Part shown: in pieces, positions 1 through 64,000 of the stretch
How positions within the stretch are numbered: position 1 is the stretch's first letter
How the letters are laid out: every line of letters starts with the position of its first letter
Assembly (NCBI GenBank): GCA_034717495.1
Contig: JAYELL010000001.1
Coordinates: forward strand, 66,649-130,648
Source: Chloroflexota bacterium
Lineage (GTDB): Bacteria; Chloroflexota; Anaerolineae; JAAEKA01
Reading direction: 5' to 3'
DNA: 64,000 nucleotides
Made by a program: the position numbers and the translations under genes
Notes under the pieces: generated by a model
What the model saw: only the letters and a program-made list of their open reading frames with translations
Database searches by the model: none
Told to the model about the DNA's origin: nothing

Positions 1-968
1 AAGCCACCAAAATCTACGGTGGCGGCTTTCTTCAGTCCGGTCCCCAGACCATTGCTCTTCAGGACTTCGACCTGACCATCGAGGAACGGCCGGCCTCCAT
101 TACCACTATTGCCGGCGAGAGCGGCAGTGGCAAAACCACCCTGGCCAATCTTGTCCTGGGTTTCATCGAGCTGACCTCCGGACAGATTCACTACAAGGGC
201 CGGGACATTGCCGACATGAACAAGGCCCAGAGGATGGCCTACCGGCGCGAGGTCCAGGCGGTCTTCCAGGATCCCTACGCAGTCTATAATCCCTTTTATC
301 GGGTCAAACATATTTTTGACATCGTGATCAAGAACTTCAAGCTGGCCCGCAACAAACAGGAGGCCAAGGACATCATCGAGGATGCGTTGAATGTGGTAGG
401 CATGCTCGGTGAAGAGGTGCTGGAGAAATATCCCCACCAGCTGAGCGGCGGGCAGCGCCAGCGCATGATGGTGGCACGGGCCTACATGTTGCAGCCAAGC
501 CTGATCGTGGCCGACGAGCCCGTTTCCATGGTGGATGCTTCCCTGCGAGCCATGATCCTGGACATCATGTTGCGGCTGCGGGATGAAAAGCATATTTCCT
601 TCCTCTACATCACCCATGATCTCAGCACTGCCTACCAGATTGGCGATGAGATCGACATTCTCTACCAGGGATCAATTGCCGAGAAAGGGGATACCGCCAA
701 GGTCATCGAGAATCCCAAACACCCCTACGTGCAGGAATTGATCGGCTCCATTCCGGTACCCGATCCCAATGAGCGCTGGGACACCGATCTGGTCCTGCCC
801 ACCGAGGAGGAGTTGCGGGCCCATGCCGACAGCGGTTGTCGTTTCTACCCCCGCTGCCCCCATGACATGGAGCGTTGTCTTGAAAAGCAGCCCTTCCTCT
901 ATCAGATCGATGGCAGCGAACACCTGGCTGCCTGTTATCTCTATGATGATCTTCCTGTCGGCGAGTGA
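1..968 (+). CDS. ABC transporter ATP-binding protein, oligopeptide/dipeptide (OppF/DppF-like) type; 5' end lies outside the window
   Basis: In-frame Walker A (ESGSGKTT, ~nt 117), ABC signature LSGGQRQR, Walker B IVADEPVSMVD. C-terminal Cys-rich extension (CRFYPRCPHDMERC) typical of Opp/Dpp ATPases. Reading frame is open from nt 1. Confidence 0.8.
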   Translation, partial: ATKIYGGGFLQSGPQTIALQDFDLTIEERPASITTIAGESGSGKTTLANLVLGFIELTSGQIHYKGRDIADMNKAQRMAYRREVQAVFQDPYAVYNPFYRVKHIFDIVIKNFKLARNKQEAKDIIEDALNVVGMLGEEVLEKYPHQLSGGQRQRMMVARAYMLQPSLIVADEPVSMVDASLRAMILDIMLRLRDEKHISFLYITHDLSTAYQIGDEIDILYQGSIAEKGDTAKVIENPKHPYVQELIGSIPVPDPNERWDTDLVLPTEEELRAHADSGCRFYPRCPHDMERCLEKQPFLYQIDGSEHLAACYLYDDLPVGE

Positions 969-1039
969 TTCTGCTCGCGGACAGAAGCGTTTCGGCCTGA
1001 TCCCCCTTGATGAGCGTACCGTCAATACGCGCTACTCGA

Positions 1040-1290
1040 CCATGATTGGTGTCCAACATTCCCCCCCAGCCCCCCACAGGGGGGAGCTGCCGGAAATTCC
1101 CCCCGTTGGGGGGTTAGGGGGGCAAGTCTGGACTCCCGCGTTCCCCGCGTTTGCGAGGATGACAGCGGGAGAAAAGCGTACACGCAATGATCGGTATCCA
1201 TTCCCCCCTCCCAGCCGCTGCAGGGGGGAGCTGCCGGAAATTCCCCCCGTTGGGGGGTTAGGGGGGTCAGTGGTGGTTCCCAACTATTTT
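1040..1290. repeat. G/C-rich intergenic repeat block. Contains a 45-bp direct repeat (x2, ~1077-1122 and ~1222-1267) and a REP-like hairpin unit (~1128-1170) that recurs at ~25385-25430.
   Basis: The unit 'aggggggagctgccggaaattccccccgttggggggttagggggg' occurs twice. 'ggactcccgcgttccccgcg..gcgaggatgacagcgggag' has a ctcccgc/gcgggag inverted stem and a second copy near 25.4 kb. Confidence 0.6.
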
Positions 1291-1303
1291 CCGAGGCTTC
1301 GTT

Positions 1304-2698
1304 ATGACTGACACAAGGTCCCTGGACCCCACACAACGAGCCAGAATAGCGATCATAGCCATTCTCGTGATCCCAACGCTTGCCCTTATTGCCTACTTTG
1401 CCTACGTTTTTGTGCTGCGCGACAGGCTGGCAACCTGCCCTCCCGACTGTCAGCAGACCGATCTGACCGATGCCAACCTGCGGCAAATGAACCTTGCCGG
1501 TGCCAATCTGAGTAGCGCCACCCTCTCCGGTGTTGATCTGGCCGGGGCTGATCTGAGGAAGACCAACCTCTATTTTGCCAACTTCAAGGATGCCAACCTT
1601 CAGGGCGCGGATCTGCGGGAAGCTGATCTCAGGGGTGCCTTGCTTCATGGCACAGACCTCAGTGGCGCCAATCTTCAGCAGGCGGACCTGGGCGGCAGCC
1701 GGATGGCCTGGGCAAATCTAAGCGAGGCGGACCTGCGCGGGACGATGTTTCGAGGCACTGAACTTTCGGGAGCCAACCTGAGAGGGGCGCGCCTGGACGT
1801 GTCGACCACGCTCAGTCCCAAGTGGCGACAGGTGTGGGAAATCGTCAACAACGACCAGACAGGCCGCCAGCTTGCAGGCGTGGATCTGCGGGGTGCCAAC
1901 CTGAGTGGAGCCATCCTGGAGTCTGCTGATCTGCGGCAGGCCGACCTGCGAGACGCTGTTCTGTCCGGAACCAACCTTGCCGGCGCTCAACTGGAAGGCG
2001 CCCGATTGCAGCAGTCAAGCATCGATGGCCTGACCCAGTTGCCGGCCAAATGGTTCCAGACCTGGCAGATCGTCAACGAGACAGAGGAAGGCCGCAGCCT
2101 GGCAGGTATCGATCTGTCAGCGGCCAATTTGCAGGCGGCATACCTGCGGGCTGCAGACCTCAGTGCGGCAAACCTGGATGAGGCTGTTCTGCAGGAAGCC
2201 GATCTGCGCCAGGCCGATCTGCGCCAGGCCAGTCTACGCGACGCGGATCTCACCGAGGCCAGCCTGCACCAGGCTGATTTGCAGGGCGCCGACCTGACCG
2301 GCACCAACCTCAGTGGAGTCGATCTGCGCGAGAGCGATCTTCGGCAGGCTATTCTGGATGAGACAACCCTGATCTCGGACGGTTGGCGTACTGTCTGGCA
2401 GATCGTCAACGGCGGTGCGGTTAATGGGCAGTTCTCAGGGGCTGTGCTAAGCTGGGCGGACCTGGTGGGTGCCGACTTGTCGGGTGCCAACCTGCAGGGC
2501 GCCGATCTCAGTAACGCACTGCTGAAAAGCGCCGATCTGGCTGACGCCGATCTGTCGGGCGCCAGCCTATGGGGTGCCGACTTGACAGGTGCAGACCTGA
2601 CGGGTGCCGATTTACGCAACGCTGACCTGCGCTGGGCTGTTCTGGAGAGAACCCTGTTGAACGGTGCAATGCTCGAAGGCGCGATCATGCCGGAGTGA
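1304..2698 (+). CDS. pentapeptide-repeat protein with N-terminal transmembrane anchor
   Basis: N-terminal hydrophobic segment (IAIIAILVIPTLALIAYFAYVFVL). It is followed by >60 tandem A(D/N)LxG pentapeptides (ANLSGANL, ADLRGADL, ...). Confidence 0.85.
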   Translation: MTDTRSLDPTQRARIAIIAILVIPTLALIAYFAYVFVLRDRLATCPPDCQQTDLTDANLRQMNLAGANLSSATLSGVDLAGADLRKTNLYFANFKDANLQGADLREADLRGALLHGTDLSGANLQQADLGGSRMAWANLSEADLRGTMFRGTELSGANLRGARLDVSTTLSPKWRQVWEIVNNDQTGRQLAGVDLRGANLSGAILESADLRQADLRDAVLSGTNLAGAQLEGARLQQSSIDGLTQLPAKWFQTWQIVNETEEGRSLAGIDLSAANLQAAYLRAADLSAANLDEAVLQEADLRQADLRQASLRDADLTEASLHQADLQGADLTGTNLSGVDLRESDLRQAILDETTLISDGWRTVWQIVNGGAVNGQFSGAVLSWADLVGADLSGANLQGADLSNALLKSADLADADLSGASLWGADLTGADLTGADLRNADLRWAVLERTLLNGAMLEGAIMPE

Positions 2699-2699
2699 T

Positions 2700-2890
2700 C
2701 GGAGGTTCAGAGGTTCAGAGTATCAGAGGACAAGAGTATCAGAGTATCGGAGAAACAGAGTAACACTATAACAGGGAGTTGGTGGGTCTCGCAGATTGTT
2801 GACACTCCGACCCTCTGACACTCCGAGACTCCGACTCTCTGACATCCTGACATAATGATATTATACCATTTTGACACTAAAAGGAGCCCC
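2700..2890 (+). repeat. 8-bp-phased repeat array immediately upstream of the GH38 gene; candidate promoter or leader element
   Basis: Tandem octamers of NNNCAGAG type (gttcagag gttcagag tatcagag ...) followed by GACANNNN type (gacactcc gaccctct gacactcc gagactcc gactctct gacatcct gacataat). The array ends in ttgacact + aaaaggag RBS + ATG. Confidence 0.55.
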
Positions 2891-2892
2891 CC

Positions 2893-5800
2893 ATGCTACA
2901 TGAAATGCGTTGGACCGAAACGAAAATCAGGCAGCGTCTTGAGCTGATCGAGCCGTTGGTTTACCGCCGACGTCAGCCGTTGGCATCCTTCAGGCACATG
3001 ACCTTGCCTGATCCCCTGACAGATCCGCCCATCGGCATCGAGGTGGATGACAGTGATTGGGAGACCATTGAGCCCGACTCCTATTGGGGCATCTGGATGA
3101 CCGACTACGCGCTGCGCACGTCGTTCCAGGTGCCGCAGGACTGGGATGCCGACAGCCCTGTTGCCCTCTACTTGCCTTTGGGCGAGGCAGGAGACTTCAG
3201 CCATCCAGAGGGGCTGGCCTATATCGACGGCGAGCCCTACGCGGCCTGCGACCGTCATCACCAGGAGATACTACTACCCGACAAATGGCGCGATGGAAAG
3301 TCGCACCTGCTGGCCTTGCATACCTGGACCGGACTGGGTGGCTGGCGATTTGATTCCCCGGCTACCAAGCTCTTCATGCGCACGTGCGAGGTAGTTCAGC
3401 TGGACCAGCCGACCCGCGATTTTGTGGCAACAGCCAGGGTAGCCCTGGGCATCGCCAGCGCCCTGGACGAGAACGCACCGGCCAAGGGAAACCTTCTCAA
3501 CGCCCTGGACGAGGCGTTCAAGATCCTCGATACGCGCGCGCCACTCGCCGACCGGTTTTACAACAGCGTTGCCCCAGCGCACGCCGCCCTGCAAGCAGGG
3601 ATCGATCTGGCCGGGGCACCGATGGACGTGGACGTCGTCGGCGTGGGACACGCCCACATCGATGTGGCCTGGTTGTGGACCCTGGGCCAGACTCGCCGGA
3701 AATCGGGCCGCACCTTCCATACGGTATTGCGCCTGATGGAACAGTTTCCCGATTATCACTTCGTCCAGAGCCAGCCCCAGCTGTACGACTATATCCAGGA
3801 GGACTATCCCGGGTTGCTGGATGCAATCAAGGAGCGTGTTGCCGAAGGCCGCTGGGAACCTCTGGGGGGCATGTGGGTAGAGGCAGACTGCAATCTGAGC
3901 GGCCCTGAATCCCTGGCGCGTCAGTTTTTGCTGGGCCGCACCTTTTTCCAGGAACACTTCGGCCGCGATGCCGACTCTCCGGTGCTGTGGCTGCCTGACG
4001 TTTTCGGCTATGCGTGGGCATTGCCCCAACTCATCAAACAGGCGGGCCTGGACTACTTCATGACCATCAAGATCGGTTGGAACCAATACAACCGGCTGCC
4101 CTACGACAGCTTCTGGTGGCAGGGGCTGGATGGCACCAGGGTATTGACCCACTTCAGCACGACGCCGGACGTGGGCGGTGGTTTTGGTGCCAGCACGTAC
4201 AACGCCATGGCGGTACCCGAACAGGCCATTACCACCTGGACCAATTTCCAGCAGAAGGAGCTGCAGCAAGAACTGCTGATGATCTTTGGTTACGGCGACG
4301 GTGGCGGTGGACCCACGAGGGAGATGTTGGAGAATTTCCGCGAGCTGGAGGCTTTTCCGGCGACACCACGGATGCGGCAGGACAGCGCCGGTGATTTCTT
4401 CCGCAACCTTGAAACGACCTCCGGAGACCGCCTTCCGACCTGGAATGCTGAGCTCTATTTCGAGCTTCATCGCGGCACCTACACTACCCAGAGTCGCAAT
4501 AAGCGAGCCAACCGCAAGAGCGAGTTCTTGCTGCATGATGCCGAATATCTGGCCACATTAGCCGCCATGCTGGATTCTGGATATGAGTATCCTGCTGCTA
4601 CCATACGAAAGGCCTGGGAGTTGGTCTGCCTCAATCAGTTCCACGACATCATCCCGGGAAGCAGTATCAACCCTGTGTACGTCGAGTCCCTGGAACAGTA
4701 TGCCGAGATCGAGGAGATGGGGTCTGGCGTGCGAGACAAGGCTTTGCAGGCGGTGGCAACAATAATCGGCAGCGATATCCTGGTTGTGAACCCCACCTCC
4801 TTTGTCCTGGATGATCTGGCCTACCTGCCCGAGCAACTGCAGGCTGGTGAGCGTCTGCAGCGGCCCGATGGCGTGCCGGTACCGACCCAGGTGGCTGACG
4901 GTGGCACATGGGCCGCTACGGGCGAACTGGCTCCATTCAGCGTAACCCCGCTCGCCGTGGCCGGCGGCAACCCACCGGAGTTGGACACAGAACTCAATGT
5001 TTCGCCCACGCTGCTCGAAAACGCCTACCTCCGGGTGGAACTTGACCCGGCCGGTGACATCGTGCGCATTCTCGACAAGGCAAACGATCGGGAGGTGCTG
5101 CCGGCTGGTACGGTTGCCAATCAGTTCCAGGCCCTGGAGGACCGGCCAATGAACTGGGATGCCTGGGATGTGGACATCTTCATCGACGACAAGATGTGGA
5201 CTGCAGAACCGGCAACCTCGGTCGAGGTCGTGGAGGCGGGTCCGCTGCGGGCCACCCTGGAGATCCGCCGGCGCGTTCTCAACAGCAATTACGTTCAGCG
5301 CATCTCGTTGAGTCACAACAGCGCTCGCCTGGACTTCGATACCCAAATCGACTGGCGGGAACGTCATATCATGCTCAAAGTGGCCTTCCCGGTGGAGGTC
5401 TTCTCACCGGTGGCGACCTATGAGATCCAATGGGGCAACGTCGAGCGGCCCACCCACAGCAACACCAGTTGGGATTGGGCCCGCTTCGAGACCTGCGCTC
5501 AGAAATGGGTCGATCTTAGCGAGGGTGGCTATGGTATCAGTCTGCTCAACGACTGCAAGTATGGCCACGACATCAAGGACAATGTGATGCGCATTAGCCT
5601 GCTGCGCGGTCCAACCAGTCCCGATCCCGAGGCCGACCAGGGTGAACATCGTTTTGCGTACAGCTTGCTTCCCCACGCCGGTGGTTGGGGCGAGACGACA
5701 ATCGCGGCAGCCTATGCCTTGAATGATCCGTTGATTGTGTGGGTCAACCCAGGTGAACTTGAATCGTCGGCTCAGGCTACTCAGGTTGATGACTCTGGTG

Positions 5801-6093
5801 ATCGCCGCGTTGCCGTGTCTTCCCATCCCTCCTTCGTCTCGGTCGACCAGCCCAACGTGGTGGTGGAGACGATCAAACGAGCCGAGGATGGCAATGGTTT
5901 GATTGTGCGTCTTTACGAAAGCCAGCGCCGCCGTGGTCTTGTCACATTGACGGCGGCCTTTGAGGTTGCAGAGGCCTGGCATGCCAATCTCTTGGAGGAG
6001 AATGAGACGGAGCTGGAGGCCAGCGGCAACCAGGTGACCCTGTCCATCAAGCCCTACGAAATCGTGACCGTGCGTCTCATCCCGGTCGCCTGA
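2893..6093 (+). CDS. alpha-mannosidase, glycoside hydrolase family 38
   Basis: 1066 aa with GH38 N-terminal catalytic motifs (VGHAHIDVAWLW, LPDVFGY), followed by the central and C-terminal beta-sandwich regions typical of MngB-like enzymes. RBS aaaaggag sits upstream. Confidence 0.85.
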   Translation: MLHEMRWTETKIRQRLELIEPLVYRRRQPLASFRHMTLPDPLTDPPIGIEVDDSDWETIEPDSYWGIWMTDYALRTSFQVPQDWDADSPVALYLPLGEAGDFSHPEGLAYIDGEPYAACDRHHQEILLPDKWRDGKSHLLALHTWTGLGGWRFDSPATKLFMRTCEVVQLDQPTRDFVATARVALGIASALDENAPAKGNLLNALDEAFKILDTRAPLADRFYNSVAPAHAALQAGIDLAGAPMDVDVVGVGHAHIDVAWLWTLGQTRRKSGRTFHTVLRLMEQFPDYHFVQSQPQLYDYIQEDYPGLLDAIKERVAEGRWEPLGGMWVEADCNLSGPESLARQFLLGRTFFQEHFGRDADSPVLWLPDVFGYAWALPQLIKQAGLDYFMTIKIGWNQYNRLPYDSFWWQGLDGTRVLTHFSTTPDVGGGFGASTYNAMAVPEQAITTWTNFQQKELQQELLMIFGYGDGGGGPTREMLENFRELEAFPATPRMRQDSAGDFFRNLETTSGDRLPTWNAELYFELHRGTYTTQSRNKRANRKSEFLLHDAEYLATLAAMLDSGYEYPAATIRKAWELVCLNQFHDIIPGSSINPVYVESLEQYAEIEEMGSGVRDKALQAVATIIGSDILVVNPTSFVLDDLAYLPEQLQAGERLQRPDGVPVPTQVADGGTWAATGELAPFSVTPLAVAGGNPPELDTELNVSPTLLENAYLRVELDPAGDIVRILDKANDREVLPAGTVANQFQALEDRPMNWDAWDVDIFIDDKMWTAEPATSVEVVEAGPLRATLEIRRRVLNSNYVQRISLSHNSARLDFDTQIDWRERHIMLKVAFPVEVFSPVATYEIQWGNVERPTHSNTSWDWARFETCAQKWVDLSEGGYGISLLNDCKYGHDIKDNVMRISLLRGPTSPDPEADQGEHRFAYSLLPHAGGWGETTIAAAYALNDPLIVWVNPGELESSAQATQVDDSGDRRVAVSSHPSFVSVDQPNVVVETIKRAEDGNGLIVRLYESQRRRGLVTLTAAFEVAEAWHANLLEENETELEASGNQVTLSIKPYEIVTVRLIPVA

Positions 6094-6103
6094 CGTCCCG
6101 GTA

Positions 6104-6240
6104 AGGGCATGATATCCCAACTACGGAGCCTTGCCACGCGTGACGCCGCCCCACGGGATATCATGCCCCTGGGTACCCGCCGACGCCCGGCCACACGTGA
6201 CGACGCCCCATGGGATATCTTGTCCCCTGGGTACCCGGTG
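6104..6240 (+). promoter_or_regulatory. hairpin plus tandem ~55-bp palindrome-rich direct repeat between the GH38 and epimerase genes; operator-like
   Basis: gggcatgatatccc (6106-6119) is the reverse complement of gggatatcatgccc (6161-6174). Two ~85%-identical copies 'cac(g/a)cgtgacg(c/a)cgcccca(c/t)gggatatc(a/t)tg(c/t)ccctgggtaccc' each carry the palindromes CACGCGTG/CACACGTG and GGGTACCC. Confidence 0.5.
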
Positions 6241-6264
6241 CCTGTCATCAAGGAGATCATCACC

Positions 6265-7074
6265 ATGCCAAATCCCATCGGTAACGTCCGTCAAAAGGTA
6301 AAGATCGCAGCCGGCCTGTTCTGGGCGGATTACGCAGTGCTGGGCGCGCAGGTTCAGGAATTGGAGGCGGCCGGCGTCGACTGGTTGCATATCGAAGTGC
6401 GCGATGGCACCTATATGGACTTCGGCATGCCTCGCGGTGGCTTCGATATCATCGAGGCGGTGCGCAAAAGCACCTCCCTTCCGATCGAGGCACAGTTACA
6501 GATGGTGCGGCCGAGCTTCGATGTCTTTCGGCAACTGGCAGACCTGGGCGTGGACCTGATCACACTGCCGGTCGAGACGATGGCTGAACTCACAATGCAA
6601 GCCATCACCTTCATCAAGGACGCTCTCGATCTGAAGGCCGGCGTCTGGGCCTGGCAGGGTGTGCCGATAGCCGCGTTCGAGCAATACCTGTTACCTTTCG
6701 TCGACATCATCGAGTACGAGAGTCGGGCTCATTTCTGGGTCAAGGAAACTGGCAAGAGCCCTCACACCATGGACCCGATCATGGTCGAAAACATCCATCG
6801 TCTGCACACCATGATTCTTGACGCGGGGCTGGAGGAAAGAATCGATCTGATGGAGGACGGTGGCTTGAACGCCGGCAATGTGGCTGAGTTCATCGAAGCA
6901 GGCATGACCGTGGGCGAGTTTTCATCGCCGCTGCTCAAGGGACCCGATGGCAAATATCAGCCTGGCATCGGCCAGATCGAAGCAGCTGTGGCAAGGCTGC
7001 GTGCAGTGATGGATAAGGCGAGCGATACCTATCGAAACGAAGATGGGCTGATCAGCAGCCAACAGAAGAGGTAG
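6265..7074 (+). CDS. ribulose-phosphate 3-epimerase family protein, divergent, with non-canonical metal-site residues
   Basis: Collinear with RPE: IAAGLFWADYAVLGAQV / DWLHIEVRDGTYMDF / LPIEAQLQMV match IAPSILSADF.. / DWxHxDVMDGHFVPN / LPxDVHLMV. The conserved Asp (HxDVMDG) is Glu here and the DVHLMV His is Gln. RBS aaggag; start chosen after the repeat region. Confidence 0.5.
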   Translation: MPNPIGNVRQKVKIAAGLFWADYAVLGAQVQELEAAGVDWLHIEVRDGTYMDFGMPRGGFDIIEAVRKSTSLPIEAQLQMVRPSFDVFRQLADLGVDLITLPVETMAELTMQAITFIKDALDLKAGVWAWQGVPIAAFEQYLLPFVDIIEYESRAHFWVKETGKSPHTMDPIMVENIHRLHTMILDAGLEERIDLMEDGGLNAGNVAEFIEAGMTVGEFSSPLLKGPDGKYQPGIGQIEAAVARLRAVMDKASDTYRNEDGLISSQQKR

Positions 7075-7078
7075 GCAG

Positions 7079-8221
7079 ATGAAACAACTGGGAATCGCCA
7101 TGATCGGCTATGGCGGAATCGGCCGCGTGCACGCGATGGCCTACCGGACGATCCCGTTCCATTATGGCCTGGCCGCAGACACGTTCAGGATCGTTGGTGT
7201 TGCCACCACTCAGGAGACTACAGCCCGCAAGGCCGCGGCTGAGATTGGTTGCGAAAACTGGACGAGCGATTATCGGGACCTGCTGGCGCGCGACGATGTG
7301 GATCTGGTCGACGTCTGCGTGCCAAATCATAAACATGAGGAAATCGTCGTAGCGGCTGCCGAAGCTGGAAAACATATCTACTGCGAAAAACCACTCTCGA
7401 TGGATGTTGCAGAGGGCAAGCGCATGGTAGCTGCTTGCGAGCTGGCGGGAATAAAAACCCAGATGACCTTCAATTTTCGCTTTTTCCCGGCGATTACACG
7501 GGCGCGGCAGTTGATGGAGCAGGGCTTCCTGGGGCGCATCTTCTCCTTTCGGGGCCGCTACTACCGCTCCAGCTACATTGACACCAATAAACCCCTCTCC
7601 TGGCGATTGCGCAAGGAGATCGCCGGCGGCGGTGCCCTCTTTGACCTTGGGTCCCACGTGCTCGACCTGGTCACCTACCTGTTGGGTGATTTTGGGTCGG
7701 TACAGGCAACCATCGACACATTGATCAGGGAACGCCCGATAGCTCCCGGGTCGGATGAGATGGCCCCGGTGGATGTGGATGATATTGCTCTGATGCATCT
7801 GCGCATGGCCGATGGCACCCTGGGTCTTGTCGAGATCTCCCGGATGGGTACAGGTGCCACCAATGACCTCCAGATCGAGATATTTGGCGATCGGGGCGCG
7901 ATGCGCTTCAATTCGACCGACCCCAGTTGGCTGGAAGTGTATGATCTGCGGGACCCTGGTCAACCACTGGGCGGCATGAGGGGATTCCGTAAACTGGAAA
8001 CGGTGCAGCGCCACGAGGGTCAGAAGTCGCCCGACTGGTCGATGCCGCCAGGTTTTGTGCGGGCTCATGCCGAGTGTCAATACCAGTTCTTGCGTGCGAT
8101 CGTCGACGATGTCTCTTCCAGCCCGTCGCTGGCCGACGGCTTGCGTGTGCAGGAGGCCATGGAGGCGGCCCTTCAGTCCTCGGCCCAGAATCGCTGGGTA
8201 ACGGTGGAGGAAGTGAGGTAG
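7079..8221 (+). CDS. Gfo/Idh/MocA family NAD(P)-dependent oxidoreductase
   Basis: N-terminal Rossmann motif IAMIGYGGIGRVHA, EKPLS motif, C-terminal alpha/beta domain; 380 aa. Confidence 0.8.
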   Translation: MKQLGIAMIGYGGIGRVHAMAYRTIPFHYGLAADTFRIVGVATTQETTARKAAAEIGCENWTSDYRDLLARDDVDLVDVCVPNHKHEEIVVAAAEAGKHIYCEKPLSMDVAEGKRMVAACELAGIKTQMTFNFRFFPAITRARQLMEQGFLGRIFSFRGRYYRSSYIDTNKPLSWRLRKEIAGGGALFDLGSHVLDLVTYLLGDFGSVQATIDTLIRERPIAPGSDEMAPVDVDDIALMHLRMADGTLGLVEISRMGTGATNDLQIEIFGDRGAMRFNSTDPSWLEVYDLRDPGQPLGGMRGFRKLETVQRHEGQKSPDWSMPPGFVRAHAECQYQFLRAIVDDVSSSPSLADGLRVQEAMEAALQSSAQNRWVTVEEVR

Positions 8222-8291
8222 GATGACACGGAGACGCGGCGACGCAGAGACACGGCGATATTCTGACATTCCGACATTCTGACACACTGGC
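8222..8291 (+). repeat. 8-bp-phased GACA-type repeat array upstream of the ROK kinase gene
   Basis: gatgacac ggagacgc ggcgacgc agagacac ggcgatat tctgacat tccgacat tctgacac, then ATG at 8292. Confidence 0.55.
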
Positions 8292-9254
8292 ATGCTGAAT
8301 CCCTGGGTTATCGGCGCCGATTTGGGCGGCACCAAGATCGAGTTGGGCCTGGTTGATCCTGAGAACCAGGTTGTGGCCCGGAGGCGCATTGCCACCGAGG
8401 CCGAAAAAGGGCCCGATCACGTGGTCAACGGAATCGCTGGCAGCGTCGGCGATCTTCGCGCTGCCCTGCCTTCAGGAGCGAAGATAGCAGCTCTGGCCAT
8501 CTGCTCGCCCGGTCCGCTCGATCACGAAAGCGGTGTGTTGATGGACCCGCCCAATCTTCGCGGCCTTCATAACACACCCTTGCGCCAAATGCTGGAGGAT
8601 CGACTGCAGATGCCGGTTGCCCTGGAGCATGATGCTAAGGCCGCTGCTCTGGGTGAGCTTAACTTCGGTGCCGGCCGCGGGGCATCCAGTATGGTCTATA
8701 TCGTCGTCGGTACCGGTGTGGGTGCGGCCATAATCCTGGATGGCAACATGGTCCGCGGCGAACATAACTTTGCCGGTGAGGTAGGGCATATCACCATTGA
8801 CCGCTACGGGGAGTTGTGCCACTGCGGAAGCCGGGGCTGTGCCGAAACCTTTATCAGCGGTCCTTCCCTTGCGAAACGATATCGCCAGGCCATGGAGAAT
8901 GAGGGCAGCGCTGTAGATGCCCGGCCCATCTCGGGAGAGTTTGTGTCGGAGCTGGCTGCCCAGGGTGACCACCTGGCTGAAACCGTTATGCAGGCCGCCG
9001 GCGAGGCGCTGGGACTGGTCGTCGCTTCCCTGGCGATGACTGTCAATGTCGACCTGTATGTCATTGGCGGTAGTGTGGTCAATGCAGGTGACCTGCTGCT
9101 CGAGCCCGCGCGCCGTACTGTCCCCCACTATACCTTCCAGTCGGTGGGTGACAACGTGCGCATTGTTGCAGCCGGGCTGGGGGGAGTTGGACCCGTTCTG
9201 GGCTGTGCGTGGCTTGCCCGGCAGATCGACCAGGAGGATTTGCTGCAAAAATGA
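8292..9254 (+). CDS. ROK family sugar kinase (glucokinase-like; no N-terminal HTH)
   Basis: Begins directly with the ATP-binding motif IGADLGGTKIELGLVD. ROK zinc motif HCGSRGCAETFISG. 320 aa with no wHTH extension, so kinase rather than repressor. Confidence 0.75.
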   Translation: MLNPWVIGADLGGTKIELGLVDPENQVVARRRIATEAEKGPDHVVNGIAGSVGDLRAALPSGAKIAALAICSPGPLDHESGVLMDPPNLRGLHNTPLRQMLEDRLQMPVALEHDAKAAALGELNFGAGRGASSMVYIVVGTGVGAAIILDGNMVRGEHNFAGEVGHITIDRYGELCHCGSRGCAETFISGPSLAKRYRQAMENEGSAVDARPISGEFVSELAAQGDHLAETVMQAAGEALGLVVASLAMTVNVDLYVIGGSVVNAGDLLLEPARRTVPHYTFQSVGDNVRIVAAGLGGVGPVLGCAWLARQIDQEDLLQK

Positions 9255-11683
9255 GACAAACCTTGCACCAGCTCAACGAAAATCCCCTATCAGCCTTTCC
9301 TCCAGAGTTGTGGCATTCTACACGGCCCTCTGAACGGGCGGCCCGCATCAAGGGCCGGTTGCTGAGCGATGAACGCCAGGTTGATATCGAGCGGGCTCGC
9401 TACGCGACAGAGAGCTACAGGGAAACCGAGGGACGGCCCATGCCTCTGCGTCGGGCCGCCATGCTGCTTCATCTGGTCCGCCACATGAGCATCGGCATTG
9501 AGCCCGACGAGTTGATCGTGGGCAACCGTTCCTTGTTACCCAGAATGGGAGTCATTGCGCCGGAGGGCGCCGTCGCCTGGATCGATCGGGAACTGGATAT
9601 CCTTTCCACTCGTCCCCAGGATCGCTTCAACATTCGTCCGGAGCAGCGTAGTGAGCTCCGCGAACAGATATTTCCCTATTGGCAGGGCAAAACCCTGGAG
9701 GATATGGTTGCCAGGCGCGTGCCCGATCATGTCAAGGTAGCGGTGAAGGGCAAAGCCTTCAGTCTGAACCAGACCGATCATGCTCAGGGCCACATCCTGC
9801 CTGACGTCGCCGGTTGGTTGAGGCTTGGGATCGGCGGCTTCAGGCGAAAAGTGATCGAGGCTCAAGGTGGTGCTGAAACTGCCGGGCAGGAGGTGTTTTA
9901 CAGGGCCTCGCTGATGGCTCTTGAGGCGGCTCAAACCTTCATACGCCGTTACGCCCATCTCGCCCGTCAGCAGGCCAACGACATGGCCGAACAGACCAGA
10001 AGGGCTGAGTTGGAAGAGATCGCCTCGGCGTGCGATCTGCTTTCTGAACGGCCACCTCGAACCTTCGGGCAGGCATTGCAGGCGGTCTGGTTTCTTTTTG
10101 TGCTTCTGCAGATCGAATCAAATGCCAGCAGTTTTTCGCCCGGGCGCCTGGACCAATACCTGTTGCCCTGCCTGGAGCGGGATATTGCCTCGGGTCGCCT
10201 CTCCCTTCCCGAGGCCCAGGAACTGTTGGAGCATCTTTGGTTGAAGTTCAATGAGATCGTCTTGCTGCGAAGTAGCAGCAGCGCCCGCTATTTCGCCGGT
10301 TTTCCCATCGGTTTCAACATCTCCCTGGGAGGACAGCTGGAAGAGGGCCGCGATGCCACCAATATGCTCAGCTACATGTGCCTCAGGGCCCAGGCCGACC
10401 TGGGTCTGACTCAACCCAATCTGTCGATCCGTATCCACCAAAACAGCCCTCAGGAGTTTCTGATGGCTGCCACTGCTGTCATCAGCAAGGGCAGTGGTAT
10501 GCCCCAGGTGTTCAACGATGAGGTGGTGATCCCGGGCCAGATAAACCGGGGGATTGCCCCGGTCGACGCCCGAAACTACGCGGCCGTCGGCTGCGTTGAG
10601 CTGTCCACACCGGGCAAGGCATTGGGCTGGAGTGATTCCTCTATGTTCAATATGATCAGGGTGTTGGAGCTGACGCTCTTTGGCGGCAGAGACCCAAAGA
10701 GCGGCGACCTGATCGGCCTCGAAACGCCTGCCGTGGACGAGATGGATAGCTTCGATGCCCTCGAGGCTGCCTATGACTTGCAGTTGGCTCACTTCGTCGA
10801 TCTGATGGTGCAAGGCTGCAATGTGGTGGACCGCATTCATGCCGAGGTTCTGCCGTCCCCCTTTCTGTCGCTGGTTATCGAGGACTGCATCGACCAGGGG
10901 GTTGACGTTACTGCCGGCGGTGCCCGCTACAATTTCTCCGGTCCCCAGGGTGTGCAGATTGCCAACGTTGCCGATAGCCTGGCTGCCATTTGCCAGGCCG
11001 TTTTCGAGGAGGCGTGGCTCTCGGGCAGTGAGCTGCTCGACGCGCTGCAAAACGATTTTGCCGGCGACGAACAACTGCGGCAACGGCTGATCAACCGGGT
11101 TCCAAAATATGGCAACGACGACGACCGCGTCGACAGGTTCGCCAAAAAATGGGCAGGCCGTTTTTGCCAGGAAGTTGGCCAATACCCGACGATGCGGGGC
11201 GGGACCTACCAGCCTGGTTTTTATACCGTCTCCGGGCACATGCCCATGGGCGCCCATGTAGGCGCGACGCCGGATGGCCGTCATGCTGGCACACCGCTGG
11301 CGGACGGCGGACTTTCGCCCGTGGCCGGCCAGGACCGCAAAGGGCCGACGGCGGTACTTAATTCGGTCGGCAAAATCAACCTGGAACTGGCTTCCAATGG
11401 CACCTTGCTGAATATGAAGTTTTTGCCTTCTTTTTTCGAGGGACAGCAGGCACTGGAGAAGTTCGTCTTGTTGTTGCGAGGGTTCTGTAGCTTGCGAATC
11501 CCTCACGTGCAGTTCAATGTCGTCTCGGCTGATACCCTGCGCCAGGCTCAGATGCATCCCGATCAGTATCGCCACTTGGTTATCCGGGTAGCCGGCTACA
11601 GTGCCTACTTCAGCGACCTGGACAAAGATCTGCAGAATGAGATTATCCGCCGTACCGGGTTTCCCGACATTCCGACATGCTGA
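9251..11683 (+). CDS. glycyl radical enzyme, eliminase/dehydratase clade (PFL-like fold)
   Basis: C-terminal glycyl-radical motif RVAGYSAYFSDL. Cys loop GCVE (VGCVELSTPGK), typical of single-Cys/Glu GRE eliminases (glycerol dehydratase, CutC, HypD type) rather than the PFL CC type. N-terminal region matches GRE eliminases (ERARYATESYRETEGRPMPLRRA...LIVGN). The ATG at 9251 overlaps the ROK stop. Confidence 0.85.
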   Translation: MRQTLHQLNENPLSAFPPELWHSTRPSERAARIKGRLLSDERQVDIERARYATESYRETEGRPMPLRRAAMLLHLVRHMSIGIEPDELIVGNRSLLPRMGVIAPEGAVAWIDRELDILSTRPQDRFNIRPEQRSELREQIFPYWQGKTLEDMVARRVPDHVKVAVKGKAFSLNQTDHAQGHILPDVAGWLRLGIGGFRRKVIEAQGGAETAGQEVFYRASLMALEAAQTFIRRYAHLARQQANDMAEQTRRAELEEIASACDLLSERPPRTFGQALQAVWFLFVLLQIESNASSFSPGRLDQYLLPCLERDIASGRLSLPEAQELLEHLWLKFNEIVLLRSSSSARYFAGFPIGFNISLGGQLEEGRDATNMLSYMCLRAQADLGLTQPNLSIRIHQNSPQEFLMAATAVISKGSGMPQVFNDEVVIPGQINRGIAPVDARNYAAVGCVELSTPGKALGWSDSSMFNMIRVLELTLFGGRDPKSGDLIGLETPAVDEMDSFDALEAAYDLQLAHFVDLMVQGCNVVDRIHAEVLPSPFLSLVIEDCIDQGVDVTAGGARYNFSGPQGVQIANVADSLAAICQAVFEEAWLSGSELLDALQNDFAGDEQLRQRLINRVPKYGNDDDRVDRFAKKWAGRFCQEVGQYPTMRGGTYQPGFYTVSGHMPMGAHVGATPDGRHAGTPLADGGLSPVAGQDRKGPTAVLNSVGKINLELASNGTLLNMKFLPSFFEGQQALEKFVLLLRGFCSLRIPHVQFNVVSADTLRQAQMHPDQYRHLVIRVAGYSAYFSDLDKDLQNEIIRRTGFPDIPTC

Positions 11684-11923
11684 CACGGTGACACGGCGAC
11701 ACGGTGACATGGCAAATGTGCAGGAGTCGAGGCTGTGCGTAGCCCCCTTTTTGGGTTAGCCGGGAGAGAGACACGGCGACGCGGTGACACGGCGACGCGG
11801 CGACGCGGTGACACGGCGACGCGGAGACGCGGTGACACGGCGATGCGGAGACGCGGTGACACGGCGACGCGGAGACACAGCGACACGGCGACATGCTGAC
11901 ATTCCGACCTGAGGAGGTGACAA
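11684..11923 (+). repeat. long 8-bp-phased GNGACNCG repeat array (about 28 octamers) upstream of the URO-D-like gene
   Basis: gacattccgacatgctgacacggtgacacggcgacacggtgacatggc ... gacacggcgacgcggtgacacggcgacgcggcgacgcggtgacacggcgacgcggagacgcggtgacacggcgatgcggagacgcggtgacacggcgacgcggagacacagcgacacggcgacatgctgacattccgac, then gaggaggtgacaaATG. Confidence 0.6.
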
Positions 11924-13156
11924 ATGCTAAGTTCGCGTGAACGGGTGATGATGGCTGTTAACCACCGGGAGCCCGATCGCGTACCGATCGATCTGGGCGG
12001 CCATCGCTCGTCCGGGATCATGGCGATTGCCTACAATCAGCTGAAGCGGCAGCTGGGAATCGACTCGGGCGACATCTACGTCTACGATTTTCTGCAGCAA
12101 TTGGCGATTATCGAGCCTGAGGTGTTGGACCGCTTTGGCGTCGACACAATCGAAATGGGGCGCGGGTTTGCACTTGAGCCGGAAGACTGGCAGGATTGGG
12201 TGTTGCCTGACGGGACCCCGTGCAAGATTCCCTCCTTCATTCACCCTGTTCGCGAAGGCAATGATTGGTACGTCTACCACGAGGATGGCACTCGAATCGC
12301 GGTTCAGAAAGAGAGCTGTTTATATGTGGAGCAGACCTGTTTCCCGCTTGCTGAGAGCGACGATCAGCTCTTTGACGATCTGGCAACGCCCCTGGAAAGG
12401 GTCATGTGGGCAGCCGTGGGTACCCCTCCGGCGCCCATTGGCTACGACGAACAGGGGCTGCAACAACTGGCTGCCGGGGCGAAGGCTCTGCGCGAGTCGA
12501 GCGATCGGGCCATAATCGGACTCTTCGGCGGGAACATCTACGAGTTGCCCCAGTGGCTCTTCAGCATGGAAAACTTTTATTACCTCATGGGCGCGGAGCC
12601 ACAGCGAGTACACCGGCTGTTGGACCAACTGGTAGCCATGCACTTGGAGAACCTGGAGAAGTTCCTGTCAGCGGTTGGGCCCTACATCGACATCATTCTT
12701 TTCGGCGACGACCTGGGTATGCAGAGTGGCCCCCAGTTCTCGCCTCGCATGTTCGAGACCTACTTCCAGCCTCGTTACACTCTGATGTGGGAAACGGCCA
12801 GACGCCTTGCCGATGTCAAGGTAATGCTGCATTGCTGCGGCAGTATCACGCGGTTATTGCCCGGCCTGATCGAAGCGGGGTTGGATATCATTCAGCCTGT
12901 CCAGACCAACGCACGGGATATGGAACCTGACCGGCTCAAGCGCGAGTTTGGCAAGGATATCTGTCTCTGGGGCGGTGGATGTGACACACAGCAGGTGTTG
13001 CCCTGCGGGTCACCCGAGGAGGTGGCCGAGAATGTTCGTCAGAACGTAGAGATCCTGGCGCCGCAAGGCGGCTACGTATTTCAGCAGATTCATAACGTGA
13101 TGGCCGATGTTCCGCCCGAAAATATCGTCGCCATGCTGGATGCTGTTAACCCCTGA
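11924..13156 (+). CDS. uroporphyrinogen decarboxylase (URO-D/MtaA) family protein
   Basis: N-terminus ERVMMAVNHREPDRVPIDLGG matches the URO-D family opening (ERVxAALxGxxxDRVP). C-terminal core FSPRMFETYFQPRY...VMLHCCGSITRLLPGLIEAGLDIIQPVQ...ICLWGG...PQGGYVFQQIHNV. Confidence 0.7.
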   Translation: MLSSRERVMMAVNHREPDRVPIDLGGHRSSGIMAIAYNQLKRQLGIDSGDIYVYDFLQQLAIIEPEVLDRFGVDTIEMGRGFALEPEDWQDWVLPDGTPCKIPSFIHPVREGNDWYVYHEDGTRIAVQKESCLYVEQTCFPLAESDDQLFDDLATPLERVMWAAVGTPPAPIGYDEQGLQQLAAGAKALRESSDRAIIGLFGGNIYELPQWLFSMENFYYLMGAEPQRVHRLLDQLVAMHLENLEKFLSAVGPYIDIILFGDDLGMQSGPQFSPRMFETYFQPRYTLMWETARRLADVKVMLHCCGSITRLLPGLIEAGLDIIQPVQTNARDMEPDRLKREFGKDICLWGGGCDTQQVLPCGSPEEVAENVRQNVEILAPQGGYVFQQIHNVMADVPPENIVAMLDAVNP

Positions 13157-13169
13157 GAACGGAGGCTTC

Positions 13170-14405
13170 ATGGCTGGAGCACAACGCGGGAATTCCAGAT
13201 TGCTCATCGCCTTGGCGTTCCTGAGCTTCATCGCAATGGGTCTGTTTGTCGGCTTGATGGGCGTGGCCTGGCCATCTATTCGCCTGAGCTATGGCATCCC
13301 TCTCGATGCCATAGGGGCTTTGTTTCTGTTTTCCATGGCCGCATCTCTGATCTTTAGCTTCAGTAGTGGCCGTCTGATAGCTGGCGTCGGATTAGGTGTC
13401 CTTCTGTTAATCGGCGGAATCCTGGCCTCTCTGGGTTTTTTGGGATACGCGGCAGCGCCCGCCTGGTGGACGATGATTCTGGCCGCGGCCATCGCCTCGG
13501 CGGGCACCACACTCATAAACACCGGCCTCAATACCTACTTCGCCATCATTTCCACGGCAAGTCTCATGAGCTGGCTCCACGCCAGCTTTGGTCTGGGCGC
13601 TACCATCAGTCCGATCGTGATGGCTGCTATGCTGAATGCCGGATATTCCTGGCGCTGGGGTTTCGCCTTCGTGGCACTCTGTTTCGCTGTTTTGTCCCTC
13701 CTCTACCTCTTCACCCGCAGGCACTGGCCTCTGCCAGAGCACAAGGCCTCCGACCAATCCACCGACGTACCGGTGCAGTCCAGCTACCGGGACAGCCTGA
13801 AACTTGCAGGCGTCTGGCTGAGCCTGTTGCTTTTTGCCGCCTTTACCGGCATGGAGGGGACCGCGGGCCAGTGGCCCTATGTGCTTTTCACCGAATCACG
13901 CGCTATAGATCCTGTCGTCGCCGGCCTGTGGGTCAGTATCTTTTGGGCCAGCATCACGATGGGCCGGCTGTTCTTTGGCGCGATCGTCGGTCGAACGGGC
14001 ACCGTCCCACTGATTCGCGCTTGCGGCGTGCTGATCGTCGCTGGATCGGCTCTGCTCTGGTGGAATCCCAGCAATACACTCAGTTTCGCAGGCCTCATCC
14101 TGATCGGTTTCGCTGCGTCCCCGTATTTCCCGGTGCTTGCCTCGGAAACACCCAGATTGTTTGGCCAGGAGAACGCCGCCAACATAATCGGATTCCAGAT
14201 TACTGCCGTTCGTCTGGGATTGGCTATCGTGCCGGCTTCCGTCGGGGTTCTGGCCCGCGCCGCCGGCCTGGAGACCATTGGCTTGTCGATGTTTGCAATT
14301 GCCGTTGCGGTTGTCGTATTATATGAGTTGACCCTGCGCACCACGGCGCGTGCCGAAACGGCGCTGCCCGAAGGCGAGGGGAGTTATGGAAAGGAACTAG
14401 CATGA
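13170..14405 (+). CDS. MFS transporter
   Basis: About 12 predicted TM helices; Gly/Ala-rich hydrophobic profile. The start at 13170 (RBS ggagg) follows the previous stop. Confidence 0.75.
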   Translation: MAGAQRGNSRLLIALAFLSFIAMGLFVGLMGVAWPSIRLSYGIPLDAIGALFLFSMAASLIFSFSSGRLIAGVGLGVLLLIGGILASLGFLGYAAAPAWWTMILAAAIASAGTTLINTGLNTYFAIISTASLMSWLHASFGLGATISPIVMAAMLNAGYSWRWGFAFVALCFAVLSLLYLFTRRHWPLPEHKASDQSTDVPVQSSYRDSLKLAGVWLSLLLFAAFTGMEGTAGQWPYVLFTESRAIDPVVAGLWVSIFWASITMGRLFFGAIVGRTGTVPLIRACGVLIVAGSALLWWNPSNTLSFAGLILIGFAASPYFPVLASETPRLFGQENAANIIGFQITAVRLGLAIVPASVGVLARAAGLETIGLSMFAIAVAVVVLYELTLRTTARAETALPEGEGSYGKELA

Positions 14406-15460
14406 CCAATTTATTGAAGGTAGGAGTTATCGGTGTCGGTGGTATCGCCAAATGGCACATGCCAGGATGGCAGGCATCTGAACATGCCGAGGTCGTTGCA
14501 GGCAGTGATATCGCCGGGGATGTGCTCGCTGGCTGGGGTGCAGAGTTTTCTGTCGACCGGCTCTACACCGATCCGGCGGATCTCTTTGCTGATCCAGACA
14601 TTGACATCATCGACATTTGCACGCCCAATATGTCCCACACGCCCCTGGTGATTGCGGCGCTGGACGCGGGAAAAAACGTCATCTGCGAGAAGCCGTTGGC
14701 TGCCACACCGGGGGAGATCGAGCAGATGATTGAGGCCCGCGATCGTTCCGGAAAACTTTTGATGACCGCACAACATTTCCGCTTCAAGGGTGTATCTCAG
14801 ACCATGAAGCAGGAGATCGAGGCGGGTGCGCTGGGAGATGTGTATCACGCGCGCAGCTGGCAATTGCGACGCAATGGCTTGTTTGTGCGGCCCAGTTTTA
14901 CGCGCAAGGAGTTCAGCGGGGGTGGCCCCTGTATCGACATCGGTGTACATATCCTCGACCTGTCGCTTTGGTTGATGGGCAATCCCCGGCCTGTGGCAGT
15001 GAGCGGTGTGGCCTGGGCGCCGTTGGCCCATCACGACAGGGCTTTTGCCAGTTGGACTGGCGAACTTATCCGCCCCGATTTCGATGTCGAGGACTATGCC
15101 GCCGCTTTCGTCAGATTCGACACCGGTGCCACGTTGATTCTTGAAGTGAGCTGGCTGCTGCATCACGATATCGAAGGGGAGGATTCTCAAGTGTGGCTCT
15201 ACGGCACCGAAGGTGGATGCCATTGGCCCAAGGCTCTGTTTCTCGAAACCAACTACGATTCAAAACAATTTTACAATCGCACGCTCAAGTTGACCGGGGA
15301 TGCCATGGAACCTCACGGGCTGGAGTGTGTGGCCTTTGCCGAGGCTGTGGCGGAAGGCAGGCCCTCACCCGTGCCGGCCGAACAGTCTCTTCAGGTCATG
15401 ACCATTTTGGATGGCATCTATCGCAGCCAGGAGACTGGACGCGAAATCTGGTTCGAATAA
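14402..15460 (+). CDS. Gfo/Idh/MocA family oxidoreductase
   Basis: VGVIGVGGIAKWHMPGW Rossmann N-terminus, CEKPLA motif; 352 aa. Confidence 0.8.
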   Translation: MTNLLKVGVIGVGGIAKWHMPGWQASEHAEVVAGSDIAGDVLAGWGAEFSVDRLYTDPADLFADPDIDIIDICTPNMSHTPLVIAALDAGKNVICEKPLAATPGEIEQMIEARDRSGKLLMTAQHFRFKGVSQTMKQEIEAGALGDVYHARSWQLRRNGLFVRPSFTRKEFSGGGPCIDIGVHILDLSLWLMGNPRPVAVSGVAWAPLAHHDRAFASWTGELIRPDFDVEDYAAAFVRFDTGATLILEVSWLLHHDIEGEDSQVWLYGTEGGCHWPKALFLETNYDSKQFYNRTLKLTGDAMEPHGLECVAFAEAVAEGRPSPVPAEQSLQVMTILDGIYRSQETGREIWFE

Positions 15461-15464
15461 AGGA

Positions 15465-16475
15465 ATGACAATTATGTTACGCACCGCAATGCTCGGCGTT
15501 GCCCATGTCCACGCCAATGGCTACGCCCGTCAGATTATCGAACATCCCGAAGCGCAGATCGTTTGTGTCTGGGATGACCAGGCTGACCGGGGAACGGCGG
15601 CCGCCGCCAGGTATGGAGTCCCGTTCGCCGATGACCTGGAGGCCCTTTTGAGTCGCCAGGATGTGGATGGTGTAGTGGTCAACGCGCCCACCGACCAGCA
15701 CCCTGAGATTCTAATAGCCGCAGCCGCTCATGGCAAACATATCTTCACCGAAAAAGCCCTCACGATCGCGACAGCCGACGCCGACCGGGTTGTCGACGCC
15801 GTCCACGCCAGTGGCATTAAGTTCATGATCTCCCTGCCAAGACGTACCTGGCCGGAAAGCCTGTTTTTCAAACAGGTGCTCGACGAGGGTTGGTTGGGCC
15901 GCGTCACCATGATGCGCGCGCGCCTGGCCCACCCCGGCGCGCTGGATCGATGGTTCAGCGGGCCGACCGCCTGGTTTGGCGACAGGGAGCAAGCGGGAGG
16001 CGGTGCATTGTTCGACCTGGGCTGTCACATCGTCGATCTGATGGGCTGGTTTCTCGGTGAGCCTGCCAGCGTCGTGGCAGTGACTCAGAATTTCAGCGGC
16101 GAATATGACATCGACGACCAGACCGTGGCCATCGTGCAGTTCAAGCAAGGTGCCCTGGGAATCCTGGACTGCACCTGGGTCCATCGGGCGGGCCCAAATC
16201 CTATTGAGATCTACGGCACGGAAGGCTACGCGGGCTATGATGGCCGGCGCGAGTCTATCCAGTTGATCAGCAACGAACTGCAGCCTGAGGGGATTCGCGG
16301 CAGCATTCACCCTCTGGAACTACCCGAGGCGCTGCCCTCTCCCATGGATCAGTGGATCAGCGCCGTGCTGCACGATACACCGATGACCATTGGCATCGAG
16401 GACGGCCGAAATCTTACGCGGCTCATGGAAGCGATCTACCAAGCTGCTGACAGTGGCTGCCAGGTTGTGGTTTGA
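15465..16475 (+). CDS. Gfo/Idh/MocA family oxidoreductase
   Basis: MLGVAHVHANGYARQI...TEKALT motif with dimerisation domain. The start could alternatively be the ATG at 15474. Confidence 0.75.
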   Translation: MTIMLRTAMLGVAHVHANGYARQIIEHPEAQIVCVWDDQADRGTAAAARYGVPFADDLEALLSRQDVDGVVVNAPTDQHPEILIAAAAHGKHIFTEKALTIATADADRVVDAVHASGIKFMISLPRRTWPESLFFKQVLDEGWLGRVTMMRARLAHPGALDRWFSGPTAWFGDREQAGGGALFDLGCHIVDLMGWFLGEPASVVAVTQNFSGEYDIDDQTVAIVQFKQGALGILDCTWVHRAGPNPIEIYGTEGYAGYDGRRESIQLISNELQPEGIRGSIHPLELPEALPSPMDQWISAVLHDTPMTIGIEDGRNLTRLMEAIYQAADSGCQVVV

Positions 16476-16527
16476 TGTCAATATGTCAGCATGTCAAAAT
16501 GACACAATGACATTCTGGAGAAAACCT
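16476..16527 (+). repeat. short GACA/TGTC octamer-type element upstream of the DHS-SIS gene
   Basis: gatgtcaatatgtcagcatgtcaaaatgacacaatgacattctggagaaaacct ATG. It shares the gacat(t)ccgacatgctgaca core seen at 8.26, 11.67, 11.89, 30.0 and 56.70 kb. Confidence 0.45.
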
Positions 16528-18249
16528 ATGCCTTTCCCGGCAATCGACACATCTCTCGTCCGCACCTACGCGCTGTCGGAACGACCGAGCCTGGTGGCCC
16601 TTGACCACCTTATCACACCGGAAATGCCGGTGCCGCCATTCGACAACCCGGAACTGGTCGAAGTAGCTACGCGAATCGTGGCTGCGCGCCAGGCGGGACG
16701 GCCTGTGATCTGGATGATCGGTGCTCATGTTGTGAAGCGTGGTCTGGCTCCGGTGCTCATCGACCTGATGCGGCGGGGCGTGATTACCCATCTGGCCAGC
16801 AATGGCGCAGCGCCGATCCATGACTTTGAGATTGCCTTGCTGGGCAATACCAGCGAGGATGTGTCCACAAGTCTTGAGGATGGCAGTTTCGGCATGGCGG
16901 AGGAAACGGGCGCTTTCATGAACCGGGCAATCCAGGCAGGCGCCCGCAGTGGTATCGGAGTTGGCGAGGCCCTGGGCCAATGGATTGCAGGGCATGATCG
17001 TTTTCGCTTCCGGGATCAGAGCCTGCTTTACTCTGCCTTCCACCTTGGAATCCCCTATACGGTGCATGTTGCGATTGGCACAGACATCATCCACCAGCAC
17101 CCGGAATGTGATTTCGCGGCCCTCGGTTGGGCCAGTGGTCAGGACTTCAAGGTCTTCACCAGTTCGGTCAGTCAACTGGAGGGTGGAGTCTTCTGTAACT
17201 TCGGTTCAGCGGTGATAGGTCCGGAGGTCTTCCTGAAGGCCCTTTCCATTGCTCGCAATCTGGGGCATAGGGTGCAGGTCTTCACTACGGCGAACTTCGA
17301 TATATTGCCCCTGGAGCAAGACTATCGTAAGCCCTCAACCGACGACCAGCCGACCTACTATTATCGACCGAAGAAGAATATTGTTATCCGGCCTACCTCC
17401 ATGGGTGGACGTGGCTACCACATCGTCGGTGATCACCGGGATACCATACCTAATTTGCATCATGAGGTAGTTCAAGGGCTCGCCGGTACGACCCTGCCCA
17501 ACCCACTGGATCGACGAAATGCAGCATTCGAAGGAGCTGGCGACCTGGAGATGCAATTTCCCAGGGCGGCCGCGTGCCTGTTGGGGGCGATCGAACGGCA
17601 ACCTGCTCTTGAGCCGGTGACGACCGCACTGATCGATGCTTTTCGTGTAGTAAATCTGGCTGAATCGACCGGTGGCACGCTTTTTCTCTGCGGAAACGGC
17701 GGAAGCATGGCAGACGCGCTGCACATTTCCGGCGAGCTACTGAAATCCTACGCCAGGAAACGATCTTTGGAGCAAGGCAGGTGCGATCGCTTGCTTCAGC
17801 AGCCCGATGGGGAACTGTTGGCTCGAAACCTGGAGCCTGGCCTGCGGGCAGTGGTTCTGGGCATCAACCCGTCGCTGGCCAGCGCCGTCGCCAACGACAT
17901 GCCCGATCGTGATATGAACCTGGCTCAGGAGTTGATGGCCCTGGCTCGTCCAGGCGACGTGCTGTTGGGCATCAGCACAAGCGGCAATGCCCGAAATGTG
18001 GCCTATGCCGCGCAGACTGCCCGCGCCCTCGGCGTCCATGTAATCGCTCTTACCGGCGAGGCCGGGGGCCTGCTCGCCGGCCTCGCCGATGTGGCCATCA
18101 AGGTTCCAGCTCAGCGCACCGACCGGGTCCAGGAGTTGCACATCCAGTGCTATCATACCCTGTGTGAAATGCTGGAGGAGCAGTTTTTTGGCGAGGAGGT
18201 TGGGCCATCGCAGGGATGTGTCCATCAACCGTTGGCCCTGTCACCTTGA
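16528..18249 (+). CDS. fusion protein: N-terminal deoxyhypusine-synthase-like (DHS-like NAD-binding) domain and C-terminal GmhA-type SIS domain (sedoheptulose-7-phosphate-isomerase-like)
   Basis: C-terminal ~190 aa is collinear with GmhA: LFLCGNGGSMADALHISGELL...VLLGISTSGNARNV...IALTGEAGG...VPAQRTDRVQELHIQCYHTLCE. N-terminal ~380 aa shows the DHS-like pattern (VIWMIGAHVVKRGLAPVLIDLMRRGVITHLASNGAAPIHDFEIALLG, compare IFLGYTSNLVSSGLRE..VDVLVTTAGGIEEDFIK). The domain assignment of the N-terminus is inferred from memory. Confidence 0.5.
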   Translation: MPFPAIDTSLVRTYALSERPSLVALDHLITPEMPVPPFDNPELVEVATRIVAARQAGRPVIWMIGAHVVKRGLAPVLIDLMRRGVITHLASNGAAPIHDFEIALLGNTSEDVSTSLEDGSFGMAEETGAFMNRAIQAGARSGIGVGEALGQWIAGHDRFRFRDQSLLYSAFHLGIPYTVHVAIGTDIIHQHPECDFAALGWASGQDFKVFTSSVSQLEGGVFCNFGSAVIGPEVFLKALSIARNLGHRVQVFTTANFDILPLEQDYRKPSTDDQPTYYYRPKKNIVIRPTSMGGRGYHIVGDHRDTIPNLHHEVVQGLAGTTLPNPLDRRNAAFEGAGDLEMQFPRAAACLLGAIERQPALEPVTTALIDAFRVVNLAESTGGTLFLCGNGGSMADALHISGELLKSYARKRSLEQGRCDRLLQQPDGELLARNLEPGLRAVVLGINPSLASAVANDMPDRDMNLAQELMALARPGDVLLGISTSGNARNVAYAAQTARALGVHVIALTGEAGGLLAGLADVAIKVPAQRTDRVQELHIQCYHTLCEMLEEQFFGEEVGPSQGCVHQPLALSP

Positions 18250-18406
18250 GCGGAAGTGCCTGATAGCTCATTGGACACGGAAAGTTGTTAGCGAAAGGTC
18301 CCAATCATGTGGGGCGAGATGCTTCGCTAGTCGCGCGTACGCGTGGTGTGCGACCTGTTCCACCGCTCAGCTTGACACGAGCCCACCACCCAGGAGAAGT
18401 TGAACC

Positions 18407-19363
18407 ATGCAACCACGAGATCGTTTCATCGCCGCCCTGGAGCGACGTCCCTTTACGGGCCGGGTACCCCATTTTGAACTGGTTTTTTATCTGACCATGG
18501 AGGCATTCGGCAGGGTTCATCCCGGACACCGAAGTTATCACCAGTGGATGCAGATGGATGAGGAGGAACGCCAGTTGCACCGGGTCGATATGGCCGGTCT
18601 TTATATCGCCACGGCAGAACGCTATGAGCACAGCGCCATCTTTCTCCATCCCAATCCAGACTCGCTGGAAGAGACCATTCGTCTGGTCGATCTTGTTCGG
18701 GAGCGTACCGGTGACCGCTACTTCCTCATGCGGCACGGGGACGCTACCTTCAGCATTCCCGACGGCACCACGATGGTGGATTTCGTCTACCGACTGGCCG
18801 ATGAGCCAGACAAGGTCAAAGCTGAGGCCCAGGAAAATGTAAACCATGCTCTTGAGCTCGCGGAGCAGCTGGCGAAACATGGAGAACTCGACGGATTCGC
18901 ACTCTGTGCGGATTACTGCTTCAACAGCGGGCCCTTTCTGAGTCCCAGGATGTTCTCGGAATTCATCACGCCCTATCTCACACAGCTTGTTCGCGGTTAT
19001 CGCCAACTGGGTTTCTACGTCATCAAACATACTGACGGCAACATCATGCCGATTATCGACGATCTGTTGGAGGGCGAACCCCATGCGCTGCATTCTCTGG
19101 ATCCGCAAGCCGGAATCGACATCGCCCAGGTTAAGCGGGATTTCGGCCATCGGGTCTGCCTGATTGGCAACGTCAATTGCGGGCTGTTGGATACCGGTAC
19201 CGAGGAAGAAGTCATCGAATCGGCCAGCTATGCGTTGAGGCACGGCATGCCCGGCGGAGGTTACATCTTTTCCACCAGCAATTGCATCTACACCGGCATG
19301 CGTCTCTCCCGCTACGAGTTGATGCTGGACGTCTGGCGCCGCGAGGGCAATTATGACGCGTAG
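18407..19363 (+). CDS. uroporphyrinogen decarboxylase (URO-D/MtaA) family protein, second paralog
   Basis: RDRFIAALERRPFTGRVPHFEL N-terminus. Strong C-terminal collinearity with URO-D/MtaA (FLSPRMFSEFITPY...IKHTDGNIMPIIDDLLEGEPHALHSLDPQAGIDIAQVKRDFGHRVCLIGNV...PGGGYIFSTSN). Preferred over the overlapping antisense ORF 18305-19243. Confidence 0.7.
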   Translation: MQPRDRFIAALERRPFTGRVPHFELVFYLTMEAFGRVHPGHRSYHQWMQMDEEERQLHRVDMAGLYIATAERYEHSAIFLHPNPDSLEETIRLVDLVRERTGDRYFLMRHGDATFSIPDGTTMVDFVYRLADEPDKVKAEAQENVNHALELAEQLAKHGELDGFALCADYCFNSGPFLSPRMFSEFITPYLTQLVRGYRQLGFYVIKHTDGNIMPIIDDLLEGEPHALHSLDPQAGIDIAQVKRDFGHRVCLIGNVNCGLLDTGTEEEVIESASYALRHGMPGGGYIFSTSNCIYTGMRLSRYELMLDVWRREGNYDA

Positions 19364-19371
19364 CGCGTAGA

Positions 19372-20430
19372 ATGAATCCTATGAAAAAACATCTATCGAC
19401 CGCTCGTCTGCAGGATATCCTCGATCGTTTCGGCGAGCTGCAAGTCGGCGTTATCGGTGATCTTGCACTCGATGCTTACTGGTATGCCGATATGACCCAG
19501 TCCTATCTTTCCCGCGAGACACCGCTTTTTCCACGGCCCGTGGTGCGCGAAGTGTACGCGCCCGGCGCGGGCGCCAACGTGGCCGACAACCTGGCGGCTC
19601 TCGGTGTGCGCAAGGTTGTCGCATTCTCCGTCATCGGTGATGACTGGCGCGGCCAACTCTTGCGACGGGAATTGACCGGGCGCGGTATCTCCGTCGAACA
19701 GCTGGTGGTCTCGGATCAACGAACGACCAGCTGCTACGTCAAACCGATCTTGATGGGCTTTGACTCGCAACAAGAGGACCCGCGTCTTGATTTCAGCAAC
19801 GCTGTCCCGCTCGATGGTCCGTCGGTGGAAGCGTTGATCGATCGGATTTCCAGGGAAATAACAAATCTGGACGCGCTGCTGGTTGCCGATCAATTCGAGC
19901 TGAATGGCATTATCGCGGACCCGGTTCTCGACGCGCTCAACCAATTGGCCGCCGATCATCCAGCTACCCACTTTGTTGTGGATTCGCGCCAGCGAATCGG
20001 CTTGTTCAGCCACATGGTGCTCAAGCCCAACTGGGTGGAGGCGGGGGCAGCAATTTACCCCCACCGTGACCCGCGGGATCTGAGCCAGGAGCAACTCGTT
20101 GAGGTCGGGAAACTATTGAGCCAGCGCAGCAGCCGGCCTGCTTTCATCACATTGAGTAACCGGGGCGCTCTGGTTTGCACGGAGGCTGAACAGGTCAGGG
20201 TACCGGCAGGACCTGTCCAGCCACCACTGGATCCGGTGGGCGCAGGCGATACATTTGTCGCTGCGCTGGCGGCATCTCTTGCAGCTGGGGCCGCGCCGGC
20301 CGAGGCGGCCGCGGTCGCCAATCTGGCGGCTTCCATCACCGTCGAAAAACTCAACCAGACCGGCACCGCTACACCCGAAGAGATCGTGGTTCGCTACGAA
20401 TTGGCCAGCACTCAGGAGGATTCCCGTTGA
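19372..20430 (+). CDS. PfkB-family sugar kinase resembling D-glycero-beta-D-manno-heptose-7-phosphate kinase (HldE domain I / HldA-like)
   Basis: VGVIGDLALDAYWYADMTQSYLSRETPLFPRPVVREVYAPGAGANVADNLAALG parallels HldE [46 protein letters not shown]. C-terminal PfkB motif DPVGAGDTFVAALAASLAAG. Confidence 0.7.
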   Translation: MNPMKKHLSTARLQDILDRFGELQVGVIGDLALDAYWYADMTQSYLSRETPLFPRPVVREVYAPGAGANVADNLAALGVRKVVAFSVIGDDWRGQLLRRELTGRGISVEQLVVSDQRTTSCYVKPILMGFDSQQEDPRLDFSNAVPLDGPSVEALIDRISREITNLDALLVADQFELNGIIADPVLDALNQLAADHPATHFVVDSRQRIGLFSHMVLKPNWVEAGAAIYPHRDPRDLSQEQLVEVGKLLSQRSSRPAFITLSNRGALVCTEAEQVRVPAGPVQPPLDPVGAGDTFVAALAASLAAGAAPAEAAAVANLAASITVEKLNQTGTATPEEIVVRYELASTQEDSR

Positions 20431-21284
20431 CCTTATCCCCAATCATCACTGCCGGCGAACTGCCGCCCCTGCCATGGCTGGAGGTCATCAATCCTTTGGC
20501 CCGTCTCGGGCAGGTGCGCCACGCCCTGTTCGACTTCGACGGTACTATCTCGGTCATTCGCAGGGGTTGGGAGCAGATCATGATTCCCTTGATGGTTGAG
20601 ATGATCTGCGAAGATCAGCCACCGTCGCCGGAGATCGAAGCGCAGGTGGAAGACTATGTGGATCTTTCGACCGGTATCCTGACAATCAAGCAGATGGAAT
20701 GGCTCGAACAAGCCGTGGTGCGGCACGACCTTGCCAGCAGAAAGTTGACTGCCCGCCAATACAAAACGATCTACAACGAACGATTGCTTCAACCGGTGCG
20801 AGCGCGCATGGCCCTGATGGAAGGAAGCGGCGATTCCCGCGAGACCCTGATGATTGCCGGAGTCCGGGCATTCCTGGAAGACCTTCAAGAGCGGGGCGTG
20901 AGTCTCTATCTGGCCAGCGGCTCCGATCACGTGTACGTGGTGGAAGAAGCCACAGCTCTGGGTGTTGCCGACTTTTTTGATGGACACATCTACGGGGCGC
21001 GCGATGACACAGAAGCCTATTCCAAGGATCGAATCATCTACCGCATTCTGGACGACCATGATCTGGCCGGCGAGCAGTTATTGGTTGTAGGGGATGGTCC
21101 GGTGGAGATCCGTCATGCCCGGGACAGGGGTGCCCTGGCCCTCGGTATTGCCGCCGACGAGGAACTGCGGCAGGGGCTCGATTCCCGTAAACGCCAACGG
21201 TTGTTGCTGGCCGGTGCCGACCTGCTGGTGACCGATTTTTTGCACCACGAGCAGTTGGCCGGGATTTTGGCCGGCGACGGGTAG
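20427..21284 (+). CDS. HAD superfamily phosphatase
   Basis: Motif I ALFDFDGTIS (DxDGT), motif II LASGS, motif IV VVGDGPVE..D; 285 aa. Translationally coupled to the upstream kinase by a 4-nt overlap. Confidence 0.65.
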   Translation: MTLSPIITAGELPPLPWLEVINPLARLGQVRHALFDFDGTISVIRRGWEQIMIPLMVEMICEDQPPSPEIEAQVEDYVDLSTGILTIKQMEWLEQAVVRHDLASRKLTARQYKTIYNERLLQPVRARMALMEGSGDSRETLMIAGVRAFLEDLQERGVSLYLASGSDHVYVVEEATALGVADFFDGHIYGARDDTEAYSKDRIIYRILDDHDLAGEQLLVVGDGPVEIRHARDRGALALGIAADEELRQGLDSRKRQRLLLAGADLLVTDFLHHEQLAGILAGDG

Positions 21285-21547
21285 GGGGGCGCGGCGACGG
21301 TTTGGACCACGAAGGCGCGAAGGATCGCGGATGACACGAAGCGCGAAGGAGACGAAGGACACGAAGGACACGGAGACATGGCGATAGGGCGACGGTTTGG
21401 ACCACGAAGGCGCGAAGGATCGCGGATGACACGAAGCGCGAAGGAGACGAAGGACACGGAGACACGGCGATAGGGCGACCCTGCGACTCTGAAACTCTGA
21501 GACTCTGAGACTCTGAGACTCGGGAACCCTGGAAGAAGGAACAACCA
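21285..21547 (+). repeat. octamer-phased repeat block with a ~100/86-bp tandem duplication and a (gactctga)n run, upstream of the GH2 gene
   Basis: 'gggcgacggtttggaccacgaaggcgcgaaggatcgcggatgacacgaagcgcgaaggagacgaaggacac..ggagaca(t/c)ggcgata' occurs twice (~21288-21387 and ~21388-21473). Then gactctgaaactctgagactctgagactctgagactc, then gaaggaacaaccaATG. Confidence 0.6.
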
Positions 21548-24079
21548 ATGCTCGACTTGAACGGATCCTGGAAACTCATGGACTTTGCACCCGGCCTGGG
21601 TGTGGCCGCCGGCGCGTTTAGCAGCGACTTCGATGATAGCGACTGGCCGCCGGTCGGCGTGCCGGGCGATGTGCACACTGCCCTGGTCCGGCAGGGACGC
21701 ATCGAACCACCCTTTTTTAACATGAATGTCGAGACCTGCCAATGGGTCGAGGACCAGGAGTGGTGGTACCGGCGAAGCTTTCAGATCGATGAACCAGTCC
21801 TGTCGCCAGGCTCGCGTTTCATTTTGCGATTCGATGGCCTTGACACATTTGCCACGATTTATCTAAACGGCGCCGAAATAGGCCAACATGCCAATATGTT
21901 CATCGGCAAGGAACTGGATGTGACCAGCGATCTCCGGCCGGGTGATAACCTGCTGGCCGTCTGCTTCGACCCGGTGATGCAACAAATAGGCGATCACTCG
22001 CTGGACGGGCAGTGGGCCAGCTATGGCGCCGAGCGTGTCTGGGCTCGCAAGGCCCAGTACAACTTCAGTTGGGACTGGGCACCTCGCCTTCTCAGCGCAG
22101 GCATCTGGCAGGATGTGATACTTAAGCGTTTTGAAGGTGCCCGGTTGGCGGATGTGTTTTTCAAGACCGTCATGTTCAACGAAGATCTGGCGCGTGTTGC
22201 CATCGATATTGACATAAACAGATGGACGAATAACCGCGAACTCGGCGTCGAGATCGTTCTGAGTCGAGGCGAACAAGAGTTGGTTGCAGCGGCACCTGTG
22301 TCCGGGAACCGGATAGAAATGGCGCTTGATGTTTTCGACCCGGCCATTTGGTGGACCCACGATCTGGGTGAGCCTGCACTTTACGACCTGGAGGTGCGTC
22401 TGCTGGGGCAGGAGGGGCTTCTGGACGTTTACCGGGACCAGGTTGGTATCCGTACCATCGAGGTAGACCAATCCCTCGATCCGGAGGAACCGGGCACCCG
22501 GTTCTTTACCTTCGTCCTTAATGGCGTGCCCCTCTTTGCCCGGGGTGCGGACTGGATTCCGGCCGATTCCTTCGTTGCCCAGGTGGATGAGGATCGCTAC
22601 CGCGACCTTCTGAGGCTGGCGGTGGAAGCCAACATGAACTGCCTGCGGGTGTGGGGTGGTGGCATCTACGAGAAACGGGCCTTCTATCAACTGTGCGACC
22701 AGTTTGGTCTGCTGGTCTGGCAGGATTTCATGTTTGCCTGCGCGCTCTATCCCGATTTCGATCCAGACTTCGTGGCGCAGATCGAAGTGGAGGCAGATGC
22801 CGTGGTTCGCCGTTTGCGCAACCATCCCTCCATCGCCATGTGGTGTGGCAGCAATGAAAACATATGGATCGACGACCTGGTCAACTGGGATGAGCCAGGC
22901 CGCGACTTCCCCGGAAAAACGATCTACCACCAGGTTTTACCGGACATCGTCGATCGATTGGACGGCACCCGTTTGTACTGGCCCTCCAGCCCCTTTGGCG
23001 GCAACGATCACAACGACGAGCGTCAGGGAAACCGGCACAATTGGCAGGTCTGGCATGGTGCTGAGTTGCCGCGTCGCTTTGGCGAGGAACCCCGGCGTGA
23101 TTTCTCGCCGGACGGCGTTTCCTTCCGGCACTATGGGCACGACATGGCTCGATTTATCAGCGAATTCGGCATGCATGCTTCGCCGGTGCTGGAAACTTTG
23201 CGGCGCAATGTTCCCGAAACCGGGCTGCGTTTCGCAAGCCCCGAGCTGCTCTATCGCAACAAGGACCGGCCAAAGGACAAGGGAAACATGTTGATGCGGG
23301 CCCACACGGGCTTACCCGCGTCCCTTCAGGAGTACGTCGATTTCTCCATGATTGCCCAGGCGGAGGGGCTCAAGTTCGCTCTTGAACATTACCGGCGGCG
23401 CAAGTTTCACTGCAGCGGCACTCTCTTCTGGCAACTGAACGACTGCTGGCCCGGCCTGAGTTGGAGCGTTCTTGACTACTATCACTTTGCGAAAGCCGGC
23501 TATTTTTACGCAAAACGGGCCTATGCCCCGCTGATGGCCTCCTTTCAGTCGGAAGTCGACGGCAGTGTTTCCTTGTGGGTTGTCAATGACACGTTGGCTG
23601 AGTTGCATGACTCGGCCCTGTGGACGCTGGCGACATTTGATGGCGAAACCATTCATCAGGGATCGCAAGGCTATTCCCTGGACGCAAACGTATCCCGCCT
23701 GGTGACCAGTATCCCTGCCGAGCTTTTGCGCCGGGCCGATCCCAGGGCAAGCTTTCTCCATGTTCGCTCGCAAGGCAGCCTGTTTCCAGATAACCGGCAC
23801 TTCTTTGTGGAAATCAAGGATCTGCTTCGGCCGCAAGCAAACCTGGAAGTAGGTATCAGCGAGGCGGAAAGGGGGCTGGATGTCCAGATATCCAGCGACC
23901 TGTTCGCCTACTTCGTTCAAGTCGTGGTCCCCGTCCAAGGCACACGCTTCTCTGACAACTACATCGATCTACTGCCGGGAGAGAAACGGCTTATTCAGGT
24001 CCGTCACGCCGGCGACCGTGCCTTGACGAAGGATGACGTTGTCGTATCCTGTCTCCCCGGAACCAGCGCCACGATATGA
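21548..24079 (+). CDS. beta-mannosidase, glycoside hydrolase family 2
   Basis: LNGSWKL..DSDWPPVGVPGDVHTALVRQGRIEPPFFNMNVETCQWVEDQEWWYRRSF matches the GH2 beta-mannosidase N-terminus (GxWxF..W..ITVPG..H..L...G.I.DP..G.NE....WVE...WWYR.F). 843 aa. Confidence 0.8.
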   Translation: MLDLNGSWKLMDFAPGLGVAAGAFSSDFDDSDWPPVGVPGDVHTALVRQGRIEPPFFNMNVETCQWVEDQEWWYRRSFQIDEPVLSPGSRFILRFDGLDTFATIYLNGAEIGQHANMFIGKELDVTSDLRPGDNLLAVCFDPVMQQIGDHSLDGQWASYGAERVWARKAQYNFSWDWAPRLLSAGIWQDVILKRFEGARLADVFFKTVMFNEDLARVAIDIDINRWTNNRELGVEIVLSRGEQELVAAAPVSGNRIEMALDVFDPAIWWTHDLGEPALYDLEVRLLGQEGLLDVYRDQVGIRTIEVDQSLDPEEPGTRFFTFVLNGVPLFARGADWIPADSFVAQVDEDRYRDLLRLAVEANMNCLRVWGGGIYEKRAFYQLCDQFGLLVWQDFMFACALYPDFDPDFVAQIEVEADAVVRRLRNHPSIAMWCGSNENIWIDDLVNWDEPGRDFPGKTIYHQVLPDIVDRLDGTRLYWPSSPFGGNDHNDERQGNRHNWQVWHGAELPRRFGEEPRRDFSPDGVSFRHYGHDMARFISEFGMHASPVLETLRRNVPETGLRFASPELLYRNKDRPKDKGNMLMRAHTGLPASLQEYVDFSMIAQAEGLKFALEHYRRRKFHCSGTLFWQLNDCWPGLSWSVLDYYHFAKAGYFYAKRAYAPLMASFQSEVDGSVSLWVVNDTLAELHDSALWTLATFDGETIHQGSQGYSLDANVSRLVTSIPAELLRRADPRASFLHVRSQGSLFPDNRHFFVEIKDLLRPQANLEVGISEAERGLDVQISSDLFAYFVQVVVPVQGTRFSDNYIDLLPGEKRLIQVRHAGDRALTKDDVVVSCLPGTSATI

Positions 24080-25290
24080 CAGATCGGCCCGTAGCAATAG
24101 ACCTGTCGCTGGCAGAAGAGCCGCTGGCGACATCCGGCGAAAGCGACACATTCCAACTCGATCAGGTGCTCACCATCGGCGTGGGGCACCTGACCCATGA
24201 TATCTTTACCGCATTTCTTGCACCCCTGCTTCCTCTGATCCAGACCAGGCTCGGCCTGGGCTACGCTATGGCCGGAAGCCTGGCGATTTTCGCCCAGCTG
24301 CCCAGTCTTCTCAACCCCTTCATCGGTTACATGGCGGACAGGGTCAGCGTACGCTATTTCGTCATTCTGGCGCCAGGTGTCAGCGCGACTCTTTACAGCC
24401 TGATAGGGCTGGCGCCAAGCTACGCTGCATTGGCCATTCTCTTGTTCGCAGCCGGTATCAGTATTGCTGCCTTTCACGCCCCCGCGCCGGCCATGGTTGC
24501 CAAGGTGTCTGGTCCCCGGGTCGGCACGGGAATGAGTGTCTTTATGGCTTCTGGCGAGTTGGCCCGGGCCATTGGTCCGATCTTCGCTGTGGCAGGGGTG
24601 GCGTGGTTCGGTTTAGAGGGCATATGGCGATTGGCCGTGCTGGGTTGGCTGGTATCTGCCTTCCTTTTCGTGCGCCTTCGGCGGGTTCCGGCGACGCCAA
24701 GGACCCCGGGAAACTCCGACATGGCTGACTTCTGGCATACAGCACGGCGTGTGTTTCCCTCTCTTACCTGGCTGGTTAGCGGACGAATCTTCATGTTGGC
24801 GGCAGTGACAACCTATTTGCCCATCTATATGAGCGATGAACGGGAGGCCGGCCTCTGGATGGCAGCAGCAGCCCTGACGATTCTGGAAGCCGCGGGGGTA
24901 GCCGGCGCGTTGCTGGCCGGTACGCTGAGCGACCGGCTGGGGCGTAAGCGGGTCCTGCTGGTGCTCATGAGCGTGGCGCCGCTTCTTTTGTTCGCTTTTG
25001 TGTCTGGCCCCGAGTGGCTGGCAGTACCCCTGCTGGTCGCTCTGGGGTTTACAGCTATTTCCCCGCAGCCGGTGCTGTTGGCTCTGGTGCAGGATCAGTT
25101 TCCCAGAAACCGCGCCCTGGCCAACGGCACCTTCCTGGCCATCAGCTTTGTCGTCCGGGCCGCGGGCATCTGGCTCGTTGGTGTTATTGCCGACAGCTAC
25201 GGGCTGAACAGTGCCTTTGCCTTCAGCGCCTTCTTTGCCTTGTTCAGTATTCCTTCAGTGTTTCTGTTGCCGTCGAAAGAGGTTGAATGA
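24076..25290 (+). CDS. MFS transporter
   Basis: 12-TM hydrophobic profile; overlaps the GH2 stop by 4 nt (translational coupling). Confidence 0.75.
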   Translation: MTDRPVAIDLSLAEEPLATSGESDTFQLDQVLTIGVGHLTHDIFTAFLAPLLPLIQTRLGLGYAMAGSLAIFAQLPSLLNPFIGYMADRVSVRYFVILAPGVSATLYSLIGLAPSYAALAILLFAAGISIAAFHAPAPAMVAKVSGPRVGTGMSVFMASGELARAIGPIFAVAGVAWFGLEGIWRLAVLGWLVSAFLFVRLRRVPATPRTPGNSDMADFWHTARRVFPSLTWLVSGRIFMLAAVTTYLPIYMSDEREAGLWMAAAALTILEAAGVAGALLAGTLSDRLGRKRVLLVLMSVAPLLLFAFVSGPEWLAVPLLVALGFTAISPQPVLLALVQDQFPRNRALANGTFLAISFVVRAAGIWLVGVIADSYGLNSAFAFSAFFALFSIPSVFLLPSKEVE

Positions 25291-25329
25291 GGCAGGTTCG
25301 GCCTGGCGGTCTGCAAAGAAACTCGCGAT

Positions 25330-25450
25330 TTCCCGACCAACCGAGTGTCATCCCCGCGCGGGCGGGGATCCAGGGCGTGAACTCCTGGACTCCCGCGTTC
25401 CCCGTGCTCGCGAGGATGACAGCGGGAGTGACGGATACGTGAGTTTGTTG
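25330..25450. repeat. hairpin-rich convergent-terminator region containing the second copy of the REP-like unit (ggactcccgcgttcccc..gcgaggatgacagcgggag)
   Basis: catccccgcgcgggcggggatc palindrome, followed by the unit shared with 1128-1170. Lies between convergent gene ends (MFS + strand, DUF362 - strand). Confidence 0.5.
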
Positions 25451-25778
25451 TACCGGCGATCCCGTTGCGGCGGTGGGATGGGTAACTCTCAATGACAAGA
25501 GAGGGCCTGTCACTGCGAGGAGATCGAGCGACGTCAGCGCGAGAGAAAGGGCTGCAGGAGCAATCCAGCGAGATCGACGTGGCAGTCTCATTCACGGTTG
25601 AGAGGATGGTTTGTTAACCGACTCTGAGATTGCCACGTCAGCACGCCACGCCAGCAGGTGTACCGTGAGGTAGCAGGCGGTGCGTGAGCCACGCCGGCCC
25701 GAACCCCGGCTCGCAATGACAGCAGACCTCTGTCACCGCGAGGAGTTCCTCTGAATTCCAACGAGATCTGATGAGTCC

Positions 25779-26891
25779 CTACGCCGTTGACGTCAATAGA
25801 ACCTCTCGAATCCGTCCGGCATACGCTGCGCTTTCCGCATCACCGGTAACAAAGCTGATCTGATCTGGCGATTTTACACCCAGGCCCAACTCCACCGCCC
25901 GGGCCAGCTGCTCCTGTTCGAACACGGATCCGCGCTCGACGTCGCGGGTGGTCTCAAACATGCGCAAGATGGCAACACCGGCAGCATCGATGGCAACGCG
26001 GTCGGTGCCCGCCAGAATGACTCCGGTTTCGGCCTTGGTGCCGGTGGCCGGTCCTCCCTTGACGAAGGCCTCCACGCCATCCAGAACGATAAGGGCCGGA
26101 TCATAGGCCGTATTGATTTCGGCGATCATCTTGCGCTGGTCGCTCGTGCCGTGCAGCTCGTTCATGAAGTTGTAAGAATCGTGATGTTTGGCGACGAACC
26201 CCACCGAATTCTTTAGCGAAAGGGTGAAATGCCCACCGTAGCGGTGGGTCTTCAGATTGCAGGTCTGCACCACGCATTCGGCATCCCGAAGCATCCTTGG
26301 TACAGGAAACCCCCGTGCCCAGTGGAACCCGTCGCCATCGATGATGGTCCAGGCATCGGCCGGCAGGTCCTCAAAGGCCACCGCCTCTGCACCAAATTCA
26401 TCAACTAATTCAAAGACACCTTTTTGCTCCATTACCCGATGGGTATTGCCCATGCCACTGCGATCAGCCAGGGTGATGGCGTGGGCCTCCATGTCGCTCA
26501 GGCTGGCAAGCAGTATTCGTAAAACGTCATCATGCGTGGAGCCGGGCGCGGGGTCAGCGCTGTTGAAGTTTGGTTTGAACAGCACATGACGGCCGCGAAC
26601 AGGGTTGATGCCCAGCAGCTCAAGCGCCTGGCGTACACCTGCTGCTCGATCGGTGGTGCTGACGAGAGCGATGGTTGCCAATGATTGATCAGGCGCGGCC
26701 GCGGGCGAAGATTGGGCTTTCGGCTTAGCGGAGGTTCCGGAAGAAGCCGGCTGGCCGGAGGCAGCGGGCGTATCGGTGGATCTGGCTGTCTCCCCGGGCG
26801 GAATCGGGTATGTGCAGGCGTCGGTCAGTGGCGCCAGGACCGCGGCGCTGCCCAGCGCGATCAGGTTCCTGCAGAATTGTCGGCGATTCAT
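25779..26891 (-). CDS. DUF362 domain protein with twin-arginine (Tat) signal peptide
   Basis: MNRRQFCRNLIALGSAAVLA Tat motif. Central VLFKPNFNSADPAPGSTHDDVLRILL..ITLADRSG matches DUF362. The Ser/Pro/Ala-rich linker after the signal suggests a lipoprotein or extracytoplasmic location. Start placed at the internal Met with RBS aaaggtgg. Confidence 0.55.
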   Translation of the reverse strand: MNRRQFCRNLIALGSAAVLAPLTDACTYPIPPGETARSTDTPAASGQPASSGTSAKPKAQSSPAAAPDQSLATIALVSTTDRAAGVRQALELLGINPVRGRHVLFKPNFNSADPAPGSTHDDVLRILLASLSDMEAHAITLADRSGMGNTHRVMEQKGVFELVDEFGAEAVAFEDLPADAWTIIDGDGFHWARGFPVPRMLRDAECVVQTCNLKTHRYGGHFTLSLKNSVGFVAKHHDSYNFMNELHGTSDQRKMIAEINTAYDPALIVLDGVEAFVKGGPATGTKAETGVILAGTDRVAIDAAGVAILRMFETTRDVERGSVFEQEQLARAVELGLGVKSPDQISFVTGDAESAAYAGRIREVLLTSTA

Positions 26892-26987
26892 CGGAGCACC
26901 ACCTTTCGATCCGAATCCGCGAAGTACTCGATAGTGCTTACCAGACCCACTGATCACGGTTTCCGGTGGCAGTTCCGGCGAGACCGA

Positions 26988-28208
26988 CTACGGTGCCCCC
27001 GAACCAGGACCAAGATGCTTCAACATGACAATTGGGTCTGAACCACTGGGGTTGTGGATGGTGACCCCTTCCTGCGCAGCCCGGTAGGAGACGAAGTACT
27101 CGTCGTAGGTCAATTGTCCGAAGCGAATCAAGGCCGGCGTCTCAATGGGCCACCTCTGGGCCGCTGGCTGGGACGACCCGGTCCCCATCGAGCCATGCCC
27201 TTGCACCACGATCAAACCGTAGGGACCGCTGTCCCGAATCGTAACCGTACGCCCTGGCAGAACGGTGAGTTCCTTGGCGGCGAAATATTCGTTGCCGTAA
27301 GTGATCCAGTTCTCCACGTACCCGGCCTCTTTCATCTCCTCCGGCGGTTTCACCGGAAGCGGATTCCTGAAAAATACCGCTTTGAAGTCGGGAATCGTGT
27401 TGATCTCCCAGTCCAGCATGGAAATGATGTAATCCATATCCTGTTTGTGCTTCTCGGGCACATGCATGACCAACTGCTCCCATCCGATGGGCATGTCGTT
27501 GGTCATCGACTCGAACATGGCATAGATATCGCTGGCCCACTGGGGCTCGTAGGTGCAGAGGCTTCCTGGTGCGTGCAACAGGCCCGGCGGTATGTACCAG
27601 CCTGTGCCCGTTTCCAGGCGATAGGCCCTGGACAGGTCGGTAATGCGGTTGTCCCCCTCGTTCCAGATTTCCAGGCAACGGATCACCTGTTCTTTGCTGG
27701 TTCCTGGCTCCAGGCCAAAGAAGGTGTGGGGGAAATCAGCGCCATAGTTGTTGAGTTGCGGCGGAAAGAAATAGGCCTCGGGTTTGGATTTCTGTCCCAC
27801 ATTGGCAGCGTGTTCCTCCATCTGATGCATGTGGTGGGGCAGTGGTCCTTTGTTGTCGAAGAACTTGGAGTAGATGGGCCAGCCGCCGTGTTTCTGCCAC
27901 ATGGCTTCGCCCAATAATTCAGCGCCCTCGTCCGCTACCAGGTCCGCCAACAGAACCCGCTGGGGATCGTCATTTTCCCCAGAAACCGCGTAACTCAAAC
28001 CTTCATTGGGAGTGGTCAACGGGCCGTTGTCCGCCCTGGTAGTGGATGACAACCAGCGCTCATCGATACCGCCCCGATGCGCACCGAAGGCGTAGTAGTC
28101 GTTTGGATGAAGTTTGATACGCCTGCCTGGAATGCAGAATACTCGAGGCACCCAGGTTGGTGCCAGCCGTAGAATACCCTTTCCTTGTTCAAGGATGTTG
28201 TTGGTCAT
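26988..28208 (-). CDS. bicupin-like protein, possibly a type-I mannose-6-phosphate-isomerase-like sugar isomerase
   Basis: Cupin motif 1-like GPLPHHMHQMEEHAANVG (G-x4-HxH-x3-E-x5-G) and motif 2-like GWYIPPGLLHAPG (PxG-x2-H). 406 aa is similar in size to ManA-type PMIs. The functional call is inference. Confidence 0.4.
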   Translation of the reverse strand: MTNNILEQGKGILRLAPTWVPRVFCIPGRRIKLHPNDYYAFGAHRGGIDERWLSSTTRADNGPLTTPNEGLSYAVSGENDDPQRVLLADLVADEGAELLGEAMWQKHGGWPIYSKFFDNKGPLPHHMHQMEEHAANVGQKSKPEAYFFPPQLNNYGADFPHTFFGLEPGTSKEQVIRCLEIWNEGDNRITDLSRAYRLETGTGWYIPPGLLHAPGSLCTYEPQWASDIYAMFESMTNDMPIGWEQLVMHVPEKHKQDMDYIISMLDWEINTIPDFKAVFFRNPLPVKPPEEMKEAGYVENWITYGNEYFAAKELTVLPGRTVTIRDSGPYGLIVVQGHGSMGTGSSQPAAQRWPIETPALIRFGQLTYDEYFVSYRAAQEGVTIHNPSGSDPIVMLKHLGPGSGAP

Positions 28209-28439
28209 GGTTGTTTCCTATTTCAGTTCAATGGCCGGAAGCTCGCCGACTGCCGCCTTGTCCAGTCGCTCGGAAGTTTTTCGATCGCTTTCTTCGACAA
28301 ACTCAAATATACCACCCCTTGCTCGATATGGTCAATCTGCTCGACCGGAACGGTGACATGGCTGATCGCCGATGACCGCCCGCAACCGACCACAAACCGC
28401 GGTCTGCGGTCCGCCGTCTGCTGTCTTCTGAAAGCCGCC

Positions 28440-28790
28440 TCATACCTGACCGAACTGCAGGTTCACCTTGTAATCATGTTGATCGATGATTTCTACCGCG
28501 AACAACTGTTCGTCCCGATCGTACACACCCCAGACCAGGTTTGGATCGATCGGAATCTCTGGTGTACCGGCGCCGGCGAGTTCAATGGTCAGGTGGGGGT
28601 GCCGTCGATGATGTTCGTAATCCAGACCTACAAGGGTAATCGATCCTGTTTGAGCTACGGGAGTCATGGAGCCTGTGCCTTGCTCTACATGAACCGATTT
28701 TCCACCGAAGTTCTGATTGAGCTCCTCGAAGAAAGCTGTCCATTGGGATGCGGGAATCATCCTGGGTTGGTGGGTGGGATCGTGATCCAT
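28440..28790 (-). CDS. small hypothetical protein (~116 aa)
   Basis: ORF only; start placed at the internal Met (MDHDPTHQ..). No recognisable motif. Confidence 0.3.
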   Translation of the reverse strand: MDHDPTHQPRMIPASQWTAFFEELNQNFGGKSVHVEQGTGSMTPVAQTGSITLVGLDYEHHRRHPHLTIELAGAGTPEIPIDPNLVWGVYDRDEQLFAVEIIDQHDYKVNLQFGQV

Positions 28791-28967
28791 AAGATTCTCC
28801 TTTTCGCCGGTAGTATTTTGGGGCCATCGAAGCTGAGCCGTCATGGGCCGGCATCATACCAATTTTACCCAGCTTCGTCGACCCCGCAAGTAGGTTTGCA
28901 TCGGTTGTTTCGCATGACCCGATCCGCCAATGCACCATCGCCCTGTTTCTCTTTTCGCCGCGTCCCT

Positions 28968-29957
28968 CTATTCCAGTGATTTTCGGTACTCCAACCAGGC
29001 CGGTAGTTCCTGGAAACCAAATCGAAGATTCAGCAGAAACATCGGGTTGTCTTCGTGATTGTCAGTACGGATTTCGGGCGGCCCACCTTCGGACGATGTC
29101 AGGGATTTGGCATAGGAGATCGCCTGCACCTTGAGAGCGGTTGCGATACCCTGGCGCCGATAGTCGCGCAGAACGCCGGTTAGCCCTGTATAGAGGATGG
29201 TGTCGGTTGCCTCGCTTGCCCAAAGGTTTGTCAGACCTATGTAGCGGTCTTCGTCGAGCGCAACCAGAAAGCCGTTGGGCATCAGGTTGGGGTTATCTTC
29301 GAGCCTCTTAGCGAAATGTTCGAAGGGTACGGGTGTAAAGTCGTCATGCCACGGGATATCCTGCATGATTATACGATCCAGATCGAATAATCGCCGGAGG
29401 TGGTCGGGATAGATGGCATCCAACTCGCCAAAGGTTCGGATGGTGATACCCGAATCCTGCATGGCCTGAACCACGCCGGAGAACCGCTCAGGCTCAAACG
29501 CTGCCGGGTCCAAAACCGAGCATGGCGAACGGGAGGCCATCTGGAAGCCACGGTCTTCCAGAAACCGTTGGCCTTCCGGCTTGTCCTCCCGGGTGAGGGC
29601 ATCGATTGAACGGGGATCGGAAGGCTGCAGCTCTGCAATAATATGGTCGTAGAGCATCCCGCCGATACCCTGTTGCTGGAAATCTGGAAGGATCAGGATT
29701 TCCAGGTAGTACTTCCGGGGATCGAACGCCCAGGACATGTGGCCATATTCGGCGAACGCAACACACTGAACGGGCTCGGCGGCAATCTTTTCCCGAATCA
29801 CCAACACCCGTCGAAAGAGATGCTCCGGTATCCGTTGCCTGTCCCGGCGTGCCTGGAAGGAGACGTTGACAGGCATATCGGGCCAGATGGCGTTTCGGAT
29901 CGCCACGATGGCCTCGTAATCTTCGGAGCTGCCATTGAAGGGTCTGGTACTGAACAT
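28968..29957 (-). CDS. GNAT family N-acetyltransferase, tandem two-domain
   Basis: Two acetyl-CoA-binding signatures: QQQGIGGMLYDHI and RRQGIATALKVQAISYA. 329 aa is consistent with duplicated GNAT folds. Confidence 0.7.
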   Translation of the reverse strand: MFSTRPFNGSSEDYEAIVAIRNAIWPDMPVNVSFQARRDRQRIPEHLFRRVLVIREKIAAEPVQCVAFAEYGHMSWAFDPRKYYLEILILPDFQQQGIGGMLYDHIIAELQPSDPRSIDALTREDKPEGQRFLEDRGFQMASRSPCSVLDPAAFEPERFSGVVQAMQDSGITIRTFGELDAIYPDHLRRLFDLDRIIMQDIPWHDDFTPVPFEHFAKRLEDNPNLMPNGFLVALDEDRYIGLTNLWASEATDTILYTGLTGVLRDYRRQGIATALKVQAISYAKSLTSSEGGPPEIRTDNHEDNPMFLLNLRFGFQELPAWLEYRKSLE

Positions 29958-30314
29958 CGTTTCCTCCAGTCGAGAATAGATATCCTGTCAGCTGCCTATG
30001 GCAGCATGTCGGAATGTCAAAATGCCAGAACGGGAACAGGAGTTTTCGTAGGTCCGGCTACCAGCCGGACGATCTGGTGTACCAGAGATGTCACGCTGAT
30101 AGCGATGACCTACAAAACTCGCGTTCGCAAATTGGCTTCAGTTTTTTTCACCGGTTCACCGTGTCCTCGTATCGCCGTGTCGGACAAGGGCTTGGATTCC
30201 GATGGGGCCGAACTGACGCCAGACGCGCAGACTTCCGGTCCCGCCAGGAGATCGGAAGTCTGATTGAACGATGGCTTTCAGGCCGGAATCCGATCGGCCT
30301 GCCGGTCTTCGGGA

Positions 30315-31088
30315 TTAGCCCAGATCCTCTGTCGCTGCTGCTGCGCCCAGTTCGGCAGCGCCTTCGGCGATCTCGGCGATTCCTTCAGCCTCAATCTCCG
30401 CGGCAATCTCAGCATCCTCGGCGGCCATTGCCAGCTCGTCGATGCCCTCCAGGCCCAGTAAGAATCCCCCAGCAGCCAGTTCGGCCGCGCGCTCCGAGGC
30501 CAGCTCGGAAGCAGCAATCCGAAGCGCTCCCTCGTCGATCTCCTCAATGCCCAACTCGGCGATGTGCAGACCGGTGGCATCCATTAGTTCTGCCAGGCTC
30601 TGCTGAGCGGCTGATCGCAGAATAACATCCCCGGCGATCTCCTGCAATCTGGCTCCGCGATCACCCAGCACTGCGCTCAACACCGGCATCTCCAGCGCAT
30701 CCACCACATCACCGATGGTCTGAAGCTCTCCCGCCATGCGGCCCAGCTCCAGGCCCCGGTCCAGGTCTCCCAGGCTCATCAGACCAACCGCAGCGCTCAT
30801 GGCGCTGACATCGTCTGAGGCCATCAACAGCTCGGCGCCCTCAGCCAGATCGGTGACCCCGGCCTCACCGACCACATCGGCCAACGCCGCCAGGCGATCT
30901 GCCACGATCTCGGCGTCAACCGCCCTGGTCAAATCGGAGGCGGCGGCCATTGCTTCGGCCACGGCCAGATCGGCCACTTCCTCTCCCAACTCGAGGGTAT
31001 CGAGACCCTCTTCCACCAACTCATCACCTTCTGCGGCTATAAAGGTTGCAGCTGCTTCAGCGGCCGTATCCTTGTCTTTCTTTGCCAT
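30315..31088 (-). CDS. highly acidic Ala/Glu/Leu/Gly-rich low-complexity protein of unknown function
   Basis: 257 aa with ~25% Ala and >20% Glu+Asp, almost no basic residues after the N-terminal MAKKDKD, and degenerate internal repeats (AELxxxG, EIAAEIEAEGIAEIAEGAAELGAAAATEDLG). Good RBS aaaggag. Confidence 0.5.
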   Translation of the reverse strand: MAKKDKDTAAEAAATFIAAEGDELVEEGLDTLELGEEVADLAVAEAMAAASDLTRAVDAEIVADRLAALADVVGEAGVTDLAEGAELLMASDDVSAMSAAVGLMSLGDLDRGLELGRMAGELQTIGDVVDALEMPVLSAVLGDRGARLQEIAGDVILRSAAQQSLAELMDATGLHIAELGIEEIDEGALRIAASELASERAAELAAGGFLLGLEGIDELAMAAEDAEIAAEIEAEGIAEIAEGAAELGAAAATEDLG

Positions 31089-31150
31089 GTTCCATTTTCT
31101 CCTTTTGGAATATTGATTGCCCTCGCAGGCAAGCGAAAACTGATTGAACT

Positions 31151-31648
31151 CTACAAGCCCAGACCTGAACTGAGTTCCGCCAGGGCAGCCTTCTCCTGGT
31201 CACTGACGCGCACGCTGCCGATTCCTAAGAATCCACCCTCGCGTCCCGCCTCGGCCGTCGCCTGAGCGACACCCATTATCCACTTTTTGTAGCCCGTGGC
31301 TTCTTCTGCACTGCCTTTTTCTGCCACCAGGTTGGCGGCTTCTTCGATCTCGGTCAGCATGGCGGCCTTGGTAGCTTCCGGATCCTTCTTCTGCTCGTCG
31401 GTGAGGTCGAAATCCGATTTGGCGTCCTTGTCCTTGGATTTATCCTGGAAATCGGCCACCAATGCACCGACCAGGTCTTGAGCGTCCTCGGGCACGGGCT
31501 GTGCCAGGATCGCCTTGCTCATACCGGCGGTCTCTTTGAATACACTGGTCACGGCCAGATCGGCGATGATAAGATAGGTGCCGGCCAAAATCGGGGCCTG
31601 CATGAGTTGGCCCCACTCTTCCGCGGTATAATCTGTTTTCGTGGTCAC
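31151..31648 (-). CDS. hypothetical protein (165 aa), co-transcribed upstream of the acidic protein
   Basis: ORF with an N-terminal amphipathic or hydrophobic stretch (APILAGTYLIIADLAVTSVF) and a charged Lys/Asp/Glu-rich middle. No family recognised. Confidence 0.45.
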   Translation of the reverse strand: MTTKTDYTAEEWGQLMQAPILAGTYLIIADLAVTSVFKETAGMSKAILAQPVPEDAQDLVGALVADFQDKSKDKDAKSDFDLTDEQKKDPEATKAAMLTEIEEAANLVAEKGSAEEATGYKKWIMGVAQATAEAGREGGFLGIGSVRVSDQEKAALAELSSGLGL

Positions 31649-31933
31649 AATTCTCTCCCTGGTTTGGATGGCGTTGAGGCTTCAGCCGGTTTCGTGTCTG
31701 ACCGACCAAAGCATACTGAACAATTGCCGTTTCGTACATGGATTGCTCCGATTATACCCGCGGCATGCTGATAGCGCAAAAAATCAGTTTCTCAGACCTG
31801 GGTTATTCCCGCAGATAGCGCATAGTCCCTGTGTATTCCCAGGCGGGATTTCATTTGACAGCGCGACACCGCTGTGTTATCATCTCTTTGCAACATCTGT
31901 TCAAGCCTGTTCATCTGTTCAAGTGAGGCGCCG

Positions 31934-32971
31934 ATGCGTTCCGATGCCGACAGGCACACGCTCTTGTACAAGATCGCCAAGGCCTATTACGAGGACGGGC
32001 TCACCCAGCACCAGATCGGTCGACGCTTTAGTCTCTCCCGCGTCAAGGTCTCGCGCCTTTTGCAGGAGGCACGAGATGAACGAGTTGTCCAGATTGCCAT
32101 CGTTTCTTCCATTGACTCCAACGCGGACCTCGAACGTGAACTGGAAGCTCGCTTTGACCTTCTGGAGGCCGTCGTCGTCACCCCTGCGGACTACAGTGCT
32201 CCCGTGATTCTTCAGGAACTGGGTACTGCAGCGGCTAATCATCTGATGCGCTGCCTGCAGGGCAAGGAGATTGTGGCCCTGAGCTGGGGCACTACCCTGC
32301 ATGCCGTGATCGAGGCGCTGCCCGCTCAGAACTGGCCCGATCTGAAGGTCGTGCAGATCCTTGGTGGCGTTGGTGATCCAGAGGTCGAAGTTCATGGCAA
32401 CGATCTCTCCCGCCGGATGGCTCAATCCTTTGGCGCCCAACTTCGTTTCATGCCATCCCCGGGTATCGTTGGCAGCAGGCAAGTGCGCGACGCGTTGATC
32501 GGCGATCCCCAGATTGCGTCAAGCCTGGCATTGGGCCAACGGGCCGACGTGGCGCTGGTAGGCATCGGTGTGCCTATCCCGGGATCGGTGGTCGACCGGG
32601 CAGGTATTCTATCGAAGGATGAGATCGTCGAGTTGGCGAACCTCGCTGCTGTGGGTGACATTGCTCTGCGATTCTTCGACAAAAACGGCCAACCCACCCA
32701 GCACGCGATCAACGATCGTATCGTTGGCCTGGATATCGACCAAATGAGGCGGATACCCCGCAGGATCGGTGTGGCTGGTGGTAGTGACAAACACCAGGCG
32801 ATTGGCGCAGTGCTGCGTGGCGGCCTCGTCAATGTTATCGTGACCGATGAGCGCAGCGCCAGATATCTGCTCACCAGCTCCGGAAAGGCCCCGGATTCAG
32901 CCAACGGGATAGCAGCTCAGGCGACGATTGGCAACACCGTGCGATCGCCTGGCGAACTGGTTCATGGGTGA
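31934..32971 (+). CDS. SorC/DeoR-family sugar-binding transcriptional regulator
   Basis: N-terminal HTH LLYKIAKAYYEDGLTQHQIGRRFSLSRVKVSRLLQEARDERVVQIAI, followed by a ~250-aa sugar-phosphate-binding domain, as in CggR/DeoR(Bsu)/LsrR. Confidence 0.75.
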   Translation: MRSDADRHTLLYKIAKAYYEDGLTQHQIGRRFSLSRVKVSRLLQEARDERVVQIAIVSSIDSNADLERELEARFDLLEAVVVTPADYSAPVILQELGTAAANHLMRCLQGKEIVALSWGTTLHAVIEALPAQNWPDLKVVQILGGVGDPEVEVHGNDLSRRMAQSFGAQLRFMPSPGIVGSRQVRDALIGDPQIASSLALGQRADVALVGIGVPIPGSVVDRAGILSKDEIVELANLAAVGDIALRFFDKNGQPTQHAINDRIVGLDIDQMRRIPRRIGVAGGSDKHQAIGAVLRGGLVNVIVTDERSARYLLTSSGKAPDSANGIAAQATIGNTVRSPGELVHG

Positions 32972-33010
32972 AGGATTATCAGGATAACCTCCTGGAAGGG
33001 TAGTGGATTC

Positions 33011-34567
33011 ATGTCAGATTATCTTCTTGGTCTCGACTATGGCACCGGCGGTGCCAAGGCCTGTATTATCGACCCGGAGGGCAACGTCCTGGGCTTTGCT
33101 TTCGAGGAATATCCTTTCTATCATGACCATCCCGGCTGGTCGGAGCACGATCCCGATCGCTACTGGACTGTCGCCTGCCAAATGATCCAGGAATGCATCT
33201 CGCAGGCTCGCATTCAACCAGCCGAAATCAAGGGGCTTGCAGTTTCTTCCGCCTTGCCTTCCATGGTAATGGTGGACGAGCAGCACCAGCCAATTCATCG
33301 CGCCTACAACCTGATGGATAGGCGTGCAACCCGGGAGGTTGAATGGCTCAAGGAGAATATCGGCGAGCAACGGATCATGGATATCACGGCCAATCGTATC
33401 GAGGATCATCCTGCCCTGGTCAACCTGTTATGGGAAAAGACCAACCGTCCCGAGTCCTATGGGCAGATCTGGAAAGCCCTTACCATCGATGGTTTTATCA
33501 CCCTCAAGTTGACCGGCAGGCCGGTGGTTTGTCACGGCGGCGCGCCCTTCTACGGCGTGGCCTACAACCTGGTCGAGGAGAGCTTCGACCAACAGATGTT
33601 GAACGACATCGGGATCGATGGCAGCCTGATACCGGAGATCCATCGCAGCGAGGAGATCATCGGCGAGGTGACCTCTGCCGCCGCCGCTGAGACGGGCCTG
33701 GCAGCGGGCACGCTGGTCTGCGCCGGACAGGTTGACTTCAATGCCAGTTGCATCGCTGCCGGCATCGTCGACGAAGGCGACATCATGAGCAACCTGGGCA
33801 CGGTTGGCAACTTCGGCGTCATATTCACCGACAAGGCCTTCCCCTATTCACCTGTGGGCCTCTCCATGATTAACCTGGCCTTTACCGTGGACTCGGCCAA
33901 TACCTTGATGACCATTCCCTCGACCACCACCGGCGGCCAGTCGATTCGCTATCTGCGGGACGAATTTTCCAAGTACGAGATCGAGGTGGAGCGGGTGCTG
34001 GGTATCAGTTCGTATGATCTGCTCAATATGCAGGCAGCCGAGGTTCCCTTGGGCAGCGACGGTTTGATCATTCTCCCCTACCTGATGGGTGAACGAACGC
34101 CCATTTGGGATACCACTGCCCGGGGTGTCATCTTCGGTCTCTCGTTGAACCATACCAAGGGCCACATCGTACGTGCCATGATGGAGGCGGTAGCCTTTGC
34201 CCTGTACGACTCCTACCGCCTGATCGAAACATCTGGATTGAAGCTGAACACCCCCATGGTGCTCAACGAGGGTGGCGCGGTCAGCAAGCTCTGGCGCCAG
34301 ATCATTACAGATGTGTTCAACGTGCCCACAGTGCTGGTCAAACGACGGACAGGTGCTCCCTTTGGCGACGCAATCCTTGCCGGGGTGGCTACTGGTGTTT
34401 TCGACGATTATTCAGTTGCGAAGCAGTGGGCAGAATATGTCGACCGCATGGAGCCGATTCCAGGCAACCACCAGCGCTACATGCCTTATTTCGACCTTTA
34501 CAAAGACCTTTATGAACATGTCAAGGAGGATTTCAAAACGTTGGCGAAGCTACGAGGACAGCTATAG
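33011..34567 (+). CDS. FGGY-family carbohydrate kinase (xylulokinase/LsrK-like)
   Basis: [17 protein letters not shown]-terminal motif; FGGY domain 2 ([18 protein letters not shown]); 518 aa. Confidence 0.85.
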
Positions 34568-34584
34568 CAGATGAAAGGAAGAAA

Positions 34585-35403
34585 ATGAGCACCTCCCTCG
34601 GCAAGCAGGTGCGGCTGCACAGGTTGCAGAACCCGCAGTCGGGCCGGATCCTGACGATAGCCATTGACCATGCGCCCAGCTATGGCGTGCTGCCCGGCCT
34701 GGAGGATATCCAGGCGGTGATCGACCGCGTGGCCGCTGGCGGCCCCGACGCGGTCATGCTGATGAAAGGTCCTGCCCAGCGCTGTTTTGCGCCGTATGCA
34801 GGTGATATATCGTTGATACTCAAGTCGTCGACGCTGTCCCCATTCCATCCGACGCAAGACGTTTGGGTGAACCCGGTTGAGGATGCGCTTCGTTTGGGTG
34901 CAGACGCGATTTCCATGGCTCTGACTGTGGGCAGCGAGCAGCAGGCGGCGCTGGTGTCCAACCTGGCAGCGCTGGTACGGGAAGCGGAGCAGGTTGGGCT
35001 GCCCGTGATCGTACACGCCTACCCGAACGGCGAACTGGTGCCGCCAGACCAGATCTATTCGGCGGAACAGGTCAGCTACGCGGCTCGCCTGGGCATGGAG
35101 TTGGGCGTCGACATTGTCAAGACCTTCTACACCGGTTCGGCTGAGAGCTTCGGCACCGTAGTGGAGGCGGCCGCGCCTGCCCTAGTCGTGGCTGCCGGGG
35201 GACCGCGCCTGGATAGCGACGCCGATGTGTTGACTATGGCGTTCGCGGTCAAGGAGGCGGGCGCGGCGGGCCTGACGTTTGGGCGCAACGTGTGGCAGAG
35301 TGACAGCGCCCCATCCACGATCCGCGCGCTGGCGGCCGTGCTGCACGAGGAGGCTTCGGTAGACGAGGCGCTGGCGTTGTTGCCATCACAGGAAAGTGTT
35401 TGA
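34585..35403 (+). CDS. DhnA/FbaB-type class I aldolase family protein (LsrF/ADH-synthase-like)
   Basis: RLHRLQNPQSGRILTIAIDHAPSYG opening and the ~270-aa length match archaeal-type class I FBP aldolase, LsrF and DhnA. Confidence 0.7.
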   Translation: MSTSLGKQVRLHRLQNPQSGRILTIAIDHAPSYGVLPGLEDIQAVIDRVAAGGPDAVMLMKGPAQRCFAPYAGDISLILKSSTLSPFHPTQDVWVNPVEDALRLGADAISMALTVGSEQQAALVSNLAALVREAEQVGLPVIVHAYPNGELVPPDQIYSAEQVSYAARLGMELGVDIVKTFYTGSAESFGTVVEAAAPALVVAAGGPRLDSDADVLTMAFAVKEAGAAGLTFGRNVWQSDSAPSTIRALAAVLHEEASVDEALALLPSQESV

Positions 35404-36290
35404 TCATGCCGCTGGTCAATTTCAGGGAAATCCTGCAGGATGCCACCGATGACCGATACGGTGTGCCATGTCTTCTCGGTGGCAACCTTGAAATGGTCGT
35501 TGGCCAGATCAGGGCAGCAGAGGCATGTAATTCGCCCTTGATCCTCGCCTTCAATCAGGCCGTTACACCTGATGTGCCTATGTCTATCGGTCTGCCGATG
35601 ATTGTCAATGCGGCGCGAGAGGCTGCCGTGCCGGTAGCAACCATCCTGGATCACGGGATGCACCTTGAGCCAGTGGTGCAGGCCATTCACCTGGGAAGTT
35701 CCTCGGTGATGTACGACGGGTCTGGCCTGCCCTTCGAGGAAAATGTGCGACAGACGGCGGAAATCGTGCGGATCGCCCATTCCGTCGGGGTCGGCGTTGA
35801 GGCAGAACTGGGCGGCATAGGTGGCTCGTCACTGGAGGTAGGTGCGGCTGGACCCGAGCCGAGTTTCACCGATCCCGAAATGGCTGCAGAGTTCGTCGAA
35901 AGGACCGGCATCGATGCGCTGGCAGTCTCTTTTGGCAATGCCCATGGCCCTTATCAGGCAGATCCCGAGCTTGAACTGGACAGGGTTAAAAGAATCCGTG
36001 AACTGGTCTCGATCCCGCTGGTGATGCACGGCGCCTCCGGCCTGGTTGACAGCCAGTATCGGGAGATTGTAGAGAGTGGAATCAGCAAGATCAACTATTA
36101 CACAGCCATGGCTCGCGATGCCGCCCGGGATTTACGGGACTTGATGCTTGAGACCGAAGAGAACGGCCTCATTTATCACCACATTATTAAACGATCTATC
36201 GATTTCTATTATCAGGAAACAGAAAGATTACTTGTTGTTTTGGGTTGTGCCGGCAGGATTGCTGCCGGTGAGCGATTCAGGACTTACTGA
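35400..36290 (+). CDS. class II fructose/tagatose-bisphosphate aldolase family protein (GatY/KbaY-like)
   Basis: NFREILQDA..YGVP, SVMYDGSGLPFEENV (class II M(I/L)DGS motif), HGASG; 296 aa. Confidence 0.8.
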   Translation: MIMPLVNFREILQDATDDRYGVPCLLGGNLEMVVGQIRAAEACNSPLILAFNQAVTPDVPMSIGLPMIVNAAREAAVPVATILDHGMHLEPVVQAIHLGSSSVMYDGSGLPFEENVRQTAEIVRIAHSVGVGVEAELGGIGGSSLEVGAAGPEPSFTDPEMAAEFVERTGIDALAVSFGNAHGPYQADPELELDRVKRIRELVSIPLVMHGASGLVDSQYREIVESGISKINYYTAMARDAARDLRDLMLETEENGLIYHHIIKRSIDFYYQETERLLVVLGCAGRIAAGERFRTY

Positions 36291-36302
36291 AGGAAGTTCA
36301 GA

Positions 36303-37601
36303 ATGGAACTCTATGAAAACCTGTCGAAGCTGGAAGCAGCCGGTACGCCGATCCGGGTGGGCCTGGTAGGTTGCGGCCAGATGGGATCGGGCATGGTCCA
36401 TGTCACCAATCAGATGGCCGGCATGAAAACCCGCGCGATCGCCGATATCGATGTCCAACTTCCCATCAAAACCTTCCGCAAGATCGGTGTTCCGGAGTCG
36501 GATATCTGCGTCACAGCCAATCGTGGCGAGGCGCAGGATGCGTTGGCCCAGGGCAAGGTATTGGTGACCGAGGATGCCCTGCTTCTGACCCAGCTGGATG
36601 GCCTCGACAGTATCGTCGAAGCGACAGGATACACGGAGATCGGCGCTCAGGTCGCGTGGCATAGCATCATGAACGCCAAAAACGTAGTGATGCTTAACGT
36701 GGAAACCGATGTGACGGTCGGCGTATACCTTAACGAGTTGGCCAGACAGGTGGGTTGTGTGTACACAGTGGCCAGCGGCGACGAGCCCGGTGTGTGCAAG
36801 ATGTTGTACAACTTTGCCCGCAGTCTTGGCTTCGAAGTGGTATGCCTGGGCAAGGGTAAAAACAACGTCATCGACTACTATGCCACGCCCGATACCTGTC
36901 GCGAGGAAGCCCTCGGCAAGGGCATGAATCCCAAGATGTTGGCGGCATTCAAGGATGGTACCAAGACCATGGTTGAACTGGCTGCCATGTCCAACGCTAC
37001 TGGACTGGTACCCGATGTGCCTGGCACCCATGGCCAGAAGGTCGACCTGCCCGATCTCAACAAGATGCTTGTGCCGGTGAAGGACGGCGGCATCTTGAGC
37101 CAGCCCGGTTGTGTTGAGTACACCACTGGAAAGGTGGCGCCAGGTGTCTTTGCCGTCATTACCTCCCCAGACCGGCGAATTCGTGTCGATATGAAGTTCC
37201 TGGCCATGGGTGATGGTCCCTACTATACGCTGTATCGGCCTTATCATCTGTGCAACGTCGAGACGCCCATCTCCATTGCTGAGGCGGTCATCTACGGTGA
37301 AACAACGCTTGTTTCCAGGGACCTGGTATCAGAGGTGGTTGCCATCGCCAAACGGGATCTGGCGCCCGGAGACGTGGTAGATGACCTGGGAGGCTTCGAT
37401 TTCTTCAACCGTATCTACGCCTACGGGCAGGCTAAGGCGGCCAGGGGCATTCCCATGGGCCTGACGCCGGGCGGCACCGTGCTGAAGTCTATTGCCAAGG
37501 GCGAGATGTTCACTGAGGATAATTTCGCACCCGATTCCAGCCGCTTTGCCTTCAAGTTGCGCACCATTCAGGACGAAATGCTGGCGAGACGTGATTCGTG
37601 A
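36303..37601 (+). CDS. NAD(P)-binding oxidoreductase with C-terminal SAF domain (COG4091, homoserine-dehydrogenase-like)
   Basis: [15 protein letters not shown] Rossmann motif; ~430 aa with a C-terminal SAF-like region. The family assignment is from memory. Confidence 0.55.
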
Positions 37602-37692
37602 AACCTGAAGCGCCGTGCGTGATCCGGTGTGCGCGGGACGCCATACCTGACACGCATCACGCACTAACCAGCATATCTTTGAGAAATTACCT

Positions 37693-38757
37693 ATGACACC
37701 CACTACCATGCAAGCTGTAGTCGTGCGAGCGCCGATGGAATTTGGCGTGGAGGAAGTGCCCCTGCCTCAGGTGGACCCGGGTGGCCTTCTCCTTCAGGTT
37801 GAGGCCTGCGGTCTATGTGGTTCAGACCTGCGCACGTTGAGGGGCGGCCATCGTAAGGTGACCTTTCCCTGGATCATCGGTCACGAGATTTGCGGCACCG
37901 TTGTCGAAACGGGCACAGACTACCGCGGTCCCTGGCAACCCGGTCAGCAGCTTGCCGTAGGGCCCATCGTCTACTGCGGAACCTGCGACTTTTGCCAGGA
38001 TGGGCGATACGAGTTGTGCGAGAACTACCGCGAGATCGCCCAGGCCTGGCCTGGCGGCCTGGCAGATTACATCGCGCTTCCCCCGGAGAGCATTCGTCTC
38101 GGCAACGTTCGGGCAGTGTCCGCAGGAGTCGACCCTGCCTTCGCTGCCATCACCGAGCCTATCTCTTCCTGTCTGAGCGCGCAGGAGAAGGGCCAGGTAG
38201 GCTTGGGCGATACCGTGATGGTCATTGGTTCGGGACCAGTCGGTTGTATCCACATTGCCCTGGCCCGTGCACGCGGTGCCTCGAAGATATTCATTGCCGA
38301 TATCGTCGATGAAAGGCTCAGGCTGGCGGAAGCGTTCGAGCCTGACGCAACGATCAACGTTTCCGAACGCGATCTGGTGGAGGAAGTGCGAAGACTGACC
38401 GGCGGCAAGGGGGCCGATGTGACGGTGACAGCAACCCCGGCGCCTGTTGCCCAGGTCCAGGCTGTCGAACTGACCAGAAAGGGTGGTCGTATTCTACTGT
38501 TCGGTGGTCTACCCAAGGATCGCAGCAAACCCGGCGTGGATATGAATATTGTCCACTACAATGCCTTGCATCTCATCGGCACGACCATTTTTGCTCCCCG
38601 GCATCACCGGCTGGCGGTGCAGTTGGTCGAGTCGGGGCGGTTTCCCATGGACAAACTGGTTACCCACAGGTTTCCACTGTCCGAGTTCAACGCCGGCGCA
38701 ACTATGGCGCTGGAAGGAAAGGTCTTGAAGGCTGTTTTCCTGCCTGGTGTTGGCTGA
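37693..38757 (+). CDS. zinc-dependent medium-chain dehydrogenase (sorbitol/threonine-DH-like)
   Basis: [15 protein letters not shown] with GHEICG zinc ligands; second Zn site [15 protein letters not shown]; GSGPVG NAD motif. Confidence 0.8.
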
Positions 38758-38789
38758 TACCGGCTGTCAAGCAGCTAACTGGTGATTTC

Positions 38790-39881
38790 GTGATCGCAAA
38801 CATTACACAATCTCAGGTTCTCCAACGTCTTCAGGAGCATGGATTGCAGCACACTGTCGTGGAACTCGATGGCGGCGCGCGTATTGTTGTAATGCAGCGG
38901 GGCGGCCGAATTCTGGGCCCATTCCTCCCTGGCGACGGTGGCAGCATTCTCTGGCTCAACGATGTTTGGGCCGACTCCGATGCCTTCAGTGCCTATCTTG
39001 CCGGCAACGAGTGGAACCTGGGTGGTGAACGTGTATGGATCGCACCGGAAATCCAGTTCAGTGTACGCGATCGCTACGATTTCTGGAACACGGTGCAATG
39101 TCCCCCGGCAGTTGATCCGGGAAACTATTCGCTGGATCAGGCGTCAGCGGGCGAGGTCACACTGTGCCAGCGCATGGTGTTGGAGGCCTACAATATTGCC
39201 AGCGGGAGCAAAGAACTGTATCTCAAGCGGCATATCCGGCCAGCAGCCAACCCGTTGCGGGCATTGAGCCAGTTCAAAGAGCTGATGGATGGTGTCGGCT
39301 ACGCGGGCTACGAGCATGCTGTTGAGCTGTCGGAAACGACATCAGATGACATTGTGAGTGAAGGCTGGAGCCTGCTCCAGTTGCATGCGGGTGGTATTCT
39401 GATTATTCCGGCTTCCCCCAAGGTGGAGTACAGTGATTATTTTGACCCTATTGACTCGGATCACCAGACAATTCATCAGGATGCTGGTTATGTGGCCGTT
39501 CGCATCAGCGGCCGGCGGCAATTCAAGGTGGGGTACAAGTCGGCGCACGTGCAGGGGCGACTTGCCTATCTCAGTCGCCTGAACGACAGCCATTTCTACC
39601 TGCTCATCCGCAACTTCTTCAACAACCCTTCGTCACTCTATGCGGAGGAACCACCTCATCTACCGGGTTGCCGAGGCCATTCGATTCATGTCTACAACGA
39701 CGATGGTGATTTCGGCGGCTTTGGCGAACTGGAGGTCATGGCGCAGACGATCGGCGGTGAAACGGGCCGGCGCAGCAGCAGCGAGCAGTTCCTGTTCTGG
39801 CTGTTTGTAGGGCCGGGCGATCGGCTAGAGCTGCTGGCCGAACATCTGTTGGGCGTGCGCTTGATCGTGGACCTGCCCTGA
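38790..39881 (+). CDS. hypothetical protein (363 aa)
   Basis: ORF in-operon between the dehydrogenase and isomerase genes. No motif recognised with confidence. Confidence 0.4.
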   Translation: MIANITQSQVLQRLQEHGLQHTVVELDGGARIVVMQRGGRILGPFLPGDGGSILWLNDVWADSDAFSAYLAGNEWNLGGERVWIAPEIQFSVRDRYDFWNTVQCPPAVDPGNYSLDQASAGEVTLCQRMVLEAYNIASGSKELYLKRHIRPAANPLRALSQFKELMDGVGYAGYEHAVELSETTSDDIVSEGWSLLQLHAGGILIIPASPKVEYSDYFDPIDSDHQTIHQDAGYVAVRISGRRQFKVGYKSAHVQGRLAYLSRLNDSHFYLLIRNFFNNPSSLYAEEPPHLPGCRGHSIHVYNDDGDFGGFGELEVMAQTIGGETGRRSSSEQFLFWLFVGPGDRLELLAEHLLGVRLIVDLP

Positions 39882-39976
39882 TCCCAGTCAGGCTACGGCT
39901 TGAACAGTTGGAATCCACTAACAAATCACCTGCTACTCACAGTGAACCGGACACCTTTCAAAGGAGAAACGATGCG

Positions 39977-41407
39977 ATGAACGTCATGGACAGGAAGACC
40001 ACCTTTGGCCTGATCGTAGGCTCGCGAGGGTTCTTCAATTCGGAACTGGCGGTGCAGGGCCGCAAGGACCTGCTGGCAAAGCTGGACGAACTGGGCTTCA
40101 ACTACGTCATCCCGCCCGAAGATGCCACGCCCAACGGCGTTATCGAAACCTACGCCGATGCCAAGATTTGCGCCGAACTGTTCAAGCAGCGCCGGGATGA
40201 TATCGATGGCGTTGTCGTGGTGCTGCCCAACTTCAGCGACGAGATGGGCGTTGTGTTCACCCTTGATATGGCCAGGCTCGACGTGCCGGTGATGGTGCAG
40301 GCTTGCGACGATGAGGATCCCATGAAGCTGCTCATCGACCAACGGCGGGATTCCTTCTGCGGAAAGATATCGGTCTGCAACAACCTCTACCAGTTCGGTA
40401 TTCCCTTTACCGACACAACCTATCACACCTGCACGATCGGCAGCGATCTCTTTTCGAAGGACCTGGACAGGTTCGCCCGCATCTGCCGGGTCGTAAAGGG
40501 CCTGACCAACATGCGGATCGGCGCCATTGGTGCCCGTCCGACTCCGTTCCACACCTGCCGTTACAGCGAGAAACTGCTCCAGAGCACCGGCGTCACGGTA
40601 GTCACCGTCGATCTTTCCGAAATGATGGCTTCAGCCAATGCGCTACGCCAGGGCGGCGCGCAGGCGGTGACCGACAAGGTGGACCAGATCCGGGCCTATG
40701 GCACCATCCCGGACTATATCCAGGATGAGGCCATCATTCGACAGGCTGCCTGGTCCGTTGCCGTAGAGACTTGGATGGCCGAAAACGAGTGCGATGCCAG
40801 TGCCATCCAATGCTGGACCTCGATCCAGCTCAACTATGGCTGCGCCACCTGTTTGACTATGAGCATGATGGGTGAGAAGTTGATGCCCAGCGCCTGCGAG
40901 GTAGACATCACTGGAGCGGTGTCCATGTATGCCTTGGTACTGGCCTCGGGCAATGCCGCTGGCTTTCTGGACTGGAACAACAATTACGGTGAAGACCGGG
41001 ACATGTGCATCAACACTCATTGCAGTAACTATCCCAAGAGCTTTATCGGCGAGACTCCGGAGATCTCCAACCTGGACGTGATCGGCGCGAGCGTTGGGGC
41101 TGACAAATCCTTCGGCGCTGTCAAGGGCCAGGTGGTTGCCGGGCCGATGACCTTTTTCCGCATGTCTACCGATGATACCCGGGGCGTGATCAAGTCGTAT
41201 GTGGGCGAAGGTGAATTCACCGATGATCCCACCAATATTCAGGGCGGCTCTGCCGTCTGCCGGATCGGCAACCTGCAGCAGATGATGAAGTATGTCTGCA
41301 AGAACGGCTTCGAGCACCACGTTGCCCAGGTACGCGGCAATTGGGCCGACGTCCTGGAGGAAGCGATCGCGACCTACCTGGGTTGGGATCTGTACCGGCA
41401 CCGGTAG
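39977..41407 (+). CDS. L-fucose isomerase-like family protein (short FucI/AraA-like)
   Basis: FGLIVGSRGFFNSELAVQGRKDLLAKLDELGFNYV...DGVVVVLPNFSDEMGV pattern of the short L-fucose-isomerase-like family; ~475 aa. Start at the ATG preceded by aaaggag. Confidence 0.6.
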   Translation: MNVMDRKTTFGLIVGSRGFFNSELAVQGRKDLLAKLDELGFNYVIPPEDATPNGVIETYADAKICAELFKQRRDDIDGVVVVLPNFSDEMGVVFTLDMARLDVPVMVQACDDEDPMKLLIDQRRDSFCGKISVCNNLYQFGIPFTDTTYHTCTIGSDLFSKDLDRFARICRVVKGLTNMRIGAIGARPTPFHTCRYSEKLLQSTGVTVVTVDLSEMMASANALRQGGAQAVTDKVDQIRAYGTIPDYIQDEAIIRQAAWSVAVETWMAENECDASAIQCWTSIQLNYGCATCLTMSMMGEKLMPSACEVDITGAVSMYALVLASGNAAGFLDWNNNYGEDRDMCINTHCSNYPKSFIGETPEISNLDVIGASVGADKSFGAVKGQVVAGPMTFFRMSTDDTRGVIKSYVGEGEFTDDPTNIQGGSAVCRIGNLQQMMKYVCKNGFEHHVAQVRGNWADVLEEAIATYLGWDLYRHR

Positions 41408-41555
41408 CGCACTGTGGTCAGCAATCAGTGATCGCTTATCTGTGACCTGATCACCGAATAGCGATTACCGGTGACTGAAAAGAAGGAGGTGATGCCAGGA
41501 AAGAAAACATCAATTCGGCCGAATCGCTCATCGCGACCATTCACTTAGGAGGATT

Positions 41556-43061
41556 ATGATGAGCAAGAGCGATCTAAATCGACGCCAATTCCTGCGCTAC
41601 AGCGCCATCGCTGGTGCGGGAGTGGCCGCGGCTGCCTGTGCACAACCTGCAGCTCCACCGGCAGCGCAGCCGGTAGAACCTGAGGCTGAAGCGCCGGCGG
41701 CTGCTCCTGAAGCGGAGGCCCCTGCTGCCGAGGAAGTGACGCTGGATGTCATGTCCCTCGCAGAGTACGAGGGGCCCTACCGGGAGATATGGAACATCTT
41801 CGAGGCCGGCCATCCGGGCATCAAGATCAATGTGTTCTCGATCAACGAGGACACGGCTGCTGCCTACGAGGCCAAGGTTGCCGGTGGTTACCTGGCCGCT
41901 ATCGAGCTGACCCAGGAGATGCAGATCTTCTTCGACAAAAACAACTACGAAATGGCCATCAACCTGGGCGAGCTGGACTTCCCCTGGTGGGATCGCTGGC
42001 AGTTCGATGTCAAGAACATCTGGGCAGATCTGCACGGCCTGCCCGGACCGAGGTCCCTGGACGTCTTCCAGGGTTTTGTGATGACCTGGCAGTACAACCA
42101 GGAACTCATGGAGCAGTCCGGCCTGGATCCCCATACCGACGTCAAGTCATGGGATGATCTGAAGAAATGGCTGGGAGATGGCGCCGAGTGGGTTGCCAAG
42201 ACCGACGGCGTGGACTGGTTCTACAACCAGGCCTGGCACAATTGGGTCTTCGGCAATAACTACATGGATGCCCTGCCCCTGGCCTTCGCCGATGGTCAGC
42301 GCGATCGCCAGGTCGATTGCTGGCTGGGTCGGACCAAGTTCAATGCGGAGGATTCGCCCTATCGCCATGCCTACGAGTTCTTCCTCGCGGCCAATGACGA
42401 AGGTTGGATGCCGCCCAGCATGTGGACCCGCCAGTGGGAGGGCGACATGGAAGCCTCCTACATCGCCGGCAACTCCGTCATGATGTTGCACGGCCCCTGG
42501 GTGTGGGACAAGGCCCTGGCCGCCGGTTCCGACTTCGCTGTCAACGACATGCAGGAAGGCTTACCGGTCACACCGCCCGCTGAGGGACAGGTTCCGTGGA
42601 TGCAGAGCGCACTGCCGCCTAACATCGACAACCAGTGGTTCCTGCGAATCGGCAACGAAGATACCCCCCACTGGGCACAGACCCAGGAGGCCTGGAACTG
42701 GTTCTGGAGCCCCGAGGCTGTGCCCTTCAAGGCTCAGGCCGAAGGGCGCTGGCCGCTGTATGACCTGGATGAACCGCTCGAACTGCAAGGACCGCAGTTT
42801 GTGCATGTCCTCAGTCAGATCGGCACACCCGGTGGAATCTGGGAAGATGCTCAGTTCGAGCAGAACCCGACCGGGAACCTGATGGCAAGCCCTTATCGCC
42901 TCAAGGGTTCCAAGGGTGTCTGGGACTGGGAGTCAAACAGCAACAACGAGGTGTTCGCCGACGTGTTGCAGGGCAAGATCACCGTTCAGCAAGCTCTGGA
43001 CATTGCCCAGCGCAACTGGGAAGAAAGCTTCGAGATTCCGGAAGAGGTCACCAACGGCTGA
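41556..43061 (+). CDS. ABC transporter extracellular solute-binding protein (CUT1 sugar type) with Tat/lipoprotein signal
   Basis: NRRQFLRYSAIAGAGVAAAAC signal with lipobox Cys, a Pro/Ala/Glu-rich linker, and a ~450-aa SBP body. RBS aggagg. Confidence 0.8.
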   Translation: MMSKSDLNRRQFLRYSAIAGAGVAAAACAQPAAPPAAQPVEPEAEAPAAAPEAEAPAAEEVTLDVMSLAEYEGPYREIWNIFEAGHPGIKINVFSINEDTAAAYEAKVAGGYLAAIELTQEMQIFFDKNNYEMAINLGELDFPWWDRWQFDVKNIWADLHGLPGPRSLDVFQGFVMTWQYNQELMEQSGLDPHTDVKSWDDLKKWLGDGAEWVAKTDGVDWFYNQAWHNWVFGNNYMDALPLAFADGQRDRQVDCWLGRTKFNAEDSPYRHAYEFFLAANDEGWMPPSMWTRQWEGDMEASYIAGNSVMMLHGPWVWDKALAAGSDFAVNDMQEGLPVTPPAEGQVPWMQSALPPNIDNQWFLRIGNEDTPHWAQTQEAWNWFWSPEAVPFKAQAEGRWPLYDLDEPLELQGPQFVHVLSQIGTPGGIWEDAQFEQNPTGNLMASPYRLKGSKGVWDWESNSNNEVFADVLQGKITVQQALDIAQRNWEESFEIPEEVTNG

Positions 43062-43176
43062 CATTCCTGCGTTCGTGGTGGGTGGCCTGGTGTCACCAAC
43101 CGGTCACCCACCACATTCCTGAGGCGTGGTAAGCCTTACGATTCGCGTACCAGGCAGTTCGCCAGCGGAGATGCTT

Positions 43177-44130
43177 ATGGCACCAACAACCGGACAGCAG
43201 TCCAACGGGATTACGGATAAATCAGGCAATCAACCCAGGATAAGCAAGCTGGAACGACGGCGTATTCTTCGTGATTGGGCCTTCATCACGCCGCAGCTCT
43301 TTCTTTTCGTCCTATTGACGATTGTGCCCTTCTTCGTCGCCATCCCGATCCTGTTCACCGACATGTCCCAGTTTAACGATCCAGCGATCAATCCGGTTGG
43401 ATTGCGCAATTTCACGGCAATTTTCGATAATCCCAGTGTGCAACGTGACTATTTCCCGGCGCTGCGACGCACCCTTATCTTTGTGGTCTTTAATTATACG
43501 ACGGTATATATCTTTGGATTGTCGCTGGCATTGCTCATGTACGAGGTTGGTTTCCGGGGCGGATTCTTCACCATCGTCTATCTGCCACTCATGGTGTCGG
43601 GTCTGGCGGTTGGTTACATGGCCGTGATGCTCTTCAGCCAGGAAACCGGAACGGCAAACCTGTTGCTTCAGGAAGTTGGGTTGTTGAAAAAACCGATTGA
43701 TATCTTTTCTGCCGAGGGGACTGCCTTTATCTTGCCGGGCCTGGTTGGCTGGCGATACGCCGGCTACAACATGGCGATTTTTCTGGCTGGGCTTTTGGCG
43801 ATTCCCAAGGAAACCATCGAGGCATCCATCGTAGACGGCGCGAGTTACTGGCAGCGCCTCTGGAAGGTCTATTTTCCCCAGATGCTGCCATCCTTTGTGC
43901 TGGCCACGACAATGTGTTTGATCGGCTCCTTCGCCGTTTTCGACGAACTGGTGGCCATGGGTGCTCTTTACGTCAATCCAGAGGCCAAGCTGTTAAGCAT
44001 TCTGTTCTTCACCTATGGGTTTCAGGTTGAACGGCTGGCCATGGGTATGACACTGGCAGTCGAGACCTTCCTGCCCCTGGTGGTTCTTGGTGTCGCTCTG
44101 CAGCGACTGCAGCGACGGCTGCAATACTAA
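43177..44130 (+). CDS. ABC transporter permease (MalF/UgpA-like)
   Basis: 6 TM segments; EAA-loop region (AIPKETIEASIVDGAS). Confidence 0.8.
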   Translation: MAPTTGQQSNGITDKSGNQPRISKLERRRILRDWAFITPQLFLFVLLTIVPFFVAIPILFTDMSQFNDPAINPVGLRNFTAIFDNPSVQRDYFPALRRTLIFVVFNYTTVYIFGLSLALLMYEVGFRGGFFTIVYLPLMVSGLAVGYMAVMLFSQETGTANLLLQEVGLLKKPIDIFSAEGTAFILPGLVGWRYAGYNMAIFLAGLLAIPKETIEASIVDGASYWQRLWKVYFPQMLPSFVLATTMCLIGSFAVFDELVAMGALYVNPEAKLLSILFFTYGFQVERLAMGMTLAVETFLPLVVLGVALQRLQRRLQY

Positions 44131-44150
44131 CAGCGAGGAGATCAGTTGCC

Positions 44151-45269
44151 ATGTCAGGCTCTGCTACTGCTTCGGATCAGCGATCCATTCGGCAACCCAT
44201 GTTGTCCTCTACCAATCGCAAACGACTCGTTCGGATACTTGCCGTCACGGTGATGCTAGTCTATACTCTCCTCACATTGTTTCCCTTTTACACACTTTTT
44301 ATCCGGTCGTTCGTCAGCACCAAGGACTCGACTGATCTCCACCTTTGGATCCCGGAGGCGGATGAAGTAAATTTGGACGCCCAGGTCGGTAACCTGGCGG
44401 TGTTCTACGATCTCGACCTCAAGGACCTGAAGGAGGCCTTCGGTATTCCGCAAACGGAATTCCTGATGGCGCGTACCTCGCTGCGCCAAATCGGTGAGAG
44501 GTACGACGTTCCTGAGGCACAAATCCGAGACTTCTTTGCGGGATTCTATACCTTCAACGGCTGGAAAACCTTGCTAACGGGCGAATTGTATGGCACCAGC
44601 TTCTGGGGCGCACTGTTCAGAACGCTTATTGTGACGGCCACCAGTCTTGCCCTGGGCATAGTCCTGTCAATATTTACCGGGTATGGCCTGGCAGGGTTGA
44701 GACGCAAGGATCAGATGCTTGTCTACAATCTATACCTGCTGCAGATGGTTATCCCAGCCATGCTTATCTTATTGCCTCAGTTTTTGATGATTCAGTGGTT
44801 CGCCAAGCTGATCCCCGGTTATGGCGATCCCGGAACCACGCGTCAAGCGCTGCAGCTTGGCTCGATTGTGCTCATCAACATCAAGGGCACTGCCCTATCG
44901 ACCATGATTCTTACGGCAGCCATCTCCGGTATTCCCAAGGAACTGGAGGACTCGGCCCAGATCGACGGTGCCAGCAGTATGCAGTACATTCGTTACATCC
45001 TGTTACCGCTGTTGAAGGTGCCAATCGTCAGTCTGATTGTTATTATGTTGCCCCTGATCTATAACCAGTTCCTTGAGCCCTACGTGTATCTGGACCCCGC
45101 CAACTCAACCCTTTTGCCCTTCACCCAGAGCGCCGTGGGTCAATTTTCGACCAACTTCCAACTCATCTACTCCGCTATCTTCGCCTCGGTGGTGCCGTTA
45201 GTGATTGTTTATCTGCTTTTCCGCAGCTTCTTCGTGGAGGGTGTGATGGCGGGGGCAATCAAAGGATAG
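44151..45269 (+). CDS. ABC transporter permease (MalG/UgpE-like)
   Basis: TM profile; EAA motif (SGIPKELEDSAQIDGAS). Confidence 0.8.
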   Translation: MSGSATASDQRSIRQPMLSSTNRKRLVRILAVTVMLVYTLLTLFPFYTLFIRSFVSTKDSTDLHLWIPEADEVNLDAQVGNLAVFYDLDLKDLKEAFGIPQTEFLMARTSLRQIGERYDVPEAQIRDFFAGFYTFNGWKTLLTGELYGTSFWGALFRTLIVTATSLALGIVLSIFTGYGLAGLRRKDQMLVYNLYLLQMVIPAMLILLPQFLMIQWFAKLIPGYGDPGTTRQALQLGSIVLINIKGTALSTMILTAAISGIPKELEDSAQIDGASSMQYIRYILLPLLKVPIVSLIVIMLPLIYNQFLEPYVYLDPANSTLLPFTQSAVGQFSTNFQLIYSAIFASVVPLVIVYLLFRSFFVEGVMAGAIKG

Positions 45270-45272
45270 CAT

Positions 45273-46922
45273 ATGCCGAGAGGCAAACCCCAACGCGTCG
45301 TCTTTCAGCCCAATACCTATCGCGGCTTCCAGCGCGGAGCTAACCAGATTGTCAATGCAGTGCGTCCTACATTGGGCCCGCGCTCGCGCACCGTGGTGAT
45401 TCAGCGAGAATTGGACGACAAGACCCCCGAGATGCTGGATGACGGCGGCACCATTGTGAAGCGAATCATCGCGCTTGCTGACCGGGACGAGGATGTGGGC
45501 GCCATGTTCGTTCGCGAGATGCTCTGGCGTTTACATGATGAGGTGGGAGATGGCACAGCCGCCGCCGCCGTGCTGTTCCAGTCGATCTATAACCAGGGCA
45601 TTCGTTACCTGGCTTCCGGCGGTAACGCCCGGATATTGGAGAAGCACCTGACGGAAGGACTCCAGATCATACTGGACCAACTGGGCGGGATGACCGAGCC
45701 GGTATCCGGCAAGCAGCAGTTGGCCCACCTGGCCGAAACGATCTGCTACGATCCGGCCATGGCCAGGCTACTGGGTGAGATATTTGACATAATCGGCGAG
45801 TTCGGAAGGCTCGAGATCCGCAAAGGGCGGACCCGGGATATGCGGCGTGAGTATGTGGAAGGGATGTACTGGGAGCGCGGCCTGATGTCCCGCCAGATGA
45901 TCACCGATCACGCCAGGACGCGCAGCGAACTGCAGAACCCCCATATTCTGATCAGTGATTTGCAGATAGATGATCCCGCGCAATTGCTGCCGTTACTGGA
46001 GATGGCGAAACGGGAAAACATCAAGGGACTGCTGATCGTCGCGGGCAAGATCAGCGACAACGCGCTCTCCATTCTGTTGGCAAATCGGCAAGAGGAGGGA
46101 TTCCAACCGGTTGCTGTCACGACGCCTGGCTATGGGGTGGAAGCGCAGCTTTGGGCCCTGGAAGACCTGGCTATCCTGACCGGTGGTCGTTCCTTCATCC
46201 AGGTGGCGGGAGATACCTTTGACGGTGTTCAACCCGAGGATCTGGGCAACGCCCGGCGCGCCTGGGCAGATTTGAAGAACTTCGGCATCATCGGCGGTGG
46301 CGGCGGCGCCAGGGCGTTGCGTAATCACATTGCTACCGTGCGCGCCTCTTATGATAACACGAAAAACCTGGTGTTGGTCGATAAGCTGAGAGAGCGGATC
46401 GGTAAGTTGCTGGGCGGATCGGCAACGCTATGGGTTGGCGCCAATACGGAATTGGAAGTGGATTTTCGAAAGGCAGTGGCCGACCGGACCGCGGCGGCCA
46501 TGCGTACCGCCATGCTCGACGGAATCGTTCCTGGAGGGGGCGTTGCCTTGTTGGCCTGTCGCCCCGCTCTCCGGGAGCGATTGCAGCAAAGCGAGAGCGT
46601 CGACGAACGAGCAGCCTTCCAAATATTGATCAAGGCACTGGAGGCACCGATTCGTGCCATTCTGCAGAACGCCGGGCTCGACGCAAGCGACGTGATGGCC
46701 GACATCCGGCTGGCCGGAAATGGCTACGGATTCGATGTGACGACTGAGACTGTAGTCAACATGAAGGAGGCTGGCATCGTCGACGCGACCGCCGTGCAAA
46801 AGGCAGCTGTCTTTTCAGCCGTTTCCGGTGCAGCTCTGGCCCTGACGGTCGATGTTATCGTCCACCACAGGCAGCCTGAACGGCAGATCAAGCGCGAGCC
46901 TGCCACGAGAAAGCGCCTCTGA
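45273..46922 (+). CDS. divergent GroEL/Cpn60-family protein (chaperonin paralog) with altered nucleotide-binding loop
   Basis: Collinear with GroEL over its full length: TLGPRSRTVVI (TLGPKGRNVVL), GDGTAAAAVLFQSI (GDGTTTATVLAQAI), WERGLMS (FDRGYLS), TPGYGVEAQ..LAILTGG (APGFGDRRK..IATLTGG), VPGGGVAL (VAGGGVAL), C-terminal VDATAVQKAAVFSAVSGAAL. The phosphate-binding Thr triplet reads AAA, and there is no GGM tail. No groES is adjacent; the start is 4 nt after the permease stop. Confidence 0.75.
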   Translation: MPRGKPQRVVFQPNTYRGFQRGANQIVNAVRPTLGPRSRTVVIQRELDDKTPEMLDDGGTIVKRIIALADRDEDVGAMFVREMLWRLHDEVGDGTAAAAVLFQSIYNQGIRYLASGGNARILEKHLTEGLQIILDQLGGMTEPVSGKQQLAHLAETICYDPAMARLLGEIFDIIGEFGRLEIRKGRTRDMRREYVEGMYWERGLMSRQMITDHARTRSELQNPHILISDLQIDDPAQLLPLLEMAKRENIKGLLIVAGKISDNALSILLANRQEEGFQPVAVTTPGYGVEAQLWALEDLAILTGGRSFIQVAGDTFDGVQPEDLGNARRAWADLKNFGIIGGGGGARALRNHIATVRASYDNTKNLVLVDKLRERIGKLLGGSATLWVGANTELEVDFRKAVADRTAAAMRTAMLDGIVPGGGVALLACRPALRERLQQSESVDERAAFQILIKALEAPIRAILQNAGLDASDVMADIRLAGNGYGFDVTTETVVNMKEAGIVDATAVQKAAVFSAVSGAALALTVDVIVHHRQPERQIKREPATRKRL

Positions 46923-46937
46923 GGGAAGCAGCTCGTT

Positions 46938-47882
46938 ATGACTAACGAAACCCAACTCCAGAATTACGTTCACTTGCTTGTCGTCTCCCCAGACTTTGCA
47001 GCCGACAGCACTTGCTTTGCCGCTCGGAATTCGGGTCTCCTGCGATCCACTGATGGCGGCCGTAGTTGGCAGGATGCCTATGAATCGATGGACCTCCAGA
47101 GCCAGCTGCCGACGTCAGCCGTTGCGCTCTCTCCCGATTTTCAGCGTGATGGGCACCTCTTTGCCGGCGCGCCCGGTGGCATTCTGCGATCCCTGGATCG
47201 GGGCGATACCTGGCAGGTAGCCCTCCTTGGCTCTCCCCCTCCCTTCGTGTCAGATCTGGCTGTGTCACCCAACTACAGGCGCGATGGCACGCTGTTTGCC
47301 GCGACTCTCGATGATGGCGTCTTTCGCTCCGCAGATCGCGCAACGAGCTGGGCATCATGGAATTTTGGCCTGCTTGATTTGGCCGTGATGGCACTGGCAA
47401 TTTCCCCCGGTTATACCGACGACGAGACTCTCTACGCTGCAACGGAAACGGGGATCTTTCGCAGCACCAACGGGGGGCGTGCCTGGCGCGAGCTGGCTTT
47501 TCCCACCGATCTTGCACCTGTTCTCCGCCTGGCCATATCACCCGATTTCGCCGAGGATAAAACGATCTTCGCCGGCACAGAATTGAATGGTTTGTTCCGC
47601 TCCAGGGATTCTGGTCAGACATGGTTCCCCCTGGGTCAGGATGAGCTGGCAGGCGCCATCAATGGCATCGTGCTTTCCCCTCAATATCCGGAAGACCCGT
47701 CGTTACTTGTGCTGCGGGGGGACTCTGTCATGGTCTCGCGCGATGACGGCGAATCCTGGGAGGCGCGATCGCTCGATCTGACTCCCCAAGGGGTTGTCTC
47801 TGCGGTGGCCGCTCCCTGGGGTTTCCATCCTTCGGCACCCCTGCTGCTTGGTTTGATCGGCGGCGAGCTCCTGCGGCTTTGA
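46938..47882 (+). CDS. BNR/Asp-box repeat beta-propeller protein (Ycf48/sialidase-like fold)
   Basis: Six SxDxGxTW-type repeats: STDGGRSW, SLDRGDTW, SADRATSW, STNGGRAW, SRDSGQTW, SRDDGESW. Confidence 0.65.
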   Translation: MTNETQLQNYVHLLVVSPDFAADSTCFAARNSGLLRSTDGGRSWQDAYESMDLQSQLPTSAVALSPDFQRDGHLFAGAPGGILRSLDRGDTWQVALLGSPPPFVSDLAVSPNYRRDGTLFAATLDDGVFRSADRATSWASWNFGLLDLAVMALAISPGYTDDETLYAATETGIFRSTNGGRAWRELAFPTDLAPVLRLAISPDFAEDKTIFAGTELNGLFRSRDSGQTWFPLGQDELAGAINGIVLSPQYPEDPSLLVLRGDSVMVSRDDGESWEARSLDLTPQGVVSAVAAPWGFHPSAPLLLGLIGGELLRL

Positions 47883-47883
47883 C

Positions 47884-48768
47884 CAGTTGCCTGCCGGGCA
47901 GCGGCCTCTCTTGGGCCGCGTTTAGGGTAACGATTTGGCTGGCGTTTTCGCCGATCTCGGTGCCCATGACGTGGGTGCCGTGGCTGGGGAAGCCTGGATA
48001 GGCGCCAACCGGGAAAGGAGACGGTGTACCAGAGACACTGGCCAGGCTGCGGGCATCCCACCAGTTGTAGTCATGGTCAAAGGGACCGGACAGCGTGCCA
48101 CTCTGGTTGCCTCGATACTGGCGCACCAGGGCCTCGTGGCTGTAGCGAACGCCCGTATCGATATTGGCTGCAACGATACCCTCGCCGCGAACGCTGTAGG
48201 TGTTCCATACCTGATCGGCGCCGATTTTGGCCACACGCCAGGCAAGCGCTTCGGAGTTTCCCGGGATAGCTTTTGTTGGCTCGATAACGGGATTGGGTGC
48301 CTGCACCCTGGGTTCGGCGATAATTTCCCTTACTTCCGGATAGGTGGCAAGGGCATTGGCTGCCTGCCGGTCCCCCTGAACCACGATCACGTTGGCGATC
48401 CAGTAGGGCTTTAAGTATGAAACCGTGCCAGCCAGGGCTTCGGCTTGCAGCGCCTACATTATTATTCTCCGTTGGCTGCTTTCCGCTGTGTCCCGCAGGG
48501 TGTCCTACACGAACTGGCCCCGGGCTGCCCAATCGTCGATCTCTTTGGCCCGACTCAGATTGGCCCGTGCATTCATGATCACGAAGAACCGCGCCTGGCC
48601 ACTTTCTGATGTGGCAATTGCCTCGATGAGCGTGCTGTCGACTGGGGCCGCATGGGCAGACGGGAGAAGGCCTGTCGGACTCGTCAACGGCATTCGAGAG
48701 CCATAAAATGGGATCAGGAAGATCACCGTCATCGCCGAAAGGAGAGCGACAATTCTGCCAAGCGTCAT
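47884..48768 (-). pseudogene. subtilisin-like (S8) serine peptidase remnant: signal peptide, propeptide and Asp/His motifs present, frameshifted, 3' half missing
   Basis: ORF 48505-48846(-) encodes the signal peptide MTLGRIVALLSAMTVIFLIPF after RBS ggagg. A different frame (47728-48390) carries S8 motifs NIDTGV (Asp) and HGTHVMGT (His), then degenerates. The Ser motif region would fall inside the BNR gene, so the gene is truncated. Confidence 0.55.
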
Positions 48769-48901
48769 GAGCACCTCCTGGTGCGGGCATGGGGACGCGC
48801 TGAGCGGAAATCTGACCTTAGGATGTTTGTTCGCGCGTCCTGACAACGGGGCATTCTAACCCAGAAAATTCAGGGCAGGCAAAGGAACAATAGAGTTTCT
48901 C

Positions 48902-49918
48902 TCAAAGATCGTCTCGCACCAGAATCCCTTTCTGAACCATGCCCGGGTTTTCCGTCATGGCTTTGAAGACCTGGGGTGCGTCCCAGAGGTTGAACTCGGT
49001 CGCCACGCGGGGATAGGTGATTGCCCCCGCCGCCATCAGCTCCAATGCCTCCGGAAAACAGTCTACCGACGCCCGGGATCCAAGGATGGTCATCTCCTTG
49101 CGGGTGAAATCGAGGGCGGGCAGGCTGACGGTTGTCCCCTGTTTAACCAGGCCAAGGATCACGATTCGCCCACCGGCGGCTACCAGGTCGACGGTTTGTT
49201 CCATGACCCGGGGGCTACCGGTGGCTTCAATCACCACAGGGAAACCCTCGCCGTCGGTTCGGTCCAGCACAGTTTCCAGCAAGTTGGCGTCAGCCAGAAC
49301 TGTATCCGCACCAAATTCGGCGGCAGTCCTCAGGCGTTCGGGCACGATATCTGTCGCCAGGACCCTGGCGCCGCGGGCCCGGGCCACCTCGATCACGGAC
49401 AGGCCGATAGGCCCTGTACCCAGCACCAGCACATTCTCGCTACCCACGCCGCCGCGACGACAGGCCTGCACGCCGATGGCGACCGGCTCGGCAAAGGAGG
49501 CTTCGGACAACGACAGGCCAGGTGGCACCGGATGTATCAGTTCAACCGGCGCTGTCAGATACTCGGCATATCCGCCTGGAAGATGGGCTCCGATGATGCG
49601 TAGATTGGCACAGCAATTGGACTTGCCGATGCGGCAGGGATAGCACTCGCCGCAGCCGATGAAGGGTTCGACGACCACCTGCGTTCCTGGAATCAACTCC
49701 TCGACACGGTTGCCAACCTCAACTGCTTGTCCAGCGATTTCATGTCCACAGATCATGGGGTAGATGACGTAGGGGTTTTTGCCCGTGTACGCGTAGAGAT
49801 CGCCAGCACAGATTCCTGCTGCCCCGACCTCGACCAGGACCTCTCGGGGTCCAGGAACAGGTTTTTCCCAGCTGCCGATCATTGAGTCGAAAGGGCCATT
49901 GATGATGAAAGCGCGCAT
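48902..49918 (-). CDS. zinc-dependent medium-chain alcohol/polyol dehydrogenase
   Basis: GICAGDLY..GHEIAG zinc ligands; CGECYPCRIGKSNCC structural Zn site; GTGPIG NAD motif. Confidence 0.8.
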   Translation of the reverse strand: MRAFIINGPFDSMIGSWEKPVPGPREVLVEVGAAGICAGDLYAYTGKNPYVIYPMICGHEIAGQAVEVGNRVEELIPGTQVVVEPFIGCGECYPCRIGKSNCCANLRIIGAHLPGGYAEYLTAPVELIHPVPPGLSLSEASFAEPVAIGVQACRRGGVGSENVLVLGTGPIGLSVIEVARARGARVLATDIVPERLRTAAEFGADTVLADANLLETVLDRTDGEGFPVVIEATGSPRVMEQTVDLVAAGGRIVILGLVKQGTTVSLPALDFTRKEMTILGSRASVDCFPEALELMAAGAITYPRVATEFNLWDAPQVFKAMTENPGMVQKGILVRDDL

Positions 49919-49985
49919 GGGTGATCTCCTGTTCGTGGGAACTCATTAGAGCGCATTGGTTCTCGTCGGAGCTTGGTGGAAACTC

Positions 49986-51035
49986 CTAAGAGCTCCCTAC
50001 TCCGTACTCATCCAAACTGACAACCTGGTTCCGCGCCGCCGACTCGTAGGCGGCATACACCAATTGCATCGTTTTCAGATTGTCCTCGCCAGTGTTTTCG
50101 GGCGGTTCACCCGAGCGAAACGCCCGCAGGAAATCCTGGTGAATCGGCACCATGCTGGCGTGGTTCACATCGTAAGCAGGGTCGGCCCAGGCATAGTGGG
50201 GGGGAGGAATGCGCCAGACCCGGGTGCCACCGTCCCTGGTCAGATGGATCCAGAAATCTGCCTTCAATTCCACGGTTCCCAATTCTCCCTCGATGAAAAT
50301 GATTTCTTCGGGAAAGTGCTCCCAGGCGACCTTGCTGACGAAACTCATGTCCACGCTACAGATGATGTCACCCATTCGCAGCAGGGCCGAAGCTACATCC
50401 TCTGCCAGGATATCATCCCGCACCCGGGAATGCTGGCAGTAGATGCTCTGGGCCTCGCCGAAAAAGAAGCGCGCCAGGTCGAACTGGTGGCTGCCCTGAT
50501 CGGCCACGATCAAACGAGGCAGTGTCTTGAGCAATGGCTGATTATCCCAGACGAAAGGCGCCAGGGCATGAAGGAATTGAAACCTGCCCCGGAACGGCTT
50601 GCCGATCTGGCCCTCGTCGATGACCCGTTTGACCTCGCGAATGGGGTGTTGCCAGCGATAGTTTTCGTGTACAAACAAGGAAACACCTGCATCTCTGCAG
50701 ACGGCCACCATCTGCTGTGCAGTCTGGTAGTCAGGTGCCATCGGTTTTTGGCAGATAACCGGCACCCCATACTGGGCTGCCAGTTCCACCAGGGCAGCAT
50801 GGGCTGCCACTTCGGTGATGATATCGACAAAATCCAGCTGCTCCTGTTGGAACAGGGTTTCGGCATCCCGGTAGACCTGTGGCACGCCAAACTTTTCGGC
50901 CACCGCCAGCGCTCTGCTGTGGGTTCGATTCCAGACCGCGACCAACTCCACACCACCGACCTCAAACCAGGCCGGGATCTGGTAGTGTGACCAGAAACCG
51001 GTGCCAAGCACCGCAAACCTCAACTTATCGGACAT
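49986..51035 (-). CDS. Gfo/Idh/MocA family oxidoreductase
   Basis: LRFAVLGTGFWSHYQ Rossmann N-terminus; CQKPMA motif; start at the internal Met (MSDKLRF). Confidence 0.8.
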   Translation of the reverse strand: MSDKLRFAVLGTGFWSHYQIPAWFEVGGVELVAVWNRTHSRALAVAEKFGVPQVYRDAETLFQQEQLDFVDIITEVAAHAALVELAAQYGVPVICQKPMAPDYQTAQQMVAVCRDAGVSLFVHENYRWQHPIREVKRVIDEGQIGKPFRGRFQFLHALAPFVWDNQPLLKTLPRLIVADQGSHQFDLARFFFGEAQSIYCQHSRVRDDILAEDVASALLRMGDIICSVDMSFVSKVAWEHFPEEIIFIEGELGTVELKADFWIHLTRDGGTRVWRIPPPHYAWADPAYDVNHASMVPIHQDFLRAFRSGEPPENTGEDNLKTMQLVYAAYESAARNQVVSLDEYGVGSS

Positions 51036-51206
51036 GACAACAGCTCCTCTGTCCAGCAATGCGTTTACAGAACATGCATTTCCTTGTCTACTGTTCTCAA
51101 AGTGGCGCTCTACCTCACGGATCGGCTAGCTAGCTCACGCACCGTCTGCTGACGTCACGCACCGCTTGCTGCCTCTCGGCACGCCTGCTGGCGTAGCGTG
51201 CTGCCG

Positions 51207-51322
51207 TGGCCGGTCTTTGCGAAGCACCCCGCAGCGCCAGCGAAGTGGGCCCGACCGTGCCAGCCTGCATTTTCATCGTTGCTGGTGCGCCAACGTTCAT
51301 GTTGACTTGTCTACTTGTTTCC
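51207..51322. repeat. left copy of a 116-bp near-identical inverted repeat (partner at 62368-62483), followed by cttgtttc/cttatcta octamer repeats to ~51347
   Basis: The reverse complement of 51207-51322 equals 62368-62483 with 2 mismatches (catgaacgttggcgcacc vs catgatcgttggcacacc). Confidence 0.8.
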
Positions 51323-51356
51323 TTATCTACTTATCTACTTGTTTCCTTGTCCCCCC

Positions 51357-52388
51357 TCACAACTCAAACAGAACCTTCATCGTCTCACTCGACCGGACCA
51401 GTTCAAATCCACGCTCATATTCCTCCAGTGGCAAGACATGGCTGATGAGCGGCTTCAGATTGATCATTCCTGCCTCCACCAGCTGTACCATGCGCCGCCA
51501 GGTCTCCCACGTGCGGCCCATGGTGCCAAATAGCTTGATCTCGCGGCGGGTCAAGGCGAAGAAGGGATTGATTGACACCGGTGCATCGAAGGTGCCGATC
51601 GTGACCACAGTACCGGCATTGCGAACCAGAGCCAGGGCCTGTTCCAGTCCCGATTGTGTGGCTGCTGCTTCGATTACGAAGTCAGCGCCCCGCCCATCGG
51701 TCATCGCCTGAACCCTGGCGACGGGATCCTCCCGGCTGGCATCGACCACGGTGCCAGCACCGATCGTTGTGGCCAGCTCGAGACGGGGCGCTGACAGATC
51801 GGTCAGGATCACGGTGGCGCCATAGGCTGCCAGCGTCTGGCCTGCCAGGATTCCAATGGGTCCACAGCCGACCACTACGGCGGTGTCGCCTGGATCGTGG
51901 GGCTCGACTTCGACCGCGTGGACGGCGATACCCAGGTTCTCCAGCAGCGCACCCTCGGCCATCCCCAGGCTGTCGGGCATTCTGCAGAGCGACCCCTCGG
52001 GAAGCACCCCGTATTCGGCGAAGGCTCCCCGTTGTTTGCCGTAGATTTCCCGTTCCAAACACATGTTGGTGGCACCTTTGCGGCAGAGAAAACAATGGCC
52101 GCAATGGATCAGTGGATCGACTACGATGCGGTCGCCCGGTTGGAAGCGCTTGACGGCATTGCCAACCTCGGCCACAACACCCGATACCTCGTGGCCCAGT
52201 ACTGTGGGCAGCTTCAATGTCGAATCGTTGGCGGCCCACTCGTTCCAATCGTAGACCTTGACCTCGCCCACGCAGATGGCGCAGTACGCGACCTTGAACA
52301 GAACGTCGTTGGGATGTTCGATGCCGGGCCTTGGAAGGTCTCGCAGCCAAAGCCCGGGCCCCGGCCGCTCTTTCACGAGGGCCTTCAT
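51357..52388 (-). CDS. zinc-dependent medium-chain dehydrogenase (threonine/sorbitol-DH-like)
   Basis: CAICVGEV..GHEVSG; CGHCFLCRKGATNMC; GCGPIG. Confidence 0.8.
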   Translation of the reverse strand: MKALVKERPGPGLWLRDLPRPGIEHPNDVLFKVAYCAICVGEVKVYDWNEWAANDSTLKLPTVLGHEVSGVVAEVGNAVKRFQPGDRIVVDPLIHCGHCFLCRKGATNMCLEREIYGKQRGAFAEYGVLPEGSLCRMPDSLGMAEGALLENLGIAVHAVEVEPHDPGDTAVVVGCGPIGILAGQTLAAYGATVILTDLSAPRLELATTIGAGTVVDASREDPVARVQAMTDGRGADFVIEAAATQSGLEQALALVRNAGTVVTIGTFDAPVSINPFFALTRREIKLFGTMGRTWETWRRMVQLVEAGMINLKPLISHVLPLEEYERGFELVRSSETMKVLFEL

Positions 52389-52389
52389 G

Positions 52390-53142
52390 TCAGCATCCCT
52401 CCCTGTCTACGACTGGCGCGGCCAGCTGGGCGTATCGCTCCGTATTTTTTCGCATCTGCTCAAGATTGTCGCGCATGGCCTGCCGGGCTCCCTCGGCATC
52501 ACGTGCTTCGATTCGTTCGAGCAGCCGTCTGTGATGGGGGATGTTGTCTTTCCAGGGATCGAGAAAGACCGTCACCAATGCAATGTATTCGTACAGGAGG
52601 TCGCGGATGGAGTCCATCAGGACGATCAAGAGAGGATTGTGGGTCATTGCTGCGATTGCCCTGTGGAACTCGGTGTCGTGGACCGCCAGCAGTTCGACGT
52701 CGGCCTGAGCCGCTTCCATGCTTTCGAAGATTGCCCTGAGGTGGGCTAATTCTCCGTCGGTGGCCTGGCAGGCGGCAAGGCCACCAGTCTCTACCTCCAG
52801 TATCGACCGCACCTGGTGAAGGTCGTGAAAGGAAATCGTTCCGCTTCCGTGGGCTCGCAAGTAGAGACCCAGGGGCTCCATCACCTGTTGGCTGGTCAGC
52901 TGCCGGACCTGGGTACCGACGCCGTGTTGTGTTTCCAATAAGCCCTTGGCTACAAGGATGCCCACCGCCTCACGCACGACGGTACGGCTGACGCCGAGTT
53001 GTTCGGCAAGTTCCCTTTCCGGGGGCAGTCGCGTTTCCGGTGCCAGGTCACCCTGGACGATCAGCCCTTCGATTTCCAGGACTACCTGGTCAACCAGGTT
53101 TTCTTTTGTTCCGACTGCCCGAAACGGGCTGCCTGGGTTCAT
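52390..53142 (-). CDS. GntR-family transcriptional regulator (FadR/FCD subfamily)
   Basis: N-terminal wHTH (LPPERELAEQLGVSRTVVREAVGILVAKGLLE) with a C-terminal all-helical FCD-type domain. Confidence 0.8.
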   Translation of the reverse strand: MNPGSPFRAVGTKENLVDQVVLEIEGLIVQGDLAPETRLPPERELAEQLGVSRTVVREAVGILVAKGLLETQHGVGTQVRQLTSQQVMEPLGLYLRAHGSGTISFHDLHQVRSILEVETGGLAACQATDGELAHLRAIFESMEAAQADVELLAVHDTEFHRAIAAMTHNPLLIVLMDSIRDLLYEYIALVTVFLDPWKDNIPHHRRLLERIEARDAEGARQAMRDNLEQMRKNTERYAQLAAPVVDREGC

Positions 53143-53173
53143 GGAGTCTCTCCCGAAGCTGTGGTCTTGGACA

Positions 53174-53950
53174 TCAGCCGATCCTTTGCGCCATCAGAGG
53201 CATGTACAGGCTTTGAGCGCCATCGACGCTGACAACCTGACCGCTAACGTGCCCTGCGTCTTCTGAGGCAAAATAAGCGACCAGATGGGCATGGTCGCTT
53301 GGATCTGCCATCTTGCCGGCTGGGATGAGGGCCGTCATGGCGTCCAGATCGAGGTTGCGGTCGACCGCCGATTCTGCGAGCATCTCTGTCCAGGTCATTC
53401 CCGGGCAGACGGCGTTGACGGTAATCCCGTGAGGTGCCATTTCTACTGCCAGGCAACGGGTGAAGTGATTGACAGCAGCCTTGGCGGAACAATAGCCGAT
53501 CTGCTTTTCGCGGGCGATGATTCCGGCAATAGACGATATGTTTACGATTCTCCCGCCGGATCGGGGTATCATGCGCCGGATGGCAGCCTGTGAACAGAGG
53601 AATACCCCCTTGGCGTCCACATCGAAGCAGGTGTCCCAGTCGGCTTCGCTCATATCCGCGGTAGGTCCGGTGCGCAGGGCGCCTGCGTTGTTGACAAGCA
53701 GCCACAGGGGACCCAGCCGATCTTCAGTTTGTGCCACCATGCGCTCGACAGCGGTTTTTTGGCTGACGTCGGCGCGGATGGCGATGGACTGATAGCCTGC
53801 GGTCTGGAGGGTTTCGGCGGTCTGCTCGACCTCCCTGGAGCGTGCGGCCACTGCCACGGCCATGCCCTTCGAGGCAAGCACCCGGGCGATCTCGCGGCCA
53901 ATCCCTTTGCTGGCACCTGTTACCAACGCTACCTTGCCTTGCAGATCCAT
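53174..53950 (-). CDS. SDR-family oxidoreductase
   Basis: TGASKGIG Gly motif, NNAG, YxxxK (YCSAKAA). Confidence 0.85.
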   Translation of the reverse strand: MDLQGKVALVTGASKGIGREIARVLASKGMAVAVAARSREVEQTAETLQTAGYQSIAIRADVSQKTAVERMVAQTEDRLGPLWLLVNNAGALRTGPTADMSEADWDTCFDVDAKGVFLCSQAAIRRMIPRSGGRIVNISSIAGIIAREKQIGYCSAKAAVNHFTRCLAVEMAPHGITVNAVCPGMTWTEMLAESAVDRNLDLDAMTALIPAGKMADPSDHAHLVAYFASEDAGHVSGQVVSVDGAQSLYMPLMAQRIG

Positions 53951-53973
53951 AATAATTCACCTCCACCGGTGCC

Positions 53974-54735
53974 TCACATTGCAGTCATGCCACCATCCAC
54001 CACGTAGAAACCGCCAGTGCAAAAACTGGACTCGTCGGAGGCGAGGAACACCGCCAGACCCACCACATCTTCGGGCTGGCCGATTCGGCCCATGGGAATG
54101 GCTTCGGCCAGGCGTTGCGGGACCCCCTCGTCCTCGAGCACGGCGGAGATCATCGGCGTTTCGGTGGTGCCGGGACAAAGAGAGTTGACCCGAATGTTGT
54201 CGCGGGCATAATCTATGGCCATGATCCGTGTCAGCCCGATCACGCCACCTTTGCTGGCGCTGTAAGCGGTGTACCCTGGAGCGCAGGCGCGATAGCCGGT
54301 CGGAGACCCGACGAGGATGATGGACCCTCCGCCTTGCTGAAGCATAAACGGGATAACGGCCTTGGCGCAAAGCCATGAACCCTTCAGATTCACGGCAACC
54401 GTGCGGTCCCAAATATCCTCGGACAGCTCGTGGGCCCGACTATCGGCGCGCATAAACTGGATACCGGCATTGTTGTAGAGAATATCGACCCTGCCGAATC
54501 GTTGAATGGCCACGTCAACCATGGCCTGCACACCGGCGAATTGCGTGACATCGGTCATGATGAAGGTGGCTACGCCGCCGGCATCCTGGATGATCGAAGC
54601 TGTCTCGCGGCAGAGGTTCCGCTTGATGTCAGCAAGCACCAGTCTGGCGCCCTCTTTCGCATAGCCAGTGGCTACAGCTCGACCCATTCCTGCGCCTGCG
54701 CCAGTAACGATGGCTACTTTATCCTTCAATCTCAT
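53974..54735 (-). CDS. SDR-family oxidoreductase
   Basis: TGAGAGMG, NNAG, YSASKGG; RBS gaggag before the chosen Met. Confidence 0.85.
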   Translation of the reverse strand: MRLKDKVAIVTGAGAGMGRAVATGYAKEGARLVLADIKRNLCRETASIIQDAGGVATFIMTDVTQFAGVQAMVDVAIQRFGRVDILYNNAGIQFMRADSRAHELSEDIWDRTVAVNLKGSWLCAKAVIPFMLQQGGGSIILVGSPTGYRACAPGYTAYSASKGGVIGLTRIMAIDYARDNIRVNSLCPGTTETPMISAVLEDEGVPQRLAEAIPMGRIGQPEDVVGLAVFLASDESSFCTGGFYVVDGGMTAM

Positions 54736-54811
54736 GGTGGACTCCTCTTCATTTTCCACGCCATTGACGCCAACTATCCATTCTTAGTAACCCATCGATC
54801 GAACACTTTGT

Positions 54812-55612
54812 TTACGCGTCAATGTCGCGTAGCCACGATCCACCAGCTTCAAAACCACCGTCGATGATGATGTTTTGGCCGGTGATGTAGGAGGAGGCGT
54901 TGGAGGCGAGCAGCAACGTGACACCAACCAAATCCGATGGGTTCCCCGGGCGCCGTGCAGGAATCCGCTGTCGGAACCAGCGTGCTTTTTCCTCATCTTG
55001 CCAGAGCGGCCGGGAGAGGGGAGTCAGCATGAAACCAGGCGAGATGCAGTTGATCTGGATGTTATCCGGTGCCCATTCCACCGCCATCGCCTTGGTCAGC
55101 TGAGCCATTCCTCCCTTGCTGGCGCCATAGACGGAAACAGTGTCAAGGGCAAAGGTAATGTTGATCGACCCGACATGGATAATCTTGCCGCCACCCTGAG
55201 AGCGCATGATCGCGTGGGCAGCCTGGCTCAGGAAGAAGACGCTACGCAGATTGACCGCCGTGATGATCTCCCAGTCCTCCTCGGTGACTTCGGAAATTGG
55301 CTTGCGGCGATTGGTAGCCGCGCAGTTGATCAGGATATCGAGGCGGCCGGTGGCTGCGACCAGGTCGTCCACGAGATGGCGGCAAGCATCGACATCGGCC
55401 ACGTCCGCGACCAGTGGCACGGCCTTTTGACCGGCTTGCTCGACCATGTCGCAGGCGATTCGCACCCGTCCGAGATCGCGGCCGTGTACGCCGACGGTTG
55501 CGCCTGCATCAGCCAATGCCCCTGCCAGCACTTGTCCGATACCGCCTGAGGCGCCGGTGAGCAGGGCTGTCTTGCCGCCCAAAGAAAAAAGTCTCTCAAC
55601 AAACGAGCTCAT
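54812..55612 (-). CDS. SDR-family oxidoreductase
   Basis: TGASGGIG, NCAA, YGASKGG. Confidence 0.85.
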   Translation of the reverse strand: MSSFVERLFSLGGKTALLTGASGGIGQVLAGALADAGATVGVHGRDLGRVRIACDMVEQAGQKAVPLVADVADVDACRHLVDDLVAATGRLDILINCAATNRRKPISEVTEEDWEIITAVNLRSVFFLSQAAHAIMRSQGGGKIIHVGSINITFALDTVSVYGASKGGMAQLTKAMAVEWAPDNIQINCISPGFMLTPLSRPLWQDEEKARWFRQRIPARRPGNPSDLVGVTLLLASNASSYITGQNIIIDGGFEAGGSWLRDIDA

Positions 55613-55718
55613 GATTTCCGTTTCCTTGCCTGCTGATTATTGCCTGGAACCCGATCCGGATTGTTCGGCCAACCTTGTTTCTACGGGCAGCACATCAATC
55701 CGGAATCAGCGGTACCAT

Positions 55719-56681
55719 CTAGACCACCCGGTACAGCGGTTCGTCGCCACGCAGCGCCCGCAGGCAGTTTTCCAGGCACATTTTCCCTTGCTTGCGCTGG
55801 GCGTCGACGGTACGGCCGCCCAGGTGAGCGGTGAGCACGACGTTATTGAGGTCGAGCAGGGGACTGTCGACCGGGGGTTCCGTGACAAAGGCGTCCAGGC
55901 CGGCTCCTGCAATCTGACCTTCCTGAAGAGCAGTGACCAGCGCCTCTTCGTCCACCAGCGCGCCGCGGGCGGTATTGACCAGTATTGCCGTTGGTTTCAT
56001 CATGTCCAGCTCGCTGGCTCCAATCAGTGGCCCATCGATCATTTCGACTGCCGCGTGCAGCGACACAACGTCGGCTTGAGCGATCAGCTCGGCAAGAGAC
56101 GCGAAAGTAACCCCATTTTCGGCCGCCCATGCAGAATCCGGGTAAGGGTCGAAGGCCAGAACGGTCATGCCAAAGGATCGTGCCCGCAAGCAGACTTGCT
56201 TGCCGATTCGTCCCAGCCCGACGACTCCCATTTTTTTGTCCTGCAATTCCATGCCATAGACTGCCTGCCAACCACCCTGGCAAACATCGTTGTGGCTGCG
56301 CACCACACCACGTGCCACAGCCAGCAACAGGGCCATGGTCAGGTCTGCTACCGAGTGATGGTTGGTGCCCGGCGTGGCGGAAACGACAATGCCTCGGGCC
56401 TGGGCTGCATCCAGATCGATGGTCTCCAATCCTACGCCATGTTTGGCAATCGTGCGTAAACTCACGGCCGCGTCGATCACCTCGGCCGTGAGTTCATCGG
56501 TGCCGGTGATGATGGCGTCCATGCCGGGCAGAATCTCAAGCAATTCCTCGGCCCGGTAGGCTCGTCCGACGCTGTTAGGGATGACCTCGCAGCCAGCTTG
56601 TTTGAGTTGTGTGATATGCTCGGGAATTCGTTTTCCAAAGGAACGAGAGCCGATCAGCACTCGCCATTTTCTTTCGGTCAT
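55719..56681 (-). CDS. D-isomer-specific 2-hydroxyacid dehydrogenase family protein
   Basis: GVVGLGRIGKQV NAD motif; catalytic region RGALVDEEAL..; substrate-binding N- and C-lobes; RBS aaagga. Confidence 0.8.
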   Translation of the reverse strand: MTERKWRVLIGSRSFGKRIPEHITQLKQAGCEVIPNSVGRAYRAEELLEILPGMDAIITGTDELTAEVIDAAVSLRTIAKHGVGLETIDLDAAQARGIVVSATPGTNHHSVADLTMALLLAVARGVVRSHNDVCQGGWQAVYGMELQDKKMGVVGLGRIGKQVCLRARSFGMTVLAFDPYPDSAWAAENGVTFASLAELIAQADVVSLHAAVEMIDGPLIGASELDMMKPTAILVNTARGALVDEEALVTALQEGQIAGAGLDAFVTEPPVDSPLLDLNNVVLTAHLGGRTVDAQRKQGKMCLENCLRALRGDEPLYRVV

Positions 56682-56689
56682 CCGTTGTC

Positions 56690-56975
56690 CTTTCGTTATG
56701 TCGGAATGTCATCATGCCATCATGTCATTGCGCTGTCACCGCGTCACCGTGTCTTCCTTTCGCCGTGTCTCCCTATCTCTACGTCTCCGTGTCTCCCTAT
56801 CGCCGCGTCCCCGTGTCGCCCTATCGCCGTGTCACCGCGTCTCCCTATCTCTACGTCTCCGTGTCTCCCTATCGCCGCGTCCCCGTGTCTCCCTATCGCC
56901 GCGTCACCGCGTCTCCCTATCGCCGCGTCACCGCGTCTCCCTATCGCCGCGTCACCGCGTTTGTCTCAAGAATCG
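56690..56975 (-). repeat. long 8-bp-phased repeat array (24-bp super-period, about 33 octamers) upstream of the minus-strand dehydrogenase operon
   Basis: On the top strand (cgccgcgt caccgcgt ctccctat)n. In gene sense this reads gacgcggtgacgcggcgatagggagac..., the same family as 11684-11923. It ends in gacattccgacat 15 nt before the ATG at 56681. Confidence 0.6.
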
Positions 56976-56982
56976 TTCAACC

Positions 56983-57648
56983 TCACCGCTGCTCCTCTAT
57001 CAGATTCCGCATCTCCACCACCTCGGCTGCCATGTCAGGCACACGGTAGATGCCACCACCAAAGGCGATGGATGTGGCGCCGGCTGCCAGGAGATCAGGA
57101 AGATGTTGGCGCTTGACGCTGCCAGCAATCTGAATGTCGAACGCCACGCCGGCGCTATCGGCCAGAGAGCGAGCCGTGCTTAGCCGTGGCAGAACCAGGG
57201 GATTGAACACAGCCCCTCGGCTCCCCTCGCCCGTCACCCGGGAAAGCAGAAGGATGGCATCCACCAGGGTGATTACGGGCTCCAGCAAGGCCAGCGGCGT
57301 TCCCAGCGTGAAGGCCAGGCCCACGGTCACGCCCAGCTCGCGCACGAAGAAGAGATCCTCGTAGGGCATGGTCGAACTCTCCACATGGAAGAGTATCAGA
57401 TCTGCGCCTGCGTCGGCCAGTTGCGGCGCCACATGGCGTACATTAGTCACGCCCAGATGTACCTCAAAGGGTAACGCCGTCAGCGGTCGCAAGGCAGCAA
57501 TGGTGCGGGGTGAAAAACCCAGGTCGGCGACAAAATGACCGTCGAAGACGTCGTGATGGATGAAATCGAGCCCGGCCGCTTCCAGCCGTGCGATCTCATC
57601 AGCCAATCGCCCGTGATCGCCATTGAAGAGAGCCGCACCCAGCCGCAT
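56983..57648 (-). CDS. ribulose-phosphate 3-epimerase family protein (canonical metal site)
   Basis: FIHHDVFDGHFVADLGF (HxDxxDGHFV) and EVHLGV present; about 220 aa from the internal Met (MRLGAALF). Confidence 0.7.
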   Translation of the reverse strand: MRLGAALFNGDHGRLADEIARLEAAGLDFIHHDVFDGHFVADLGFSPRTIAALRPLTALPFEVHLGVTNVRHVAPQLADAGADLILFHVESSTMPYEDLFFVRELGVTVGLAFTLGTPLALLEPVITLVDAILLLSRVTGEGSRGAVFNPLVLPRLSTARSLADSAGVAFDIQIAGSVKRQHLPDLLAAGATSIAFGGGIYRVPDMAAEVVEMRNLIEEQR

Positions 57649-57728
57649 GCCAGTGCCATTTTTGAATTGCTGCTCCATAGGTAAATCCTCGATTTTGCCA
57701 CTCCAAAAAAGCCTGAATGTGTCAGGTC

Positions 57729-58391
57729 CTAAGCCTCCGGCTCAATGGCTATGGCGCGCACCGGACACGAGTCGAGGCCTACGACCGGCCATGGCAGAGC
57801 GATCAGGAAGATCCGCTGCTGCTGCAATTCGGTCAGGTTGGTCAGGCATTCGATGATAGGTACGCCGGCGTTCATGGTCAGGCGGTGGTTGGGATGATGG
57901 CTGACACCGCGTACCTCGAAACCGGAACTATCGGTGCCCAGGCAGTTGATTTTTCGATTCTCCACCAGCCATCGTACCGCCTCTTCGGTGATATAAGGAC
58001 GATCGTGGGAGGTTGGCGTTCGATACTGGGTGTGGCGACCCGTCATAGTCAACACGCGGTCTCCAACCTGGATATTGCCGGCGTCCTGCATTTCCTCCAG
58101 CGTGATTGCTTCGTTGACGCCCTTGTGGCGGAAATCCAGGACGATGGCCGGGCCCATCAGGTTTTCAATGGTGAGACTGGCAGTGTCGCCGCCATCTTCG
58201 ACAAAGTGCAGGGGTGCTTCCACATGCGTCCCGACATGGGACCACATGTACACAGTCTTCATGATATCGCCTTCGGAACCCTTGCGTTGATCGCGCTGGG
58301 AAATCTCCAGCGTATATTGTTCTTTGAAGGGATGCAGAACGTGGGTAAGATCTACGATCCTGCCTGTCGGAATGCTGACCTGGTTGAACAT
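57729..58391 (-). CDS. cyclase-family protein (kynurenine-formamidase-like fold)
   Basis: SHVGTHVEAPLHF matches the cyclase HxGTHxDAPxH motif; 220 aa. Confidence 0.7.
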   Translation of the reverse strand: MFNQVSIPTGRIVDLTHVLHPFKEQYTLEISQRDQRKGSEGDIMKTVYMWSHVGTHVEAPLHFVEDGGDTASLTIENLMGPAIVLDFRHKGVNEAITLEEMQDAGNIQVGDRVLTMTGRHTQYRTPTSHDRPYITEEAVRWLVENRKINCLGTDSSGFEVRGVSHHPNHRLTMNAGVPIIECLTNLTELQQQRIFLIALPWPVVGLDSCPVRAIAIEPEA

Positions 58392-58464
58392 CTGTGGTAT
58401 GTGCTCCTTTTGCTACTGTCGGTCCGGGCAAAACTTCAGCCCGGCCTCGTCTGATTCACTGAAG

Positions 58465-59511
58465 TTACGCAGGCTGTTGCCGGTCGCCTGACCGACCAGA
58501 CTCAACTCTGATACCCGGCGCACCAGTGGTGACCGGAAGACCCCGCCCGCCGGCTTCGTTGATGGCCGCTACGACGCCGGCCTGGTCGTCCGGTGCAGCC
58601 AGCGCGATGATAATGCCTCCGCCGCCGGCGCCGGATATCTTGGCGCCCAGTGCTCCCGCGCCGATCGCCGCCTCGATGAGAGCGTCGTTTTCGGGGGCCG
58701 ATGTTCCGATTTTGTCCTGGATCAGTTGGTGGAGATTGAATAAATGGCCAAGGCTGAAAAGGTCGTGATTGCTCAACTCCTTTTCGATCTGGTTTGACAA
58801 CCAGCCCATGTCGCCAAAAAGATGCATCTTGGCAGGATGGGCTTCCAGATATTTTCGTACGATGGTGTTGAGTTTGGCGGTGCTGCGATCCTCGACGAAG
58901 GCCTGGCCCACCACCAGTGGCAAGGCCTTCTGTATGGCCAGGGGCTGCGCCCCATCTTCTACTGTGTAGCGGACCAGACCGCCCAACGCGATAGTGCTGC
59001 TGTCCAGACTGGAGGCGATACCTCCGTGGGCAATGATATCGCCCTGCCAGGCCACAAAGATTACATCGTCCGGAGTTGGCTGGTAGCCAGCCAGATGGAA
59101 GGCTGCCAGCGCCATAGCAGTGGAGGCTGCGGCGCCGGACCCGAGGCCTGAACTGATAGGGACATCGGAAAACCATTCGATGTCCAGGCCCGGACCACCG
59201 ACCTGCTCGATCACGTGGGCCAGCACGTAGCGGGTAGGTGCAAAAAAGTCCCTGGCCATCTCCCGTATCGCGTCCAACTGCCCGGTCTCCCGTAACCTGT
59301 CCACGTCAGCTTTGAAGGCGAAAAGACGATCCCGGGAACAGGTTTCGAAGCGTTCTCCCGATCGCAAGGTGAAATGTTGATCCGAGCGAGTCTTTGCCCG
59401 ACAGGTCGTACGCATGTCGACGGCGGTGCAGAGTGCCGGCTGCCGGCGGTTTACCCCATGATCGCCGCAGAGGATGATCTTGGCGGGCGCTGATGTGACG
59501 ATGCTTGTCAT
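58465..59511 (-). CDS. GHMP-family kinase
   Basis: N-terminal APAKIILCGDH; motif 2 PISSGLGSGAAAS; C-terminal GAKISGAGGGG. Confidence 0.75.
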   Translation of the reverse strand: MTSIVTSAPAKIILCGDHGVNRRQPALCTAVDMRTTCRAKTRSDQHFTLRSGERFETCSRDRLFAFKADVDRLRETGQLDAIREMARDFFAPTRYVLAHVIEQVGGPGLDIEWFSDVPISSGLGSGAAASTAMALAAFHLAGYQPTPDDVIFVAWQGDIIAHGGIASSLDSSTIALGGLVRYTVEDGAQPLAIQKALPLVVGQAFVEDRSTAKLNTIVRKYLEAHPAKMHLFGDMGWLSNQIEKELSNHDLFSLGHLFNLHQLIQDKIGTSAPENDALIEAAIGAGALGAKISGAGGGGIIIALAAPDDQAGVVAAINEAGGRGLPVTTGAPGIRVESGRSGDRQQPA

Positions 59512-59515
59512 GATC

Positions 59516-61612
59516 TCATTTTTCGATGGAATCGATCCGGGCGATGGCGTAAGGTCGGAGATTCAGAGTCAACGTGCCCGCAGAGGTTTCGGTGACTTCT
59601 CCGTCGCTCAGGCGGAAGGTTTCAGGGAATCGCATCGCCTCCTCGCCATTGGTTTCATCCAGGACTCTGACGTCGACCCTCCCGGGTAATCCGGAGGTGG
59701 CTACCTGCTGCATTTCATTGCTCAGGTTGGCGACCAGCACCCTGACCCTGTTGCCATAGCGCATTGCAAGTGAATCCACAAGAAGAGGGTTGCGGGATTC
59801 CGTCGGGATTACCTCTCCGCCGGCGAACTCGCCTACATCAGCCAATACGTGATACACAGGAAATACGGAGCCGGGGATCGATTGAAAATACTCTGGAAGA
59901 GGCGAACCCGCTTGTGTCTCCATTACCCCTCGCCACCCGACAGTCTCGAAGTAGGTCGTGCTCAGAGCGCCGGCCTCCGCGAGGAATTTCAGGCTGCCCA
60001 GGGTCCAGCCTGCGCCAAAGAGGGACATCTGTCGCTCATCCACTTCGGCAGGCAGTTGGCCGGTGGGCCTCTGCTCTTCCGGTTCGCTGGCATAGGGATT
60101 GAAGCGCATCTTTAGTGTCACTGGTGTAACAGCAATGGGCAGGTTGCCTGTGATCTGTTGAGCACTTTTGACCGTAGCTGCCTGGGCTGCCAATGTCTCC
60201 ATCAGGGAAGAATTGTCGAAGGCGTGGACCTGTGGATTGACCGAATAACAGGCCAAATCAGATGCTTGCATTTGTGGACGCACCTGGTTCAGCTGGGTGA
60301 AGAACTGGTTGGTTCCCGCGCCGAAGCGGGCTGTCGGATCATAAGTTGCCAGTCGGTCACGAGCCAATCCGACCCATCTGTTCGACGTGGCAGCCTCATC
60401 ATCATGGAAGATGAGCCAGGCCCAGACGGGCGGCTTCAAATTCTGGAGGATCCGTGCAAATTCCGTAAGTTCTTTCTGAGCGTTGTTGGAGAGAAAGAGG
60501 GCAATCTCCAGTGCTACATCGAGTTGCCTGGCTTCTGCAATGGCCTGCCGTAACTTGGATTGGTAACCCGAATGTGAAAGCCTTACTCCTACCCGAAGAT
60601 GGGCAAGGTTGAGAGCCGCTAAACGCTCCAGTTCATTTTCTGTCAGAGGCATTCCGTGGCTTGCGATTCCCAGCCCGACCCGCGGCAGACGCCTGCCGGC
60701 GTCTTTGCCAAGCGAGATCGTCACGGCAGACTGCCCGGCGGACTGAGCCTGCAGCGGAACATTGCCCTCCAGGGCCAGTGATATCCTTTGAAAAATCCTG
60801 GTGCCCTTGGAGACTTCGACCGGGAAGGGCAAGCGAAGGGGCGTACTATATGTCTTGAAGGAGGCGTCGGTCCAATTGCGCTGATCCTCCATCTCGAAGA
60901 TATCACCCTCAAACCGTAGCCCGGCCCACAGATTCGCTTGGACCTGGTGCTTCACGGCTCTCATTTCCTCGAATGGGTGAAGCGGTTTCACCTGGCCGTC
61001 GACAATCAGTTGGGGGGCGATGGACATCGGAAAAGCGCTGTCGTCTGTGGTGCCATCAACGTGTTCTATCTGGCAAAGGGCGCCGGCGCACCTCATCGGA
61101 TGCAGAACGCAGAAGCCGATCCGGCTGCGAAGAAATGTGGAATGGGCCTGTCCATCCATGCTGAAGGTGATCGTGCCATCCGGCGCGCCCGTGATCACTC
61201 CATGCCAGCGGAAGTCGATGCCGCCCTCCCGGTTGTGGGCGTCGTAGGTGATCTGGAAGCGGTCGCCATCGATTTCGAGGCGTTCGTTGGTCAGCACCGG
61301 TGCGACCGTGCCCCAGTTTTTGTCTCGCACGGCGACATACACCCTGCGCAGGATCTCCTGGTCACCCAGCCGCACGTAGCGCAGATCGCCGGCTTGATAG
61401 ATTAGGGCCAGGGGGCCGGCGCGCAATGAAACCTTCTCGGGAAGAGAATCCTGGGCACCGTAGCGAAGCACATTTCGAGGGAGGCGCATAGGGCATGGCT
61501 CCAAACTGTGGAGATCGGCAGCTGATGTGGTAGGAGGTATGACCACTTCCACTATATCATATCGCGAGCTCTTTGTCCAGGTCAGATTGATGTCGCCGTC
61601 GATGCGGCTCAT
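59516..61612 (-). CDS. large hypothetical protein (up to 698 aa) heading an operon with the GHMP kinase, cyclase and RPE genes
   Basis: Long ORF with coding-like composition; 4-nt gap to the GHMP kinase gene. No family recognised. The start is ambiguous: Met at 61612, or an internal Met at 61489 with ggag 9 nt upstream. Confidence 0.45.
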   Translation of the reverse strand: MSRIDGDINLTWTKSSRYDIVEVVIPPTTSAADLHSLEPCPMRLPRNVLRYGAQDSLPEKVSLRAGPLALIYQAGDLRYVRLGDQEILRRVYVAVRDKNWGTVAPVLTNERLEIDGDRFQITYDAHNREGGIDFRWHGVITGAPDGTITFSMDGQAHSTFLRSRIGFCVLHPMRCAGALCQIEHVDGTTDDSAFPMSIAPQLIVDGQVKPLHPFEEMRAVKHQVQANLWAGLRFEGDIFEMEDQRNWTDASFKTYSTPLRLPFPVEVSKGTRIFQRISLALEGNVPLQAQSAGQSAVTISLGKDAGRRLPRVGLGIASHGMPLTENELERLAALNLAHLRVGVRLSHSGYQSKLRQAIAEARQLDVALEIALFLSNNAQKELTEFARILQNLKPPVWAWLIFHDDEAATSNRWVGLARDRLATYDPTARFGAGTNQFFTQLNQVRPQMQASDLACYSVNPQVHAFDNSSLMETLAAQAATVKSAQQITGNLPIAVTPVTLKMRFNPYASEPEEQRPTGQLPAEVDERQMSLFGAGWTLGSLKFLAEAGALSTTYFETVGWRGVMETQAGSPLPEYFQSIPGSVFPVYHVLADVGEFAGGEVIPTESRNPLLVDSLAMRYGNRVRVLVANLSNEMQQVATSGLPGRVDVRVLDETNGEEAMRFPETFRLSDGEVTETSAGTLTLNLRPYAIARIDSIEK

Positions 61613-61803
61613 TGCTCATACGGAGTTGGTCGCCAAAACCGGATTCGCTTCATGTCTCTGGCTGCTATTCCATTGATCATCCTTCGGTGTGGTATAATTT
61701 GTGGCGTTCCGAATCCATCCAACCTCCCCTAACCGGCGAGGGCAGTTTTCCACTACCCTCTCGGAGGAGCAAGCGCAGCAACTCAAGGATGCCCTCAAGG
61801 AAA

Positions 61804-62352
61804 ATGAGTGAGCCCTCTGATCTCAGCCTTTTTCATCGGCTGTTCGACAAATCATATCCTGCTATCCGTTTCTTTTACGAAAGGGTCATGGGTCACGTCT
61901 GGTTCAGCCAGATCACGCCACAGCTCTGGTTGGGTGGCGCGCCCACCTACAAACGTGACTACCAGGTACTGCTGGAGTATGGTATCAGCGCCGTGCTAAA
62001 CGTACGGGCCGAACGGGCCGATGAAACCTTCTTTTATGATCAGCACGACATTACCCACGTGCGCTACCTGGTGCCCGATGTTTCGATACCGGACGAGAAA
62101 ATCCTTAGCGAGGCGGTCGATTGGATCAAATCCCAGGTGGAGGATGATCGGGTTGTTCTGGTTCACTGCGCGAAAGGCCGGGGTCGGTCTGCGACCCTGC
62201 TGGCCGCCTATCTGATGCGTGAAGAGGGCATGACCTTCGACCAGGCCAATGAGCTGTTGAAGACCAAACGCTCCCTGACCAAGTTGCAGTCGCGACATCG
62301 CCAGGTTTTAGAGGGATGGATGGAGACGCAGCAGCAAGGGGGAAGTAAATAA
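61804..62352 (+). CDS. dual-specificity / Cys-based protein phosphatase
   Basis: Catalytic P-loop VHCAKGRGRSAT (HCx5R(S/T)). 182 aa from the Met preceded by aaggaaa. Confidence 0.7.
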   Translation: MSEPSDLSLFHRLFDKSYPAIRFFYERVMGHVWFSQITPQLWLGGAPTYKRDYQVLLEYGISAVLNVRAERADETFFYDQHDITHVRYLVPDVSIPDEKILSEAVDWIKSQVEDDRVVLVHCAKGRGRSATLLAAYLMREEGMTFDQANELLKTKRSLTKLQSRHRQVLEGWMETQQQGGSK

Positions 62353-62367
62353 GTAGAGAAGTAAACA

Positions 62368-62483
62368 AGGAAACAAGTAGACAAGTCAACATGATCGTTG
62401 GCACACCAGCAACGATGAAAATGCAGGCTGGCACGGTCGGGCCCACTTCGCTGGCGCTGCGGGGTGCTTCGCAAAGACCGGCC
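62368..62483. repeat. right copy of the 116-bp inverted repeat (partner at 51207-51322), flanked by gtaaacaa/ggaaacaa and gggaagta/gtaagtat octamer repeats
   Basis: See the left copy. In sense orientation relative to the downstream squalene-synthase-like gene (start 62537), as the left copy is relative to the Gfo gene (start 51035). Confidence 0.8.
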
Positions 62484-62536
62484 AGAGCGGCTATTCACAG
62501 TACAGTGGGAAGTAAACAAGAGGTAAGTATGCAAGT

Positions 62537-63622
62537 ATGAGTGAGGACTTTGTGATTCTGGAACAAGAGCGGTTGTATCTGCAATCCTCTATGAACGGCG
62601 TGTCTCGTTCCTTCGCCATCGTGGTGCCAAATCTTGAACCACCGCTTGATGACTATTTTGCCACCGCCTATCTTATCTGCCGGGTTGTCGATAACATCGA
62701 AGACTGCACCCACCCGTTTTACTGGCAGCAGCAGCGTTTTAGCGAATTCCACCAACTGCTTTCCCATCCTGAATCGGCCCGAGAGATCCTGGCTGTCTGG
62801 GATCAGGAATCCTGGCCAGGCTTGACGATCGAAGAGGTGGCCATGATGGGAACGCAGTACGGTGCGCCACTGTGGAAGATCTACGCGGCCATACCCGAAA
62901 GCGAAAGAGCGTCGATAGCCAAATGGGCTGGGACGATGGCAGATGGCATGTGTCGCGTTGAAGATCCTGATTTGGTGCCTCGGCTGATCGACCATGATGG
63001 TGTGTCGATGCTGGCCGACGCAGAGGACTATAATGGTTACTGCTATTATGTTGCCGGGACGGTCGGGCAAATGGCCACGGAACTGGCGATCTCCCATTAC
63101 CAGTTTCCAGATGACGTTGCGACCCTGCTTTTCGATAACGCCGAGGCCTGTGGACGCAGTCTGCAAAAGACCAATATCGTCAAGGATTTCGTCAAGGATC
63201 TGGAACGGGGTGTTTCCTACCTTCCCGATCAATGGCTACGACAGACCGGCTATAGCCCATTACGCCTGGCGGGAGCCCCGGTGGCGTGGAAGTATCAGGT
63301 GCTTGACGATGTCATGCAAGAGCTTCGCGACGCCACCCGTTATCTCGTTTCACTGCCATACAGCGCTTCCGGATATCGTATGGCCGCGCTGCTATGTCTG
63401 CTTCCAGCCTACCAAACACTTTTGCTGGCAGCGAAAAGGCAGGACAAACTGTTTACGGAGAAACATCAGATCAAGATTTCTCGCACGACCATGGCAAAAT
63501 GCAAGTGGGATGCCAAATCCATGATTGCCGATAATGAGGCTGTTCGACGTTACAGCCAGCGGATGGAGACGGCGGTTGCCGCTGCCTTTGGCGCAGCCGT
63601 TCCTGCCCCTGGGCGTCTGTAA
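62537..63622 (+). CDS. squalene/phytoene synthase family protein
   Basis: YCYYVAGTVG motif (canonical YCYxVAGTVG) and first Asp-rich region VVDNIEDC; 361 aa. Confidence 0.8.
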   Translation: MSEDFVILEQERLYLQSSMNGVSRSFAIVVPNLEPPLDDYFATAYLICRVVDNIEDCTHPFYWQQQRFSEFHQLLSHPESAREILAVWDQESWPGLTIEEVAMMGTQYGAPLWKIYAAIPESERASIAKWAGTMADGMCRVEDPDLVPRLIDHDGVSMLADAEDYNGYCYYVAGTVGQMATELAISHYQFPDDVATLLFDNAEACGRSLQKTNIVKDFVKDLERGVSYLPDQWLRQTGYSPLRLAGAPVAWKYQVLDDVMQELRDATRYLVSLPYSASGYRMAALLCLLPAYQTLLLAAKRQDKLFTEKHQIKISRTTMAKCKWDAKSMIADNEAVRRYSQRMETAVAAAFGAAVPAPGRL

Positions 63623-63643
63623 GCTGATTCAGCAGGTGCCGGT

Positions 63644-64000
63644 TTGACCAACGACATTGGTTTCGAATATTATCAAACTCCAAAGGGATTGGTGCGGCGT
63701 TACTTTCAAACGCTGGGCCAGCTGTCCGGTCTTTTTTATGGATACAGCTATTCCTACGTACAGGAGAGAAAGGCAGCGGGCACGGCGCGGGCGCTCAAGG
63801 TTCTGCTTCTGCGATTTTATCTTTTCATTGGCTGGCCTTTTGTCGATCGGAACCTGGTGCAGCAGCCCTTTAACGAACAGTTTCGCGTTCGCCTTGAGAG
63901 GATGGGACCCACTTATATCAAATTGGGCCAGATTCTGAGCCTGCGAGAGGACCTTCTGCCGAAGGCATTGACCGACGAATTGAAGAATCTGCTCACTGAA
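63644..64000 (+). CDS. ABC1/UbiB-family atypical kinase, 5' portion (continues beyond the window; non-ATG start)
   Basis: The frame opens at the upstream gene's stop (63620-22) and contains GPTYIKLGQILSLREDLLP, matching the UbiB/ABC1 GPxxIKxGQxLSxRxDLLP motif. No in-frame ATG before 63902, so TTG 63644, TTG 63689 or GTG 63692 are candidate starts. Confidence 0.5.
   Translation, partial: MTNDIGFEYYQTPKGLVRRYFQTLGQLSGLFYGYSYSYVQERKAAGTARALKVLLLRFYLFIGWPFVDRNLVQQPFNEQFRVRLERMGPTYIKLGQILSLREDLLPKALTDELKNLLTE

Follow-up and report, generated by a model that had tools for sequence, protein, structure and literature searches.

What kind of element is the palindrome-rich tandem repeat that lies between an alpha-mannosidase gene and an epimerase gene of a Chloroflexota bacterium, and does it have any role in the expression of its neighbors? 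We have analyzed the whole stretch of 64,000 nt in which it is found (hereafter the window), a sugar-catabolism island. A previous examination (the sequence-only reading) had proposed either a tandem operator for a sugar-responsive repressor or an intra-operon attenuator. The explanation that we favor, with a probability of about 0.45, is an RNA stem-loop lacking a U-tract and located just after the stop codon, within a probable polycistronic transcript, that would act as a 3'-end barrier or partial terminator and one arm of which would have been copied by tandem duplication. The features on which the argument depends are the following, in coordinates of the window.

2893–6093, + strand: GH38 alpha-mannosidase gene, 1066 amino acids, the upstream cistron (ORF call; Pfam Glyco_hydro_38N, Alpha-mann_mid, 38C and 38C2)
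6091–6093, + strand: stop codon TGA of the GH38 gene
6105–6118, + strand: 5' stem arm GGGCATGATATCCC, an inverted copy of the repeat-unit core (sequence, inverted-repeat scan, fold)
6128–6184, + strand: direct repeat copy 1, 57 nt (repeat search, nhmmer)
6135–6142: 8-nt palindrome CACGCGTG, within the loop of 36 nt and 2 nt away from the midpoint of the inverted repeat
6155–6168, + strand: 3' stem arm GGGATATCATGCCC, inside repeat copy 1 (14 bp, no mismatch)
6171–6178: palindrome GGGTACCC of copy 1, perfect
6185–6242, + strand: direct repeat copy 2, 58 nt (repeat search, nhmmer)
6229–6236: palindrome GGGTACCC of copy 2, perfect
6250–6255, + strand: Shine-Dalgarno-like AAGGAG, 9 nt before the epimerase start (sequence, fold)
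6265–7074, + strand: Ribul_P_3_epim-family (ribulose-phosphate-3-epimerase-family) gene, 269 amino acids (Pfam)
7079–8221: GFO/IDH/MocA oxidoreductase gene, the second of a conserved pair of which the epimerase gene is the first

Limits and anatomy of the spacer

The extent of the spacer depends on where the epimerase begins. We have placed its start at the ATG at 6265 because the NCBI model has 269 amino acids, the homologues have 264–269, the AAGGAG precedes this codon and the Pfam homology runs from residue 13. An in-frame ORF opening at 6109, that would add 52 residues to the epimerase, was rejected on the same grounds. Therefore, the spacer (6094–6264, 171 nt, 64% G+C) and its repeats are intergenic and non-coding despite the presence of this ORF. 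The NCBI protein U9R25_00295 (269 amino acids, from a Chloroflexota bacterium MAG) was 100% identical to the epimerase, the next-best match among about 5.8 billion proteins being only 85% identical. Among the other genes of the sugar-catabolism cluster there are a PFL-like glycyl-radical enzyme and two URO-D-like genes (9209–11683, 11924–13156 and 18407–19363), and no glycyl-radical activase was seen among the window ORFs scanned.

The left stem arm begins 11 nt after the GH38 stop, and the arms GGGCATGATATCCC and GGGATATCATGCCC are 100% complementary over 14 nt, with eight of the 14 pairs being G-C. This corroborates the 14-bp stem described previously at this position, with the correction that 36 nt and not 42 nt separate the arms (50 nt start to start); the whole stem-loop has 64 nt. 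Also in agreement with the earlier description, which gave about 55 bp for each of two direct repeats, the 3' arm is contained in the first of them. The two copies are about 84% identical (nine mismatches and one indel, a T inserted in copy 2) and were retrieved by nhmmer with E-values of 2e-14 and 2.5e-16. An assembly artefact can be discarded because the direct copies have diverged by 16%. Copy 2 contains a degenerate version of the arm, GGGATATCTTGTCC (6212–6225), that could pair less well with 6105–6119. A reverse-strand match of the repeat unit was detected by nhmmer at 6144–6104, i.e., the left part of the region can be read as a partial inverted copy of the unit, since CACGCGTG is its own reverse complement. 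The motif GGGATATC(A/T)TG(T)CCC is found in three copies, one inverted and two direct, and the sequence that follows the stem (past 6168) is CTGGGTACCCGCC.

Three short palindromes had been assigned to each repeat. GGGTACCC is perfect in both copies, and GATATC is present three times in the spacer (6111, 6157 and 6214). CACGCGTG, with which the conserved part of repeat copy 1 starts, is a perfect 8-mer only in this copy, and copy 2 has CACACGTG, that holds only the hexamer CACGTG. An extra palindrome, CCCATGGG, was found in copy 2 at 6207. As had been stated, the spacer is unrelated to the octamer repeats of the window, with neither an octamer array nor an 8-nt periodicity reported by TRF.

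Non-randomness and predicted folding

Among the perfect inverted repeats of the 64-kb window with arms up to 120 nt apart, that of 14 nt is the longest, and by our own arithmetic only about 0.01 perfect inverted repeats of 14 nt would be expected per window. The region was rightly called palindrome-rich, as the density of palindromes in 6104–6241 falls within the top 0.1% (6-mers) and 0.4% (8-mers) of 138-nt segments, a figure of which half is due to the duplication. Folding of the GH38 3' UTR, which had been suggested as a check, gave a stable stem-loop. On the + strand, the hairpin at 6100–6172 had a predicted energy of −31.6 kcal/mol (z −3.4) and none of 200 shuffles was as stable. The − strand reached −41.3 kcal/mol (z −4.6), a gain of about 10 kcal/mol that is due to three additional G-U pairs on this strand. 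The single repeat units folded no better than shuffles (z +1.4 and −1.2), indicating that the hairpin, and not the unit, is the structured element. The consensus fold of the two repeat copies contained no compensatory changes, and the three differences that fall inside a possible unit hairpin are all at unpaired positions. The left arm can pair with the right arm of either repeat copy, and in the predicted RNA fold the GGGTACCC at 6171–6178 pairs with the copy at 6229–6236. The spacer as a whole was only moderately structured (z about −2) next to the other spacers of the window. The AAGGAG was unpaired in the centroid fold and, therefore, no obstacle to epimerase translation is predicted.

A junction found in a single MAG

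We have compared the junction with two sets of orthologous loci, one of 80 epimerase loci (69–83% amino acid identity), mostly from Anaerolineae or Caldilineaceae MAGs, and another of 80 GH38 loci (63–75%). The epimerase-oxidoreductase pair was kept in most of the former. A GH38 gene was found upstream of the epimerase in none of the 80 epimerase loci, and an epimerase downstream of GH38 in none of the 80 GH38 loci. In the closest retrievable relatives (84–85% amino acid identity), a short and plain spacer preceded the epimerase, and the gene upstream encoded a Zn-alcohol-dehydrogenase or a SorC-type regulator. The loci with the epimerase-oxidoreductase pair (L001–L080) also include MAGs labelled as Spirochaetia, Trueperaceae, Deinococcales, Poribacteria and Acidobacteriota, at 72–80% amino acid identity, a taxonomic spread that suggests either horizontal spread or mis-binning.

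The sequence of the spacer was equally restricted. Using an nhmmer profile of the two copies, blastn and tblastx, we found no significant homologue of the spacer in the 160 related loci (nhmmer E-values in the orthologous spacers were above 0.6), and the 8-mer palindromes were present in none of 80 epimerase-upstream regions and in at most one of 78 GH38-downstream regions of relatives. Within the window, neither the unit nor the three-palindrome module was detected a further time by mismatch search, nhmmer or blastn. The mismatch search was carried out with the 14-mer, the 14-nt CCCCTGGGTACCCG block and GCCACRCGTGACG, allowing up to 2–3 mismatches, and only the local copies matched well; with three mismatches the 14-mer gave 20 matches vs. 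8.1 expected in the window, an excess that falls in coding sequence. Allowing for flexible spacers, the module had no exact match in 185,579 species-representative genomes, in 241 million metagenome records or in IMG/VR. The search for a regulon that had been recommended gave, hence, no further site in the 64 kb or in the genome, metagenome and viral collections. The sequence-only reading had also considered that its proposal would fail if there were no other copies and no conservation, and this is what we found within 64 kb, or 1–2%, of the source genome and 158 orthologous flanks. Among everything searched, the GH38-epimerase junction and its sequence are private to the source MAG.

Two other matters came up in these searches. 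The cluster of restriction-site-like palindromes suggested an origin in a vector, plasmid or phage, which was rejected since the spacer had no blastn match in plasmid and phage collections. On the other hand, positions 12–38 of the repeat unit showed a weak antisense resemblance to a GH38 coding segment of the window (5419–5445, − strand, E 0.2–1), with counterparts at the equivalent site of many GH38 loci (nhmmer E 0.2–7). We have rejected it as chance, recurring only because this GH38 coding segment is conserved.

Signals of expression and mobility

No sigma-70-like promoter was found on the + strand of the spacer, the sole match being on the − strand. The spacer is also richer in G+C than those upstream of GH38 (2699–2892) and of the SorC-type gene (31649–31873), which have 47–51% vs. 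64%, and the latter holds the best promoter match of the window. Both the lack of a + strand promoter and the high G+C fit read-through from GH38. The promoter match mentioned (31855–31883, TTGACA-17-TGnTATCAT, 11/12) overlaps the mechanical start of the SorC-type ORF (31874), indicating that the true start codon of this gene is located further downstream. A sigma-54 promoter in the spacer was rejected by eye, as there is no TGGCAC-N5-TTGC.

A scan of 5800–6600 gave no terminator-like sites. The stem-loop is positioned after a stop codon on the coding strand, like intrinsic terminators, but it has neither the short loop nor the U/T-tract, and with a loop of 36 nt and no U-tract after the stem it cannot be considered a canonical intrinsic terminator. 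In Rfam 15, nothing reached the gathering score in the whole window, and lowering the requirement to E up to 10 for 5800–6600 gave only chance-level eukaryotic miRNA, lncRNA and snoRNA models, with E of 0.18 or worse. No tRNAs were found.

No regulator gene adjoins the spacer. The neighboring ROK protein has 320 amino acids, the length of a kinase, with the ROK domain at residues 7–311 and no separate match to a DNA-binding domain in Pfam. The sole regulators of the window are the SorC-type gene (31874–32971) and a GntR/FCD gene (52390–53142), 25 and 46 kb away, and no related motif was found in the spacers next to them. Regarding mobility, no transposase, RAYT or integrase domain was detected among the window ORFs scanned against Pfam, and the arms have no target-site duplication, the flanks (..GGTAA| and |CTGGG..) not being duplicated. 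An integron attC site was rejected by eye, for the lack of RYYYAAC/GTTRRRY cores.

Hairpins after other gene ends

Perfect inverted repeats with arms of at least 10 nt (and up to 36 nt) were found within 120 nt after the stop codon in 23 of 75 GH38 orthologues (31%), as compared with three of 234 coding control segments (1.3%) with arms of at least 10 nt. The sequences of these post-stop inverted repeats are unrelated to one another, i.e., their recurrence is analogous and not homologous. In the window itself, hairpins without a T-run were present at two other gene ends (43075–43114 and 56459–56494). A long hairpin after the stop is, therefore, a normal trait of gene ends in this group, and the 14-bp stem conforms to this class.

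Other repeats in the spacers

Several kinds of tandem repeats abound between the genes of this genome, and its spacers can be described as repeat-prone. The most structured spacer of the window (969–1303, MFE −162/−165 kcal/mol, z −4.3/−7.5), between an ABC ATPase gene and a pentapeptide-repeat gene, contains two direct copies of about 70 nt (about 1049–1118 and 1200–1270) of a C-run/G-run hairpin element, ..CAGGGGGGAGCTGCCGGAAATTCCCCCCGTTGGGGGGTTAGGGGGG.., that belongs to no Rfam family. The tandem arrays of octamers are frequently paired in inverted orientation, with one array followed by its approximate reverse complement, and such pairs would form long hairpins. One such pair is located upstream of GH38 (2693–2844), with GAGTATCA-type and then GACACTCC-type octamers. 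In several other Anaerolineae MAGs (L001, L004, L008, L009, L013 and L014), the same inverted architecture, made of different octamers, was found in the 170 nt that precede the start of the epimerase orthologue, for example GTGTTGCG x3 ... CGCAACAC in L001. Higher-order tandem repeats with periods of 95 and 72 nt, 92–94% identity and octamer sub-repeats were present in the spacers 21293–21521 and 56747–56960. The inverted arrays of tandem octamers, found in many spacers of the source and related genomes, are the more general phenomenon. Our literature search on octamer or intergenic repeats in Chloroflexi retrieved only a general survey of prokaryotic satellites, in which Chloroflexus aurantiacus is listed among the satellite-rich bacteria (PMC6749651).

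Origin and possible role of the stem-loop

A stable stem-loop directly 3' of a cistron, significantly below its shuffles, is one of the features of the post-stop protective or intercistronic hairpins, which are a functional class and not a sequence family, and the spacer contains one. We propose that the junction would have been formed when the GH38 gene was placed in front of the conserved epimerase-oxidoreductase pair, and that a 57-nt segment including the 3' arm would later have been duplicated in tandem, probably as a by-product of slippage in a repeat-prone genome, the copies having since diverged by about 16%. We infer that GH38 and the epimerase are co-transcribed, so that the spacer would be part of a polycistronic mRNA. 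At the RNA level, the stem-loop would be a barrier to 3'-to-5' exonucleases, a weak terminator or both, and the transcript levels of the GH38 segment and of the downstream genes could thus differ. Neither the second repeat copy nor the small palindromes would be separate functional sites, but by-products of the duplication. Of the former proposal of an intra-operon attenuator, the part in which an RNA structure decouples the epimerase genes from the mannosidase is the most plausible functional reading, but no alternative regulated structures were seen and the term attenuator in its strict sense is unsupported.

Some observations go against this post-stop barrier, among them the lack of a U-tract and the loop of 36 nt. 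The greater stability on the − strand may be a sign of an antisense RNA or of a role at the DNA level. In the GH38 orthologues the hairpins may stand at genuine ends of operons, but here the next gene runs in the same direction. Finally, this is a single genome, and the same sequence data are predicted if the origin is entirely neutral. The possibility that the hairpin and the duplication are just a neutral scar, left by rearrangement and replication slippage at the junction and without any effect on expression, has to be taken seriously, even if we consider it doubtful. The privacy of the junction and its sequence to one MAG, the drift of 16% between the copies (including a change by which copy 2 lost the CACGCGTG palindrome), the abundance of intergenic tandem repeats of several kinds and the moderate structure of the whole spacer next to the others of the window (z about −2) are all in keeping with a scar. 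However, a 14-bp stem free of mismatches is unexpected given the drift between the direct copies, and its position right after the stop is a recurrent feature of GH38 orthologues.

The tandem operator of the sequence-only reading, in which a sugar-responsive regulator of the SorC, GntR or a similar type, acting as a dimer or oligomer, would bind the palindromes and control the epimerase operon, we regard as unlikely. There is no + strand promoter to repress, no second site in 64 kb, including the spacers by the SorC-type and GntR genes, no conservation of the palindromes in 158 orthologous flanks, no module in the genome, metagenome and viral collections, and no adjacent regulator gene. In addition, the spacings of 57 and 50 nt would amount to about 5.4 and 4.8 helical turns, placing the sites out of phase. 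This outweighs the high density of palindromes, the three GGGATATC(A/T)TG..CCC copies (one inverted, two direct), the SorC-type regulators located directly upstream of the epimerase in some relatives, the SorC-type gene of the window (31874–32971) and the use of direct repeats by some SorC-family regulators such as CggR. It is rather improbable that we are dealing with a decayed and partly duplicated MITE-like or REP/BIME-like element, mobile or dispersed and of small size, with 14-nt terminal inverted repeats, in spite of the perfect inverted termini that flank 36 nt at an extragenic 3' gene end and of another, unrelated, short repeat family present twice in the spacer 969–1303, because nhmmer and blastn found no other copy in the window, the module had no exact match in the genome, metagenome and viral collections and the spacer no blastn match in those of plasmids and phages, the arms lack target-site duplications and no transposase, RAYT or integrase domain was present among the ORFs scanned against Pfam. 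A highly improbable alternative is that the GGGATATC(A/T)TG(T)CCC copies, together with GGGTACCC and CACGCGTG, are a multi-site platform for an unrecognised DNA- or RNA-binding protein of this lineage, with further copies in the other 98–99% of the source genome; such a protein could act as a regulator, or as a recombinase to which the GH38-epimerase junction would also be due. As for a cis-regulatory RNA in the epimerase 5' leader, responsive to a ligand or protein (tandem riboswitch-like modules or an attenuator), we give it very little credit. A tandem arrangement upstream of a sugar-metabolism operon, a left arm able to pair with either copy of the right arm and three differences at unpaired positions of a possible unit hairpin are in its favor, but no Rfam family appeared even at E up to 10, the units folded no better than shuffles, no terminator or SD-sequestering alternative was found and, with no homologue in the loci searched, there is no covariation.

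Overall, the locus looks like a real but ordinary, lineage-private gene-end hairpin plus a local duplication, and not like a shared regulatory switch. It marks the point at which, specifically in this lineage, a GH38 gene has joined a conserved epimerase-oxidoreductase operon, with little import beyond annotation, and provides one more example of the long hairpins without U-tract and the repeat-prone spacers that gene ends carry in these Chloroflexota. If the post-stop hairpin does set the ratio of GH38 to epimerase expression, it would be a small case of a new operon junction acquiring an insulator at the RNA level.

Comparison with known systems

The direct-repeat operators of SorC/DeoR-type regulators (e.g., CggR) share with the spacer the direct repeated blocks upstream of a sugar-phosphate operon, and SorC-type genes are neighbors of the epimerase in relatives. 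However, the unit of the spacer has 57 nt, vs. about 20 nt, and there is no promoter overlap, adjacent regulator, other site in the window or conservation. Like REP/BIME and MITE repeats, the element is extragenic, forms a hairpin and has adjacent inverted and direct copies, but it differs from them in having no further copies in the 64 kb or in the public collections searched, no RAYT or transposase and no target-site duplication. It cannot be filed as an operator, as a REP/MITE element or as a riboswitch. A position after the stop and a stable stem are shared with the canonical Rho-independent terminators, although the spacer has no T-run and its loop of 36 nt is far above their 3–8 nt.

The known systems that it would resemble most in the way of working are of two kinds. 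The REP hairpins in the malE-malF spacer of E. coli are described as intercistronic stem-loops by which the mRNA upstream is protected against 3' exonucleases, and terminator hairpins of the U-less "I-shaped" type have been reported in GC-rich bacteria. Compared with them, the loop of the spacer hairpin is long (36 nt), one of its arms is embedded in a tandem duplication and, unlike a genome-wide family, it is single-copy in the 64-kb window. What they have in common is a stable stem-loop placed a few nucleotides after the stop, between co-directional genes and without a U-tract, and by analogy the spacer hairpin would work most like these intercistronic or post-stop protective hairpins and U-less terminators.

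Follow-up and report, generated by a model that had tools for sequence, protein, structure and literature searches.

What does a glycyl radical enzyme (GRE) do in a sugar-catabolic gene array with no activase nearby? This question is raised by a 64-kb stretch of Chloroflexota DNA (the window), whose GRE gene adjoins that of a ROK-family sugar kinase (Table 1). We propose that the GRE is functional and of the PflD type, and that it belongs to a predicted anhydro-hexitol-6-phosphate C-O lyase pathway (we put the probability of this at roughly 0.6). Its sequence makes it an environmental, uncharacterised addition to the recently solved group of PflD-like enzymes.

The GRE gene and its neighbours

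The GRE gene is an intact ORF for an oxygen-sensitive radical enzyme, and its catalytic motifs are complete. The ATG start codon overlaps the stop codon of the kinase gene (ATGA) and has a ribosome-binding site, GGAGGA, 12 nt upstream; an alternative in-frame start, GTG at 9209, gives 824 amino acids. Matches to Pfam's PFL-like (PF02901, 702.6 bits) and Gly_radical (PF01228, 107.2 bits) place it in the PFL-like superfamily, with a predicted barrel and a C-terminal Gly radical domain that carries the RVxG motif. Cys448 and Glu450 align with Cys419 and Glu421 of E. coli PflD, Cys431 and Glu433 of 8ID0, and Cys433 and Glu435 of the glycerol dehydratase GDH; Gly782 aligns with Gly741 of PflD and Gly763 of GDH. 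The GCVE loop is invariant across 56 family members. These positions bear out the preliminary description of an 810-aa GRE with GCVE and RVAGYSAYF and no Cys-Cys pair as in pyruvate formate-lyase: no Cys-Cys dipeptide occurs anywhere in the protein. That description had also raised the loss of the radical glycine or the catalytic cysteine on alignment, and both are retained. We considered pyruvate formate-lyase as an assignment and rejected it, given the missing Cys-Cys and a TIGR01255 score of 158.8 bits against a cut-off of 994.

The GRE is indeed flanked by the ROK kinase and a URO-D-like gene, in an array with GH38, GH2, and MFS genes. However, three Gfo/Idh/MocA genes lie within the array, not four as was first described; the fourth is about 25 kb beyond it. 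The kinase scores 201 bits with TIGR00744 (ROK glucokinase family), under the cut-off of 260.35, and its best PDB matches are ROK glucokinases. The oxidoreductase Gfo1 shares its fold with the levoglucosan dehydrogenase LgdA (6A3F-6A3J), which acts on an anhydro-sugar and is its top match in both PDB (6a3f, 251.8 bits) and NCBIfam (NF052479 LevoglcsnDh), but the latter score, 295.5 bits, is far under the equivalog cut-off of 650. (6A3I, in the same sequence group as 6a3f, is levoglucosan dehydrogenase, LGDH; PMC10066097.) We identified no LgdB1, LgdB2, or LgdC partner of Gfo1 in the window. The Rpe-like barrel scores 71 bits with TIGR01163, far under the cut-off of 212.6, and two histidine positions of another Rpe paralog in the window (56983-57678) are replaced by threonine and glutamine. 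UROD1 has no match among PDB sequences. The spacer between the GRE gene and UROD1 contains a weak terminator-like hairpin at 11731-11744.

Table 1. Features of the window discussed in the text
Feature	Position	Strand	Remarks
GH38	2893-6093		
Rpe-like: divergent ribulose-phosphate-3-epimerase-like TIM barrel	6109..7074	+	Pfam Ribul_P_3_epim 64 bits
Gfo1: Gfo/Idh/MocA oxidoreductase, levoglucosan-dehydrogenase-like	7079..8221	+	Pfam; conserved GRE-cluster partner
ROK-family sugar kinase	8292..9254	+	Pfam ROK 237.9 bits; predicted 6-kinase supplying phosphorylated substrate
GRE, PflD clade	9251..11683	+	810 aa; predicted anhydro-hexitol-6-phosphate C-O lyase
Cys loop GCVE	10589..10600	+	Residues 447-450; thiyl-radical Cys448, general-base Glu450
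Glycyl radical motif RVAGYSAYF	11585..11611	+	Residues 779-787; Gly782
GRE-UROD1 spacer	11666..11913	+	(GAC+N5) octamer tandem repeats
UROD1: URO-D-like protein	11924..13156	+	Pfam URO-D 80 bits; MtaA/HemE similarity weak
MFS1: MFS transporter	13107..14405	+	Pfam MFS_1; start codon uncertain; candidate importer
Further Gfo/Idh/MocA genes	14402-15460, 15411-16475		In co-directional array
Second URO-D-like gene	18407-19363		
GH2, beta-mannosidase-like	21548-24079		
Second MFS transporter	24076-25290		
Gfo/Idh/MocA gene outside array	49986-51059	minus	About 25 kb past array end

Relation to E. coli PflD and a predicted pathway

Among PDB sequences, the GRE is most similar to E. coli PflD (8yjo, 752.7 bits), and next to AM6P-bound PflD (8id0, 669.7 bits). 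It is above the cut-off for TIGR01774, at 876.9 bits, and under the cut-off for the PflD equivalog model NF007437 (PRK09983), at 848.7 bits against 1109. In a neighbor-joining tree of 215 GREs, which included 74 locus homologs and 130 other cluster representatives, the window's GRE, E. coli PflD, 8id0, and all 74 locus homologs form a clade with bootstrap support of 100/100; YbiW, GDH, the propanediol dehydratase PD, 9rco, and the other 130 cluster representatives lie outside it. The phylogeny that the preliminary description called for thus places the GRE within the PflD clade, yet in a separate subfamily (group C, 98/100) apart from the characterised group A; group B is adjacent to C. The biochemistry of the clade is limited to group A, which is 46% identical to the window's GRE (46.5% for E. 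coli PflD, over 779 residues). The C-O lyase chemistry of PflD and YbiW was reportedly described by Ma et al. (JACS, 2024). As for the earlier assignment to the GRE dehydratase/lyase clade, the enzyme is of the CXE, non-PFL type, but the enzymes closest to it open rings by C-O cleavage ("GRE isomerases") and it lacks the pocket residues of GDH and PD.

E. coli PflD cleaves 1,5-anhydromannitol-6-phosphate and YbiW cleaves 1,5-anhydroglucitol-6-phosphate (PMC13450708, PMC12441222); PflD is the "GRE isomerase" of the "anhydroglycolysis" pathway (PMC13450708). The E. coli loci are ybiU-ybiV-ybiW-ybiY/fsaA and gldA-fsaB...pflD-pflC.

The subfamily of the window's GRE is large (65-76% identity) and is found in Chloroflexota, KSB3, and Acidobacteriota. 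Its recurring neighbours are a ROK kinase, an activase, a levoglucosan-dehydrogenase-like oxidoreductase, an Rpe-like barrel, and a sugar ABC transporter; GMC oxidoreductase, HbpS-like, and Dabb proteins are further conserved partners. A ROK homolog is present at 46 of 80 related loci, with orthologs (at least 45% identity) at 30 of the 51 group C loci, and it adjoins the GRE in most ortholog loci. Orthologs of Gfo1 (65-77% identity) occur in about 17 group C loci, and those of the Rpe-like barrel in 11 (70-81% identity) and in the group B locus L063 (62%). In ortholog loci, the Rpe-like gene is always directly 5' of Gfo1. The mannosidases that were first taken as the context of the GRE are genome-specific, as the 80 related loci yielded neither GH38 nor GH2.

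Three acidobacterial orthologs (L030, L035, and L042) have a fructose-6-phosphate-aldolase (Fsa) type gene beside the GRE, which points to a product like 1-deoxy-fructose-6-phosphate. L035 encodes, in order, a single 645-aa fusion of the ROK kinase with the radical-SAM activase, the GRE, the Fsa homolog (TIGR00875, 229 bits), a GlcU-type sugar transporter, and a DUF1479 protein that resembles E. coli ybiU. This set of activase, GRE, Fsa homolog, and DUF1479 gene mirrors the E. coli ybiW and pflD loci.

In the pathway that we propose, a 1,5-anhydro-hexitol (1,5-anhydromannitol or a close stereoisomer) would be imported, might be interconverted or prepared by the LGDH-like Gfo1 and the Rpe-like barrel, and would be phosphorylated at O6 by the ROK kinase, whose translation is coupled to that of the GRE. 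The radical on Gly782 would be installed post-translationally by a radical-SAM activase whose gene lies at another site in the genome. The radical would pass to Cys448, which would abstract hydrogen from C2 of the substrate; Glu450 would deprotonate the C2 hydroxyl, the ring C-O bond would break heterolytically to give an alpha-keto radical, and this would be quenched by the thiol of Cys448. This would yield 1-deoxy-fructose-6-phosphate, from which an aldolase would produce glyceraldehyde-3-phosphate and hydroxyacetone. We infer the substrate, the reaction, and the roles of Gfo1 and the Rpe-like barrel.

Our proposal explains why the kinase is coupled to the GRE, as a phosphorylated anhydro-hexitol substrate needs a kinase. 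By analogy, the ROK kinase may stand in for the PTS in delivering a 6-phosphorylated sugar: the E. coli PflD system uses the Frw PTS, while clusters with this GRE have the ROK kinase and an ABC or MFS transporter instead. Unlike the E. coli system, the window lacks the genes for an activase and an Fsa-type aldolase (best tblastn E = 0.11 for the latter across the 64 kb). The preliminary description held that no characterised GRE substrate fits this context. Given the PflD clade membership, the substrates of PflD and YbiW, and the coupled kinase, this is out of date; its guess of a sugar-derived and possibly anhydro-sugar substrate agrees with the chemistry of the closest characterised relatives.

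Substrate specificity and activation

The window's GRE resembles PflD (8YJO; 8ID0 with AM6P) in its full-length GRE fold and in both its Gly loop and its CXE Cys loop, and it also shares motifs that are otherwise found only in PflD: LNQTDxxQGHI, ESNASS, LLRSxSSARxFAGFP, YTVSxH, and LADGGLSP. Across 10 pocket columns, which were mapped from GDH and PD and not from the AM6P contacts of 8ID0, it is identical to PflD in 8 (H181, S293, S294, G354, D462, Y658, V660, and H663), and these are invariant among the 56 family members. The other two columns are W460 and S461; adjacent motifs also differ at H177, F355, and L458. Five substitutions relative to PflD lie in pocket-lining segments (K152 to H177, Y326 to F355, Y429 to L458, L431 to W460, and H432 to S461). 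From the sequences, these could shift stereo- or substrate specificity.

We therefore considered that the enzyme might apply the radical C-O (or C-X) cleavage chemistry of PflD to some other phosphorylated derivative of a sugar, such as another 1,5-anhydro-hexitol epimer, or a levoglucosan or 3-keto-glycoside product made via Gfo1, the Rpe-like barrel, and the GMC oxidoreductase. This is possible but doubtful, and it would make a new GRE substrate class inside the PflD clade. Groups B and C differ systematically from group A at all five substituted positions, the score is under the PflD equivalog cut-off, and Gfo1 and the Rpe-like, GMC, HbpS-like, and Dabb partners have no counterparts in the E. 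coli pathway. However, 8 of the 10 mapped pocket positions and all of the PflD-specific motifs are kept, the Fsa-type aldolase adjoins the acidobacterial orthologs, and a role in supplying or epimerising anhydro-hexitols can account for the partner oxidoreductases. A more specific form of this idea seems rather unlikely to us: that the Chloroflexota, KSB3, and Acidobacteriota subfamily acts on a novel phosphorylated sugar, of the anhydro or keto type, that the Gfo1-like, Rpe-like, and GMC enzymes produce, and not on 1,5-anhydromannitol-6-phosphate. It might then be, for instance, an anaerobic radical route for anhydro-sugars derived from levoglucosan or 3-keto-glycosides, with a URO-D-linked sublineage that has a URO-D-like partner and a distal activase.

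The substrate might instead be 1,5-anhydroglucitol-6-phosphate, as for YbiW (8ID7/8YJN), and not the manno epimer. YbiW carries out the same class of reaction on a phosphorylated anhydro-hexitol with the same product (both predicted for the window's GRE), it has the CXE loop, and its neighbours ybiU (DUF1479) and fsaA are echoed at L035. Furthermore, of the two compounds 1,5-anhydroglucitol is more common in nature (PMC12441222), and His432 of PflD is replaced by Ser461. But we consider this quite improbable: the GRE is only 39.6% identical to YbiW, which lies outside the 100%-supported PflD clade, has none of the 25 PflD-signature positions, and differs in every pocket-lining motif (its signature motifs are AEGNMTSGDAHL, ESNGHS, GCIETAVGG, and SSISAN).

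As was first described, the window has no credible activase gene: the two matches to CxxxCxxC in the 64 kb are both in out-of-frame or antisense shadow ORFs, no major ORF matches the Radical_SAM or Fer4_12 Pfams, and tblastn with PflC, YbiY, and an ortholog-linked activase gave a best E of 1.4. Nor was the source contig among the best 120 of 7275 matches to the family activase. Could the GRE be a decaying or inactive remnant? We think this very improbable. The activase search is uninformative about the source contig, since only the best 120 of 7275 matches were covered; the ORF is full-length with its catalytic and pocket residues intact; and the gene has a ribosome-binding site and translational coupling to the kinase. 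Orthologs of the GRE are linked to a canonical activase in 18 of 23 ortholog loci with full flanks, but the activase is distal in at least 10 other contigs (L001, L006, L017, L019, L033, L055, L056, L088, L090, and L115). The enzymes from these contigs, 70-83% identical to one another, show no change at the catalytic and pocket residues, which argues for purifying selection and implies activation in trans. The window's GRE belongs to this minority sublineage with a non-adjacent activase, so its orphan status, which had been singled out, is no special property, and we infer that a trans-encoded activase exists. UROD1 follows the GRE in a sublineage: the two are also adjacent at L001, L088, L090, and L115, and L001 keeps the GRE-UROD-MFS order, with an MFS1 that is 58% identical.

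Finally, GCVE might suggest a classical GRE eliminase, namely a glycerol or 1,2-propanediol dehydratase that works without B12, but this is scarcely credible: GDH (C. butyricum, 1R8W; 645.5 bits) and PD (R. inulinivorans, 5I2A; 608.3 bits) share the GRE fold, the Cys/Glu CXE loop, and equivalents of His164, Ser282, Asp447, and Tyr640, but they cluster elsewhere, as does 9rco (separation 100/100), their substrates are unphosphorylated and their operons need no kinase, which would make no sense beside a GRE for a diol, and the pocket of the window's GRE is opened and re-lined (H281 to S293; Y339 of GDH or F344 of PD to G354; N645 to H663; and an extra glycine in LADGGLSP). At the column of Ser642 in GDH and Val696 in PD, it has V660, as in PD.

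Possible environmental anhydroglycolysis

The main value of these results is corrective: the window's GRE is neither without a substrate nor unusually orphaned. If our assignment of it to a PflD-type pathway is right, then anhydroglycolysis reaches beyond the Enterobacteria and Firmicutes of the gut that take up their substrate by a PTS. A version of it that depends on a kinase and has additional redox enzymes would also be widespread among environmental anaerobes (Anaerolineae, Caldilineae, KSB3 filaments, and Acidobacteriota of peat and soil). Sediments, sludge, and soils would then hold an overlooked source of carbon in 1,5-anhydro-hexitols or related anhydro-sugars, which might originate from lyases of starch or glycogen, from plants, or from the burning of biomass. 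The ROK kinase, the ROK::activase fusion, and the LGDH-like and Rpe-like pair offer a testable gene set, and the labels "pyruvate formate-lyase" or "glycyl radical protein" for such genes could be refined.

The glycyl radical enzyme and its relatives

The GRE gene has a GGAGGA 12 nt upstream of its ATG; starting instead at an in-frame GTG (9209) would lengthen the protein by 14 residues. The ATG and the stop codon of ROK, the preceding gene, overlap as ATGA, so ROK and GRE are translationally coupled. The protein (NCBI MEA3334321.1, from a Chloroflexota MAG) matches the Pfam families PFL-like (702.6 bits) and Gly_radical (107.2 bits). It has GCVE at residues 447–450 and RVAGYSAYF at residues 779–787, with no Cys-Cys dipeptide anywhere in the protein. 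The preliminary description was accurate about this ORF, its motifs, and its neighbors. It also counted four Gfo/Idh/MocA genes in the array: three are inside, while the fourth lies outside, on the opposite strand (49986–51059). Downstream of the URO-D-like gene UROD1, the array continues with an MFS transporter, a pair of Gfo/Idh/MocA genes, a fusion of GSU2086 and SIS, another URO-D-like gene (UROD2, 18407–19363), PfkB, HAD, a beta-mannosidase-like gene of family GH2, and another MFS gene. An Rfam scan of the window gave no match, and the numbers of terminator and promoter matches around the GRE were close to those expected by chance.

Coordinates of features in the window and in related loci (L-numbers)
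Feature	Sequence	Coordinates	Strand	Remark
GH38	window	2893-6093		
Rpe-like barrel	window	6109-7074		
Gfo/Idh/MocA (Gfo1)	window	7079-8221		
ROK	window	8292-9254		
GRE	window	9251-11683	+	810 aa from ATG
URO-D-like (UROD1)	window	11924-13156		
GSU2086-SIS/URO-D/PfkB/HAD module	window	16390-21284		
GSU2086-SIS/URO-D/PfkB/HAD module	L090	6662-11427		
GSU2086-SIS/URO-D/PfkB/HAD module	L098	9342-12491		
Second sugar/polyol cluster	window	31874-47882		
Rpe paralog	window	56983-57678		
Period-8 repeat spacers	window	2801-2856, 8225-8288, 11666-11713, 11770-11913, 21293-21524, 51305-51351, 56730-56960, 62343-62391		
GMC-family FAD oxidoreductase	L086	4470-6023		
GMC-family FAD oxidoreductase	L087	4746-6254		
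ROK::radical-SAM fusion	L035	8064-10001		single 645-aa ORF directly 5' of GRE ortholog
DUF1479/Gig2-like gene	L035	14129-15394	-	adjoins GRE operon

Among solved structures, the closest match by sequence is E. coli PflD (8yjo, 752.7 bits); scores for other PDB entries were 669.7 bits for 8id0, 645.5 for glycerol dehydratase (GDH, 1r8w), 608.3 for propanediol dehydratase (PD, 5i2a), and about 528 for YbiW. The GRE is 46.5% identical to PflD and 39.6% identical to YbiW. It passes the cutoff of the NCBIfam model TIGR01774 (876.9 bits), and among equivalog models the PflD-type NF007437 scores highest, at 848.7 bits, which is under that model's cutoff of 1109.

We aligned 215 sequences: the window GRE, 74 GREs from related loci, PflD and YbiW from E. 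coli, references, and representatives. The references 8id0, GDH, PD, and 9rco were rebuilt from HMMER alignments, with the numbering checked by Cys431, Cys433, and Cys438. Each of the 134 full-length representatives stands for a 50%-identity cluster found by an exhaustive search. The smallest clade with both the window GRE and PflD has 81 members and does not include YbiW, GDH, PD, 9rco, or the other representatives. Neighbor-joining bootstraps were 100/100 for this clade and 98/100 for the window's subfamily. Within the clade, group A contains E. coli PflD, 8id0, and Thermoanaerobacterium-type sequences, and all of the clade's biochemistry comes from this group. Group B contains sequences from Firmicutes, Spirochaetota, and Chloroflexia. 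Group C is the window GRE's own family, and our literature search found no paper that describes it.

According to Ma et al. (JACS 2024), as summarized in a 2026 review (PMC13450708) and in PMC12441222, both PflD and YbiW belong to the "GRE isomerases", C-O lyases that open a ring. In these two accounts, PflD acts on 1,5-anhydromannitol-6-phosphate and YbiW acts on 1,5-anhydroglucitol-6-phosphate; in E. coli, a phosphotransferase system (PTS) phosphorylates the substrates, and the product, 1-deoxy-fructose-6-phosphate, is cleaved by FsaA/FsaB. The E. coli loci are gldA-fsaB-ptsA / frwCB-pflD-pflC-frwD and ybiU-ybiV-ybiW-ybiY / fsaA.

The preliminary description was therefore right to suggest a sugar or anhydro-sugar substrate, since relatives open phosphorylated anhydro-hexitols. 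But its statement that no characterized substrate fits is not supported, given a 46.5% identical enzyme in the same 100/100 clade that acts on 1,5-anhydromannitol-6-phosphate. Nor is its framing of the GRE as an eliminase or dehydratase: its nearest relatives are ring-opening lyases, and in the phylogeny against characterized GREs that had been proposed as a check, it clusters with PflD and not with GDH, PD, or YbiW.

The substrate pocket

In the alignments, six motifs are common to the PflD clade and missing from GDH, PD, 9rco, and YbiW: LNQTD(H/K)xQGHI, ESNASS, LLRSxSSA(R/K)xFAGFPxG, VGCVE(L/T)S, YTVS(A/G)H, and LADGG(L/M)SP (which has one extra Gly). We also mapped the known pocket columns of GDH and PD by alignment; these approximate the 1,5-anhydromannitol-6-phosphate contacts of 8ID0. 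The mapping is supported because the alignment recovers Phe344 and Val696 of PD. Eight of the 10 mapped columns are the same in the window GRE as in PflD (in the order GDH/window/PflD: H164/H181/H156, H281/S293/S265, S282/S294/S266, Y339/G354/G325, W445/W460/L431, H446/S461/H432, D447/D462/D433, Y640/Y658/Y617, S642/V660/V619, and N645/H663/H622).

Five positions systematically set groups B and C apart from group A (K152→H177, Y326→F355, Y429→L458, L431→W460, and H432→S461). In 56 family C sequences, these substitutions and the mapped pocket positions show no variation. A662G (nt 11234–11236; YTVSGH) is private to the window GRE: PflD and 55 of the 56 family members have Ala. Gly662 adjoins the pocket residues Val660 and His663.

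We also made a stringent count of PflD signature positions, defined as invariant in four group A sequences and shared by fewer than 10% of the sequences that are not in the PflD clade. The window GRE keeps 9 of 25. Many of these positions are peripheral, so we put more weight on the mapped pocket columns and the motifs. We retain the signature differences as evidence that the GRE may not be exactly isofunctional with PflD.

Recurring partner genes and the missing activase

Relatives at 70–76% identity form more than 120 clusters, from Anaerolineae, Caldilineae, KSB3 (Moduliflexus and Vecturithrix), and other groups. We fetched 80 genome loci and screened them by tblastn: 58 have an activase and 46 have a ROK homolog. 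The cluster that recurs runs Zn-ADH – Rpe-like – Gfo1 – sugar-binding protein and two permeases – (GMC oxidoreductase) – HbpS-like – ROK – GRE – (Dabb) – activase, and three genes of the window (Rpe-like, Gfo1, and ROK) are orthologous to members of it (50–81% identity). GH38, GH2, PfkB, HAD, and the SIS fusion had tblastn hits in none of the 80 loci, and we therefore do not take the mannosidases to define the GRE's substrate.

The nearest relative of Gfo1 is levoglucosan dehydrogenase (PDB 6a3f, 251.8 bits; PMC10066097 confirms that the 6A3x entries are this enzyme), and Gfo1 scores 295.5 bits against NF052479, whose cutoff is 650. The Rpe-like barrel has an N-terminal extension of about 60 residues. 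Two His of the window's Rpe paralog are replaced in it by Thr and Gln (DGTYM and EAQLQ motifs). These His are metal ligands in Rpe, so the barrel is probably not a standard ribulose-phosphate 3-epimerase. The window's ROK is nearest to ROK glucokinases, which are 6-kinases of pyranoses. In typical ortholog clusters (such as L086 and L087), a GMC-family oxidoreductase that is missing from the window lies between the ABC permeases and HbpS-like/ROK, where it may oxidize the imported sugar. The sole similarity of this oxidoreductase is a weak one, to choline dehydrogenase, pyranose oxidase, and MftG.

A locus from an Acidobacteriaceae MAG (L035) has the same gene set as E. coli, with a kinase replacing the PTS. 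Its order is SorC-type regulator, ROK::radical-SAM fusion, GRE, aldolase, GlcU-type transporter, and DUF1479, and the aldolase is a fructose-6-phosphate-aldolase homolog (TIGR00875, 229 bits). Separate ROK-activase fusion proteins (P0352 and P0359) are among the matches listed from the protein database. The "Rosetta stone" fusion in L035 ties sugar phosphorylation to the GRE system. Furthermore, the DUF1479 gene is from the same family as E. coli ybiU, the neighbor of ybiV-ybiW-ybiY, which suggests that DUF1479 is an unrecognized conserved accessory of anhydro-sugar GRE loci.

The preliminary description stressed that the GRE is an orphan. The window does lack an activase: CxxxCxxC matches only twice, both times in shadow frames, no major ORF has a Radical_SAM or Fer4_12 domain, and tblastn of the window with PflC, YbiY, and an ortholog-linked activase gave a best E of 1.4. 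But the emphasis on this is not supported, as 18 of the 23 family C loci whose flanks reach 9 kb or more on each side have an activase (5 do not). A complete 4.87-Mb Anaerolineae chromosome (L001) has no activase within 10 kb of its GRE, and it has the window's order of GRE, URO-D-like (80% identical to UROD1), and MFS. Scanning from UROD1 gave three further contigs, none with an activase: L088 (ROK – GRE – UROD1 – SIS), L090 (ROK – GRE – UROD1 – GSU2086/SIS – URO-D-like – PfkB – HAD – pentapeptide, which is the window's order minus MFS, Gfo2, and Gfo3), and L115 (GRE – UROD – Gfo2 – MFS1). One subclade holds the GREs of these URO-D-linked contigs; it is the window's nearest group and adjoins other activase-distal loci (L006, L017, and L056). 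Decay of the GRE is not a favored explanation, because the catalytic and pocket residues are all intact across this sublineage. Instead, we infer an old relocation of the activase, with activation in trans.

The URO-D-like gene is not an obligate partner: the GRE is present at only 3 of the roughly 9 UROD1 ortholog loci whose upstream sequence is long enough. UROD1 orthologs (62–81% identity) are common in metagenomes, mostly with no GRE nearby. UROD1 and UROD2 have weak similarity only to MtaA/HemE, there is no corrinoid protein near either gene, and UROD1 has no sequence match in PDB.

Another conserved module (a fusion of GSU2086-family and GmhA-like SIS domains, a URO-D-like gene, a PfkB kinase, and a HAD phosphatase) is found both with and without the GRE; its SIS/PfkB/HAD trio resembles the heptose-phosphate enzymes GmhA/HldA/GmhB. 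Nearly every longer intergenic spacer of the window consists of period-8 tandem repeats. The unit is mostly GAC+N5 in the sense of the downstream gene (GACACGGC, GACGCGGT, GACTCTGA, and GACACTCC), and runs of at least three units occur 10 times (0.56 expected from shuffles); they lie directly 5' of GH38, ROK, UROD1, and GH2. Could these be UTR or regulatory elements? The window also has a second, separate sugar/polyol cluster, with a SorC regulator, an FGGY kinase, a DeoC/LacD aldolase, a class II FBP aldolase, a DRL-type oxidoreductase, Zn-ADH, DUF6786, a fucose-isomerase-like protein, a TAT-signal protein, two ABC permeases, a Cpn60/TCP-1-family protein, and a BNR-repeat protein.

Proposed role of the enzyme

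By analogy to PflD, we propose that the GRE acts on an anhydro-hexitol-6-phosphate with PflD-like chemistry (probability around 0.6). It seems unlikely that the true substrate is something different. If the chemistry is PflD-like, then the ROK kinase would form a 6-phosphorylated 1,5-anhydro-hexitol, and an activase would generate the radical on Gly782, as inferred from PflD and YbiW. The radical would move to Cys448, which would take the C2 hydrogen of the substrate, and Glu450 would deprotonate the C2 hydroxyl. The ring C1-O5 bond would then break to give an alpha-keto radical, which would be quenched by the thiol of Cys448, and the product, 1-deoxy-fructose-6-phosphate, would go to an aldolase. 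We speculate that Gfo1 and the Rpe-like barrel may convert anhydro-hexitols between the gluco and manno forms by way of a keto intermediate. The GRE is a new member of the PflD-type GREs, in an uncharacterized environmental subfamily.

Follow-up and report, generated by a model that had tools for sequence, protein, structure and literature searches.

Tandem GAC-phased octanucleotide arrays in operon spacers of an uncultured Anaerolineae bacterium: a probable lineage-specific satellite

We report here that nine intergenic regions of a 64-kb stretch of bacterial DNA (the window, meaning the whole stretch analysed) carry period-8 tandem arrays of 5 to about 36 units, which lie between genes of the same direction and in most cases run from the stop codon of one gene to the Shine-Dalgarno sequence (SD) of the next. 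On balance, these arrays probably constitute a lineage-specific octanucleotide satellite, a long SSR akin to the STRR repeats, that is likely to be co-transcribed as unstructured intercistronic spacer RNA.

Results

Extent and anatomy of the arrays

The host is an uncultured member of the Anaerolineae, a Chloroflexota MAG with the locus-tag prefix U9R25, and the RPE protein encoded in the window is 100% identical to NCBI MEA3334361.1 (locus tag U9R25_00510). A lag scan of the window gave its strongest signal at lags 8, 16, 24, and 32. At lag 8, 255 scan windows reached at least 70% identity, compared with 0 in 100 first-order Markov simulations, and 247 of the 255 (97%) were non-coding, against a non-coding share of just 8.1% for the window as a whole. 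A signal at lag 15, with minor counts at lags 20 and 30, originates from the pentapeptide-repeat gene at 1304-2698 and not from the octamer arrays. Tandem repeat analysis with TRF recovered period 8 and its multiples 16, 24, and 72 in the arrays. All nine regions that an earlier, sequence-only reading of this DNA had singled out do carry period-8 arrays (Table 1), and these make up about 1.9% of the whole sequence and 24% of the non-coding fraction.

The arrays are built of contiguous head-to-tail units of the GACRCGGN or GACATKCY type. A GAC(A/G) box is repeated at 8-bp intervals; the GAC positions are fixed, and the other five positions vary between arrays. Degenerate, core-type units form the edges of the arrays, and the interiors consist of homogeneous units with 24-, 72-, and 95-nt higher-order repeats. 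The core itself, TGACATTCCGACAT, has 7 matches with no more than two mismatches in the window against 0.5 expected, in line with the shared core noted earlier, and this 14-nt element was found again in six spacers. The 24-bp super-period at 56.7 kb had been described as perfect, but is 87% matched, and a 72-bp period in the same array is 92% matched. Likewise, the tandem duplication placed at 21.3 kb is indeed present in two copies, but its length is 95 bp rather than about 100 bp.

Table 1. Coordinates, units, and setting of the tandem arrays and associated features of the window
Feature	Position	Strand	Units or content	Setting
Array 1a	2697-2776	+	About 10 units GTTCAGAG / TATCAGAG / TATCGGAG	Starts inside TGA stop (2696-2698) of pentapeptide-repeat gene
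Array 1b	2801-2880	+	About 10 units GACACTCC / GACTCTCT / GACATCCT / GACATAAT	Shares 8-nt register with 1a (offset 104 = 13 x 8), partly complementary to it; ends at SD AAGGAG of GH38 gene (ATG 2893)
Array 2	8225-8288	+	8 units GACACGGA GACGCGGC GACGCAGA GACACGGC GATATTCT GACATTCC GACATTCT GACACACT	Starts 3 nt past stop of GFO/IDH/MocA gene; ROK start codon 8292 within core-like unit GGCATGCT next after array
Array 3a	11666-11713	+	6 units, first = core GACATTCC GACATGCT	Overlaps last 6 codons of glycyl-radical enzyme (GRE) gene; provides its TGA stop 11681-11683
Non-repeat stretch	11714-11769	+	Exactly 7 x 8 nt	Register kept between 3a and 3b
Weak terminator-like hairpin	11731-11744	+	Followed by T5	Inside non-repeat stretch
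Array 3b	11770-11921	+	17 GAC-phased units GACACGGC / GACGCGGT / GACGCGGA, 24-nt super-period; end units GACATGCT GACATTCC	Register continues through GACCTGAG GAGGTGAC, within which lies SD GAGGAGGTG of URO-D-like gene (ATG 11924)
Array 4	16477-16516	+	5 units GTCAATAT GTCAGCAT GTCAAAAT GACACAAT GACATTCT	From 1 nt past GFO gene stop to SD GGAG of SIS-domain gene (ATG 16528)
Array 5	21285-21544	+	Mixed 8/9-nt units CACGAAGGA, GACACGGA	Between HAD hydrolase stop and GH2 start 21548
Array 5, tandem duplication	21293-21387 / 21388-21478		95 nt, two copies, 94-99% identical	
Array 5, GACTCTGA run	21477-21521			
Array 6a	30147-30181	-	About 4 units GACACGGC GATACGAG GACACGGT GAACCGGT	357-nt spacer upstream of GNAT gene
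Array 6b	29995-30026	-	Core only, GGCATTTT GACATTCC GACATGCT GCCATAGG	38 nt upstream of GNAT start 29957
Array 7	51299-51354	-	7 units GGGGACAA GGAAACAA GTAGATAA ...	Begins 2 nt past ADH stop
154-nt module	51200-51354	-	Array 7 plus about 100 nt unique	Second copy at 62338-62491
Array 8	56682-56969	-	About 36 units GACGCGGT GACGCGGC GATAGGGA, 24- and 72-nt higher orders; end units GACATGAT GGCATGAT GACATTCC GACATAAC	Between RPE stop 56983 and 2-hydroxyacid dehydrogenase start 56681
Array 9a	62338-62396	+	AAGTAAAT/AAGTAGAC type	Provides TAA stop of phosphatase gene
Unique part of duplicated module	62397-62491	+		
Mini-array 9b	62510-62536	+		Last unit holds ATG of squalene/phytoene synthase gene
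Related 7-nt array	28399-28426	-	GACAGCA GACGGCG GACCGCA GACCGCG	14 nt past stop of unannotated 134-aa ORF; 64 nt upstream of promoter-like site 28335-28306

Placement and orientation

All nine arrays separate co-directional genes; the window's 5 divergent or convergent regions are free of arrays. The purine-rich GAC strand is in every case the coding strand of both flanking genes. The sense orientation with respect to the downstream gene that had been proposed thus holds for 9/9 arrays, and equally so with respect to the upstream gene; a local exception is formed by the first three units at 16477-16500, which read TGTCA, the complement of TGACA. Because all nine regions are co-directional, a position 5' of the downstream gene and one 3' of the upstream gene are indistinguishable within the window. 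YC dinucleotides are scarce on the sense strands (3 versus 88 at 56.7 kb, and 6 versus 52 at 11.7 kb).

The upstream stop codon lies within about 20 nt of the array start, or is overlapped by the array, in 8 of the 9 cases. Seven of the nine arrays extend as far as the next gene's ribosome-binding site or start codon and stop 0-48 nt before the start codon, close to the 10-45 nt given in the sequence-only reading, which fails for the remainder: the array at 51 kb and the main array at 62.3 kb adjoin the stop codon, with the next start about 240 and 140 nt away, respectively. A single 8-nt register is maintained from stop codon to SD, even through a 56-nt non-repeat stretch.

Promoters, RNA structure, and coding potential

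Promoter and terminator scans of the window showed no enrichment in the arrays, and no array contains a sigma-70-type promoter (-35 and -10 hexamers spaced by 16-18 nt). The only match inside an array is weak (9/12, 56739-56711), and the only strong sigma-70-like site of the window (11/12, 31855-31883) lies in a divergent intergenic region without an array.

The suggestion of structured 5' leaders found no support either. Folding of four array regions yielded z-scores of -0.42, 0.0, +1.96, and -1.05 relative to shuffled sequences, that is, no excess structure, and the duplicated 154-nt module gave z = -1.0. Rfam searches at gathering thresholds returned 0 matches in the window; relaxing E up to 1 added two chance matches, both outside the arrays. 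The arrays thus do not qualify as structured cis-regulatory RNAs by known family, folding energy, or conservation in relatives. The window also lacks genes for tRNA and tmRNA. In 8 of the 9 window arrays, SD-like 4-mers showed no enrichment relative to shuffles of matched composition.

Given contiguous 8-mers without spacers, as opposed to repeats of 23-50 nt with unique spacers, the arrays are not CRISPR, as stated previously. Nor do the octamers, such as GACACGGC and GACGCGGT, contain the GGG runs of G-tract heptamers and G-quadruplexes. That the arrays are non-coding can also be upheld: sense-strand stops occur in all three frames of 7/9 arrays, several within a few tens of nucleotides, and one or two frames lack a sense-strand stop in the short stretches at 16.5 kb and 62.3 kb. 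We rejected translated low-complexity repeats based on these stops, a unit of 8 nt that is not a multiple of 3, and the overlap of only the first or last unit with a gene end. An assembly artefact was dismissed because gene boundaries are respected by the arrays and arrays of a similar kind exist in complete isolate genomes. The module shared by 51 kb and 62.3 kb also has a small ORF, which was discarded as a coding candidate because it lacks an SD and its two copies differ by just two changes, both of them non-synonymous.

Relatives with the same operons

The arrays had been taken as markers of operon 5' ends that divide the gene arrays into transcription units. By comparison with relatives, they sit instead within contiguous operons (ROK-GRE-UROD-SIS-UROD-PfkB-HAD, and RPE ... 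GntR-ADH-GFO-ADH), and together with their position at upstream stop codons this argues against such a role. Where the window has arrays, the relatives have spacers of 10-25 nt without long arrays, and array length varies widely between relatives. No period-8 segment was found in 104 kb of relatives, compared with 12 in the 64-kb window.

L125, the closest relative (82% identity), carries 4 GAC-phased heptamers between homologous flanks in the orthologous GRE|URO-D spacer, which points to array expansion in place. The GRE protein of the window is 3 residues longer than those of relatives, its C terminus being extended by codons of array 3a. The position of array 8 is occupied by a GFO gene in relatives, and the sigma-70 promoter that precedes the ROK gene in relatives is replaced by an array in the window. 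A further relative, L133, carries short TCACCTTG arrays in antisense orientation. The 20-mer core GACATTCCGACATGCTGACA had one unrelated match in the metagenome scan and was absent from all other loci retrieved.

GACA-phased octamers in other genomes

Arrays of GACAAGGN occur in Chloroflexota, cyanobacteria, Planctomycetota, Acidobacteriota, Gemmatimonadota, and Bacteroidota. Counts across genomes were based on GACA-seeded octamer arrays with crude gene calls by longest-ORF heuristics. In these crude calls, the gene on the 5' side was on the same strand in 44 cases versus 16, at a median of 12 nt from the stop codon; the strand of the 3' gene showed no bias (21 versus 28), and convergent outnumbered divergent regions by 19 to 5. 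In co-directional spacers of other genomes, sense exceeded antisense only by 10 to 6 according to the same crude calls. This ratio and the antisense arrays of L133 indicate that the sense-orientation rule is not general.

The commonest units in other phyla are GACAAGGA, GACAAGGG, GACAGGGT, and GACAAGGT, which in tandem read AAGGAG or AAGGTG. In the perfect arrays of other phyla SD-like motifs are enriched: the longest stretch matching the SD consensus has a mean length of 3.92 nt, compared with 3.45-3.56 nt (sd 0.08) for permuted units. No match to the literal tandem-octamer strings, or to octamer repeats in Chloroflexi, was found in the literature searched.

Discussion

Among known systems, the window arrays resemble cyanobacterial STRR repeats and the GGGNATC heptamers of Xanthomonas most closely in our best reading, and the statement that they belong to no described element class cannot be maintained, given the transcribed 7-nt tandem repeats known near stop codons in these bacteria (PMC4692102, PMC2670836). 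GGGNATC and GGGGA(C/T)T heptamers of Xanthomonas and Nostoc are transcribed and are located between aligned ORFs, no more than 50 bp from a stop codon (Rehm et al. 2015, PMC4692102), and STRR repeats occur between hupS and hupL (PMC2670836). Roles in transcript stability or translational coupling have been proposed for them (PMC4692102, PMC2670836). Like these repeats, the window arrays consist of short head-to-tail units (6-9 nt; 2 to >25 units), are dispersed over many intergenic sites with few copies in coding sequence (nine regions in 64 kb), favour spacers of aligned ORFs near stop codons over coding and divergent positions, have a G-rich strand asymmetry, and are present inside operons. 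In contrast, their unit is 8 nt rather than 7 and is devoid of G-tracts and hence of G-quadruplex potential, so that we class them as an STRR-type variant and not with the heptamer/G4 subclass. The window units are also diverse, with only the GAC phase and a 14-20 nt terminal core in common, and take up the entire spacer between stop codon and SD. Whereas heptamers are about equally frequent on either strand and have conserved loci between Xanthomonas species, the arrays described here are 9/9 sense, absent from relatives, and hosted by Chloroflexota.

Other repeat families are more distant. REP/BIME elements of enterobacteria are likewise dispersed, intergenic, located within operons or after stops, and species-specific, and they are transcribed, as the window arrays probably are. 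Unlike the window arrays, which are direct repeats without significant structure, REPs are hairpin-forming palindromes that a RAYT transposase spreads. Borg tandem repeats differ in being perfect, in their longer and variable units, in their often intragenic location (disordered protein regions), and in belonging to archaeal extrachromosomal elements. Borg repeats are, like the window arrays, tandem direct repeats that are pervasive, fast-evolving, independently arising, and absent from related genomes (PMC9879509).

According to the satellite model, the repeats would have grown in place inside short spacers of sugar-catabolic operons by replication slippage and unequal recombination, bounded only by the upstream coding sequence and the downstream ribosome-binding site. 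Such bounds would account for most arrays spanning stop codon to SD and sometimes providing a stop or start codon. Because the operons of relatives are continuous, we infer that the arrays are co-transcribed with the flanking genes, which would generate a purine-rich, unstructured spacer RNA with few pyrimidine-C dinucleotides, and the orientation bias may reflect selection on the mRNA rather than promoter function. Any functional effect would probably act through the longer untranslated gap, which could break translational coupling while keeping the next ribosome-binding site open, and changes in copy number could be a source of expression variation. Several observations count against this model: a fixed GAC and a recurring 14-nt core are also expected from a sequence-specific binding protein; without a promoter in the arrays, 17 genes (1304-25290) would rely on very few promoters; the sigma-70 promoter upstream of ROK in relatives coincides with a window array; and the sense orientation is not kept in L133 and is only weakly favoured in co-directional spacers of other genomes.

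The first of these observations bears on the possibility, in our analysis an unlikely one, that a small cooperative DNA-binding protein, for example, of the ribbon-helix-helix type, coats the arrays through a (T)GAC(A/G) box every 8 bp and that the arrays act as a repressor, insulator, or nucleoid-organising site. MetJ met boxes are tandem 8-bp AGACGTCT sequences, and omega binds heptads of pSM19035. ParG on parH/OF of plasmid TP228 occupies 8-20 degenerate ACTC-type tetramer boxes at a regular 4-bp spacing (PMC3130281). With parH/OF, the window arrays share the 8-bp period that suits protein coating, a tetramer box with a variable 4-bp spacer, and occasional inverted boxes. A short box at a fixed 7-8 bp period is typical of ribbon-helix-helix operators, and the likeness is a resemblance only. 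A fixed box of 3-4 nt with a variable spacer of 4-5 nt keeps the strict period across differing arrays, the box changes from TGTCA to TGACA in one register at 16.5 kb, and the core recurs well above expectation. However, ParG, MetJ, and omega arrays lie at a promoter or centromere beside the gene of the binding protein, with one or few sites per replicon, whereas there are at least nine window arrays in chromosomal operons; these overlap no recognisable promoter, their flanking genes encode sugar enzymes, and no cognate small DNA-binding gene was found in the window. A site acting purely as DNA would not be expected to follow transcription in all nine arrays, any regulator would be titrated by arrays of up to 36 units spread over many operon spacers, relatives with the same operons lack the arrays, and related arrays in other genomes prefer 3' ends and convergent regions. 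A docking platform at the RNA level is also unlikely: transcribed arrays might bind ribosomes in a standby or STAB-SD-type manner, or an RNA-binding protein with an 8-nt register, and thereby protect or activate the downstream cistron. The strict sense orientation in the window, the lack of structure in the array RNA, the array ends at the ribosome-binding site, and the SD-like units of other phyla are consistent with this, but the absence of SD-like enrichment in eight window arrays, the many arrays elsewhere between convergent genes with no downstream cistron, and the absence from relatives speak against it.

An organism-specific promoter or UP-element architecture marking the 5' ends of transcription units, as first envisaged, is very unlikely. 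It would fit the proximity of seven arrays to a start codon, the similarity of TGACA to a -35 hexamer, the weak match in array 8, and the promoter of relatives upstream of ROK. Yet no suitably spaced -10 element is present, the array ends abut the SD and leave no room for a promoter plus leader, the best promoter of the window has no array, two arrays lie at a stop codon 140-240 nt from the next start, and arrays separate genes that are 10-25 nt apart in operons of relatives rather than preceding the first gene of a transcription unit; elsewhere, convergent settings prevail over divergent ones. We consider it very unlikely that the arrays are contingency (phase-variation) loci in which gain and loss of units adaptively switches or tunes adjacent genes. 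Recent duplication events (a 95-nt repeat with 99% identity and a 72-nt higher order with 92%) and the very different array lengths between relatives are as expected of such loci, but degenerate units lower slippage rates, the neighbours are housekeeping sugar-catabolic enzymes and not surface or restriction genes, and an 8-nt unit outside coding sequence and not between -35 and -10 provides no on/off switch.

GACA-phased octamers near stop codons in several phyla form a pattern worth a genome-wide survey. It is quite unlikely that GAC-phased octamer arrays anchored at stop codons form a single element class across phyla that is read by a common molecule; this reader could be, for example, the ribosomal anti-SD or a protein that binds RNA or DNA in an 8-nt register, and the system would then control the fate of mRNA and ribosomes after translation termination.

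If the satellite model is correct, about a quarter of the non-coding DNA here is a young satellite separating genes that are translationally coupled in relatives, and the organism would be a natural experiment in the tolerance of operons for long untranslated gaps, the birth of repeats at gene junctions, and strand preference. For annotation, array edges shift stop and start codons, and spurious ORFs arise because the antisense strand of each array, which is rich in pyrimidines, has no closed frame.

Octamer arrays in the window

Octamer arrays are present at all nine places listed by the sequence-only reading, and they are named here by their approximate positions (2.7/2.8, 8.2, 11.7, 16.5, 21.3, 30, 51, 56.7, and 62.3 kb). 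Both Tandem Repeats Finder and a lag-identity scan give 8 nt, together with multiples of it, as the main tandem period of the window. At lag 8, 255 sliding windows reached at least 70% identity versus none in 100 Markov simulations, and 247 of these 255 lie in non-coding DNA, which makes up 8.1% of the window. The arrays account for 24% of the non-coding DNA and for 1.9% of the window as a whole. A lag-15 signal in the lag scan, with minor counts at 20 and 30, arises from a pentapeptide-repeat gene. The window has a G+C content of 58-60% and is devoted almost throughout to carbohydrate catabolism, with genes for GH38 and GH2 glycosidases, many GFO/IDH/MocA and zinc-ADH oxidoreductases, ROK and PfkB kinases, a glycyl-radical enzyme, URO-D-like proteins, MFS transporters, and GntR and SorC regulators.

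Nearly all units carry G-A-C at positions 1-3, and positions 4-8 vary among arrays. A 14-nt core, TGACATTCCGACAT, occurs seven times in the window at two or fewer mismatches, compared with 0.5 expected. Higher-order repeats exist as had been proposed, but they are not perfect: the 24-nt order of the 56.7 kb array is 87% matched and its 72-nt order 92%. The 21.3 kb array contains a 95-nt duplication with copies 94-99% identical.

In each of the nine array-bearing regions, the two flanking genes point in one direction, with GAC on their coding strand. The orientation of the arrays switches with the genes four times in 64 kb and thus follows transcription, not replication. The window also has two divergent and three convergent regions, all of them free of arrays. 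In eight of nine cases, the upstream stop codon lies within about 20 nt of the array beginning or is overlapped by it. At 11.7 kb, the C-terminal residues of the glycyl-radical enzyme and its TGA are encoded by the first units of the array; this protein ends in GFPDIPTC in the window versus EFVNI in relatives. The 62.3 kb array supplies the TAA of its upstream gene. At the other end, the downstream ATG lies inside the last unit at 8.2 kb and 62.5 kb. The arrays at 2.7 kb and 11.7 kb keep to one 8-nt register from the stop codon to the ribosome-binding motif (SD), at 11.7 kb even through a 56-nt (7 x 8) non-repeat stretch. Termination 10-45 nt before start codons, as stated earlier, holds for seven arrays, but not for the 51 kb array and the main 62.3 kb array, which adjoin a stop codon and lie 240 and 140 nt, respectively, from the next start. 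Read in antisense, each array is rich in pyrimidines and free of stop codons in every frame, and the resulting long spurious ORFs that span arrays are a trap for gene callers.

Positions of repeat features and neighboring elements in the window and in related loci
Feature	Position	Strand	Sequence or remark
Array units	8.2, 11.7, 30, 56.7 kb		GACRCGGN, GATAGGGA
Array units	edges of arrays		GACATKCY
Array units	2.8, 21.5 kb		GACACTCC, GACTCTGA
Array units	51, 62 kb		GTAGAYAA, GGAAACAA
Array units	2.7 kb		GTTCAGAG, TATCAGAG
Array between RPE and 2-hydroxyacid dehydrogenase genes	56682-56982		300 nt
Spurious antisense ORF	10118-11710	-
Spurious antisense ORF	21034-21723	-
Spurious antisense ORF	56581-57183	+
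Pentapeptide-repeat gene	1304-2698
Glycyl-radical enzyme cluster	8292-21284
67-nt palindromic element	1061-1127, 1205-1271		CCCCCC..GGGGGGAGCTGCCGGAAATTCCCCCCGTTGGGGGGTTAGGGGGG
44-nt dispersed repeat	1128-1171, 25385-25428		CTGGACTCCCGCGTTCCCCG..GCGAGGATGACAGCGGGAG
Dispersed element of ~60 nt	25632-25700	+	CAGCACGCYACGCCAGCAGGYGT.CCG.GAGG.AGCA.GCGGTGCGTGAGC
Dispersed element of ~60 nt	51090-51200	-	same element
154-nt module	51200-51353	-
154-nt module	62338-62491	+
GAC-phased 7-nt mini-array	28399-28426	-	GACAGCA GACGGCG GACCGCA GACCGCG
Unannotated 134-aa ORF	28440-28844
Promoter-like site	31855		TTGACA-17-TATCAT
Promoter-like site and leader	31855-31935		three CTGTTCA repeats (CATCTGTTCAAGCCTGTTCATCTGTTCAAG)
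GAC-phased heptamers, relative L125	562-588	sense	GACCGGC GACGGCC GACGGCT GACCGCA
TCACCTTG arrays, relative L133	2585-2625, 4474-4494	sense	2-5 units
Identical 22-mers, relative L132	14394-14415, 16998-17019		TGATGCGTGAAACGTGATGCGT
GFO/IDH/MocA gene, relative L132	10678-11709
GFO/IDH/MocA gene, relative L133	1482-2522

Comparison with relatives

The RPE protein, encoded upstream of the 56.7 kb array, is 100% identical to NCBI MEA3334361.1 (locus tag U9R25_00510) from a Chloroflexota MAG. For the URO-D-like protein encoded after the main array, the best matches reach at most 82% identity, and the named ones are Anaerolineae/Chloroflexota MAGs. The ROK-GRE-UROD-SIS-UROD-PfkB-HAD operon (GRE, glycyl-radical enzyme) was found in one related locus (L122) and in part in six others (L121 and L126-L130), and the RPE-GFO-2-hydroxyacid dehydrogenase-SDRx3-GntR-ADH-GFO-ADH operon in L132 and L133. 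Spacers of 10-25 nt in these relatives correspond to arrays of 52-300 nt in the window. With one threshold for both, we detected no period-8 segment in 104 kb of relatives versus 12 in the window. Upstream of ROK, the relatives have a TTGACA-17-TATGAT promoter, where the window has an upstream gene and an array. Between the RPE and 2-hydroxyacid dehydrogenase genes, L132 and L133 carry a GFO/IDH/MocA gene, and the window has the array alone.

Short traces of repeats are present in the relatives. L125, the closest relative (82% identity in the URO-D-like protein), contains four sense heptamers in the orthologous GRE/URO-D spacer, the flanks of which can be aligned to the window; these heptamers are likely a seed stage of the 32-unit array of the window. 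The two sense-strand TCACCTTG arrays of L133, in two spacers, equal GGTGACAA-type arrays in antisense orientation, and one of them sits at the orthologous position in front of the 2-hydroxyacid dehydrogenase gene. In L132, two operon spacers open with an identical 22-mer, the first TGA of which terminates the upstream gene. These traces indicate that short repeats starting at stop codons are a habit of the clade and that the long arrays of the window are recent and grew in place.

The glycyl-radical enzyme belongs to a conserved Anaerolineae cluster together with a ROK kinase, two URO-D-like proteins, a SIS-domain protein, a PfkB kinase, and a HAD phosphatase. We recognized no activating enzyme in the vicinity of this cluster, which may represent an uncharacterized anaerobic sugar pathway.

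GACA-phased octamers in other genomes

A scan for five GACA boxes at 8-nt spacing, with one genome per species, returned at least 120 loci. About one-third of the matches listed are (GACA)n tetramers in Firmicutes, and the remainder are true octamer arrays, some in complete isolate genomes. Among the matches listed, the true arrays occur in Chloroflexota (Caldilineaceae, Roseiflexaceae, Anaerolineae, and Ardenticatenaceae), cyanobacteria (Nostoc, Rivularia, Fischerella, and Tolypothrix), Planctomycetota, Acidobacteriota, Gemmatimonadota, Bacteroidota, and a few others; G strongly prevails at the four free positions of their units (G 162, A 89, C 62, and T 35), and GACAAGGA, GACAAGGG, GACAGGGT, and GACAAGGT are the dominant units.

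By crude longest-ORF calls on the matches listed, the gene on the 5' side is oriented like the GAC strand in 44 cases and opposite to it in 16, with its stop codon a median of 12 nt from the array and often overlapped by it. The gene 3' of the GAC strand shows no bias (21 same versus 28 opposite) at a median distance of 109 nt; overall, then, the arrays associate with the 3' ends of genes. The same calls, again for the matches listed, place 19 arrays in convergent regions, 10 in co-directional sense, 6 in co-directional antisense, and 5 in divergent regions. These placements in related arrays of other genomes, not in the present one, speak against a role in marking the 5' ends of operons, as had been suggested; the dispersed repeat family itself is real. 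In five loci (L003, L027, L066, L068, and L073) an array continues into an inverted copy of itself, and the pair makes up a long, imperfect hairpin at the 3' end of a gene, possibly a terminator or stabilizer. Arrays followed directly by an inverted copy were also noted in L105 and L112, and this arrangement is frequent for GACA-type arrays in other Chloroflexota, Acidobacteriota, and related genomes.

Nature of the arrays

The arrays do not code for protein, lack structure and promoter motifs, run with transcription, and are bounded by a stop codon and an SD. Inside, they are satellite-like; they expanded recently, from a seed of short junction sequence. We consider an octanucleotide intercistronic satellite, of the type of the short tandemly repeated repetitive (STRR) heptamers, to be the best explanation, with odds slightly in its favor. 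STRR sequences with 7-nt units have long been known in heterocystous cyanobacteria, also inside operons such as in the hupS-hupL gap; their function is unknown, and transcript stability or translational coupling has been proposed (PMC2670836). GGGNATC and GGGGA(C/T)T heptamers of Xanthomonas and Nostoc, in 2-26 units, are 89-93% intergenic in two xanthomonads, favor gaps between aligned ORFs, are under-represented between divergent ORFs, lie on the sense strand within 50 bp of stop codons, and are mostly transcribed (Rehm et al., PMC4692102). The arrays of the window share this anatomy but have an 8-nt unit, no G-tracts, many units with only the GAC phase and the terminal core in common, a strictly sense orientation, and a host of another phylum, and they are missing in relatives. 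Our literature search found no paper on octamer arrays in Chloroflexota, nor one with any of six tandem-octamer strings sought. Stop-codon anchoring and GAC-phased octamers that recur across phyla are the parts worth following.

As an intercistronic satellite, the arrays would be transcribed within polycistronic mRNAs and would have grown by slippage and unequal exchange. Their sense RNA is strikingly poor in pyrimidine-C (YC) dinucleotides, with 3 in sense versus 88 in antisense at 56.7 kb, 6 versus 52 at 11.7 kb, and 11 versus 74 at 21.3 kb. The primary binding site of Rho recognizes YC. If this rule holds here, one might speculate that only the sense orientation would be tolerable as a long untranslated gap within an operon. 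To our knowledge, cyanobacteria lack Rho, and thus this idea cannot account for the similar cyanobacterial arrays.

The main rival, a DNA-level array for a cooperative binding protein, appears unlikely to us. The conserved box and 4-5 bp variable spacer at 8 bp match exactly the architecture of parH/OF, which is bound by ParG (PMC3130281), so the lack of helical phasing at 8 bp, pointed out earlier, is no argument against protein binding. However, the strict orientation with transcription, the missing promoters, the number and length of the arrays, and the relatives without arrays all argue against such a candidate. It is also improbable that the arrays act as an RNA docking platform: an SD-like reading, with AAGGAG or AAGGTG every 8 nt, is statistically supported in perfect arrays of other phyla but unsupported for those of the window.

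A promoter or UP element, as suggested before, is very unlikely. The sole convincing sigma-70-type site of the window (11 of 12 matches, with extended TG) lies in a divergent region without an array, upstream of the operon of a SorC-type regulator, and within the arrays we found a single weak 9-of-12 match. Moreover, the array ends abut the SD, and a -10 element plus leader does not fit. A structured leader fared no better, as an Rfam search of the window gave no match in the arrays and four of the regions folded no better than dinucleotide shuffles (z scores of -0.42 at 11.7 kb, 0.00 at 56.7 kb, +1.96 at 21.3 kb, and -1.05 at 2.7 kb). A contingency locus seems to us the most remote of the readings weighed.

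Other elements in the window

The promoter-like site at 31855 is followed by a leader with repeats that may be the operator of the SorC/Sugar-bind regulator encoded downstream. The 7-nt mini-array lies 14 nt past the stop codon of the unannotated ORF and 64 nt upstream of a promoter-like TTGACC-18-TATATT. A 154-nt module comprises seven AAGTAGAC-type octamers and unique sequence of about 100 nt that includes a 7-bp hairpin (ATCGTTG...CAACGAT). Its two copies are 92% identical and begin, in sense, at the stop codons of two different upstream genes, which suggests that array and flank can be copied as a unit; the module has a fold z of -1.0 and no coding signal. The G6/C6-rich palindromic element, with two copies (87% identical) within a 335-nt spacer after an ABC-transporter gene, looks REP-like or terminator-like. 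The 44-nt repeat is 93% identical between two intergenic regions 24 kb apart, and the element of about 60 nt is common to a convergent spacer and the 51 kb spacer.
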